NCBI GenBank assembly: GCA_051878395.1
Contig: JBJEKB010000252.1
Location: forward strand, 429 to 41,827
From: Muribaculaceae bacterium
GTDB taxonomy: Bacteria; Bacteroidota; Bacteroidia; Bacteroidales; Muribaculaceae
Direction of reading: 5' to 3'
DNA length: 41,399 nucleotides
Numbering within the stretch: position 1 is the stretch's first letter; each line of letters begins with the position of its first letter. The position numbers were made by a program, and so were the translations under genes. Shown here in pieces: positions 1 to 41,399 of the stretch. The notes beneath the pieces were generated by a model. It was not told the DNA's origin. It saw only the letters and a program-made list of their open reading frames with translations, and made no database searches.

Positions 1-108
1 GCGTTAGCAGCGCGCGGTGAGCGCAAGTGTGGCGGTGGAGCTGCGTTAGCAGCGCGCGGTGAGCGCAAGTGTGGCGGTGGAGCTGCGTTAGCAGCGCAGC
101 GTCCGCCC
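1..108. repeat. 42-bp GC-rich tandem repeat, two identical copies plus a 24-bp partial third
   Basis: The unit gcgttagcagcgcgcggtgagcgcaagtgtggcggtggagct is identical at 1-42 and 43-84. Bases 85-108 restart the unit and end in gcagcgcagcgtccgccc, a string also found at 34473-34490. Confidence 0.9.
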
Positions 109-194
109 AATCAAATTTCGCCAATACAATGGGTGATAAATCATTATTCGATGATGAATCATTCTACCGGCGGTAGAGACGTGATGGGTAAAAT

Positions 195-238
195 ACAGCC
201 TCGAGCACTGATTATTCGGCTCGAGGCTGTTTATTTTC
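195..238. terminator. Rho-independent-type hairpin downstream of the aquaporin gene
   Basis: An 11-bp perfect stem (acagcctcgag 195-205 pairing with ctcgaggctgt 220-230) is followed by ttattttc on the + strand. The upstream side is A-rich, so weak function on the - strand is also possible. Confidence 0.6.
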
Positions 239-293
239 AATTTCAATCCCCCTCAGTCAAAGAGAGAGGGCGGTGTGGTGTCGCACCCGGGGA

Positions 294-983
294 TTATTTA
301 TCGCATTTTTCGCAGGTGAGGACTTTCCACACACCTGCGCTTAGGGCTGCTCCTACCAACGGCGCTACGATAAACAGCCACAATTGACTCAAGGCTTCGC
401 CTCCTTGGAAGATAGCCGGACCTATCGAGCGTGCGGGGTTGACCGATGTGCCTGTGATGGGGATGCAGACGATGTGAACGAGGACGAGGGTGAGTCCGAT
501 TGCAAGTCCGGCAAGCGAACCTGCTCCGCGTTTCTCATCGGTTGCGCCAAGCACTACGAGTACGAAGATAAAGGTGAATACCGCCTCGGCGATGAATGCT
601 TGCAGCATCTCACCTTCGCCAAAGCCGTTGGAGCCTGTGCATGTGGGTCCTTCGTGAGCACCGGTCGAAACGAGGGCGTAGAGGATTGCCGAGCCGATGA
701 TGGCACCAATTACTTGGAATACCATATACATTCCGGCGTCTTTGGCGTTCATGCGTCCGGAAAGATACACACCGAGGGTGATGGCGGGGTTGATGTGGCA
801 CCCCGAGATGCCGCCAATAGCGTATGCCATTGCCACAACCGAGAGACCAAATGCGAGGGCAACACCGAGTGTGCCTACTCCGGTGCCAACCTCAGCGGCT
901 ACATTGCCGGCAAATACTGCGCTACCGCAGCCCATGAGCACGAGCACCATTGTGCCCACCATTTCTGCTAAATACTTCTTCAT
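294..983 (-). CDS. aqpZ: Aquaporin Z / MIP-family water channel
   Basis: Two NPA boxes (HINPAITLG and SVNPARSIG) and six hydrophobic segments. I prefer the ATG at 983 (MKKYLAEMVGT...) to the GTG at 1025 used by the ORF track. Confidence 0.9.
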   Translation of the reverse strand: MKKYLAEMVGTMVLVLMGCGSAVFAGNVAAEVGTGVGTLGVALAFGLSVVAMAYAIGGISGCHINPAITLGVYLSGRMNAKDAGMYMVFQVIGAIIGSAILYALVSTGAHEGPTCTGSNGFGEGEMLQAFIAEAVFTFIFVLVVLGATDEKRGAGSLAGLAIGLTLVLVHIVCIPITGTSVNPARSIGPAIFQGGEALSQLWLFIVAPLVGAALSAGVWKVLTCEKCDK

Positions 984-1104
984 AAGATAATGTGTTTGGT
1001 TAATAAATTTGGTTTGTTGGCGCACCTTCGATGCGTCTCGATTGCAAATTTAGAGATATTTTGAAAATCTGCAAGTAACAGTCTCAAAAAATCTTTGAAT
1101 TTTC

Positions 1105-1136
1105 TTTGCAATTGCGTTCGGCTTGCACTATCTTTG
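1105..1136 (+). promoter_or_regulatory. Bacteroidota-type promoter (-33 TTTG, -7 TAnnTTTG) for the SUI1/helicase genes
   Basis: TTTG at 1105-1108, a 20-nt spacer, then TATCTTTG at 1129-1136, 26 nt upstream of the ATG at 1162. The 40-nt block 1097-1136 recurs in reverse orientation at 29926-29966. Confidence 0.6.
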
Positions 1137-1161
1137 TAAAAATATTGTAAAACTTTGTTTT

Positions 1162-1491
1162 ATGGAACTTGATTGGAAAGACCAACTTGCAGCCGCGTTT
1201 AATATCGACCCTGATTCCGTTTCACCAGATGAACCTCAAGCGGAGGCTCCGGCTGCCAAGCAAAACCTCAAAATAATGCTCGACAAGAAAAATCGCCACG
1301 GCAAGGCGGTTACTCTCATCGTCGATTTCAACGGCTCTGACGAGGAGCTAAAGGCTCTCGCCAAGGAACTTAAGGCGCTGTGTGGCGCCGGTGGCTCTGC
1401 CCGCGGCGGTGAGATTCTTATCCAAGGCGATGTGCGCGAGAAAGTGCAAAAATATCTGGTTTCAAAGGGCCACAAGGCGCGTATCATATAA
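1162..1491 (+). CDS. SUI1/eIF1-family translation initiation factor-like protein (YciH-like)
   Basis: The C-terminal ~80 aa (KAVTLIVDFNGSDEELKALAKELKALCGAGGSARGGEILIQGDVREKV) matches the SUI1 fold pattern. I prefer the ATG at 1162 to the TTG at 1123. Confidence 0.8.
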   Translation: MELDWKDQLAAAFNIDPDSVSPDEPQAEAPAAKQNLKIMLDKKNRHGKAVTLIVDFNGSDEELKALAKELKALCGAGGSARGGEILIQGDVREKVQKYLVSKGHKARII

Positions 1492-4400
1492 TGATGAAGA
1501 TGCTCAAAATCACTAAGGCTTCGGCAGGAAGCGGAAAAACATTCAATCTTGCGCTCGAGTTTATCAAGATGATTTTCGACGAGCAGAAGTCGCTGCGCAA
1601 CGCTCATAGCTCTATCCTCGCCATCACTTTCACCAACAAGGCGACCGAGGAGATGAAGGAGCGTATCGTGAAGGAGCTGCATCTTCTTGCCCGCTATGGC
1701 ACGCCGGGGATAGAGAAGAGTAAGTTTATGCCATTGCTGGTCAATGACTTGAAGAAACCGGAGCAGGAAATCAAGGAGATGGCGCAACAGGCGCTCGAAA
1801 CTCTGCTCAACGATTTCTCGGAGTTTAATGTGAGCACTATCGATTCATTTTTCCAAAATGTGCTGCGCAGTTTTGCCTACGAGGTGGATATTATCGACCG
1901 TTTCGGGCTGGAACTCGACGACGATTACGTTCTCGGTGCCGCGGTGCAAGCCATTCCGCAAGGAATTGACTCAAATCCGGGGAAATTGGACATAATCAAG
2001 GATTATTCAATGTCGAAAATGGTCAATGGGAGTAGTTGGGACGTTTTCTCGCGCGGCAACACCCCCAACAATGATGGCACAAACATCTATAAGATTTCAA
2101 AGTTCCTTTCGTCGGAGAAATACAAGACCAATAAACAGGCGTTTGCCGACTATTTCAAGAATGCCAACATTTCTACACTAACCAAAGAAATCGGCAACGC
2201 AATCGCAGAATGCATCGGCAATATAAACTCGGTTATAAATGGATTTAAAGCTGAATTTGGGAATTGTATAAAAGGTAATGTCAAATTTAAGGAGTTGCAA
2301 CCCAATCCCTCTTATAAAGAGATGGACGACCTCTTTGAAAAGCTGACGAAAGAGAAAGGACCCAACTATTTCCTTAAGAGCGGGAGCCCCGCTGCCTCGC
2401 CAACGCTGTTTGACGGTGCAATCAAAGAAATGAAACTGCTTTACGACTTGATGAATATCAAGCCTTTGATTCCCGTTCTTGCGCTTCTCAACGAGGTGAG
2501 CAGCAATGTGGAGGAGTTTCGCAAAGACAACTCGCTGATTCTCCTCAGCGACACCAACGAACTCCTGCACGACATCATCGACAAGGAGAACATTCCGCTC
2601 ATCTACGACCGCATCGGGGTGCGCCTGCGCCATTTCCTCATCGACGAGTTTCAAGACACATCGAAAATGCAATGGGAAAACTTGCGTTTTCTTGTCGAAG
2701 AAAGCCTTGCAAACGGCAATTCCAACCTCGTTATCGGCGATGTGAAACAGTCGATTTACCGTTTCCGCAATGCCGACCCCACACTGCTCGCAAAGCAGAT
2801 TTTCGACGATTTTCGCGGAAAGATTCTCGGCGGTTCAAACGATGGAATAACCACCAACTATCGCAGCGCCAAGGAGATTGTGGAGTTTAACAACGATTTC
2901 TTCGATAAACTGATAGGAAAATTCAGCGAACCGCTCATCACAGGCGCATACCAGAATTGCCCACAGAATATTAACAAGAAGGATTTACCCGGATATGTGA
3001 AGGTGAACCGCTATGTCAGACCCGACAAGGGAGCCCAAGATGAAGTCGAGGAGAGAGTTGCAGACGGCGCGATAGCCACTATCAAGGAAGTGATTGCTCA
3101 CGGCTACAGTTACCGCGACATAGCAATCCTGGTGAATGCCTACGACGATGGTGAGATAATAGTGAATAAGTTGATGCAACAAGGCATCCCTGTGATTAGC
3201 GACGATATGCTCACACTTGCCGGCTGCCCGGCGGTGGGATTGGTTATCAATGTGTTGCGATATATCGACACAAAGGCGGCATCGCCGGAGACCGAGACAG
3301 CCACATCGGGGCGCTATTGCAAAGACGAGCTTGCCCGTATTCGCATAATCAAGCTTTTCAATTCGGAAATCAACAACGGCGCGTCGCCGTCGGAAGCACT
3401 CAAGGTGGCGATAGAAAATTTCCGCGACAATGCCGAAATCTCAGCCATCGAATTTGAAATCAACGATTTATATGCCCTTGTAGAGTCGATTATCGAGAAA
3501 TATGTCGATGAAGGCTCGCGCAGCCGATACTGCGACTATCTCACTGCGCTACAGGATATTGTGGTTGATTACACATCGCGCTATTCACCCGACCTCCATT
3601 CCTTCCTCAAATGGTGGGACGGCAGCAAGACTGCAATCTCATCACCCGACAATGTGAATGCGGTGAAATTGATGACTATCCACAAATCCAAGGGTCTCGA
3701 ATTTCCGATTGTCCTCATCCCGTTTGCCAATTGGGACCTGAAGAAAATCAACCCGGTGCTTTGGATGCCTGTGCCTAATACGATAAAGGACCTTATGCCG
3801 AATGTCGATTTTCCTCCGCTCATTCCCGTAGGCACCTCGCACATCAAAGATGGTTCAGGGTTCTACAATGATTACAAAGACGAACTTGAACGCTGCCTGC
3901 TCGACAATATCAACAAAGCGTATGTGGCTTTCACACGCCCGGTGCGCGAGTTGCATATATCATATATCATAAAAGAGAAGAAAAAGGAAACGGAAAAAGA
4001 ACTATATCTCAGCAAGTTAATCGATGAAATCCTTAATCCTGAGGAGATTTACGAGCATGGCTCCCCGACAAGCCCCGTGAAGAGTCTCGCATCGCCCAAT
4101 GCCTCGGATGTCGCCAACGATATGCCGGCATACATCCCCTCGGCACGCAGTGTGAGCGACAGTTACGACGAGAATCACCACACCGATGAGGCTGAAGCCG
4201 GACTGTGCAAGCACGAGATTATGAGCTATATCACCACTGCAGGCGACATCGACAGGGCTGTGGCAAAGGCGGTGAGGCGCGGAATCCTCCCCGAAAACGA
4301 TGCCGAAGCCACAAAAGCGGAGTTCCGCGGTTTCTTGAGTCAGCCGGAGCCTTCGGGCTGGTTTGCCCCGGGCTTGAAGGTGAAGAAAGAGCGCGAGATA

Positions 4401-4619
4401 ATCTACCAAGGTGACACATGGCGCATCGATCGTGTCATAACTACACCCGATGGTGACACTATTGTCATAGATTTCAAATTCGGCGAACCGGAACCGAAGC
4501 ATCTCAAGCAAGTGCGCAACTATATGCACCTGCTCCGCGAGTGTGGATGCGGCAATATCGAGGGGCGTGTGTGGTATCCCCACCTCGAAAAAGTGGTAAA
4601 TGTGCCGTTTGAGCCGTAG
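1491..4619 (+). CDS. UvrD/Rep-family helicase fused to a PD-(D/E)XK nuclease (AddA/RecB-like)
   Basis: Walker A ASAGSGKTF; helicase motifs FLIDEFQDTS, IGDVKQSIYRFRNA and TIHKSKGLEF; C-terminal nuclease-like motif DRVITTPDGDTIVIDFKFG. The start ATG overlaps the upstream stop (TAATG at 1489-1493). Confidence 0.85.
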   Translation: MMKMLKITKASAGSGKTFNLALEFIKMIFDEQKSLRNAHSSILAITFTNKATEEMKERIVKELHLLARYGTPGIEKSKFMPLLVNDLKKPEQEIKEMAQQALETLLNDFSEFNVSTIDSFFQNVLRSFAYEVDIIDRFGLELDDDYVLGAAVQAIPQGIDSNPGKLDIIKDYSMSKMVNGSSWDVFSRGNTPNNDGTNIYKISKFLSSEKYKTNKQAFADYFKNANISTLTKEIGNAIAECIGNINSVINGFKAEFGNCIKGNVKFKELQPNPSYKEMDDLFEKLTKEKGPNYFLKSGSPAASPTLFDGAIKEMKLLYDLMNIKPLIPVLALLNEVSSNVEEFRKDNSLILLSDTNELLHDIIDKENIPLIYDRIGVRLRHFLIDEFQDTSKMQWENLRFLVEESLANGNSNLVIGDVKQSIYRFRNADPTLLAKQIFDDFRGKILGGSNDGITTNYRSAKEIVEFNNDFFDKLIGKFSEPLITGAYQNCPQNINKKDLPGYVKVNRYVRPDKGAQDEVEERVADGAIATIKEVIAHGYSYRDIAILVNAYDDGEIIVNKLMQQGIPVISDDMLTLAGCPAVGLVINVLRYIDTKAASPETETATSGRYCKDELARIRIIKLFNSEINNGASPSEALKVAIENFRDNAEISAIEFEINDLYALVESIIEKYVDEGSRSRYCDYLTALQDIVVDYTSRYSPDLHSFLKWWDGSKTAISSPDNVNAVKLMTIHKSKGLEFPIVLIPFANWDLKKINPVLWMPVPNTIKDLMPNVDFPPLIPVGTSHIKDGSGFYNDYKDELERCLLDNINKAYVAFTRPVRELHISYIIKEKKKETEKELYLSKLIDEILNPEEIYEHGSPTSPVKSLASPNASDVANDMPAYIPSARSVSDSYDENHHTDEAEAGLCKHEIMSYITTAGDIDRAVAKAVRRGILPENDAEATKAEFRGFLSQPEPSGWFAPGLKVKKEREIIYQGDTWRIDRVITTPDGDTIVIDFKFGEPEPKHLKQVRNYMHLLRECGCGNIEGRVWYPHLEKVVNVPFEP

Positions 4620-4735
4620 TGTAAGTGAAAAGAATGCTAAATTTTACTTATATCGTTCAAAACAGAGCATTTTTGGCACGAAATTTGTATCTTTACAACC
4701 CGGAAAATGTTTAACATATAAAATATAAAATTGAT

Positions 4736-5224
4736 ATGATTAGCGAAAAATTACAAAAGGCTATCAACGACCAAGTTAAAGCCGAAATGTGGTCGGCAAA
4801 TCTCTATCTTGCAATGTCGTTCTACTTCAAGAGAAACAGCTATGACGGTTTTGCAAACTGGATGAAGAAACAATCCGACGAAGAAATGGACCATGCCATG
4901 CAACTCGCCGACTATGTGATGAAACGCGGCGGTGTTATCACCGTTGAAGCTATCGACGCTGTTGACAACGAGTGGAAATCGCCTCTCGATGTGTTTGAGC
5001 GCGTTTATGCCCACGAATGTCATGTATCACAACTCATCGACGCCCTCGTTGATGTTGCTTCTTCCGAGCGCGACAAGGCTTCGCAAGACTTCCTCTGGGG
5101 ATTTGTTCGCGAGCAAGTTGAAGAAGAGGCTACCGCACAAGGCATCGTTGACAAAATCAAGAATGCAGGCGAGGCTCAAGCCGCTATCTTTATGCTCGAC
5201 GCTCAACTCGGCGCCCGCAAATAA
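4736..5224 (+). CDS. ftnA: Non-haem ferritin
   Basis: 162 aa with a four-helix-bundle pattern and ferroxidase-site residues (EMWSANLY, DEEMDHA, ECHVSQ). Confidence 0.85.
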   Translation: MISEKLQKAINDQVKAEMWSANLYLAMSFYFKRNSYDGFANWMKKQSDEEMDHAMQLADYVMKRGGVITVEAIDAVDNEWKSPLDVFERVYAHECHVSQLIDALVDVASSERDKASQDFLWGFVREQVEEEATAQGIVDKIKNAGEAQAAIFMLDAQLGARK

Positions 5225-5250
5225 TTCGGCTCATCGCTACAAAACACAAA

Positions 5251-5282
5251 GCGAGGCTACCATTCGGTGGTCTCGCTTTTTA
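5251..5282 (+). terminator. Rho-independent terminator after ferritin
   Basis: An 11-bp stem (gcgaggctacc pairing with ggtggtctcgc, two G-U pairs) with loop attc, followed by ttttt. Confidence 0.7.
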
Positions 5283-5305
5283 TGACTATCTCGCAAGCCG
5301 GGAGG

Positions 5306-6067
5306 CTACTTGCTCTTGCGGCGGTGTTCGATGATTTTTGCCACCGCTACAAACTGGTAGAAGCCGTCGAGCATCGCGCTGATGAAGCCGGGAACGCCGT
5401 CGCGGATGCCACCCTTGAGGATGTAGGAGCGGAAGAAGCGGAATGTGGGGCGCCAGAGGAGTGCTCCCACGCCGTAGTTTTTGGCGGCGCGCTTCACCAC
5501 CTCGTTTTCGGTGTAGGCGTTCATCTTGTCGAGGACCATTTTCACCGAGTCGTTGGCAATGTGGATGAAGGCGAGGTCGCTTCTCGAAGCCGGGATGCGC
5601 TCAACACGCCCCTGCACCGATGGCATCGTGTGCACGTAGGGCGACCACACCGTCCCCTCCTTGATGAAGAAACGGAGTTGAGAATCGGGGTAATAGCTGT
5701 GCATGAATCGCCCCATGCGGTAGTTTTTGCGCGGAATCCAGAGTCCGGAAGGCGCGTCGGGCGATGAAATCACCTTGTAGAGGTAGTCGCGAAGTGCCTC
5801 GGGGACAATTTCGTCGGCATCGAGCACCAGCACCCAATGGTGGGCAGCCGACTGAATGGCAAAGGTGCGTGCCGGCTCGGCGCTCACGCAGTCTCCCTTG
5901 GGAAATGTAACCACGCGGCAGCCATAACGGGCGGCGATTTCGAGGGTGGAGTCGGTGCTCTCCATGTCGCAGATGAGCACTTCGTCAAAGTTCTTCACCG
6001 ATTCGAGCACCTCGGCGAGTTGCCTTTCGGCATTGTATGTGTTGATAACTACAGAAATCTTGTTCAT
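5306..6067 (-). CDS. Family 2 glycosyltransferase (GT-A)
   Basis: N-terminal VVINTYNAE and a DxD-type LDADE. The ATG at 6067 (MNKISVV) lies 10 nt after the stop of the upstream gene. The track extension to 6181 overlaps that gene and is unlikely. Confidence 0.85.
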   Translation of the reverse strand: MNKISVVINTYNAERQLAEVLESVKNFDEVLICDMESTDSTLEIAARYGCRVVTFPKGDCVSAEPARTFAIQSAAHHWVLVLDADEIVPEALRDYLYKVISSPDAPSGLWIPRKNYRMGRFMHSYYPDSQLRFFIKEGTVWSPYVHTMPSVQGRVERIPASRSDLAFIHIANDSVKMVLDKMNAYTENEVVKRAAKNYGVGALLWRPTFRFFRSYILKGGIRDGVPGFISAMLDGFYQFVAVAKIIEHRRKSK

Positions 6068-6077
6068 TGCAACCGGC

Positions 6078-7268
6078 TTAAAATAGCGAAGAAAGTGTGT
6101 CGAGATAATGCTTGGGAGCGAAACGGGCGAGGCTCTGCTTTTTGATGGCTTCGTAGTCCCAAGAGCGGTTCCAGGCGACATTCACAGCCTCGAGCAGTGC
6201 GTGGTCGTTGCCCGACTCGAATGTTACGCCTGTTTCGGGCGAGATGAGTTCGGGGATTCCGCCGATGTTGGCGCCCACCACCGGGGTGCCGGCACACAAA
6301 CTTTCGATTACACTGAGTGGATTGTTTTCGTACCATTCCGACGGAATAATCGAGAAACGCGCCTCGACAAGGAGTGCCACCACCTGAGCGGCATTTTGCA
6401 TCCCGAGGAACTCGATATTGGGGAAATCGGAGAATTTATGACGCAGGTCGAGGTCGAGCGGACCGCCACCGGCAACTTTGAGCTGAATTTTGGAATGAGC
6501 AAACGCGCGCATGAGCGTTTCCACCCCCTTTTCGGAGGAGAGACGCCCCACATAGAGGGCATAGTCTTTGCGCGGCACGATTGCCGAGCGGGAGAGCGAG
6601 TCAAACTTGTCGGGAGCGATGAAATTGTTGAGAGTGAACAGTTTTTCGGGATTGAAACCGCCCTCTTTCATCTTCTGCGCCATGAATGTGCTGGGACAGA
6701 TGAACAGATCGGTTGCCGCCTCGATGCGCTTGCGGTTCCACTTGAGTGCCTCGATGTAGGCTATGACGCTTGCCGCCAAACTCCCTTTCATGCAGCGGTG
6801 GCGCACCACATTGAATTTCGCGTCGAAACAGAGTTGGCACGGCTTGGAGTTGCGTGTGCAAATGTAGGACGGGCAAAGCAACTTGAAATCATGGAGTGTC
6901 CAGAGCACGCGACACCCGCGGGCTTTCGCCATCTCAGCCACCACCGGCGAGATGTAGGAGTGGATGTTGTTGAGATGCACCACCTCGGGCTTGAACTCAT
7001 CGAGGATAGCTGAGAAAGCCTTCTTCACATCTCCGCATCCCATCACACGGCGTGCGGCTTTGAGTTTGGAACCGGTACCCCCCGAGAAGGATACCTCGGA
7101 AACGAAAAACCGGGAGAATGGCGAAGCGATATTCTCGGGGAATTGCATCGAGAACACCGCCACCTCGCAACCGGCATCTCGGAGCAACCGCTCAAGGTTA
7201 AGCGAGTAGATACAGTCTCCGCCGCGGGGGTAGTAAAATTTATTGACTACGAGTATGCGTTTATTCAT
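6078..7268 (-). CDS. Family 4 (group 1, GT-B) glycosyltransferase
   Basis: 396 aa with the C-terminal motif PSEWYENNPLSVIESLCAGTPVVGANIGGIPE, typical of GT4. Confidence 0.85.
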   Translation of the reverse strand: MNKRILVVNKFYYPRGGDCIYSLNLERLLRDAGCEVAVFSMQFPENIASPFSRFFVSEVSFSGGTGSKLKAARRVMGCGDVKKAFSAILDEFKPEVVHLNNIHSYISPVVAEMAKARGCRVLWTLHDFKLLCPSYICTRNSKPCQLCFDAKFNVVRHRCMKGSLAASVIAYIEALKWNRKRIEAATDLFICPSTFMAQKMKEGGFNPEKLFTLNNFIAPDKFDSLSRSAIVPRKDYALYVGRLSSEKGVETLMRAFAHSKIQLKVAGGGPLDLDLRHKFSDFPNIEFLGMQNAAQVVALLVEARFSIIPSEWYENNPLSVIESLCAGTPVVGANIGGIPELISPETGVTFESGNDHALLEAVNVAWNRSWDYEAIKKQSLARFAPKHYLDTLSSLF

Positions 7269-7356
7269 ATTGAGTTGCTTATTCTTGTAAATAAAACTAA
7301 AAAATCGGGCTTTTATTGTGCTCTCGATGCAATTTATTTCTCATTTTATCGTTTAA

Positions 7357-8781
7357 ATGACAATGAAACCAACAGAATCAGGCAATAGAGGCAGCAAACT
7401 ATTAAAGAACCTTGGAATTTATGCCCTGGGCAATATAAGTTCCAAGCTGATAATGTTTATCCTCGTGCCTGTGTATTCATTTTTCATATCTCCCGATGAA
7501 TTAGGGCGTTACGATATTTTCTTCATGTGTGTAACGGTGTTGTTGCCGATAGTGTCGCTGCAGTTGCGCGATGGCACTTTCCGATTCCTGGTGGATGCCG
7601 ACGATGAGGAGCGGCGCAAGTATGTGGTTACATTCTCGTTGAAAACGCTGGTGCGCAATTTCATCGTGTGCGCCGGAGCGGGAGCGATACTCAGTTTTGT
7701 CCTCGATGATAAATATTTGTGGTATGTGATAGGCTTTGCAGCCTCGCTGTCGTTCTATGAGGTGATCGTGCAGGCGGTGCGCGGCTTGGGGCACACCAAG
7801 GCGTTTGCGGGAGCCGGCATTCTCACATCGTTTCTCATTTGCAGCATCACTCTGCCTCTTGTGGCGGTGTTTGAAATAGGTATCGATGGCATTTTCATAG
7901 GCAATATTGCGGCACGACTGATAGTTATAGCACTGATAGAATTGCGTATTCATCTGTTTTCGCGCTATTTTGTGCCACAACTCCACGACCGCGCTCTCGG
8001 GCGGGAGATTCTTGGGTTCAGCGTCCCGCTTGTGGTGGTAACTCTGTTGCTGTGGGGGCTGTCATCGAGCAACCGCTTCTTCATACAGCACTTTGTGGGG
8101 TATAGCGAGAACGGTTTGTTCTCGGTGGCTCAGAAGTTTGCCGCCATACTCGAGACTCTCGCCCTTATATTCTACCAGGCATGGCAGGAAACAGCCATCA
8201 AGCAATACGACGACAGCGACCGCAACGCTTTCTATTCACGCATCCTCAACATCTACATCTGGTTCCTCACATTGCTTGTGGTTGTGGTCTCCTATGGGGT
8301 GAATTTGCTCTATGGATGGATTGTGAGCGCCGAATATCAGGAAAGTCGCTTCTATCTCTATCCTCTGCTCTCCTCGTCGATGCTGGTGTCGCTCTGCTTC
8401 TTCTACGATGTCGGTTATCAATGCGTGAAAAAGACGGTGCGCGAATTGCCCGGACTTGTAATTGCGTTAGCGATATCGCTTGCAGGCAACTTCTTCTTTG
8501 TGCAGTGGTGGGGCGTATATGGCATTCTTGCCACCCTCAACATCTCCTACTTGGTGCTCATAGCGATAAGGATTGCCGACACCAAGAAATACATCCGCCT
8601 CACACTCACATGGCGCAGTTTCCTATCGATGGCTGTGCTTGTGGCTGCCGGGGTGTTCTATTACATTCTGCCGGGGAAGTTGGAGAATTTCGCATTTGGA
8701 GTGCTCATGTCGGTGGTGCTGCTCGCCTGCGTGCCCCCCGAAATAATTAAGATGGTCTTATCAAAGATAAAACCATCTTAA
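7357..8781 (+). CDS. wzx: Oligosaccharide/polysaccharide flippase (Wzx, MOP superfamily)
   Basis: 474 aa with about 12-14 hydrophobic helices, embedded among glycosyltransferase genes. Confidence 0.75.
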   Translation: MTMKPTESGNRGSKLLKNLGIYALGNISSKLIMFILVPVYSFFISPDELGRYDIFFMCVTVLLPIVSLQLRDGTFRFLVDADDEERRKYVVTFSLKTLVRNFIVCAGAGAILSFVLDDKYLWYVIGFAASLSFYEVIVQAVRGLGHTKAFAGAGILTSFLICSITLPLVAVFEIGIDGIFIGNIAARLIVIALIELRIHLFSRYFVPQLHDRALGREILGFSVPLVVVTLLLWGLSSSNRFFIQHFVGYSENGLFSVAQKFAAILETLALIFYQAWQETAIKQYDDSDRNAFYSRILNIYIWFLTLLVVVVSYGVNLLYGWIVSAEYQESRFYLYPLLSSSMLVSLCFFYDVGYQCVKKTVRELPGLVIALAISLAGNFFFVQWWGVYGILATLNISYLVLIAIRIADTKKYIRLTLTWRSFLSMAVLVAAGVFYYILPGKLENFAFGVLMSVVLLACVPPEIIKMVLSKIKPS

Positions 8782-8794
8782 AACCAACATGCAT

Positions 8795-8823
8795 CTGCGC
8801 CCGATTCCGGCGCAGTTTATTTT
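8795..8823 (+). terminator. Rho-independent terminator after the flippase gene
   Basis: A 7-bp GC stem (ctgcgcc pairing with ggcgcag) followed by tttatttt. It overlaps the stop of the convergent GT4 gene. Confidence 0.65.
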
Positions 8824-9923
8824 CTCTTGTATTTTTTGAACAAAGCCACCATGCTGCCGGCAACGCCTTCCGAGGTGAGTTGCGGACGTTTGCGCTTGCA
8901 AGCCTCGTGAAACTCGGGGTAGCGCCTCACCATCTCAGCCAAATCTTGTTCGTCCCAGTTGTCTTTAGCGATGCCGAGCGACTCATTATTCACGTATGTG
9001 TGGCTACAGGGGAGCGTGTTCATAAGCACCGGTGTACCGGAAACTATCGACTCTGGCACCGACACCATCGAGAGGTCTTTCGATGTGTTGATGAGGATTG
9101 CCGTAGCCTTGTTGAGTATCTGAGCCATCTCGTCGTGGGACTTAAAGCCGAGCAAGTGCACATTCTCGCCTACACCGAGGCTACCAATCAGCGCCTTGAG
9201 GTTTTGTTCCTCCTCGCCATCGCCAATGATGTTGAGTTGGTAGTCTTCAAATCCGGGCATTTTTATGAATCGTGCAAATGTGGCTATCATTTTGTCGATG
9301 TTTTTGCCGGGCACAAGGCGAGCGAGAATCACGAAATAGCGTTTCATGTCGTCACACGGCACGAGCAAATCTCCGTTCACGCCGTGAGTTACGGTCTCGG
9401 GCAATACCGAGCGGGTGTATTGAGCCACAAAATCGCGAGCCGCTTCGGTGTTGCCAATCACCGGGATGCCGTTGAGATAGCCTCTCACCACTACATTGTA
9501 CCACAGAAGCGAAGGTATCTTTAAGAACTTGTGCTGGTGGAGCGTCAGTTCTTGCCAGATGATGAGTTTGTCGCGCATAACGCGCGCTGTGAGCAGAGTG
9601 GCAATCGAGAAAGACTCAACCGATATCGCCATGTCGTAGCGGTGCTTGTTCTCTCGGAGCCAATTGGTGAAGCCTTTCGGGAAAGGAAGCAGAGCCGGCT
9701 TGAACACCCGAGGCATTACCGATTTGAAATAGACCACCTCAAAAGGGTAATCGTTGTCTTCGGTGGGGCGAAATTCTTCCGACGCAAGGATGGTGGCTGT
9801 GTGTCCACACTTGATAAAGCCCTTGGCGAAATTGCTCACCATGGTGTCTTTAATCGACTTGCGGCGGGTTATTACCCCCTTTTCGGCAGTTGTGAGTATG
9901 AGGTTTACAATGAGTATGTTCAT
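8817..9923 (-). CDS. Family 4 (GT-B) glycosyltransferase
   Basis: 368 aa with the C-terminal motif SMVSVPESIVSGTPVLMN. The start is 2 nt downstream of the preceding gene's stop. Confidence 0.75.
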   Translation of the reverse strand: MNILIVNLILTTAEKGVITRRKSIKDTMVSNFAKGFIKCGHTATILASEEFRPTEDNDYPFEVVYFKSVMPRVFKPALLPFPKGFTNWLRENKHRYDMAISVESFSIATLLTARVMRDKLIIWQELTLHQHKFLKIPSLLWYNVVVRGYLNGIPVIGNTEAARDFVAQYTRSVLPETVTHGVNGDLLVPCDDMKRYFVILARLVPGKNIDKMIATFARFIKMPGFEDYQLNIIGDGEEEQNLKALIGSLGVGENVHLLGFKSHDEMAQILNKATAILINTSKDLSMVSVPESIVSGTPVLMNTLPCSHTYVNNESLGIAKDNWDEQDLAEMVRRYPEFHEACKRKRPQLTSEGVAGSMVALFKKYKRK

Positions 9924-9925
9924 AT

Positions 9926-11524
9926 TTATTCTTCAATAGTTTCTGTTTTCTTCTCTTTGCGCAATATCACAGCGAGTACGAGGAAGAAAGTGGGAACAAG
10001 GATAGAGAATACGACAGCCAGTCCCAGAACCACAATACTCTTGGTGAGGAGTGGCTTCACCTCGCTGTAGGCGGGCTCGATAATGAATCCGCGCGGGAAG
10101 TTGGAGGCGAGGGTCATGGCGTTGTCGTAGCGTTTGCCGAGAAGGAAGAGATAGAGTTCATTCTTGAGTTCCTTATCGCGCATCATGTCGTAATATTCAC
10201 GCTCATATCCGGGTATTTTGTTGATTTGCGAATCATATTTGTATTTCTCGCTTTTCAAAGTCTCCATAACGATGAGGTTGTCGGCCTTGCTACGTTTCAC
10301 GCTTTCGAGGAGCGAAATGCGCATTGCGTCGATTTGCTCTGTGAGGAGAGTATATGACGGGTTGTTCTCGCGAGCCGACTGACCGAGTTGCATACGATTC
10401 ATAATCAACTCGTTGTATTGTTGCAGGAGAATCGATGTTTTCTCGTTGCCAACCGAAACGGGAATCATCTCATATTTGCGATTCGGGTCGCTGATTGTGC
10501 CGATAATGATGTCGTAGATTTTGTCCTGGTTGATGCATCCGATAAGGTGTTGCCCATAAGACTGGTCGGCTTTGAGTGTGATTTCGGCTTGAGTGGCGAA
10601 GTCGATGATGTTGTTTTTCCTCTTGAACTCCTCGATGCGGCGCTCGGAGTCGCCGAGTTGGGTAGAGAGGTCGGCAATCATCTTGTCGTAGAACTCCACG
10701 GCTTGGGAAGCGCGGTCGTTCTTGCGCTCCACGCGGGTGTCGTTGTAGATAGCCATGAGGGTGTTGAGGATATCCTTTCCAAGTTGTTTGGTACCGGCTT
10801 TCACGGTGAGCTCCACACCATCCGACTTCTTGGAGAGATAGTCGATGCTTATGGTTTTAGCGAGAGCCTCGACGGTGACATCGTTGTTGGTCACCATCAC
10901 CTTGATACTGCGCTCCTCGGATGGGGAGTATTTCTCCGATTTGAGCACCTGAACGGGACCGAATTCGGTTTCTATCAATGTGGGGAGTGTGACGCCCTTT
11001 TTCTCTGCGATTGTGCTCGAGAAGAAGCCGCGCACTATCTTTATGTCGGCAGTGGCATTGGAATGGAGGTCGATGAGCACCTTGAATCCGCGTTCGAGAG
11101 TGTCGAGCATGGCTTCGGGAACATCAACAATCACCGGTGAGGTCTGGTAGAGGTTGTACTTCTTGAGCCCGCGACGCTCTACATATACGCGATTGAGTTG
11201 CAGGCGCTTCACGAGTTTCACCATTGTGTTGTGAGTGTGGAAGATTTCAATCTCGTTGTCGATAGAAGATGAGCCGAGACCGCCGATAGAGAAAGTGCGC
11301 ATCATCGACTGCATTCCCGAGCTGAGGCCTCCCATCGCGCCGCCGCTCTCGCCGTTGTCGTCCTCGATGAGGAGGCTCGAGTAGACGGCATATTGGTCCA
11401 TTCTCACGAAATGATAGGTAATAGCCAGCGCAGTGAACACTGCAAATGTTATAACATACCAATACCACCCTTTCTTGACAGCCGAGAGGTATTTTCTCAA
11501 ATCGATTGTGTCGTTATTTTCCAT
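9926..11524 (-). CDS. wzz: Polysaccharide co-polymerase / chain-length determinant (Wzz/GumC-like) with no kinase domain
   Basis: An N-terminal TM helix (WYWYVITFAVFTALAITY), a long coiled-coil-rich segment, then a second TM helix (SIVVLGLAVVFSILVPTFFLVLAVIL) 13 aa from the C-terminus. No Walker A is present. Confidence 0.75.
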   Translation of the reverse strand: MENNDTIDLRKYLSAVKKGWYWYVITFAVFTALAITYHFVRMDQYAVYSSLLIEDDNGESGGAMGGLSSGMQSMMRTFSIGGLGSSSIDNEIEIFHTHNTMVKLVKRLQLNRVYVERRGLKKYNLYQTSPVIVDVPEAMLDTLERGFKVLIDLHSNATADIKIVRGFFSSTIAEKKGVTLPTLIETEFGPVQVLKSEKYSPSEERSIKVMVTNNDVTVEALAKTISIDYLSKKSDGVELTVKAGTKQLGKDILNTLMAIYNDTRVERKNDRASQAVEFYDKMIADLSTQLGDSERRIEEFKRKNNIIDFATQAEITLKADQSYGQHLIGCINQDKIYDIIIGTISDPNRKYEMIPVSVGNEKTSILLQQYNELIMNRMQLGQSARENNPSYTLLTEQIDAMRISLLESVKRSKADNLIVMETLKSEKYKYDSQINKIPGYEREYYDMMRDKELKNELYLFLLGKRYDNAMTLASNFPRGFIIEPAYSEVKPLLTKSIVVLGLAVVFSILVPTFFLVLAVILRKEKKTETIEE

Positions 11525-11536
11525 ATCTTTATGTTT

Positions 11537-12808
11537 TTATTTATTTTCAATTTTATGATAGTCGGATGCAAGTATTTCGCGCGTTTTCTGCTTGTCGAGG
11601 TTGCTGAACTGCGCTATTGAGAGCCCGAGAATCGACATTTGCATCACTCCGGCAGCCTGCATGAATGCGCTACCTGTTGTCCCTTCGATAAACACGCTGG
11701 CAAATATGAGCATTGCCACGGCAAAGGCGTATTTCCCCCGGGTGTGTAGCAAAAGCCTCATTTTCTTGTAAATCCACGCAAAGAAAATGATGAAAATAGC
11801 TATGCCTATGAGTCCGAACTGCGCGAGTTCGGGGAAAAACGCATCGCAAATGAAGTGAGGCACATTGTAGGAAAGTCCCCACACTTTGTCGAGGTCGAAC
11901 ATGCGATACACTTCGGAATAATTTACCGATGGCGTGGATGCAAAGGTTGCAAACGAGGCGAGACCGGAGCCGAGTAGCGGAAACTCAATCAAAATCATTC
12001 CCATCCCGGCATATAGCGCAGGGCGTGCCAAATGCACGAGCATCTCTTCGTCAAATCCTTCGATGCCGTCGGTGAGAAAATAGAAACTGATTTTCTCCCA
12101 CGCTGCCCAAATAATGCCTGTGAAAACCGCACAAAACAGAATGAGTTGCTTGATTTTCACACGCTTGAGCCCCCCCGGCTTATAGAGATAGAAGAGATAC
12201 ATTGCAAAGATAAACTCGCCGTAGAATTTGGAGCGGGTGCAGGTGAGCCCTCCTACCATCATGAGCGTGGCTATGGTGAGGTCGCGTTTCGACACGTTGC
12301 CCTCTTTATCGATGCTCATGAGCAGATAAACGCTCGAAACGAGGGTGGTTATGATGCCCACTAACGCCACGTGCCCCAGCAGATTGCGCACGATGCGCAT
12401 GTTGACGAAACTAACGATGCCAAGGAGCACCACAATCACACTCATCACCACACAGGTTTTCTTGATTGTCTCTTTCTCGGAGGGGGTAAACTCGGGCGCT
12501 ATCGCATAGACGAGGAAAAACGGGATGTAGGGCTTGAGCTGGATGATGAAATCGTTGGCAATCGCTTTCGGGGTGTTGAAATTTAGTGCGACGACAGAAT
12601 ATACGGCATAAAATGCCATAATTCCCACAACGCAGTAGATGCTCGTGTAGCGCTTGAAATTCTTGTTGATAGCAATGTCGAGAGCGATAAGAATGAGCAT
12701 AAACATCACCCCCAACTCGTCGGAGAAACCAATGAGCGTGGGAGCGAGAGCCTGGACCACAAGGAAATAGATAAAAATCCAGTAATATGCTTTTCTTATA
12801 CTCAGCAT
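11537..12808 (-). CDS. Wzy-like polymerase / O-antigen-ligase-family membrane protein
   Basis: Polytopic membrane protein with at least 10 hydrophobic helices, inside the EPS cluster. I prefer the ATG at 12808 (MLSIRKAYYW) to the start at 12862, which overlaps the upstream gene. Confidence 0.6.
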   Translation of the reverse strand: MLSIRKAYYWIFIYFLVVQALAPTLIGFSDELGVMFMLILIALDIAINKNFKRYTSIYCVVGIMAFYAVYSVVALNFNTPKAIANDFIIQLKPYIPFFLVYAIAPEFTPSEKETIKKTCVVMSVIVVLLGIVSFVNMRIVRNLLGHVALVGIITTLVSSVYLLMSIDKEGNVSKRDLTIATLMMVGGLTCTRSKFYGEFIFAMYLFYLYKPGGLKRVKIKQLILFCAVFTGIIWAAWEKISFYFLTDGIEGFDEEMLVHLARPALYAGMGMILIEFPLLGSGLASFATFASTPSVNYSEVYRMFDLDKVWGLSYNVPHFICDAFFPELAQFGLIGIAIFIIFFAWIYKKMRLLLHTRGKYAFAVAMLIFASVFIEGTTGSAFMQAAGVMQMSILGLSIAQFSNLDKQKTREILASDYHKIENK

Positions 12809-12830
12809 TGCAAGATACGAGACGCAGGGA

Positions 12831-13634
12831 TTAACGGGTGAGAGCGATGACAAGCGAAGCAATTACGCTCAGCGCGCTCACCACTGTCGAAATCACACTA
12901 AGTTTGTATCCGCTGTACTGGTTGTATTTCGAGTTGTCGGTGAGTATCTTGTTTGGCTCAACGTAAATCACATCGTTTTGGCGGAGATAGAAATAGGGCG
13001 ATGTGAGGAGCGAAGCATCGGTGAGGTTGATTCGATGATAGGTTGCAACGCCGTCTTCTTCGCGAATGAGGAGGATGTTCTCGCGCTTGCCATAGTTGGT
13101 GAGGTCTTGAGCATCGGCGATAGCGTCGAGGATGGTGTAGCGCTCCTTGGTCACGGCGATAGCGCCCGGCTTGTTCACCTCGCCAAGCACATTCACTCTG
13201 AAATTGAGGAGTTGCACTCTCACATGCGGATTTCTAACCGATTTCTCCACTTCGGCAGTGATTGCGTCGCCCAACTGGCGTGTTGTAAGTCCGGCAACGT
13301 GCATTTTGCCGATTACGGGGAGGAAAATATCGCCGTTGGAATCCACAATGTAGGATTGGAGTGTTGTTGGAGTCATCTGAATGGTGCGCTCGGTGCGAGT
13401 CCCGGTGTTGGATAGCGGCATGTTGAATGGCGCTGTGGCTTCGGGAACAGTGGAGTTGATGGTGATTGCGAGTTCATCATCCACGTCGATTTTTACGGCA
13501 TAATCGGCAGGAAATGAGCCGATTTTCGTGTCGAGCGAGTCGATATTCTCAAAATATGTGAGGTTTTGCTTGCTCGATGAACAAGAAACCAAAAGTGCTG
13601 CAATACAGCAAGTTAAAAGTACTTTTATATTCAT
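12831..13634 (-). CDS. wza: Outer-membrane polysaccharide export lipoprotein (Wza/BexD/CtrA family)
   Basis: Lipoprotein signal MNIKVLLTCCIAALLVSCSS, then a Poly_export/SLBB-like pattern (VRVQLLNFRVNVLGEVNKPG). I chose the start at 13634 for the signal peptide; 13652 is possible. Confidence 0.8.
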   Translation of the reverse strand: MNIKVLLTCCIAALLVSCSSSKQNLTYFENIDSLDTKIGSFPADYAVKIDVDDELAITINSTVPEATAPFNMPLSNTGTRTERTIQMTPTTLQSYIVDSNGDIFLPVIGKMHVAGLTTRQLGDAITAEVEKSVRNPHVRVQLLNFRVNVLGEVNKPGAIAVTKERYTILDAIADAQDLTNYGKRENILLIREEDGVATYHRINLTDASLLTSPYFYLRQNDVIYVEPNKILTDNSKYNQYSGYKLSVISTVVSALSVIASLVIALTR

Positions 13635-13714
13635 ATCCAATTGATTTATCAAGTGCCTTATAATTAATAACGCATCTTGAGCACAATTATTATATATGGT
13701 GTGCGCCTAAATTG

Positions 13715-14713
13715 CTATTTGAGTCCAAATAATGTTTTGGTGATGGAATATTTCTTGAACACCTTTTCGTTGAGGAGAATCGGGATGAGCACTCCACAAG
13801 CCACAACAATAGCGGCGCCGGTCGCAAATATGAGGCTGTCGCCGATGTTGTTCAAATAGGGCATCTTGAAGAGTAGAGCCTTGGCAAAGCCCTCGAATGT
13901 GGTGTGAAACAGGTAAATTATGTAGGATGAGGAGGATATAGTCATCAACCACCCTATCCGGGTACTCGATTTCTCTATCATTCTCGACAGCGCGATTATG
14001 GCGGCTATGCCGAGGTAGGGCAACAACAACCGTGCTCCGGCAGCCAAATAACCGCCTCCAAAAGAGGGACCTGAAACGCTTATCGAGTAGGCTATGGCAA
14101 AAGCCGCTATAAATGCCCATTCCGGCACTCTTTTCACCCCGGAAATCGCCTCCCTCCAATCATACAAAACCACTCCCGACATGAAGAACAGGAGCATATC
14201 CTTGAAGGAAGAGATGCAAAACAGCTCTGTTGTCGTGAACGGAATATAGTGAATGAAAATCGACACAAAGAATAGCAACAATCTCTGCTCCTTGGTCTTA
14301 AATAGCGGAACAAGGACAAACATCCACCATAGCGCCCATATAAACCAGAGGAAAAATCCGGCTTCGGGATAGTAGAACATCTTTACATAGGAGAACAAAG
14401 TAACCGGATTCTCGACATAAGCGTATCTCTCGGTGAGAAGTTTGATTGAAATAACTATCACGGAAACAGTGAAATATGGCACCATGAGGCGCTTTACCTT
14501 CTTGATTATGAAGTCGCCGTAGTTCTCGCCGGCTCGCTTGGTTGCGATATACACAAATCCGCTTGCAAACATAAACAGCGGCATGTGGAAGGAATATATA
14601 AAATCGCACACAGAGCGCCACCACGCGGGATGTCCCGGAGGACAATAGTGCCCGATGACAACTAAGATGATGCAAATCGCTTTTGCGATGTCGATATATA
14701 CAATTCTATTCAT
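13715..14713 (-). CDS. Membrane acyltransferase family 3 (probable polysaccharide O-acetyltransferase)
   Basis: 332 aa with about 10 TM helices and N-terminal IDIAKAICIILVVIGHY, typical of Acyl_transf_3. Confidence 0.8.
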   Translation of the reverse strand: MNRIVYIDIAKAICIILVVIGHYCPPGHPAWWRSVCDFIYSFHMPLFMFASGFVYIATKRAGENYGDFIIKKVKRLMVPYFTVSVIVISIKLLTERYAYVENPVTLFSYVKMFYYPEAGFFLWFIWALWWMFVLVPLFKTKEQRLLLFFVSIFIHYIPFTTTELFCISSFKDMLLFFMSGVVLYDWREAISGVKRVPEWAFIAAFAIAYSISVSGPSFGGGYLAAGARLLLPYLGIAAIIALSRMIEKSSTRIGWLMTISSSSYIIYLFHTTFEGFAKALLFKMPYLNNIGDSLIFATGAAIVVACGVLIPILLNEKVFKKYSITKTLFGLK

Positions 14714-15183
14714 TTTCGGCTGATTGGTTCAATTATATAACGCTGAAATGCCTCAAATAGTACTCGAGGCTGAGAGCGATTGCAAAATTAGTAAAAGTGT
14801 TTGACCGGGCAATCTTTAGTGGCATAAAAAGTGTGATTTCGGGCGAAAACGGGGGCGAAACAATATGTTAACAAATACGAAAATTGATGTTTAATCTATA
14901 ATTGCGATAAAACATATTTCAAAAAAATTTTTTAGTTAGAAAATTATTTATAGATTTGTAGATAATTTGCTGTGTAGAACACAGAATGTTAACGGGTTAA
15001 GTTAAAAGAGTTAATTCACAATTTGATAAAGGACATCATAATGCTTAAAACAACTATTATTAATAATGTGTAGTGTGAGGCATGATGCTTTTGGTGAAAT
15101 AAACGGCTTTTAGACCTCGCAACAACTGAGATACATGGCAAAACCCAAAAAGTAACCTTGAATATAAACAAATAAAATTAATT

Positions 15184-18100
15184 ATGAGAAAACAGTTATT
15201 GCTTCTGTTATTTTCGTTCTTTGCGGTGGTGGGTTTCGCCCGCCCTGTAACGGGTGTTGTAACTTCGCAATCCGACGGCGAGCCGATTATCGGTGCCTCG
15301 GTTATGGTGAAGGGCTCAACAGTCGGAACAGTTACCGACTTCGACGGAAATTACTCAATTGAAATCAAAGACGACAATGCCGTCTTGGTTTTCACTTATG
15401 TTGGTATGGAGCCTGCGACTGTAAAAGTCGGGAATCGTACTAAAATCGATGTGGTGATGAAAGAAAACGCCACAGTGTTGAACGAAGTGGTTGTAACAGC
15501 CATGGGACAGGTTCAGGAGAAAAAGAAATTGAACTTTGCCGTTCAATCTCTGAACTCCGACGATGTAACCGCAGGTAGCACCGCAAACGTGGTCAACAGC
15601 CTTCAAGGTAAGGTTGCCGGCTTGCAGGTGTCGATGACCGGTGGTTCGCCGAACTCATCTTCCCAGGTGATTATCCGCGCCATTTCTTCGGTAAACAACT
15701 CGCAAAGCAACGAGCCGTTGATGATTGTCGATGGTGTTGCAGTGCGCGGTAAGGGTTCGTCGCTCAGCGATATCAACCCCAACGACATCGAGAGCATGAC
15801 AGTGCTCAAGGGAGCTGCCGCTTCCGCCCTCTACGGTCAGGAGGCTGCCAACGGTGTAATCATGATTACTACCAAGAGCGCACAAAACGGCAAAATCCAA
15901 GTGAGCGCAAATGCCACATGGGAGATTTCCAACTCGGTGCGCATCCCGAAAATCCAAAACACATTTGCTGCCGGTTCTTCCGGTTTCTACAAAGAAAACA
16001 GTGTTGGCGGATGGGGTCCTTACCTCCGTCCCGGCGAACAAACCTACGACAACGTGGGTGATTTCCTCGGCACAGGCTTCTTGCAGAAATACGATGTGTC
16101 GTTGAGCGGTGGTACAGACAAATTCTCTTCCTACGCTTCGGCTGCTTACATGAGAAACGAAGGTGTGGTTGACAAAGACTACAAGGAACAAATCAACGTG
16201 TTTGTTAAGGGTAACTTCCAGCCATCACAACAGGTGAAGGCTCAAATCTCTGCCAACATCATCAACACCAAGGGTCGCGGTTTCGGCAACGCCATGTCAA
16301 CTATCTACGGATGGTCTATCAACAAGAATATGAGCGACTACCAGACCGAAGACGGTATGCCCAACTGGTCAAACCGCTACGACAACTGGGACGCACTCTC
16401 CGGTAAAGAGAAAATCGGTGCCACTTTGTCGCCCTACTTCGGCCGCTACAACGACTATTCTCTCACCGAGAGCACTCGTTTCATGATCAACGGTAATGTG
16501 TCCTACGAGCCTATCAAAAACCTCGTGTTCACAGGTAAAATCGGTTACGACCGCGGCTACACCACCTACGACAGCTACACCGTGTCGCGCTACACCAAGG
16601 ATGACTTCATCAACCCCGAGACAGGCGGCTACTACGACTACGCTTCCGACTATGTGTATCGCTTCGGTGCCTACACATTCCAGCCTTCGCGCGGCGAGCA
16701 ATTCACTGCTCAATTCCTCGCTACCTACGCCCACGAGTTCGGTGATTTCAACCTCAACCTCCTCTACGGTATGGAATACAAGGAAAACAGCAGCTACGAG
16801 GCTCAACTCGCAGGTCAAGACTTTGAATTGGGTGGCGGATACTACAGCTTCAACAATGTTGACCCCTCTTACTTCACAAAATCGGGCTCAAGCAGCTACA
16901 ACTTGTATCTCTATCACACAAAATATAACAAGTATGGCTACTTCGGCGAAATCCGCCTCGACTACCGCGGCATGGCTCAACTCTCTGTTACAGGCCGCTA
17001 CGATGGCTCTTCTCGCTTGAAACAAGTAGATTGCACCTACTTCTATCCTTCTGTAACCGGTGGTCTTATCTTCTCCGAGTTGTTCAACCTCAAGAACGAC
17101 TGGTTCTCTTATGGTAAGATTCGCGGTAACTGGGCTAAAGTGGGTAAAGACTGCCCCGCCAACTTGTTTACCAACACATTCAAACAATGGTCAACATTCC
17201 CCGACGGCGGTTATGGTATCGACCCGACTACTTCGCGCGCCATCCAACTCGAGCCTGAGATGACTTCTTCTTGGGAAATCGGTGCCGACTTGCGTTTCTT
17301 CAACCAACGCACTCGCTTGGATATCGCTTACTACTCTACAGTGGTTGACAACCAGATTGTGAGTGTGCGCGTTTCGCCTGCTTCGGGCACTATCCTCCAA
17401 ACTCGCAACGAGGGTAAGATTGAAAACTACGGTGTTGAGGCAACTTTGAGCCAAGACATCCTCAAGGGCGGCGACTTCTCTTGGACTGCTTTCGCCAACT
17501 TCTCTTTCAACCGCGGTCGCGTGCTCTCATTGCCCGACGGTATCACTGAAATCCAAGGTGGACAATACGGCGACATCTTCGCCAGCGCATTCCTCAACGG
17601 TTCTACTACCGCTATCACAGGTAAGGACTATCAACGCACCCCGAGCGGCGATGTTATCATCGACGAAAACGGCTATCCCGTTATCAGCCCCAACAAGCAG
17701 AACCTCATCGGTAACCGCGAGCCCGACTTCCTCCTCGGCTTAGGCTCTAACTTCAACTGGAAGAACCTCTCGGTTTCGTTCCTCGTTGACGGCCGCTGCG
17801 GTGGCGACGTTGTAAACGTAACAGGTCGCGGTCTTATCTCCAACGGTCAGCACCACCTCTACTCTAAATACCGCAACCGCGAGTATGTATTCAATGGTGT
17901 AGTGGCACAAGCCGACGGCTCTTACGCTCCCAACACTCAACCGGTAATCCTCGACCAATACACAGTTAACAACTATATTTATGGTGTATCTTCCAACTTC
18001 ATCGAGGATGGCTCTTACATCCGCTTGAGCTATGTAACTGTAGGCTACGACTTCTCAAGCCTTCTCAAGCAAGGCTGCCCGGTTAAGGGTCTCAGCGCAA

Positions 18101-18258
18101 GCCTCACAGGTCGCAACCTCTTCCTCCTCACCAAATACTCGGGCAGCGACCCGCAAATCATGTCGGGTGTGTCGGGTGGTACAGGTTCGATGGGTATCGA
18201 CAACTACAGCGTACCTCAAACACGCAGTTTCAATTTAACATTAAAAGCAACATTCTAA
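15184..18258 (+). CDS. SusC/RagA-family TonB-dependent outer-membrane transporter
   Basis: Signal peptide; carboxypeptidase-regulatory-like domain (GVVTSQSDGEPIIGASVMVKGSTVGTVTDFDGNYSI); plug region (EVVVTAMGQ); barrel ending TLKATF. There is no N-terminal STN/anti-sigma signalling extension. Confidence 0.95.
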   Translation: MRKQLLLLLFSFFAVVGFARPVTGVVTSQSDGEPIIGASVMVKGSTVGTVTDFDGNYSIEIKDDNAVLVFTYVGMEPATVKVGNRTKIDVVMKENATVLNEVVVTAMGQVQEKKKLNFAVQSLNSDDVTAGSTANVVNSLQGKVAGLQVSMTGGSPNSSSQVIIRAISSVNNSQSNEPLMIVDGVAVRGKGSSLSDINPNDIESMTVLKGAAASALYGQEAANGVIMITTKSAQNGKIQVSANATWEISNSVRIPKIQNTFAAGSSGFYKENSVGGWGPYLRPGEQTYDNVGDFLGTGFLQKYDVSLSGGTDKFSSYASAAYMRNEGVVDKDYKEQINVFVKGNFQPSQQVKAQISANIINTKGRGFGNAMSTIYGWSINKNMSDYQTEDGMPNWSNRYDNWDALSGKEKIGATLSPYFGRYNDYSLTESTRFMINGNVSYEPIKNLVFTGKIGYDRGYTTYDSYTVSRYTKDDFINPETGGYYDYASDYVYRFGAYTFQPSRGEQFTAQFLATYAHEFGDFNLNLLYGMEYKENSSYEAQLAGQDFELGGGYYSFNNVDPSYFTKSGSSSYNLYLYHTKYNKYGYFGEIRLDYRGMAQLSVTGRYDGSSRLKQVDCTYFYPSVTGGLIFSELFNLKNDWFSYGKIRGNWAKVGKDCPANLFTNTFKQWSTFPDGGYGIDPTTSRAIQLEPEMTSSWEIGADLRFFNQRTRLDIAYYSTVVDNQIVSVRVSPASGTILQTRNEGKIENYGVEATLSQDILKGGDFSWTAFANFSFNRGRVLSLPDGITEIQGGQYGDIFASAFLNGSTTAITGKDYQRTPSGDVIIDENGYPVISPNKQNLIGNREPDFLLGLGSNFNWKNLSVSFLVDGRCGGDVVNVTGRGLISNGQHHLYSKYRNREYVFNGVVAQADGSYAPNTQPVILDQYTVNNYIYGVSSNFIEDGSYIRLSYVTVGYDFSSLLKQGCPVKGLSASLTGRNLFLLTKYSGSDPQIMSGVSGGTGSMGIDNYSVPQTRSFNLTLKATF

Positions 18259-18268
18259 ACACCGGAAT

Positions 18269-20161
18269 ATGAAAAAGATTAAAATTGCAGCACTTGCGTT
18301 GCTTGCCGGATTGTCGCTCGGTTCATGCACCGATGTGCTGTTCGATAACGTAAATCCCGACAAGGCGCACGACATCACCGCCAAAGACGGTCTGCCGGTA
18401 GTGGTGTTCTACGCTCAGCAACAAGTGTATGACTACTCGGAATACTATATCTACCTCTCGCAATGCCTCACCACAGGCGGCAAGAGTTCGATTGGCTCTT
18501 ATTCTTATAAGAGTGAGTGGGAATTCCTCACTATGAACCGTCACCCGCAATGGCGCCGCCACTTCTACGATGTCGGTGTCAATGCCAAGAACCTCATCGA
18601 AAATGCTGCCAAAATCAATTCGCCAAACTATGAATTGATTGCACGCACAATCAAATTGATGTCAACTCAGTTGTGTACCGACAACTTCGGCGATATGCCG
18701 CAAACCGAAGCCTACCAGAGCAACTCGCCTAAGTATGACACTCAGGCAAGCATCTACGCTTGGATGCTCCAAGAATGCGACGACCTCATCGCCATGTATG
18801 AGGACGACGCCGTAGTGAATTGCCCCACCAACCAAGACATCTCGGCTCTCGACCGCGTGTATCACGGCGACCTCAGCAAGTGGAAAGGACTCGTGTATGC
18901 TATGAAGGCTCGTATCCTCCTGCGCAACATCCCGAATATCGACCGCAGCAGCGCCATGTGCGACAAAATCATCGCTGCCGCCGACGCTGCCATCAATCAA
19001 TGGCGCTCGGGCGACCTCCTCTACGGCGCTTGGTTTGGTAACGAACCGCGTTACAAATTCGATGGCGGCACAAACGAGCAAAACGCCCCCTGGAGCGAGG
19101 CTCAGCCTATCATCAACTCTTGGGAATCGCGTAAAAATATGCTCGACTCGGCTATCCCGTCGAAATTCTTCATGATCGACTGCCTCGGTCTCCTCGAGCC
19201 GGACAGCGAATCGAAATGCGGTCAGTACCAAAACTACCAGGGCTATGCCAACGACCCCCGCGCGTCGCTCCTCATGCAAGCCCAAAACGGTCCGCTCTCG
19301 GCTACTTCGACCAACACCGTGTATAAGCTCCGCTACCTCGACAACAACATCGGTATGGGTTCGTCGTTCAAATCGACCAACTACCCGAAACTCCACTGGG
19401 GCGCTTACGCAGGCGGCAAGGATGCCTACAACCCTATCTTCACTATGGAGGAACTCTACTTCATCAAGGCTGAGGCTCTCTACTGGAAGAACGACAAGGT
19501 GCAGGCTTGCGAACTCGCTAAAGAGGCTACTAAATGGAACATCCAACGTCATCTCGACGACTTCCTCGCTCGCAACCCCAACCCCGTGGTCAACACTTCC
19601 ACCAACAACATCTATCCCGGTGGTGTAGGTGCTTCGGGCATCGTTTATGAGCAGGAAAAATACTGGAACGCTCAACTCGCCGCTTTCTTTGAAAATGAGG
19701 AACTATATTCAACCGGTTCTCGTCCTCGCCTCCTCGTGGCTAAGGCTTCCGACAAGGGTAACAAGCACTATTTCTTCAACGAAACAGAATACACCCTCTA
19801 CGACCTCATGACTCAGAAGTATATCGCTATGTACATGCAGCCCGAGCAGTGGACCGACCTCCGTCGCTACCACTACAGCAACAAGCGCAACAACTACGGT
19901 ATCGGCGAAAACCAGGAAATCGTTTACCCCAACCTCCGTCGTCCTTACAACCTCTACGCTCCTTATTGGATCGATGGTCTCACCGAGACTGAGAAGGAAA
20001 ACACCTGGATTCAACGCATCAACTACGACCCCGAAACAGAGGAAAAATACAACCGCGCGGAACTTGAACGCCTCGGCGCTTACAAGAACTACAAGTGGTT
20101 GCGCGTGCCTATGATTTGGGCGCAAGACTATGGTGTTCGTTCATCTTTAACCGAAGAATAA
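18269..20161 (+). CDS. SusD/RagB-family nutrient-binding outer-membrane lipoprotein
   Basis: Lipobox LSLGSC. The gene starts 10 nt after the SusC homologue and encodes 630 aa rich in helical W/Y residues, typical of SusD-like proteins. Confidence 0.85.
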   Translation: MKKIKIAALALLAGLSLGSCTDVLFDNVNPDKAHDITAKDGLPVVVFYAQQQVYDYSEYYIYLSQCLTTGGKSSIGSYSYKSEWEFLTMNRHPQWRRHFYDVGVNAKNLIENAAKINSPNYELIARTIKLMSTQLCTDNFGDMPQTEAYQSNSPKYDTQASIYAWMLQECDDLIAMYEDDAVVNCPTNQDISALDRVYHGDLSKWKGLVYAMKARILLRNIPNIDRSSAMCDKIIAAADAAINQWRSGDLLYGAWFGNEPRYKFDGGTNEQNAPWSEAQPIINSWESRKNMLDSAIPSKFFMIDCLGLLEPDSESKCGQYQNYQGYANDPRASLLMQAQNGPLSATSTNTVYKLRYLDNNIGMGSSFKSTNYPKLHWGAYAGGKDAYNPIFTMEELYFIKAEALYWKNDKVQACELAKEATKWNIQRHLDDFLARNPNPVVNTSTNNIYPGGVGASGIVYEQEKYWNAQLAAFFENEELYSTGSRPRLLVAKASDKGNKHYFFNETEYTLYDLMTQKYIAMYMQPEQWTDLRRYHYSNKRNNYGIGENQEIVYPNLRRPYNLYAPYWIDGLTETEKENTWIQRINYDPETEEKYNRAELERLGAYKNYKWLRVPMIWAQDYGVRSSLTEE

Positions 20162-20180
20162 CAATTAAAAGAGAAACAAT

Positions 20181-21335
20181 ATGAAACTTTTAAATAAAAT
20201 AGGTGTAGTTGCCCTTGCCGCCGGTGCCATGACTTCGTGTGCTGTACACGACGTGTTTGATGACAATGGCGATCTCGGTCAGATTCTTCCCACTGTGTCG
20301 TGGGAACTTGGTAGCACCACTTGCAAGGCAGGCAACGACGCAACATTCAAAGCCAAATATTACTACAAGGGCAAGGACGACATGATCGACCACACCGAAG
20401 TGTGGGCGCTCATCGCTCGCACCGAAAGTGCAGCCGCAACTTGCAAACTCACCACTGCGCTCAGCTACACGCAGACTGTCGGAGTCTCCGACACCGTCCG
20501 CACTATGAGCCTCATGAAAACTTTTGAGCACAAGTCTCTCCAATGGAATGTTCAAAAGACCGTCGCCGATTTCAACAAGGTGTATGCCGAGGATGGCGTG
20601 TGGGAAGATGAAGGTGGAAAGTACAACAGCGACTACCACATCGACATGACAAACGGTTACGAGTATATCCTCACCGCTTCGTTCCCCACATCGGCTACTC
20701 TCGCTCCCGTGAGTTGGGTGAACCCCACTACTTTCGACAGCGACCGCTTCGATGCCCTCTATCCCGCTTCGTTCAAGAGCGATTTCGTTGCCAAGGTGGT
20801 TGACTATCTCACCAAAGACAGCGCTTACTACAACGACCTCCGCAACGTGTATGTCAACTACGACTTCACCGCCGAGCGTTTCGCCGAAGTGGCTCAGGCT
20901 CACAGCCTCAACTTCCCCACCGAAACCGAAGCCGGCAAGAAGAGCGACCTCTGGTACACCGACACCAAGAAGGTGGTGGGCAAATACTACATCACTGTGG
21001 AAAACGGCGTTACTTACTATCACGAAGTGGCTCTCGACTACGAGGCTCCCGAAGGCATCAACCTCTATGATGTCTATGACTCATCGGAATGGGTGTTCTG
21101 CCGCTACAGCGACGACACCGGTTCGATTCTCACCTCTGTGCGCGCCAAATACATGCCCCTGTTCATCGACTTGTTGAACGGTATCCCGTTTGAAGACTGG
21201 ATCTACAACTCTGCCGACCAGAACTACAGCATCAACTTCAGCCGCGACTATCGTCTCGTGCCTCTCTTCAAGGCTGTCGATGTCAACGGCAAAGTGGGCG
21301 TTACCACCAACGATAAGGAAATCTCCTTGAACTAA
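20181..21335 (+). CDS. Hypothetical surface lipoprotein (SusE/F-position, possible glycan-binding protein)
   Basis: Lipobox AMTSC. It sits 19 nt after the SusD homologue. I recognise no domain. Confidence 0.6.
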   Translation: MKLLNKIGVVALAAGAMTSCAVHDVFDDNGDLGQILPTVSWELGSTTCKAGNDATFKAKYYYKGKDDMIDHTEVWALIARTESAAATCKLTTALSYTQTVGVSDTVRTMSLMKTFEHKSLQWNVQKTVADFNKVYAEDGVWEDEGGKYNSDYHIDMTNGYEYILTASFPTSATLAPVSWVNPTTFDSDRFDALYPASFKSDFVAKVVDYLTKDSAYYNDLRNVYVNYDFTAERFAEVAQAHSLNFPTETEAGKKSDLWYTDTKKVVGKYYITVENGVTYYHEVALDYEAPEGINLYDVYDSSEWVFCRYSDDTGSILTSVRAKYMPLFIDLLNGIPFEDWIYNSADQNYSINFSRDYRLVPLFKAVDVNGKVGVTTNDKEISLN

Positions 21336-21355
21336 TCTTTAAATCAAAAAATGTT

Positions 21356-23068
21356 ATGAAACTTATCAAGAATATATCGCTAATGGTGTTGATGCTCATG
21401 GCTATGGTGGCTTGCGTTGAAAAGACCCCCGACTATGGCAACTTCCCCACAAAAGATGTCGATTTCACCTACAATGTCGATGGCGATGAGTTCCTCACCG
21501 ACTTCTATGTGGTGTCGAAAATCCAATTCAACAACACTTCCTCGAAATCGGGAGCGGTTACTTGGGATTTCGGCGATGGTGAAACTTCCACCGAGCCAAA
21601 CCCTGTGCACAAATACAAACAGGCTGGCGTGTATAAGGTTACTATGTCTCTCGCCGGCGTGGGCGAGCGCACCTACCCCATCATGATCTACGACATCGCT
21701 CCGGTGCTCTCCGTGGCAAGCCAGAGCGCTACTCCTGTCGTTATCAACGATGTTACCGTTGAACTCAGCATCTTCCTCCCCAACCCCGAAAACCTCAAGT
21801 GCCGCTACGAGTGGACTTTCCCCGAAGGTACTGCTAAGGAAGATGGAACTATTATCACTTCTTGGACCGGCTATTCTCACGAAGACGGCACTATCGACTA
21901 CCCCGGCAAACTCAAATTCAAGAACATCGGTTCGCAGAAAATCGAAATCAAGACTTGGTTTGACACCGAGGGCGAAAACCGCCGCCTCGAAGACAGCTAC
22001 GTCAATGTGCAAGTGGGTAGCTCTTATCCTTGCAAGACTCTCTACTACGCTCAAGTGGATGGCAATATCAAAGCCTACAAGCTCGTTGACCTCACTCGCC
22101 TCCCCGAAGGCACCAAGAACTACCCCTTCGATATGGGTGTGAAGAGCGGCTCTATGCCTCAAAACCTTGTGTATGCTCGCTACAAAGAGTCTAACAAGGA
22201 GGAGACTACCGACTTCATCTACATCCTCGACTGCGGTAAGCAATACACCTACATCAACGACGAGGCAGGCAACCTCGGTGATGGCAAAATCACCGTTATG
22301 AATGCCGACGCTTCGGTGGTTGACCTCTGCGTTACCAATGTGGGCAAGACTGCCTTCAACGACCCGTTCCAAGGCTGGGCTGATGAGGAAACTCTCTACT
22401 ACACCGACCGTAACACCGGTATCCGCCGCATTCCTCTCGCTACTCGCGGTCAGGTTGAGCCGAGCGACTACCTCGTGCAAAACAACTGGATTGGCTACTA
22501 CAACAAGGGTATCGCCTATGGTGCCATCCATGTGGGTCACTATCGCGACAAGAACGGCATGTGGTATTGGGGCAAGTCTTATTCGGGCAACGGTATCTAC
22601 CGCTTCCAGAATTCCGACATCCAAGAGGGTATGGACTACAACAAGGTGGCTTCTCCCCATCCTGTGCTCTTCTCGGGTACAAACCCGCGCAGCTTCTGCA
22701 TCGACGAAAAGCACAATCGCATGATTGTTTATTTCCGCTCGCCTGCCGACATCGCCGGTATCGGCACCTACAATATCCCCGGATATGACGAGACTCTCGA
22801 TGCCAAAGCCAACCGCATCAAATACTTGGCTCTCGAAGCCGACCCGATCAACAAAACCGCCGACGAAGGTGTGTGGATTCCGCAACTCGCGCTCGATTCT
22901 GCTACCGGCTACGTTTATTTCGGTTTCAACGCTGCTTCGGGCTTCACTACCTTCTCTACCGGTCTCAAAGTGTTTGACCCGGAGACAGGTGCTATCTCAA
23001 GCGTATATGGCAACACCGACAAGGTGTATGGCGTTGCTGTGTGCGACACCGAAACTGAATTGTTCTAA
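21356..23068 (+). CDS. Lipoprotein with an N-terminal PKD domain and a beta-propeller-like C-terminal region
   Basis: Lipobox-like MAMVAC; PKD signature VTWDFGDGETSTEPNPVHKYKQAGVYKVTM; the C-terminal ~350 aa shows repeated strand-turn patterns. Confidence 0.65.
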   Translation: MKLIKNISLMVLMLMAMVACVEKTPDYGNFPTKDVDFTYNVDGDEFLTDFYVVSKIQFNNTSSKSGAVTWDFGDGETSTEPNPVHKYKQAGVYKVTMSLAGVGERTYPIMIYDIAPVLSVASQSATPVVINDVTVELSIFLPNPENLKCRYEWTFPEGTAKEDGTIITSWTGYSHEDGTIDYPGKLKFKNIGSQKIEIKTWFDTEGENRRLEDSYVNVQVGSSYPCKTLYYAQVDGNIKAYKLVDLTRLPEGTKNYPFDMGVKSGSMPQNLVYARYKESNKEETTDFIYILDCGKQYTYINDEAGNLGDGKITVMNADASVVDLCVTNVGKTAFNDPFQGWADEETLYYTDRNTGIRRIPLATRGQVEPSDYLVQNNWIGYYNKGIAYGAIHVGHYRDKNGMWYWGKSYSGNGIYRFQNSDIQEGMDYNKVASPHPVLFSGTNPRSFCIDEKHNRMIVYFRSPADIAGIGTYNIPGYDETLDAKANRIKYLALEADPINKTADEGVWIPQLALDSATGYVYFGFNAASGFTTFSTGLKVFDPETGAISSVYGNTDKVYGVAVCDTETELF

Positions 23069-23094
23069 CACACGATTATCAGTATAACCCATCA

Positions 23095-23138
23095 AGAGCG
23101 GCAGGCGACTCCCGGAGCCGTTGCCGCTCTTCTAATTT
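23095..23138 (+). terminator. Possible internal attenuator/terminator hairpin between the PKD lipoprotein and GHL10 genes
   Basis: A 9-bp stem (agagcggca 23095-23103 pairing with tgccgctct 23122-23130) followed by a weak T tract (tctaattt). Confidence 0.35.
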
Positions 23139-23148
23139 AAAACAACTT

Positions 23149-25752
23149 ATGAAGAAATTTTTCACTTTTTCGATGATTCTTGCCGCTGTGCTCTCGATGT
23201 GGGCTGAGCGCTACGAGCATCGTGCAATTTTCAACACCTCGATGCTCAGCGACTGGCCTTACAAGGACCTCACCGAGGCGAATGCCGAGGATCAGCGCGC
23301 TGCCGGCATCAAAATGCTCGACTCGATTGCCGCCAACAACTTCACAACGGTCTATTTCCATGTGCGCGCTATGTGCGATGCCTATTATGAGTCGAGCTAC
23401 GAGCCCTACGCCGCCGGTCTCGCCGGTGCGCGCGGCAAGGCTCCGGCTTTCGACCCCCTCGCGTTCATCATCGACGAGGGCCACAAGCGCGGTATCGAAA
23501 TCTACGCCTGGGTGAACCCATTCCGCTACAGCAACAGCCCCGACAAGAACAGCTACGGCGAGTCGCAGCTTAACTACGAGACCACTCACCCCGAATGGCT
23601 CATCTCGAATGCCAACCAAACTATCCTCAACCCTGCCCTCCCCGAGGCGCGCCAGCGCGTTATCGACGTGTGCACCGAGATTGCCACTAAATACGACATC
23701 GACGGCATCGCGTTCGACGACTATTTCTACCCGCAAGGGGGCATGGCTACCGATGCCTCTGCCGACGACTACCCGCAGTTTGCCGCCACAGGTCGCCCGT
23801 TGAGCGAATATGGCGATTGGCGCCGCGAGAATGTCAATAGTTTTGTAGCCGAGTTTGGCAAGGCTATCAAGGCGGTGAAGCCGTGGCTCCGTTTCGGCAT
23901 CTCTCCCGCCGGAGTGTGTGGCACTGCCAACACTTCCGCCGGAAAATATGGCGTGAAACCGAGTCCGGGCAGCGACTGGCAATACAACCAAATCTATTGC
24001 GACCCGCTCAACTGGATTGTCAACGGCACCGTGGATTTCCTCTCGCCGCAACTCTACGACCACACCGGCTACGGCTCGGTGGCTATCTGGTACTACTACA
24101 TCGCCAAGAAATTCGACCGCCACATCTATCCGGCGCAGTCGATTGTGGCTTATCCCAATGTCGAAGATTTCGACCAAATCCTCGATGAGATTGGTCTCAC
24201 TCGCAACTACAGCACTCACCACGCTCCCGGCTATGTGTTCTTCCCCTGGATTAACCTCTTCAACGCCTCCAAGACGGTGGACCGCGTGAAGGTGCGCCTC
24301 ACAAGCACTCTCCGCACTCACCTCTACACCAACAAGAGTTGGACCCCGTCTATGTCGTGGGAATCGTGGGGCGATGTGCCGATGCCTTCGCAAGTGGCGT
24401 TCGACGGCACCACTCTCACCTGGAAAGGCGCTTCCAATGTGCGCTACATCGTCTATGCGTTCCCCAAAACGCTCGATAAATCGAAATTCGAGCACCAGGA
24501 GTATTATATCAAGGCTGTAACCTACACCGAAAGCTACACTCCCGATGCCGAAACAGCGGCTAACTGCAACTTTGCCGTTGCCACTCTCGACCGCTACGGC
24601 CACGAGAGTAGCGCGCTCATGGTGGGCGAGTCGCTCGGAAAAGCCCCGGATGTTACACTCTACCGCCATACCGCCGGCGAGAAGGTGCAAGGCTTCTTCC
24701 ACCTCCGCTGGACAAGCGACGCTCGCCGTTTCGTTATCGAAATAGCCCGCGACAAGGATTTCACTCAACCGGTGTATAGCAATATGACCACCGACAAGTA
24801 TATCCCATCCACTTTGCTCCCCTCTATCCCCGACGGCACTCAGCTCTATTGGCGTGTCCGCGCTATGGAAGCCAACTGCGCCGACACCTACAGCGCTGTG
24901 GGCAATTGTGAATTTGCTCGTCTCCAATACACCTACCCCACTGCCACAAGCGGTGCGGTGAAAATCGGCGACAAGTTCACTTGGGACGCTGCCGAGGCGA
25001 CAATCTACAACGTGAAAGTGTCGGAGAGCATCGACATGAGCAACCCGGTTATCGACGCTGAAGTTATGGGCGGCGAATACACGCTCCCCGAAACCGCTCT
25101 CGTCTCGGGTGCCACCTACTACGCCCAACTCAACATCGACGCCGGCGGTGAAATCATCGAAAGCGACCCGTTGCCGTTCACAATGGAGTATATCGGCGCT
25201 TCCGTGCCCGAATTCGTTACTCCCGCAGTGGATGGAGCAACCATTTTCGGCGACAACGCCATCGTGCTCAACGAGCAGAAGGGTGCATCGCAATTCCGCG
25301 TGGAGATTAGCGCAAGCGAGTCGTTCCCGCCTCGCACCAGCGGCATCTACACCCTCCCGGCATTCAACTATTCCACCAAGAATCTCTCGGAATTGACAAA
25401 ACCGGCGTTTACACAAGGCACCACCTACTATGTGCGTGCGCGCGCCACCTATATCAACGAGACAGGCGGCACCATCACCACCGATTTCTCGCCGGTGCGC
25501 ACATTTGTCTATGGCGGCGAATCGGGTGTTGAAGACGTTTCAGCCGATGGAATCCGTGTCGAAGGTCGCACACTTGTGATTCCGACACCGCAAGATGTCA
25601 AGATGGTAGAGGTATATACCGCAGCAGGTGCGCTTGTCGGCACAATCGATGTCAAAGGCACACGCACCGAGCTCGACAACCTCCCGCAAGGCGTATCCCT
25701 CATCAAGGTAGTAACCGCCGGCGGCACCAAAGTGATAAAGATGGCAAGATAG
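23149..25752 (+). CDS. GHL10 (glycoside-hydrolase-like 10, UPF0748/YddW-DigH family) protein with three Ig-like modules and a T9SS C-terminal sorting domain
   Basis: Signal peptide; TIM-barrel motifs HKRGIEIYAWVNPFR, DGIAFDDYFYP, RFGISPAG and FLSPQLY; three modules ending YWRVRA, YYAQL and YYVRARA; C-terminal KMVEVYTAAGALVGTIDV...GVSLIKVVTAGGTKVIKMAR resembles a Por secretion tail. Confidence 0.8.
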   Translation: MKKFFTFSMILAAVLSMWAERYEHRAIFNTSMLSDWPYKDLTEANAEDQRAAGIKMLDSIAANNFTTVYFHVRAMCDAYYESSYEPYAAGLAGARGKAPAFDPLAFIIDEGHKRGIEIYAWVNPFRYSNSPDKNSYGESQLNYETTHPEWLISNANQTILNPALPEARQRVIDVCTEIATKYDIDGIAFDDYFYPQGGMATDASADDYPQFAATGRPLSEYGDWRRENVNSFVAEFGKAIKAVKPWLRFGISPAGVCGTANTSAGKYGVKPSPGSDWQYNQIYCDPLNWIVNGTVDFLSPQLYDHTGYGSVAIWYYYIAKKFDRHIYPAQSIVAYPNVEDFDQILDEIGLTRNYSTHHAPGYVFFPWINLFNASKTVDRVKVRLTSTLRTHLYTNKSWTPSMSWESWGDVPMPSQVAFDGTTLTWKGASNVRYIVYAFPKTLDKSKFEHQEYYIKAVTYTESYTPDAETAANCNFAVATLDRYGHESSALMVGESLGKAPDVTLYRHTAGEKVQGFFHLRWTSDARRFVIEIARDKDFTQPVYSNMTTDKYIPSTLLPSIPDGTQLYWRVRAMEANCADTYSAVGNCEFARLQYTYPTATSGAVKIGDKFTWDAAEATIYNVKVSESIDMSNPVIDAEVMGGEYTLPETALVSGATYYAQLNIDAGGEIIESDPLPFTMEYIGASVPEFVTPAVDGATIFGDNAIVLNEQKGASQFRVEISASESFPPRTSGIYTLPAFNYSTKNLSELTKPAFTQGTTYYVRARATYINETGGTITTDFSPVRTFVYGGESGVEDVSADGIRVEGRTLVIPTPQDVKMVEVYTAAGALVGTIDVKGTRTELDNLPQGVSLIKVVTAGGTKVIKMAR

Positions 25753-25769
25753 CCACCCGCAATCCCCCC

Positions 25770-25797
25770 AGAGGCTGCCCCCGCAGCCTCTTTTTTG
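25770..25797 (+). terminator. Rho-independent terminator ending the SusC/SusD locus
   Basis: A 9-bp stem (agaggctgc pairing with gcagcctct) with loop cccc, then tttttt. Confidence 0.8.
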
Positions 25798-25834
25798 TCC
25801 CCGCCAGCGCAGCGCAAGCAGCGCAGCCGATGAA

Positions 25835-27463
25835 TTATTGGGCGAAATTCTGCTCGTCGATTACTCTGCCTTCCCAATCGACTGTCTTCCAATGGCTGAT
25901 ATTGCGGCTCTTTGAGGATATCGACACACCACACTTCACAACATTCCTTCCATCTGATTCGTAGGGAATGGCATATCCTTTGTCGTCTATTTGAGCCAAG
26001 GCATTTTCGACAGAATCATCAACTTTCAATTCAAGCACATACACATCGGTTGTGGTTTTTATTACCACATCGGCACGCCCGCGGATGCTCTTCACCTCTG
26101 TGTCAACCAGGGAATTGAGCATTGAAAATGCCATATACAGCAGCAATTTGTAGAAGTTTTCTCTGCTTTCTTTATTCTCCCATTCCTCTTTGGGAATGAT
26201 ATCATAGGGGATTTTTGAAATGTATCCGCGTAGCGCCGAGATTGCACTGCCGATTTTGCCATCGAATATCGCAGATGCCATTTTTCTTGTCAGGCTATTC
26301 CCATCGGCGGTGCTGCGCTTGAGAACCAGTGGCATCAGCCCTCCGATTATCCCCTCTCTCACTTCCAAGTTGGGGAAATGGAGGGTGTAGGTCTTGAGGC
26401 GCGGGTCGTATGAGTCGATGGTGAGGTATCCGCTTTGATATAGCAGCGGCATAGGGGTCTCGGCTCTTTCGCAAGAGATATTAAATTCATTTTCACCCAC
26501 TTTCACCCCATCATATTCGAGGGCGTTGGTGATTGGGTAATGCTGCAGATGCTCGATAAGCGATGTCATGGTGCCGGACTCAAACCAATAATGATTGGCT
26601 TCCTTGTCGTTAAGCGCGTTCAGCAAACTGAATGGTGCATACACATCCTTGCTGTTTTTAGAGAAGTGGTAGCCATCATAGTTTTTCTTGAGAATTGCGT
26701 AGGCGGCATCGGTGGTGATGTGGTTACACTCGGCAAATTCCTCAACGCATGGGCGCAGGGCGCTGTCGAGCTCGTCTTGGGTGATTCCACACAATCCGGA
26801 GTACTCGTCAAACATCGATATCTGTTTGAGGTTGTTCAACTCCGAAAATATGCTTAATTGGGTGAATTTGGTTACACCTGTTATGAAAACAAACTTGAGA
26901 TAGGCGCCATCCAATTTCACGGTTTGATAAAACCCTCGCAACAGATTGCGGATTCCCTCCAGCATCGCTGTGTTGTAGAGATTTCGCATCAGCGGGGTGT
27001 CATATTCATCAATGAGCACCACCACGTGTTGTTGAGTGGTGTGGTAAACGTGATGTATCAGCTGGCTGAATCGTGTGCCCAATTCGTCTATTTGCTTCTC
27101 TGTGCCGTATTTCGATTCATATCTCGACAGCATTGCCGACAACACCTCGTGCATCTCTTTCATCGTCGAGCAATTTCGCATTTCGCTCATGTCGAAATGC
27201 AGGACGGGATAGACTTTCCACTCTTTCTCGAGATCGGCGATTTTCAAGCCGTTGAACAGTTCTTTTTGCCCCTGAAAATATGCCTTGAAGGTGTTGCAGA
27301 GCAGAGATTTGCCAAATCTGCGGGGACGGGCGAGAAATACATATTGATATTTCTTCACATTGACAATATCGAATAGCATATCGGTCTTGTCAACATAAAG
27401 TTTGCCTTGTTCCCTTATCATCTGGAACTGGTCGGTATCTACAGGATATACAAATCTGCTCAT
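25835..27463 (-). CDS. AAA-ATPase-like protein with a C-terminal PD-(D/E)XK nuclease-like domain
   Basis: N-terminal pattern YVDKTDMLFDI...FLARPRRFGKSL (P-loop), Walker B-like VVVLIDEYD, and C-terminal GRADVVIKTTTDVYVLELK (D..E.K). Confidence 0.75.
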   Translation of the reverse strand: MSRFVYPVDTDQFQMIREQGKLYVDKTDMLFDIVNVKKYQYVFLARPRRFGKSLLCNTFKAYFQGQKELFNGLKIADLEKEWKVYPVLHFDMSEMRNCSTMKEMHEVLSAMLSRYESKYGTEKQIDELGTRFSQLIHHVYHTTQQHVVVLIDEYDTPLMRNLYNTAMLEGIRNLLRGFYQTVKLDGAYLKFVFITGVTKFTQLSIFSELNNLKQISMFDEYSGLCGITQDELDSALRPCVEEFAECNHITTDAAYAILKKNYDGYHFSKNSKDVYAPFSLLNALNDKEANHYWFESGTMTSLIEHLQHYPITNALEYDGVKVGENEFNISCERAETPMPLLYQSGYLTIDSYDPRLKTYTLHFPNLEVREGIIGGLMPLVLKRSTADGNSLTRKMASAIFDGKIGSAISALRGYISKIPYDIIPKEEWENKESRENFYKLLLYMAFSMLNSLVDTEVKSIRGRADVVIKTTTDVYVLELKVDDSVENALAQIDDKGYAIPYESDGRNVVKCGVSISSKSRNISHWKTVDWEGRVIDEQNFAQ

Positions 27464-27560
27464 ATTACGAAACCGTTTACTTTTAGCTCTTTGTTCGCAA
27501 AGATAATTATTTTAGCGCAAATAAGCGACTTTTGCCAAGGGTATTTATTGCACCCGGCGC

Positions 27561-27581
27561 CAAAAACCGCTTTTAGCGGTT
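27561..27581 (-). terminator. Terminator hairpin overlapping the EamA stop codon
   Basis: On the - strand: aaccgc-taaa-gcggtt followed by tttt. Confidence 0.55.
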
Positions 27582-28469
27582 GCGGAGGATGACGATTATC
27601 ACGGCGGTGATGATGAGGGCGATGCCGGCGGCGATGGGGAGCGTGAACGGCTCGCTGAAGACGAGGATGCAGGCGAGCACCGATGTGAGCGGCTCAAGAG
27701 CTCCGAGGATGGCGGCGAGCGTCGAACCCACATTCTTTATCGAATACACGAGCAGGAAGTTGGAGATTACCGTGGAGATAAACGCCAGCCCGGTGAAGTT
27801 GGCTACCATCGTCGGCTCGGTGAGGAGCCTCAGAGTGCCGTTGAGATAGGATATCGCGCCGAAAAAGATGGTGCTGAAAAGGATGAGCCAGAATGTGAGG
27901 GCGAGCGACGAGAGGCGGTGTGCGCCGGTTTTGTTCACGCCCACCATGTAGGAGGCGCATGCAAGCCCCGAGAGGAGCACTATCACCACTCCGGCAATTT
28001 TGTTTGCCCCGGGGATGAACGAGGCGTTTCCGCCGAGCACGCCGAGGCAATAGATGCCGACGATGGCGAGCAGGATGGCTACTATCGAGGAGTGGCGTAT
28101 CCTCTCGCGATAGGCGACCACGAGGATGAGCATCACCCAGATGGGATAGGTGAAGTGAATCACCTGCGTTACGCCGCCTGCCATGTATTCATATCCGAGG
28201 ACGAGAAATCCGCCCGAGATGCTGTAGAACACGGCGAGCAGGAGCATTGCCGGGACGATTTTCACCGGGATGCGCAGCGATTCGCGCCGCATGAGCATGA
28301 GCGCGAAGAGCATCACTGTGGCGAAAAGGAATCGGTAAAACAGCAGGCAAGTGCTCGACACCCCTGCCGCGAGAACAGGTTTGCTGAACACCGGGATAAA
28401 ACCAAACGACACGGCGGCAAAGATGCCTGCTATGATGCCTGCGCCGCGATTTGTGCTTTCTTTTGTCAT
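27573..28469 (-). CDS. EamA/DMT-superfamily transporter
   Basis: 298 aa with 10 hydrophobic helices in a 5+5 arrangement. It starts 18 nt after rsmD. Confidence 0.8.
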   Translation of the reverse strand: MTKESTNRGAGIIAGIFAAVSFGFIPVFSKPVLAAGVSSTCLLFYRFLFATVMLFALMLMRRESLRIPVKIVPAMLLLAVFYSISGGFLVLGYEYMAGGVTQVIHFTYPIWVMLILVVAYRERIRHSSIVAILLAIVGIYCLGVLGGNASFIPGANKIAGVVIVLLSGLACASYMVGVNKTGAHRLSSLALTFWLILFSTIFFGAISYLNGTLRLLTEPTMVANFTGLAFISTVISNFLLVYSIKNVGSTLAAILGALEPLTSVLACILVFSEPFTLPIAAGIALIITAVIIVILRNR

Positions 28470-28487
28470 TTCTGTGGGGTGTGGTTG

Positions 28488-29027
28488 CTATTCGTCCATT
28501 CTGAAAATGGAGAAGTTCACGCTGCCGTAGATTCGGTGCTGTGTGAAGTGGGGCAGCGCGCTGAAATCATAGTTTTTGGAGTGCTCAATCACCACGATGG
28601 TGTCCTCTTTGAGCATTTTCGACGTCAGGATGCGCTCCGGCACCTCGGCAAAGTTGGGCAGGTCGTAGGGCGGGTCGGCAAAAATGATGTCGAATTTCTT
28701 CTCGCAGGAGTCGATAAAGCGGAACACGTCCCCTTTCACGAGGGTGAGGTTCTGCGCGTTGAGCATCTCCTTCACTTTCCTGATGAAATTCACCTGCACG
28801 GGGGCTTTCTCGACGGTTGTAACCTCCTCGCAACCGCGCGACACAAACTCGAAACTGATTGCGCCGGTGCCGCCAAAGAGGTCGAGTGCCGAAAGTCCCT
28901 CGAAATCAACAAGATTTTCGAGCACATTAAATATGTTCTCGCGCGCGAAGTCGGTTGTGGGGCGCGCCGATATGTTGCCGGGCACGTCGAAGCGGCGTCG
29001 CCCGTATTTTCCTCTGATTATTCGCAT
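28488..29027 (-). CDS. rsmD: 16S rRNA (guanine966-N2)-methyltransferase RsmD
   Basis: MRIIRGKYGRRRF..., SAM motif LDLFGGTGAISFE and catalytic FADPPYD. The ATG at 29027 gives 179 aa. The 272-aa track ORF is an Arg-rich upstream extension that overlaps the DUF3822 gene. Confidence 0.9.
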   Translation of the reverse strand: MRIIRGKYGRRRFDVPGNISARPTTDFARENIFNVLENLVDFEGLSALDLFGGTGAISFEFVSRGCEEVTTVEKAPVQVNFIRKVKEMLNAQNLTLVKGDVFRFIDSCEKKFDIIFADPPYDLPNFAEVPERILTSKMLKEDTIVVIEHSKNYDFSALPHFTQHRIYGSVNFSIFRMDE

Positions 29028-29836
29028 AGAGCCGCTAAAGTTAGGTCGAAAGATATGTTTTGTAGCGAGGAGCCTCGCTTGAGTATCGATGAGGGGAACG
29101 CCGCCGCCATCACGAAGGTGATTTGCTGCCGCAGGGTGTCGATGAGGGTGTTGCGCTCCTTGTTGTCGCCGGCAATCTGCACTTCGTCGGCTTTCGCGTC
29201 CATTCCGGCGTCGGCCCACGCCGCGAAGATATAGTAGGCGGCGTCGTTGATATGCCGGAAGGTGTTCACCACCGCGAGCATCGTCTTCCCCCCTTTGAAG
29301 CAGCACACTGCGATGCGGTCGCCGAGGAGCACGGCATAGAGTTTCGCCGAGTTGGCGAGCGCAGCCTTGCGGTGGTAGAAGTCGTGCAGCATGCCGATGG
29401 TGTGGTGGAAGGTGCAGCGCGTGTATGTGCGGTTGAAAAACGAGGTGATGCCATCGGTTACGCCATACACCAAGGTGATGTCGCCGCGCAGGTTCGAGGT
29501 GAGCATCTCGCCCTCGAATCCGGGGAAAGACGCCTCAAACGCCTCCTGCAGAGGCGCTCCGGCGGGCACCAAGGCATAGACATCGTTGTCGAAAAGCACA
29601 TTCACCGCCTTGAAGTCGCCCAAGAGAGCCGCGTTGTCGTAGATAGCGTCCTCGACCGACTTCCGAGGGTTCTCCGAAGCCGTATCCAAGGCAATAATCC
29701 CGGTGATGATAGCGTTGTCGTCATCCGGGGCAAACAACAGATACTCCATCTCTCGCAGCGAGACGCGCAGCGAGAGCGACCATCGTTCCGGGTTTTTAAT
29801 CGGAATCTGAGATAATATGTTGCCGTTGTCGTTCAT
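29018..29836 (-). CDS. DUF3822-family protein (conserved Bacteroidota partner of rsmD)
   Basis: 272 aa, overlapping the rsmD start by 10 nt. Assigned from position and overall resemblance, not from a diagnostic motif. Confidence 0.6.
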   Translation of the reverse strand: MNDNGNILSQIPIKNPERWSLSLRVSLREMEYLLFAPDDDNAIITGIIALDTASENPRKSVEDAIYDNAALLGDFKAVNVLFDNDVYALVPAGAPLQEAFEASFPGFEGEMLTSNLRGDITLVYGVTDGITSFFNRTYTRCTFHHTIGMLHDFYHRKAALANSAKLYAVLLGDRIAVCCFKGGKTMLAVVNTFRHINDAAYYIFAAWADAGMDAKADEVQIAGDNKERNTLIDTLRQQITFVMAAAFPSSILKRGSSLQNISFDLTLAALCE

Positions 29837-29844
29837 TCCAAGTG

Positions 29845-30053
29845 CAAAGATAGTGCAAACGAGAGGAATCGCAAAATAAAAACGCAGTTTTTAATTTTGC
29901 ATTCCCGAGTGCCGCCTATCTTATCCAAAGATAGTGCAAACCGAACGCAATAGCAAAAGAAAATCCAATTTTCTTTTGTATTGCTGAGGTGCAGCCTATC
30001 TTATCTAAAGATAGTGCAAACGAGAGGAATGTCAAAATAAAAACGCAGTTTTT
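29845..30053 (-). promoter_or_regulatory. Three tandem promoter-like cassettes upstream of the DUF3822-rsmD-EamA operon
   Basis: On the - strand, gtttgcacTATCTTTG occurs at 29845-29860 and 29926-29941, with a G-to-A variant at 30006-30021. Each is preceded by TTTG at a 19-20 nt spacing. Confidence 0.55.
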
Positions 30054-30058
30054 GCTCG

Positions 30059-30920
30059 CCTTGTACCGTCAGAGAGCGCTGCCAACGCAGCGCAGCGCCT
30101 ATTGGACCTATTAGCCCCATTAGCCCTATTAGCCCCATTAGCCCTATCACCACCCATTAGCTCCCACGCGCTGCTTATGCAGCGCTGACAAGCGACAGCA
30201 CCCCAACGGGGTGCCCCTGTCCATAACCCGGCACTTACGAAGTTGTGCCGGGATCAGAAGTGCCTCTCTCAGATGCGTGCCGAAGGTACGCTCCTGTAGC
30301 GCTGTGGTCGCTTGTAGCGAGGGGCGTACCTTTGGCACGCATTCCTTATATATCTTGTAACCCCGGCACAACTTCGTAAGTGCCGGGTTATGATCAGGCA
30401 CGCCACGCTGTGGCTTCCATAGATAGTAGCGCCAGGTGGACAATCCACTGATAATGACTACGATGCGCCACCTTGTGCCGTCAGAGAGCGCTGCGTAAGC
30501 AGCGCAGCACCCATTGGCCCTATTAGCCCCATTAGCCCTATCACCACCTATTAGCCCCACGCGCTGCTTATGCAGCGCTGACAAGCGACAGCACCCCAAC
30601 GGGGTGCCCCTGTCCATAACCCGGCACTTACGAAGTTGTGCCGGGATCAGAAGTGCCTCTCTCAGATGCGTGCCGAAGGTACGCTCCTGTAGCGCTGTGG
30701 TCGCTTGTAGCGAGGGGCGTACCTTTGGCACGCATTCCTTATATATCTTGTAACCCCGGCACAACTTCGTAAGTGCCGGGTTATGATCAGGCACGCCACG
30801 CTGTGGCTTCCATAGATAGTAGCGCCAGGTGGACAATCCACTGATAATGACTACGATGTGCCACCTTGTGCCGTCAGACAGAGAGCGCTGCCAACGCAGC
30901 GCAGCGCCCTCCCTGCCACT
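30059..30920. repeat. Tandem direct repeat of a ~400-bp GC-rich structured element (412 bp, 393 bp and a ~57-bp partial copy)
   Basis: Copies start at 30059, 30471 and 30864 (ccttgtRccgtcaga...). The ~300-bp cores (30165-30470 and 30558-30863) differ at one base. Confidence 0.95.
30222..30392 (+). other. Long nested hairpin inside tandem copy 1 (candidate structured RNA or MITE-like palindrome); the identical copy lies at 30615-30785
   Basis: A 31-bp perfect outer stem (30222-30252 with 30362-30392). A 22-bp inner stem (30273-30294 with 30321-30342) has two pairs that are G-U only in the + strand transcript. The apical loop is 26 nt. Confidence 0.6.
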
Positions 30921-30969
30921 ATTTGTCATTTTTTTTGCAATTTATTGCTAATTCCTCTAAAAATTTTAT

Positions 30970-30977
30970 TATATTTG
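30970..30977 (+). promoter_or_regulatory. Candidate -7 box (TATATTTG) for the second GHL10 gene
   Basis: Matches TAnnTTTG, 51 nt upstream of the ATG at 31029. Only a partial -33 (ATTG at 30944-30947) is present. Confidence 0.35.
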
Positions 30978-31028
30978 CACACTAAACCAATTTGCTAAAT
31001 ACTTAAACAATATAAACTTACTACAATT

Positions 31029-34000
31029 ATGCAAAAACGACTATTTTCTATCGCGATAGCGATATTATGTCTCCTTGTCGCTCTGCCGGCAAGTGCAGCC
31101 TTCACGAAGCGCGAATTCCGCGGCTCATGGATTTCCAACGCTTGGGCTCTCGACTGGCCTTCCGTAAGAGGAACTTCCTCCGATGAGATTGAACAACAGA
31201 AAGCAGAATTAATCCAGTATCTCAATGATTTGCAGGGTTATGGCTTTAATGTGGCATTCTTTCAAGTGCGCTCCATGTGCGACGCCGCTTATCCTTCGAG
31301 CTACGCTCCTTGGACAAGTTATGTTTCGGGAACACGTGGTGTAGATCCCGGTTGGGACCCACTCGGTTTTGCTGTAGAAGAGGCTCACAAGCGCGGTATC
31401 GAACTCCATGCATGGCTCAACCCTTATCGTTGGGCAAACTCTGACGACCTTTCTTTTTGGAGCACAAATTATGATACTGCATGGAAGAATGCCGGTTACC
31501 TTATTACATCAACATCGAGCAGTATAACATCTCTTGACCCCGGGAATTCTAAAGTTATTGAGCATATAGTCAATGTTGTCAAAGAAATCTGCACCAACTA
31601 TAAGGTTGACGGCATTGTATTTGACGACTACTTCTATCCCAACTACTATGACAAAGATGCATCAACAGCAACTAAGAACCAATATCGCGCCAACGTGAAC
31701 AAGATGGTGGAATCGGTTTACAATGCCGTTAAAGACACCCGTCCCGAGGCTCGTTTCGGCATCTCGCCGGCAGGCGTTGCGTATTGGGGTGCAAGTGCCG
31801 TTGGCGTTGACTACTCTGCCATAATAGAAAAAGAGGCATCAGACTGGCAATACGATGCGCTCTATAGCGACCCATTGGCTTGGCTCGCAGCAGGCAATAT
31901 CGACTATATCTCTCCGCAAATATATTGGAACACCAACAATAGCAAAAATCCATTCGGAACTATCACAACTTGGTGGAATGGCGTGGCTGAAAAATTTGGT
32001 CGCCACCATTTCCCCAGCCACAACTGTGCAGAACAATTTGCTGCTGACAATTCCTACACTATGTGGCAAGAATTTGAAAAACAAATCAATTACACTCGTG
32101 CTTCGAGCAACACCCCCGGAGCGGTGATGTATCGTCAAACACAAATCGGTTTGCCTTTAACCACCAGCGAAGGCGTAACTTGGTATGGATTTCAGCACTT
32201 CCTTAAAGTATGGGTTTTCAACAAGCCCGCTCTTGCGCCCGAGGTTACTTGGCGCAACACCGGCAAGACCTACACCACCGTTCAAAACTTGAGCCTTTCG
32301 GGCAGCACACTCTCCTGGAGCAGCGCCGCACAAGGCAACGAAGTGCTCAAATACACCGTTTATGCTATTCCAAACTCATTGACCTATGAGGATGTACTCA
32401 CTACCGATGGCATCAGCAATACATATCTCCAAGGCATCACTTACAATACATCTTTCGATGTAATCTCCGGCGATTACTGGTATGCAGTGTGCATCCTCGA
32501 TGGTCTCAGCCACGAATACGAGCCTCAATTCCTCGGTGTTGCAGAGAGCGAAAACACCACTCTCACCTCGCCTGTCAATGGCGCGGTTGCCTACGGCAAA
32601 TTCACTTGGGCTGCCGTTGACAATGCCACTTACACTCTCGAAATCTCCGCTTCGAGCGACTTCTCGTCGATAGCTCTCTCGCAATCGGGCATCACCACCA
32701 ACTCCGCCACCATCAGCCTCTCCTCGCTCCTCTCAAGCAGCACTTATTATTGGAGAGTGAAGACTCGCCAAACCGGCACAACCGAGGTTGTGAGCGATGT
32801 GGCATCTTTCACCACTCCCGCATACAGCCCCGAGCAAATGGATGAGGCAATCTACTCATCAAATGGCAGCATGGAGTTTGAAAACCTCTGGATGCGCAAG
32901 GGAGATGGCAATCTCGACAATTTCACCCCCAACTACAACTTCTGCCGCGACATGGCGCTCGACAAAGACTACATGTACATCATCTGCCGCGAAAGCAATT
33001 CCGCCACATCGGCATGCTACATCGAGAAATACGACATCAACACCGGCGAGAAGCGAGGCACGCTCAACATCTCATTCCCCGAGAGCAGCATCAGTTACTT
33101 CCCTGCCAACAATATCTTCCTCGACGATGCAGGAAATGTGTGCGTGTCAAACCTCACCTTAGATTGCAGCACCTCTCCGCTACTCATCCATAGCATCGAC
33201 ATGACCACCGGCGTAGCCACTTTGCGCGCAAGCATTGCAACAAACGATGTTGTGCGCTTCGACCACTGCGATGTGCTTGGCGATGTAGTAGCCGGCGATT
33301 TCTATGTGTTTGCCGCAACCTCGTATGTCGCCAATTCGGAAGTTCCGATGTATATATATCGCTGGTACTATGAGAATGGCGAGAGAGTCGTAAACAATAG
33401 CTACAAAGGCACGCCTGCGGCTTACGTTCCCTCGTCAGCAACACATTTCGGTGCTGCGCCGCGCATCAAGGCTATAACAAAAGACAAAGTGATTGTCGAT
33501 GGCCAAACAACCGCACTGACACAGTACGACATCTCTATATCCGCTCCGACAGCAACCTCGTTTGCCGATGCAAACCTCTTGCCGTCAACCTACAACACCA
33601 ATGGATTCGACTGGTTCAAACTCGATGTCAACGATGTGATTGTGTATAACTTTGCCGACTATTCCAACGGCATCAAATTCAACACCGCAATCACCGGCAG
33701 CGTTGAGACCGATTTTGGCACAGCTGTGCAACTCGGCGACTGGACATTCCCGCGCGAGGGATTAGGTAGCGCAAATTCGGCTAACTATACCGCCGAGGTT
33801 GACCACTACTCGATAAGCGACACCGAGGTGCTCGTGGGCGTTTATGCCACCGGCAACGGCATGGGTGTGTATCGCATCAAGAAAACCAAGGATATCGGCA
33901 CCGGAATCGACGACGCGCTGCTCGACGCACTCACATTGGTGAAATCGGGCTGCACCATCACCCTGAGCCGCCCCGCAGCGAGGGTTGAAATCTACAACAT

Positions 34001-34127
34001 GGCAGGCGCCAAGGTTGCCGAGAAGCAGAATGTGGCTTCGTTCAGCACCTATCTCCAGCCGGGAGCCTACATCATCCGAGCAATCGACAACAGCGGCAAC
34101 ATCGCCACCAAAACCATCATCTTTTAG
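31029..34127 (+). CDS. GHL10-family protein (paralogue of 23149-25752) with an Ig-like module, a propeller-like module and a T9SS C-terminal sorting domain
   Basis: Signal peptide; HKRGIELHAWLNPYR, DGIVFDDYFYP, RFGISPAG and YISPQIY align with the other GHL10 gene; a module ending YYWRVKT; C-terminal VEIYNMAGAKVAEKQN...GAYIIRAIDNSGNIATKTIIF. Confidence 0.8.
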   Translation: MQKRLFSIAIAILCLLVALPASAAFTKREFRGSWISNAWALDWPSVRGTSSDEIEQQKAELIQYLNDLQGYGFNVAFFQVRSMCDAAYPSSYAPWTSYVSGTRGVDPGWDPLGFAVEEAHKRGIELHAWLNPYRWANSDDLSFWSTNYDTAWKNAGYLITSTSSSITSLDPGNSKVIEHIVNVVKEICTNYKVDGIVFDDYFYPNYYDKDASTATKNQYRANVNKMVESVYNAVKDTRPEARFGISPAGVAYWGASAVGVDYSAIIEKEASDWQYDALYSDPLAWLAAGNIDYISPQIYWNTNNSKNPFGTITTWWNGVAEKFGRHHFPSHNCAEQFAADNSYTMWQEFEKQINYTRASSNTPGAVMYRQTQIGLPLTTSEGVTWYGFQHFLKVWVFNKPALAPEVTWRNTGKTYTTVQNLSLSGSTLSWSSAAQGNEVLKYTVYAIPNSLTYEDVLTTDGISNTYLQGITYNTSFDVISGDYWYAVCILDGLSHEYEPQFLGVAESENTTLTSPVNGAVAYGKFTWAAVDNATYTLEISASSDFSSIALSQSGITTNSATISLSSLLSSSTYYWRVKTRQTGTTEVVSDVASFTTPAYSPEQMDEAIYSSNGSMEFENLWMRKGDGNLDNFTPNYNFCRDMALDKDYMYIICRESNSATSACYIEKYDINTGEKRGTLNISFPESSISYFPANNIFLDDAGNVCVSNLTLDCSTSPLLIHSIDMTTGVATLRASIATNDVVRFDHCDVLGDVVAGDFYVFAATSYVANSEVPMYIYRWYYENGERVVNNSYKGTPAAYVPSSATHFGAAPRIKAITKDKVIVDGQTTALTQYDISISAPTATSFADANLLPSTYNTNGFDWFKLDVNDVIVYNFADYSNGIKFNTAITGSVETDFGTAVQLGDWTFPREGLGSANSANYTAEVDHYSISDTEVLVGVYATGNGMGVYRIKKTKDIGTGIDDALLDALTLVKSGCTITLSRPAARVEIYNMAGAKVAEKQNVASFSTYLQPGAYIIRAIDNSGNIATKTIIF

Positions 34128-34165
34128 CCCGGCATAACTCCGCCCTCGGGGCAGGAGCACCCCTT

Positions 34166-34201
34166 GGAGGCACTTCACATCGGTGAAGTGCCTCCTTTTT
34201 G
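34166..34201 (+). terminator. Rho-independent terminator after the second GHL10 gene
   Basis: A 13-bp perfect stem (ggaggcacttcac pairing with gtgaagtgcctcc) with loop atcg, then ttttt. Confidence 0.85.
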
Positions 34202-34278
34202 CGCCGCCGCGTTGATAGGGCGCCGCCGCAGCGCTGCTCACGCAGCGCAGGTTTGCGATAGCCCGCCGCCACAGCGAC

Positions 34279-34422
34279 AATAGGGCCAATAGGGCCAATA
34301 AGCCCAATAGGCAGCGCTGCGTGAGCAGCGCAAGGGCGCAGTTTCGCCAAGCCGGTCCGCCGGTGGCTGCTCACGCCGCCATATTCCCTATTGGCCCTAT
34401 TGGGCGTATTGGGCATATTCGC
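34279..34422. repeat. Composite palindromic element: four reverse 9-mers, a ~72-bp GC-rich centre, four forward 9-mers
   Basis: aatagggcc-type units at 34279-34314 face cctattggc-type units at 34387-34422. The centre carries gcgctgc-gtga-gcagcgc and gcagcgcaagggc. Confidence 0.85.
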
Positions 34423-34536
34423 TCCCATGTGCTGCTCACGCAGAGCCTCCGGCGAAAGCCCCCAAATCGGGCGCAGCGCAGCGTCCGCCCCTCCGCTAAC
34501 GGCGGAGACGATGACCGGAGGCGGACATTTCCGCCA

Positions 34537-34845
34537 CCCCGCGAGGGGTTGCAGCCGTGCGTAGCCCCGTATTTCGCCGACCGGGGTGTCGGCGACATGC
34601 GGGGACCGCCCACGCGCATCCCACAAATCGCACCCCGGAGGGGTGCGGGGCTGTCGCTACCATCATCGTGCTGCGTGTATTGTGCTGTGTATCAGCGGTG
34701 TGTCTTGTGGTTTATGTGGTGCAATGACGGCCTGCCACCACCTCCGGGGTGGCGTTTTCTCGGTACATCTCCGCCCTCCCCGCATGTCGCCGACACCCAG
34801 GTCGGCGAAATACGGGGCTACGCACAGCTGCAACCCCTGCCGGGG
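34537..34845. repeat. 69-bp inverted repeat (65/69 match) flanking a 171-bp spacer
   Basis: The left arm is 34537-34605 and the right arm 34777-34845. Each arm also contains a local cgccgac-N6-gtcggcg hairpin. The spacer holds a G+T-rich tract at 34667-34722. Confidence 0.9.
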
Positions 34846-34890
34846 TGGCGAATTACATCGCCTCTCGTCATCAGCGATGCTCCGCATCGC

Positions 34891-35025
34891 AACGGGCCAA
34901 TAAGCCCAATAGGCAGCGCTGCTCACGCAGCGCACGATGGCGATGACCCAGCCGCTGCTAACACTCCGCAGGCTATATTACCTATTAGCCCTATTAGCCC
35001 TATTGGCCCTATTGGCCCTATTCGC
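34891..35025. repeat. Second composite palindromic 9-mer element
   Basis: Reverse units at 34891-34916, a centre with gcgctgc-tcac-gcagcgc, and five forward units (cctattagc, cctattggc, cctattcgc) at 34981-35025. Confidence 0.85.
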
Positions 35026-35095
35026 ATAGAGCGGTGGTCCCGCCGTGGCTGCGCTGCGTGAGCAGCGCCCACGACCCTCGACCCTCGACCCCAGA

Positions 35096-35129
35096 CAAAA
35101 AAAACGCGCCGAAGGGCGCGTTTTTTTTA
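35096..35129. terminator. Bidirectional rho-independent terminator
   Basis: An A9 tract, then cgcgcc-gaag-ggcgcg, then a T8 tract. It lies 17 nt beyond the stop of the - strand gene 35146-36600. Confidence 0.9.
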
Positions 35130-35145
35130 TTGCGAAGCGTTGAAA

Positions 35146-36600
35146 TTAGAGGATTACTTTTTCAACTACTGCGTTACCGTTTACGTTTGCTTTAACGATG
35201 TAAGCACCTGCAGCGGGAGTAGCAACTTGTGAAGCGTTGGCTTCAACAACTTTTTGACCTGCCATGTTGTAAACTTCGATGCTTGTAGCTTCGTTAACCG
35301 AAATCATACCGTTGGCAACAACTACGTTTACGTTGTTTGCTTCGATACCTTCAACACCTGCAGATTCCAAATCAAAGCCATCTTCTGCGATAAGATATAC
35401 ACCAAGACCTGCGAAAGATTTAGCAGTGAGGAGGTAGCAACCTTCTTTACCGTCTTTGTCGGTAAGTTTTTGAGTGTAGATAGCGTGGAAACGGTTACCG
35501 GCATCAGATACGAGTTCAGGGTTCATACCGTTAGCAGGGATTAACCAAACGCGCTCCATGCCTGTGAATGCCATGTCGGCACCAACCTCGTTGAAAGAGA
35601 TTTCGTTACCACCATTGCTACCGGTGTGTTGGTGGTTGGCAACAGCGATGAACTTACGACCTTTGATAGCAACTTCGGCGATACCGTTGGCACCTGCTTC
35701 AGGAGCGAGATCAACAGCATTTTCGAAAGAATCGATAACGGCACCCCATGAGTCATAAAGGATAGGAGCAGCGGTGAAACCGTCAACGTAGAAGAGTTCG
35801 CCGGCAAATTGGAGGTCGCCTTCACCCATCACGATCTTAATCGCAGGAGCATAGTTCCACATTGTGATACCACCTTCTTCGGGTTCGTTGATATAGAAAC
35901 TCTTTATTTCATAAGCAACTGAGCCTTCGAAACCACCTTTCCATTCAGTAGCGCCTTTGGCGAGTTCCCAACGATATACCCAACCTCCATCTTGTGCAGC
36001 GGCTGCCATGATGATAGCATTGGCTTCAGTACCTGTGATATCACCAATTACATCGAAATAGTCGATACGAGCGTTGTGTTCGCGAGGAAGAGTGGCAAAC
36101 AATGTGAGAGCACCTGTTTCGGTATCTACTGTGTAAGCTTTAACAGGAGTCAACGGGCTTTCTTCGCTAACTTCGGTTTGAGCGAAAGTGGCACCAATGA
36201 TAAGGATGTGACCGAAACTATCGACGATTACGTTGTTGGCGCAAAGAGTACCTTCGAGGGGAGCACCATCAATTGTGAGAGTGAGTTCTTCACCGATTTG
36301 AGCACCAGTCAAAGCGTCAAATTTGAGGAGTTTACCAACAGCATTTGGAGAACCTGCGAAATAAACAACACCATTGGATAGAGTTGCAGTACGGTAGTTC
36401 TTACCTGTAGCTGCGTCACCGAGAGGAGAAGCAACGTAAGCATCGTTGTCGTGGCAACGGTCGAAAATCCAAAGGTTTTTACAAGTGAGAGTTACATCGT
36501 TCTTGGTAGAAGGTGCATAAGTTTGACCATCTTGAACGGCTGCAAATGCGCTTGATGCTGCCATCAAGGCTGTTGCGCAAAGGAGTAAACTTTTCTTCAT
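35146..36600 (-). CDS. Secreted propeller-like protein with a T9SS C-terminal sorting domain; stand-alone paralogue of the C-terminal half of the 31029-34127 product
   Basis: Signal peptide MKKSLLLCATALMAASSAFA. Blocks align with the 1032-aa protein (NLW, KFDALTG vs KYDINTG, CANNVIVD vs PANNIFLD, VYRW vs IYRW, GLGVY vs GMGVY). C-terminal tail IEVYNMAGQKVVEANA...GAYIVKANVNGNAVVEKVIL. Confidence 0.8.
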   Translation of the reverse strand: MKKSLLLCATALMAASSAFAAVQDGQTYAPSTKNDVTLTCKNLWIFDRCHDNDAYVASPLGDAATGKNYRTATLSNGVVYFAGSPNAVGKLLKFDALTGAQIGEELTLTIDGAPLEGTLCANNVIVDSFGHILIIGATFAQTEVSEESPLTPVKAYTVDTETGALTLFATLPREHNARIDYFDVIGDITGTEANAIIMAAAAQDGGWVYRWELAKGATEWKGGFEGSVAYEIKSFYINEPEEGGITMWNYAPAIKIVMGEGDLQFAGELFYVDGFTAAPILYDSWGAVIDSFENAVDLAPEAGANGIAEVAIKGRKFIAVANHQHTGSNGGNEISFNEVGADMAFTGMERVWLIPANGMNPELVSDAGNRFHAIYTQKLTDKDGKEGCYLLTAKSFAGLGVYLIAEDGFDLESAGVEGIEANNVNVVVANGMISVNEATSIEVYNMAGQKVVEANASQVATPAAGAYIVKANVNGNAVVEKVIL

Positions 36601-36830
36601 AATAAATGAGATTTTAATTAGTAAATAAAAATATGTGTATTATAGTTTTTCTCTTTTTTCTAATGATATTTGAATTAAGTTATCGCTACGGATTAACGGA
36701 ATTGATGTTCCTGATTAATTCGTTGTAAAATTAGCAGTATATTTTGACTTGACCAAAGATTTCAACAAAAAATTTGATATTTTGAGTTAAAAAATCTTCA
36801 ATTACGCTTTTGCGGCTCGTTTTCCCGCCC

Positions 36831-37274
36831 TCAATAGAGGGCGAGAGGCGCGAGAGCACGGGAAATGTTCTGCCGGAAGAGTTCGCGCATACGGCGTTGC
36901 TCCTCGGCAGCCGCCTCATCGCCGGCATAGAGCAGATAGAGGATATGAGCCGCCACAGCCTGCTCGAGGGCGATGCGCACCATCGTAACCACCGGCGCGG
37001 GGACGCTCTCGGGGAGCGCGATGGTGAAAGTTACCAATCCGGTGTCGCGGGCGCCGTCGAGGTCGAGAGCCTCGGCGTAGCCCATAAGCCGCGAGGTCGC
37101 CTCGATGATGCTCTCGAGGGCGAAGGGGATGAGCAGAGCGGTGTTTTCGAGGTCGATACGTGTGGGGCGCGCGGTGTAGGGGTCTTTGGTGGCGGCAAGC
37201 AGGGCTGCCATTGCGCTACTTTGTTCGAGAATGCGGTTGATGTCGAAGACGATGTCTATTTTCTTGTATTCCAT
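36831..37274 (-). CDS. Hypothetical acidic protein (147 aa), third gene of the GC-rich overlapping operon
   Basis: ATG start. Third codon positions are strongly C/G and codon choice matches neighbouring genes (atc, gac, ctc, gcc). It overlaps the upstream gene by 19 nt. I recognise no domain. Confidence 0.6.
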   Translation of the reverse strand: MEYKKIDIVFDINRILEQSSAMAALLAATKDPYTARPTRIDLENTALLIPFALESIIEATSRLMGYAEALDLDGARDTGLVTFTIALPESVPAPVVTMVRIALEQAVAAHILYLLYAGDEAAAEEQRRMRELFRQNISRALAPLALY

Positions 37275-37666
37275 AGTGTGATTAATGTGAGGGTTGATAA
37301 TACTATTATTATATAAGGTGTAATGTTGAAAGAAGTGGCGGGGGTGGAGGAGGCTGTGCGCTCCTCTGCCAGGGCGATGACGGTGTCGCGCGTTGCGCTC
37401 TGCCGGGCAACGGCGCTACCCGAGGCTGAACGCGCCACCTTCACGCGCTTGAACGATTTCTCCACGGCACGCCCCGTGGTGTCGTATTGCACCGAGATGG
37501 TGAAAGTCTCGATTTCGGCGGTGACGCTGTCGCGGAGGGTGCGCTCGGCGCGCAGCGTGTCGGCAGAGTGGGCAGCCATCTCCGCCGAGGTGGCAGTGCG
37601 GCTGCTGCGGCACGATGCAAGGGCGAGCGATGCGGCGAGGATGAGGCAACTAAGCAGTCGTGGCAT
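37256..37666 (-). CDS. Hypothetical lipoprotein with a C-terminal transmembrane anchor (136 aa)
   Basis: Lipobox LALASC at the N-terminus and a hydrophobic C-terminal helix ITPYIIIVLSTLTLITLW followed by NTRK. It overlaps both neighbouring genes. Confidence 0.6.
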   Translation of the reverse strand: MPRLLSCLILAASLALASCRSSRTATSAEMAAHSADTLRAERTLRDSVTAEIETFTISVQYDTTGRAVEKSFKRVKVARSASGSAVARQSATRDTVIALAEERTASSTPATSFNITPYIIIVLSTLTLITLWNTRK

Positions 37667-38066
37667 GATTTCGCTCCATTTTTGAGATTATACGTTGGGC
37701 ATATCCCACGCTGAGGAAGAATCCGTTGGCGCGCTCGTTGCAAAGCACGTGCGACACGGCAAGTTTGGTTGACCAGCGCGGATGGCGCCGCCGCGCCGCG
37801 CACACTTTGTCGTAGAAGTCGCCCCAAATGCTCGTGATGCGCGAACTGTCGCGGTTGGCGCGCCGATGGTTGTCGAGGCTGAAGACGACACGCATAGCTG
37901 TGTCGAGCGTGAAGGGGAAGGCAGGGCGCCCGCGCTCAATCGCCTCACGAATCATGACGCGCCGATTGAGCGGGAGGTTGTTGTCGAGATGTGATTTTAC
38001 AACACTGAGATAGGACTGATAGAGGTCGTTGTCCCTCTGCAAAATTGGATATTTACAATGTTTCAT
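37650..38066 (-). CDS. Hypothetical basic protein (138 aa), first gene of the GC-rich operon
   Basis: ATG start downstream of an AT-rich region with a CAAATATA box (TATATTTG on the - strand) at 38153-38160. I recognise no domain. Confidence 0.5.
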   Translation of the reverse strand: MKHCKYPILQRDNDLYQSYLSVVKSHLDNNLPLNRRVMIREAIERGRPAFPFTLDTAMRVVFSLDNHRRANRDSSRITSIWGDFYDKVCAARRRHPRWSTKLAVSHVLCNERANGFFLSVGYAQRIISKMERNHATTA

Positions 38067-38230
38067 AGTTAAAGATTAAAATAATTGATAATAATTTGGC
38101 ATTTAGCCATTAAATAAACACTATAAAAAACACACAAACTATTTTTCCACTGCAAATATACAACATCTTTTGCCAATATGCAAGTAATATTACAATTATT
38201 TTTTGATTTTTTTGTTGGGGGGGGTGGCTG

Positions 38231-38433
38231 AATAGGGCCAATAGGGCGAATAGGGCGAATAGGCTGCGATAAACGCATGGCAGCGCCGCTCACGCAGCGC
38301 AAGGGCAGCGTCGCCGCTCACGCAGCGCGATTATATTTGCCTGCCCATTGGCCCTATTAGCCCCATTCGCCCCATTCGCCCCATTCGCCCCATTCGCCCC
38401 ATTCGCCCTATTCGCCCCATTCGCCCCATTCAT
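38231..38433. repeat. Third composite palindromic 9-mer element with an expanded forward array
   Basis: Four reverse units (aatagggcg-type) at 38231-38266, a centre with two gccgctcacgcagcgc copies and gcagcgcaagggc, and ten forward units (mostly cccattcgc) at 38344-38433. Confidence 0.9.
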
Positions 38434-38485
38434 TAGAGCGGCTGCGCCGCGCGAGCTGCTCCGCTGCGCGAGCGCCCCACCCCAC

Positions 38486-38556
38486 AATACATTTTTACAT
38501 TTTTTGTAATTACATTTTTTGTAATTACATTTTTTGTAATTACATTTGCCGTAAAT
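38486..38556 (+). repeat. 15-bp AT-rich tandem repeat (tacattttttgtaat, three full and two partial copies) containing the promoter of the downstream ATPase gene
   Basis: Full units at 38496-38510, 38511-38525 and 38526-38540. The last partial unit reads TACATTTG (38541-38548), a perfect TAnnTTTG box, with TTTG at 38518-21 exactly 19 nt upstream. Confidence 0.85.
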
Positions 38557-38565
38557 TTGAACGAT

Positions 38566-39699
38566 ATGGAAACTCCCTTTATCTTTGGCAAGATTGCCAC
38601 CGACAAAAATTTCACCGACAGAGAGGCGGAAACAGCGCATTTGGTCCAAAATTTCACCTCTATTATCAACACCATCATCATCTCACCGAGACGATGGGGA
38701 AAAAGTTCGCTCGTCAACAAGGCTTCGCGCATTGCGGCGAGCCAAGATGAGAGGGTGAGGGTGTGCCACCTCGACCTTTTTAATGTGCGCAACGAGGCTC
38801 ATTTCTACGCCCTCCTCGCCAAAAAGGTGATTGAGGCAACTGCCGGAAAATGGGAAGAGGCGGTAGCAAACGCCAAACAATTTCTCTCGCATATTGTTCC
38901 GAAAATCTCGATTGGCACCGACCCCACCAATGAAATATCGATAGACTTCGACTGGGATGACACTTCACGCGACCCCGACGAAATCCTCGACCTCGCCGAA
39001 AAGATAGCCAAAGAGAAAGGGCTTAAAATCATGGTGTGCATCGACGAATTTCAAAATATCGCCGAGTTCACCGACCCGATTTATTTCCAGAAAAAACTCC
39101 GCTCGCACTGGCAACTGCACGAAAACGTGGGATACTGCCTATATGGCAGCAAAAGGCACATGATGATAGAGGTGTTCACCAATTCCTCCAAGCCGTTCTA
39201 CAAATTTGGCGACATGCTTTTCCTTAATAAGATAGACTCCCGGTACCTCGTGAAGTTTTTCAAGGAGCGATTTGAAGACACCGGGAAAGCAATCGACGAC
39301 GATGCGGCACAGCTGATATCGACTCTCGCCGACAACCACCCCTACTATGCGCAGCAGCTGGCGCAGCTCTCATGGCTGCGCACTTCCGGAAGATGCACCG
39401 TCGAGGTGGTGAAGCAGGCACATTCCGCACTTGTAGAACAACTCAGTCTGCTGTTTGTAACCATCACTGAGACGCTTACAAATCAACAGACTGCTGTACT
39501 TAATGCCCTCTTGGCTGGTGAATCCGCCTTGACATCCACCGAGGTGATGCACCGCTACGGAATCTCATCGGGAACGGCTGCATTTCGTGCCAAAGCCGCG
39601 CTCATAAAGAGCGACATCCTCGACGACCAAGCCGGAAAGATTTCTTTCCAAGACCCCATCTACGCCTATTGGCTAAAAACGGAGTATTTCGCCAAATAA
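38566..39699 (+). CDS. ATP-binding protein, Arch_ATPase/DUF234-like AAA ATPase with a probable C-terminal winged-helix domain
   Basis: FIFGKIATDKNFTDRE, then P-loop SPRRWGKSSL and Walker B MVCIDEFQ. I prefer the ATG at 38566 to the TTG at 38557. Confidence 0.75.
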   Translation: METPFIFGKIATDKNFTDREAETAHLVQNFTSIINTIIISPRRWGKSSLVNKASRIAASQDERVRVCHLDLFNVRNEAHFYALLAKKVIEATAGKWEEAVANAKQFLSHIVPKISIGTDPTNEISIDFDWDDTSRDPDEILDLAEKIAKEKGLKIMVCIDEFQNIAEFTDPIYFQKKLRSHWQLHENVGYCLYGSKRHMMIEVFTNSSKPFYKFGDMLFLNKIDSRYLVKFFKERFEDTGKAIDDDAAQLISTLADNHPYYAQQLAQLSWLRTSGRCTVEVVKQAHSALVEQLSLLFVTITETLTNQQTAVLNALLAGESALTSTEVMHRYGISSGTAAFRAKAALIKSDILDDQAGKISFQDPIYAYWLKTEYFAK

Positions 39700-39727
39700 T
39701 CGAGCCAAAAGGCTACAATTCAAGGAT

Positions 39728-40831
39728 TTACACATTAAAGCGGAAGTGCATGATGTCACCGTCTTGCACTACGTAGTCTTTGCCCTCGACGCTGAGTTTT
39801 CCGGCTTCGCGGCACGCTGCCTCGCCGCCAAGCGCCACATAATCCTCATATTTTATCACCTCGGCGCGGATGAAGCCTTTCTCGAAGTCGGTGTGAATCA
39901 CTCCGGCGCATTGCGGAGCCTTGGCGCCTTTGTGGTAGGTCCATGCACGCACCTCATCGCTACCGGCGGTGAGGAATGTCTCGAGATTCAGCAGGCTGTA
40001 AGCCTTCTTGATGAGGCGGTTTACGCCCGATTCCTCGAGTCCGATTTCGTTGAGGAACATCTGGCGCTCCTCGTAGGTGTCGAATTCGGCGATTTCGCTC
40101 TCGGTGCGAGCCGCGATGATAAGCACCTCGGCATTCTCCTCTTTCACTGCCTCGCGCACCTGCTCGACATATTTGTTGCCCGAAACGGCTGAATCGTCAT
40201 CCACGTTGCACACATAGAGCACCGGTTTGTTGGTGAGGAGGAAGAGGTCGCGGGCAAATTTTTGCTCGTCTTTGGTTTCAAAAGCGACGGTGCGGGCGGC
40301 TTTTCCCTGCTCGAGAGCCTCCTTGTATTGTCTCAGCACCTCATATTGCATCTTGGCGGTCTTGTCGCCGCCGGTTTGCGCCTGTTTCTGCACCTTGTCG
40401 ATGCGGCTCGACACAGTCTCGAGGTCCTTGAGTTGCAATTCGTAATCGATGATTTCCTTGTCGCGAACGGGGTTCACCGAGCCATCGACATGGGTGATAT
40501 TGTCGTCGTCGAAGCAACGGAGCACATGCAGGATGGCATCTGTCTCGCGGATATTGGCGAGGAACTTATTTCCAAGTCCTTCACCCTTGGATGCGCCTTT
40601 CACAAGACCGGCAATATCGACAATCTCCACTGTGGTGGGGATTACGCGCTGCGGATTGCAAATCTCGGCGAGGCGGTTGAGGCGCTCGTCGGGCACGGTT
40701 ATCACGCCCACATTGGGTTCGATTGTACAGAACGGAAAATTTGCCGATTGAGCCTTTGCGTTGGAAAGGCAGTTGAAAAGGGTTGACTTGCCCACATTGG
40801 GGAGTCCTACGATGCCACATTGTAAAGCCAT
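39728..40831 (-). CDS. ychF: Ribosome-binding / redox-regulated ATPase YchF
   Basis: G1 motif [15 protein letters not shown], a coiled-coil insert, and a C-terminal TGS-like region ([29 protein letters not shown]). Confidence 0.95.
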
Positions 40832-40860
40832 AGAATACTATAAGTTAATTATTTTTTACA

Positions 40861-41199
40861 TTATTGATTGTTGCGGGAAAGGATGTCGAAGGAATCCACC
40901 CAGATTTCGGCAACGGTGCGCTTTATGGCGGTGTTGTCCTCCCAGATGCGGTATCTGAGTTTCCCTTCGGCATAGATTTTGTGCCCTTTCCTGAGGTATT
41001 TTTCAGCCAATTCGGCATTTTTGCCCCACAATTTGAGGGTGTGCCACTCGGTGCGCTCGGGGAGCATGATGCCGTTGCCCAAGTCTTCGGGTGGTGTGGT
41101 GGTGGCAAGGCTGAGCGTTACGATCGGCTTGCCGCCGTCGTATCTCACTACCGGGTCTTTGCCCAGATTGCCTATCAAAATCACCTTGTTGACCGACAT
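40861..41199 (-). CDS. ssb: Single-stranded DNA-binding protein, short form without an acidic C-terminal tail
   Basis: OB-fold pattern MSVNKVILIGNLGKDPVVRY...TEWHTLKLWGKNAELAEKYLRKGHKIYAEGKLRYRIWED. The protein ends ...DILSRNNQ. Confidence 0.85.
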   Translation of the reverse strand: MSVNKVILIGNLGKDPVVRYDGGKPIVTLSLATTTPPEDLGNGIMLPERTEWHTLKLWGKNAELAEKYLRKGHKIYAEGKLRYRIWEDNTAIKRTVAEIWVDSFDILSRNNQ

Positions 41200-41208
41200 T
41201 GCCTCTCG

Positions 41209-41399
41209 TTATTTACATGAATTTTTAAGGCCTTCGATTACCGCGGTGGTGAAGCCGTTGCGCTCCATGTTGCGCTGCGCCCATTCCAGATACGTCTGCG
41301 ACAGATCGACCGTGGTCGTCTCGCGCGCGCCGCCCGCCGCGGCGTAGACGGTCGCCGCCCCGGTGTAGGCGAACAGGTTGAGGAAGCGCGCGTCCTGCG
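41209..41399 (-). pseudogene. 3'-truncated fragment of a class I SAM-dependent rRNA methyltransferase (RlmK/RlmI-like), ~70% GC, running off the window edge
   Basis: The - strand frame reads [62 protein letters not shown]. The SAM-binding motif is present, but the frame stops about 10 aa after NG, before the expected DPP[FY] motif. Confidence 0.5.

Follow-up and report, generated by a model that had tools for sequence, protein, structure and literature searches.

A SusC/SusD-type uptake locus of Muribaculaceae with a GHL10 enzyme and its possible connection to extracellular cell-wall glycan

What might a SusC/SusD importer take up when the only enzyme candidate in its operon belongs to GHL10, a family whose substrate range is poorly known? 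The question is posed by a five-gene unit of a Muribaculaceae bacterium, analyzed here within a stretch of DNA of 41,399 nucleotides (from this point on, the window). Rodent, ruminant and human guts harbor Muribaculaceae in abundance, and most of the SusC/D loci of this family without CAZymes are passed over by CAZyme-based PUL prediction. The present locus occurs in at least 143 species-level genomes (Muribaculaceae wherever the title is that specific); the enzyme families on which it draws have hardly been characterized biochemically, and its counterpart in the model organism Bacteroides thetaiotaomicron still lacks an explanation. The answer that we favor, tentatively and short of calling it probable, is a Sus-like (PUL-type) Muribaculaceae uptake system for an extracellular, HexNAc-based microbial cell-wall glycan, most likely peptidoglycan strands.

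Operon layout and importer

The ORF table of the window lists five consecutive ORFs, all on the plus strand, encoding SusC, SusD, a lipoprotein designated Lip1, a PKD/propeller lipoprotein and a GHL10 protein designated GHL10a, with spacings of 10, 19, 20 and 80 nt in gene order. The unit ends at an intrinsic terminator (25770..25797, plus strand), in which a hairpin spanning 25770-25791, with a 9-bp stem containing six G-C pairs and a 4-nt loop, is followed directly 3' by TTTTTT. At the other end, the AT-rich spacer of 470 nt between a divergent acyltransferase gene and SusC contains a candidate Bacteroidota -7 promoter motif (TAGATTTG, 14951..14958, plus strand), a match to the TAnnTTTG pattern by consensus only, which lies 226 nt 5' of the SusC start codon.

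The first gene (15184..18258, plus strand) encodes a SusC/RagA-type TonB-dependent transporter of 1024 aa, for which profile searches returned a TIGR04056 match of 650 bits, the TIGR04057 signature, CarbopepD_reg_2 and Plug, and no STN domain at E<=0.01. Its neighbor 10 nt 3' (18269..20161, plus strand) encodes a SusD-like lipoprotein of 630 aa, as evidenced by matches to PF12771 (E 1e-20) and PF12741 (E 3e-15) and by the lipobox LGSC. Both identities are firm, and both proteins are well conserved, at 60-80% identity for SusC across all related loci and 55-74% for SusD across related loci. As expected of a PUL, a susC-like and a susD-like gene stand side by side in a single transcription unit; the window operon holds GHL10 alone where a linked degrading enzyme of a CAZy family is expected, and the window has no linked dedicated regulator. 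A Pfam scan of the window ORFs gave no regulator domain (HTCS, SusR, ECF/anti-sigma), and neither regulatory RNA nor tRNA was detected within the window. A SusC/D locus that lacks an STN domain or an adjacent regulator is nothing unusual.

The two lipoproteins that follow, Lip1 (384 aa; 20181..21335, plus strand) and the PKD/beta-propeller protein (570 aa; 21356..23068, plus strand), both carry a lipobox at Cys20. Lip1 matches no Pfam or NCBIfam family; it has 194 homologs, and every source name among the matches listed is a hypothetical protein from Muribaculaceae. Its AF2 model (pLDDT 87.5) consists of a beta-sandwich, then a helical bundle, then a beta domain, with no real fold match in a Foldseek comparison against the PDB (TM <= 0.14), and its gene invariably lies between SusD and the PKD gene in related loci. 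The PKD protein matches PKD_4 (E 3.5e-11), and its AF2 model (pLDDT 87.1) has two Ig/PKD domains and a beta-propeller for which Foldseek against the PDB returned generic YWTD/Kelch/TolB propellers, BT1487 and BtuG. Neither model resembles a GH/PL fold, so that hidden GH/PL enzymes are ruled out here as far as the PDB allows. With a lipoprotein signal, a position downstream of susD, a beta-sandwich or other predicted binding fold and no catalytic-family match, these proteins have the features of SusE/F-type surface glycan-binding lipoproteins; Lip1 is presumed to bind glycan at the surface, and the PKD protein to capture ligand for the transporter complex.

Up to this point the initial annotation of the region stands. 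It had described five co-directional genes with 10-80 nt gaps and a strong terminator, a SusC-like transporter without STN, a SusD-like lipoprotein, and two lipoproteins of unknown function, one with a PKD domain and a propeller-like region, and the same coordinates were recovered. Its statement that there is no classical CAZyme and no regulator is correct for degradative CAZymes and regulators over the whole 41-kb window, but an upstream biosynthesis cluster does contain glycosyltransferases.

The GHL10 enzyme and its C-terminal tail

The last gene of the operon (23149..25752, plus strand) encodes GHL10a, an 867-aa protein with a signal peptide, a TIM barrel (aa 27-374), FN3/Ig-like modules and a predicted type A C-terminal domain (CTD) of the type IX secretion system (T9SS). 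It matches PF02638 with E 2.4e-49 (168.6 bits versus a cut-off of 27.9), Clostridioides difficile Cwp19 (PDB 5oq2) with E 1e-50 over residues 27-374, and E. coli DigH with 29% identity and E 2e-46. The residues compared were the putative active-site set of Cwp19, namely W127, R132, D195, D196, Y197, S250, Q295 and Y297 (PMC5765458). The proposed active site D195/D196/Y197 corresponds to D190/D191/Y192 of GHL10a, and R132 to R126. GHL10a residues W121, R126, D190, D191, Y192, Q301 and Y303 are kept in 67-69 of 69 sequences, DigH included, and P253-A254-G255 in all 69; Cwp19 S250 aligns with the Ser of the GHL10a ISPAG motif, a residue that itself falls under the 97% conservation cut-off. Judged by its sequence, then, GHL10a is a bona fide GHL10 member with conserved DDY, NPxR, SPAG and PQxY positions. 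The three barrel motifs quoted earlier all occur in its translation, and loss of the acidic catalytic residues, which had been named as grounds for abandoning the interpretation, is not seen, D190 and D191 being kept and the Cwp19/DigH active-site motifs intact. The proposal of three Ig-like modules fares less well, being weakly suggested by internal similarity and by cross-matches to one paralog module.

DigH, the one studied member named in the initial annotation, is joined by Cwp19, whose crystal structure is solved and which has been shown to act as a lytic transglycosylase (PMC5765458, PMC6016235). Both enzymes cleave peptidoglycan glycan (PMC6016235, PMC12288456). No report assigning GHL10 to a CAZy family was found in the literature. 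Profile searches also gave weak matches of GHL10a to GHL13 and to the PgaB equivalog model, and PgaB is the nearest structural neighbor of Cwp19 (PMC5765458). The GH156 sialidase was set aside, as it has the fold alone in common with Cwp19 and not the active site (PMC6811678).

Two further genes of the window, both missed in the initial annotation of the locus, help in reading the tail of GHL10a. GHL10b (1032 aa; 31029..34127, plus strand), predicted to be secreted, combines a GHL10 barrel (PF02638 E 1.9e-45), an FN3-like module, a domain that we will refer to as U, and a T9SS CTD; it is 29% identical to GHL10a over 621 aa, its C-terminal half shows homology to the U family, and a pattern search places a TAnnTTTG motif ahead of it at 30970-30977. 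U484 (35146..36600, minus strand) is a U-family member with a domain of ~400 aa and a T9SS CTD, and it clusters with proteins of 440-500 aa from relatives. Both score above the TIGR04183 cut-off of 23 bits (29.0 for GHL10b and 27.3 for U484). GHL10a itself scores 19.5 bits as a whole protein and 23.7 bits when the last 99 aa are searched alone, and its tail aligns with these two clearer CTDs through shared motifs. In other lineages, orthologs have a dockerin at the position of these tails, which argues that this end of the proteins is a sorting or anchoring module. No T9SS components (PorK/L/M/N, PorU/V, Sov) are encoded within the window. With such a predicted export tail GHL10a should act outside the cell, and we infer a surface location.

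The tail bears on a self-directed role, whereby GHL10a would trim the exopolysaccharide that the cell makes with the neighboring biosynthesis cluster or, like DigH at the septum, its own wall, and the SusC/D genes would be unrelated neighbors. GH-like enzymes are common in EPS operons, and an EPS/capsule cluster (GT2, GT4, Wzx, Wzz, Wza and acyltransferase) lies directly upstream at 5306-14713. DigH does work on the septal glycan of its own cell (PMC12288456). However, the cluster runs divergently, and among the relatives only the same-species locus L007 shares it, the others having different upstream genes; it therefore lies outside the conserved system, and a functional link between operon and cluster was ruled out. 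GHL10, moreover, is linked to SusC/D and not to EPS genes across 80 loci, and the predicted T9SS tail would direct the enzyme beyond the outer membrane, away from its own peptidoglycan. We consider a self-directed role scarcely credible.

Conserved core and accessory genes in related loci

Synteny was examined in the best 80 related loci kept, 46 of which are fully flanked; every locus encountered comes from a MAG. The core of SusC, SusD, Lip1 and PKD/propeller protein occurs in 80 of 80 (these being loci with the PKD gene). In 46 of 67 loci GHL10 follows the core directly on the same strand; in 15 of 54 it lies immediately upstream, the copy ahead of SusC in these 15 being of the GHL10b type; it is absent within 10 kb of the core in 13 of the 46 fully flanked loci. 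Because these 13 relatives have no GHL10 nearby, the core is independent of it. GHL10 is an accessory gene, and SusC-SusD-Lip1-PKD is the invariant core, which corrects the earlier view of GHL10 as the defining enzyme of the system. GHL10 also evolves much faster, at ~37% identity versus 59-70% for the core; the PKD protein, to illustrate, is far more conserved at ~59% between species.

The accessory genes of relatives are varied. The commonest encode U-family proteins of 440-500 aa, found after the core in 39 of 46 loci. NAGPA phosphodiester glycosidases, a family that acts on GlcNAc-1-phosphodiester, occur in 33 of 46, a frequency equal to that of GHL10 and often as two to four tandem copies, and CotH proteins in 16 of 46. 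A GH20 of chitobiase type lies just upstream of SusC in 17 of 46; with an SPI signal and no tail, it would fit a periplasmic enzyme. C10/S8 peptidases are also among the enzyme candidates, and an ECF sigma factor is found upstream in one lineage only (L003). The absence of classical CAZymes thus does not extend to relatives. Neither GH20 nor NAGPA is present in the window, whose locus is a trimmed version of the set found in relatives.

The U family comprises 211 representative clusters among 1.84 billion proteins. Pfam, PDB profile searches and hhalign against the PKD propeller yield dockerin or CTD tails alone, and U484 has no other family match and no PDB sequence match. In nine long members scanned, U is fused to LRR_5 (BspA type), Big_2, CHB_HEX_C_1/Fn3_assoc, VWA_2 and FGE-sulfatase-type domains; as most of these partners are adhesion or binding modules, the fusions suggest that U may be a binding module.

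These counts lend some weight to an alternative in which GHL10 is a frequent neighbor and GHL10a, though co-transcribed, is functionally separable, the core importing a ligand that is released by other proteins (U family, NAGPA, peptidases) or not cleaved at all. The 13 loci without GHL10, the steadier presence of the U family and the faster evolution of GHL10 all fit. So does the abundance of the family, as the source genome has several GHL10+CTD paralogs elsewhere and at least three lie within ~45 kb, so that adjacency of GHL10 to SusC/D could partly reflect numbers. On the other hand, GHL10 recurs in the operon on the same strand or directly upstream in the proportions given, the GHL10-U fusion ties it to the steadiest and commonest accessory family, and GHL10a is the sole enzyme candidate inside the terminator-bounded unit of the window. 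We regard separability as improbable.

Uptake of an alpha-glucan (starch or glycogen-like), with an amylase-like GHL10, is very improbable. The GHL10 protein DogH of Deinococcus reportedly turns soluble starch into maltose (PMC9967864), GH13 with CBM48 or CBM26 is found near the core in L001, L005, L020 and L058, and a SusE/F-like protein lies between GH20 and SusC in four loci. These same points, the starch claim and the few loci with GH13 amylases or a SusE/F-like protein nearby, count against peptidoglycan. But GH13 neighbors are rare (3-5 of about 80 loci) where GH20 and NAGPA dominate, DogH is distant, with 21% sequence similarity to Cwp19 (PMC9967864), and GHL10a retains the Cwp19/DigH motif set.

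Substrate and comparison with known systems

Literature searches found no paper on an orthologous PUL with a defined substrate, which would have displaced the interpretation offered in the initial annotation. Nor did they return a GHL10-PUL, a peptidoglycan PUL, or import of MurNAc or peptidoglycan fragments by SusC/D-type systems in Bacteroidetes, the exception being the annotation of B. thetaiotaomicron. Since these searches gave no substrate and the relatives of the enzyme cut peptidoglycan, the locus may serve feeding on the cell walls of other bacteria. Of the original interpretation, an uncharacterized Sus-like locus with a bona fide GHL10 protein remains; GHL10 as its defining enzyme does not, and relatives carry GH20.

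In the cell-wall glycan model that we favor, GHL10a would be exported by Sec and then by type IX secretion and be held on or released from the surface, out of reach of the cell's own periplasmic wall. There it may cut an external polymer into oligosaccharides with its Cwp19/DigH-type active site. The fragments would be captured by Lip1, the PKD/propeller protein and SusD and taken in by SusC with TonB energy, and in relatives a periplasmic GH20 hexosaminidase would trim terminal HexNAc. Secreted helpers (NAGPA, U-family proteins, CotH, peptidases) would strip or bind the substrate; in the source genome they would be reduced to the GHL10-U fusion and the free U protein, which lie 5-10 kb downstream. 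What the analysis establishes is gene order, family membership, conservation, export signals and predicted folds; beyond these, we infer that GHL10 is coupled to import and what the substrate is, and peptidoglycan is plausible but unproven. Against it, no peptidoglycan-specific follow-up genes (amidase, MurQ, AnmK, NagZ, AmpG/MurT) were found in the window or among the recurrent neighbors of relatives.

The same PUL logic, with GHL10 as endo-enzyme, could instead apply to another HexNAc and/or sugar-1-phosphate-diester polymer, such as wall teichoic acid, secondary cell-wall polymers, capsule, PNAG or fungal chitin. The frequent and tandem NAGPA genes, the chitobiase type of the GH20 and the weak GHL13 and PgaB matches point this way. 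For bacterial NAGPA domains, activity on cell-wall-linked phosphodiester sugars has been predicted (10.1101/2025.01.14.632903), and the GHL10 genes of B. thetaiotaomicron adjoin a calcineurin-like phosphoesterase (PMC10434189). However, the window has neither NAGPA nor GH20, and both biochemically solid GHL10 enzymes cut peptidoglycan (PMC6016235, PMC12288456). We judge such a polymer rather unlikely.

A more ambitious version of the cell-wall model, which we hold to be rather doubtful, would make this the first recognizable peptidoglycan/cell-wall utilization locus of Bacteroidota, Muribaculaceae-wide and used to take apart other bacteria's walls. Cleavage of the GlcNAc-1-phosphate linkage in wall polymers by NAGPA would expose the strands, the glycan would be cut by GHL10 and the pieces imported by SusC/D, the secreted enzymes being T9SS-sorted in some lineages and dockerin-tagged in others. 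Nearly all parts of such a system would come from families that CAZy does not cover (GHL10, NAGPA, the U domain, CotH and two new lipoprotein families). If correct, it would amount to a way of recycling bacterial necromass or prey in gut and rumen. Were the substrate peptidoglycan or another bacterial wall polymer, the locus would explain how microbial necromass is harvested by a major lineage of the gut and would be relevant to the gut supply of immunoactive muropeptides; GHL10, bacterial NAGPA and three protein families without names would gain functions. With any other substrate, the locus would still be a tractable five-gene unit for de-orphaning GHL10.

Compared with known systems, the locus is an orphan variant of the PUL kind. 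Like the classical Bacteroides PULs (the Sus, levan and dextran utilisomes), it places surface lipoproteins after a SusC/SusD pair within a single operon and follows the logic of a surface enzyme with an importer. It differs in that the window encodes neither a degradative enzyme classified by CAZy nor an HTCS, SusR or ECF regulator, and in that the enzyme is a lipoprotein there and predicted T9SS cargo here.

A precedent for a T9SS-secreted enzyme working with a PUL is the chitin locus of Flavobacterium johnsoniae, in which ChiA is secreted by T9SS alongside SusC/D pairs and a GH20. Both systems would have a T9SS-exported endo-enzyme acting on a beta-linked HexNAc polymer (as proposed here), SusC/D with surface binding lipoproteins, and a periplasmic GH20 (here, in relatives). 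The endo-enzyme is GH18 there and GHL10 here, the window has no GH20 or regulator, and the chitin locus has no counterpart to the NAGPA, U and CotH accessory set.

In B. thetaiotaomicron, BT0439-BT0453 include two 'family 10 glycosylhydrolase' genes, a calcineurin-like phosphoesterase, DUF5009 and SusC/D. By annotation this region resembles the present locus in having GHL10 genes in a SusC/D operon with a phosphoesterase-type enzyme, whereas the companions DUF5009, DUF4855 and GH89 are different. Bacteroides is not known to have T9SS, so these GHL10 enzymes would not be T9SS cargo.

Cwp19 of C. difficile and DigH (YddW) of E. coli belong to the same catalytic family as GHL10a and have its conserved active-site positions. 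Unlike the role proposed here, they act on the producer's own wall, Cwp19 as an S-layer-anchored autolysin and DigH as a periplasmic divisome enzyme. GHL10a is set apart from both by predicted export past the outer membrane, putative FN3-like modules, a putative T9SS tail and a gene that lies in an uptake operon.

The SusC/SusD operon and GHL10 proteins with predicted secretion

Five plus-strand ORFs occupy 15184-25752 of the window, at coordinates identical to those of the initial annotation. They are separated by gaps of 10, 19, 20 and 80 nt and are followed by a terminator-like hairpin (25770-25797), consisting of a 9-bp G+C-rich stem and then a T-run, just as that description of a co-directional, terminated unit had it. 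The first gene encodes a SusC/RagA transporter (TIGR04056, 650 bits) with CarbopepD_reg_2 and Plug domains, in which profile searches found no STN domain, and the second is SusD-like (PF12771, PF12741). The sequence 226 nt before the SusC start codon matches a Bacteroidota -7 promoter motif. The adjacent SusC/D pair that serves as a criterion for a polysaccharide utilization locus (PUL) is thus present; the two further criteria, a linked CAZyme and a linked regulator, have no counterpart within the window, and the earlier view that the locus lacks both is borne out by Pfam scans of the window ORFs, which detected no degradative CAZyme and no regulator.

Genes 3 (Lip1, 20181-21335) and 4 (the PKD protein, 21356-23068) each carry a Cys20 lipobox. 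The AF2 model of Lip1 (pLDDT 87.5) places a helical bundle between a beta-sandwich and a further beta domain, and a structure search returned no meaningful neighbor in PDB. That of the PKD protein (pLDDT 87.1) has two Ig/PKD domains and a beta-propeller, and matches generic propellers, among them Bacteroides BT1487 and the lipoprotein BtuG, with no glycosidase or lyase family among its PDB matches. The structure search, performed against PDB only, therefore leaves both lipoproteins outside known GH/PL families, as first supposed. Their most plausible role is to capture ligands for the transporter.

Gene 5 (GHL10a, 867 aa, 23149-25752) starts with a signal peptide of the SPI type, and its GHL10 domain matches PF02638 at E = 2.4e-49. 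Residues 27-374 align to the crystallized domain of Clostridium difficile Cwp19 (E = 1e-50), and the protein is 29% identical to Escherichia coli DigH. The three motifs originally quoted from it are all present. Active-site positions have been proposed for Cwp19 (PMC5765458), and these putative positions are kept in 67-69 of 69 sequences, including DigH, so the loss of acidic catalytic residues that would have spoken against an enzyme is not seen. The three Ig-like modules also ascribed to GHL10a correspond to weak internal repeats only. Its C-terminal stretch scores 19.5 bits against the T9SS sorting model TIGR04183 in the whole protein and 23.7 bits when scanned alone (cut-off 23). Two further proteins of the window, both scoring above the cut-off, have tails that can be aligned to it.

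The five-gene extent holds, but two T9SS-tailed proteins farther downstream had been left unconnected to it. GHL10b (1032 aa, 31029-34127, plus strand) is a GHL10 domain fused to a domain that we call U (32880-34127, plus strand), and U484 (484 aa, 35146-36600, minus strand) is a free member of the same family. The U domain spans about 400 aa, and free U-family proteins in related loci about 460 aa. Among 1.84 billion proteins, the family accounts for no more than 211 representative clusters (50% identity) and so is a small one, and searches of Pfam and PDB gave no match. Elsewhere, the domain is fused to BspA-type LRR, Big_2, CHB_HEX_C, VWA or FGE-sulfatase-like domains; adhesion-type modules (BspA LRR, Big_2, VWA) are frequent among these partners, which suggests a role in binding rather than catalysis. 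A third GHL10 protein with a Por tail (1140 aa) is encoded on two same-species contigs (L088 1-2874; L090 1-2835), about 10 kb beyond the window's right end, past YchF and after an arginine biosynthesis operon, so that a stretch of about 45 kb in this genome encodes at least three GHL10 paralogs with predicted secretion.

An invariant core with variable accessory genes

The closest named homologs of the window proteins come from Muribaculaceae MAGs. One genome per species was scanned with an alignment of the PKD lipoprotein; 143 genomes matched, and the best 80 loci, mostly from rumen, gut or faecal MAGs, were retained. Two approaches, a tblastn search of these loci with each of the five proteins and clustering of all flanking ORFs, find SusC-SusD-Lip1-PKD in all 80. 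Usual identities to the window proteins are 60-80% for SusC, 55-74% for SusD, about 59% for PKD, about 48% for Lip1 and about 37% for GHL10. A GHL10 gene lies directly 3' of the core in 46 of the 67 loci with enough flank, and a long one of the GHL10b type directly 5' of SusC in 15 of 54. Among the 46 loci with both flanks complete, the U family occurs in 39, GHL10 and NAGPA phosphodiester glycosidase in 33 each, GH20 in 17 and CotH in 16. In the other 13 of these 46, no GHL10 lies inside 10 kb, as would be expected if GHL10 were a separable neighbor of the core; given how often it directly follows the core elsewhere, we regard this as unlikely.

The full-length order in relatives is GH20, SusC, SusD, Lip1, PKD, GHL10, CotH, U, U, NAGPA, of which the window is a trimmed version. 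The initial annotation was accurate in description and reasonable in hypothesis, but too centered on GHL10: the system outreaches its coordinates, and relatives add GH20, NAGPA, CotH and U genes. Since they carry a plain signal peptide but lack a sorting tail, the GH20s are probably periplasmic. At the end of the remaining accessory proteins lies either a T9SS tail or a type I dockerin, the latter in many rumen lineages.

Orthologs of the proteins that bear a T9SS domain in the window's lineage have, in many rumen and gut Muribaculaceae, the dockerin (PF00404) at that end instead. This is so for GHL10, NAGPA, CotH, GH13, the U family and the C10 and S8 peptidases; in some the dockerin is N-terminal. 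Examples occur across loci L011-L086 (L016 11834-21015, L041 11813-20784, L020 741-18363) and in homologs P0016, P0018 and P0044. This looks like a lineage-wide exchange of surface-sorting module in a Bacteroidales family. The sole regulator candidate observed near any version of the locus belongs to one lineage (L003, 479-1504): some 600 nt before a SusC without STN, an ECF sigma factor is encoded together with DUF6249 and two small ORFs.

A candidate wall-glycan substrate

The components match the standard PUL scheme, in which an endo-acting enzyme is exported, binding proteins sit at the surface and SusC/D carries out import; relatives add an exo-hexosaminidase that is probably periplasmic. 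The T9SS tail would put GHL10a outside the outer membrane, which argues for external material as its target rather than a DigH-like task on the cell's own wall; self-directed trimming of wall or EPS, for all that an EPS cluster lies nearby, is accordingly rated very improbable. Cwp19 is a lytic transglycosylase acting on peptidoglycan (PMC6016235), and DigH is a glycosyl hydrolase that works at the septum on glycan strands that have been denuded (PMC12288456). Solid GHL10 biochemistry concerns peptidoglycan only, the linked GH20 is of the chitobiase type and the linked NAGPA acts on GlcNAc-1-phosphodiesters; all three suggest that GHL10a would cut an external bacterial wall polymer built on HexNAc, peptidoglycan strands being the foremost candidate. 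By established cell-wall chemistry, a muramidase or lytic-transglycosylase cut would leave GlcNAc at the non-reducing end for GH20 to remove, and the phosphodiester glycosidase could release wall polymers bound to MurNAc via GlcNAc-1-phosphate. The analysis shows gene order, family membership, conserved linkage, export signals and predicted folds directly; a surface location, the coupling of GHL10 to import and the choice of substrate are inferred from them.

That the locus is a wall-glycan PUL we consider probable; that peptidoglycan itself is the substrate is a more tentative proposal, somewhat short of an even chance. The same HexNAc-directed enzymes could serve another wall polymer or chitin, a substrate that we judge possible and less likely than peptidoglycan. 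Starch activity has been reported for a very distant Deinococcus GHL10 member (PMC9967864), and an alpha-glucan substrate seems decidedly improbable beside the linked GH20 and NAGPA.

In the Flavobacterium johnsoniae chitin locus, a T9SS-secreted enzyme supplies SusC/D, the same working logic as here. The nearest parallel is the Bacteroides thetaiotaomicron block BT0446-BT0449, which combines a calcineurin-like phosphoesterase with two genes annotated as 'family 10 glycosylhydrolase' and adjoins the SusD/SusC pair BT0451-BT0452 (PMC10434189). Sus-like operons that include GHL10 thus have precedent at the level of annotation. Our literature search found no paper on a peptidoglycan-directed PUL and none giving GHL10 a CAZy family. 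The locus is a real, conserved, uncharacterized PUL variant rather than a new kind of system, and represents a large orphan class whose candidate substrate is testable and ecologically important.

Surroundings of the operon

Divergent from and upstream of the SusC operon is an exopolysaccharide/capsule biosynthesis cluster (5306-14713), mostly on the minus strand with its Wzx gene on the plus strand, encoding GT2, GT4, Wzx flippase, GT1, Wzz, Wza/Poly_export, Acyl_transf_3 and a 441-aa protein without family. It is common only to the window and the same-species locus L007, and so is probably unconnected with the SusC/D locus. Five minus-strand genes 3' of the operon (AAA-ATPase/PD-(D/E)XK, EamA, RsmD-like methyltransferase, DUF3822 and a hypothetical) have no tie to glycan use. 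The first of them (PF09820 and PF08011, 25825-27549), directly past the terminator, is missing from L007 (91-95% identical), where EamA directly follows GHL10, which points to a strain-level insertion or deletion. In L007, from the closest public genome (SFER01000086.1), SusD is matched as two pieces (6970-8803), and the two sequences differ by 58 bp near window position 19537-19596; the cause is a misassembly or else an interruption of the SusD gene.

Rfam and tRNA scans of the window found nothing. About 2 kb at 36600-38560 hold only short overlapping ORFs of 120-170 aa on both strands, none with a family match; in same-species contigs, the matching region is annotated with genes for proteins of 138, 82-136 and 147 aa. 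GC skew closely follows the coding strand across the window. It is negative where genes lie on the plus strand (15-26 kb, 31-35 kb) and positive where they lie on the minus strand, and its positive value at 36600-38560 resembles that of minus-strand coding regions.
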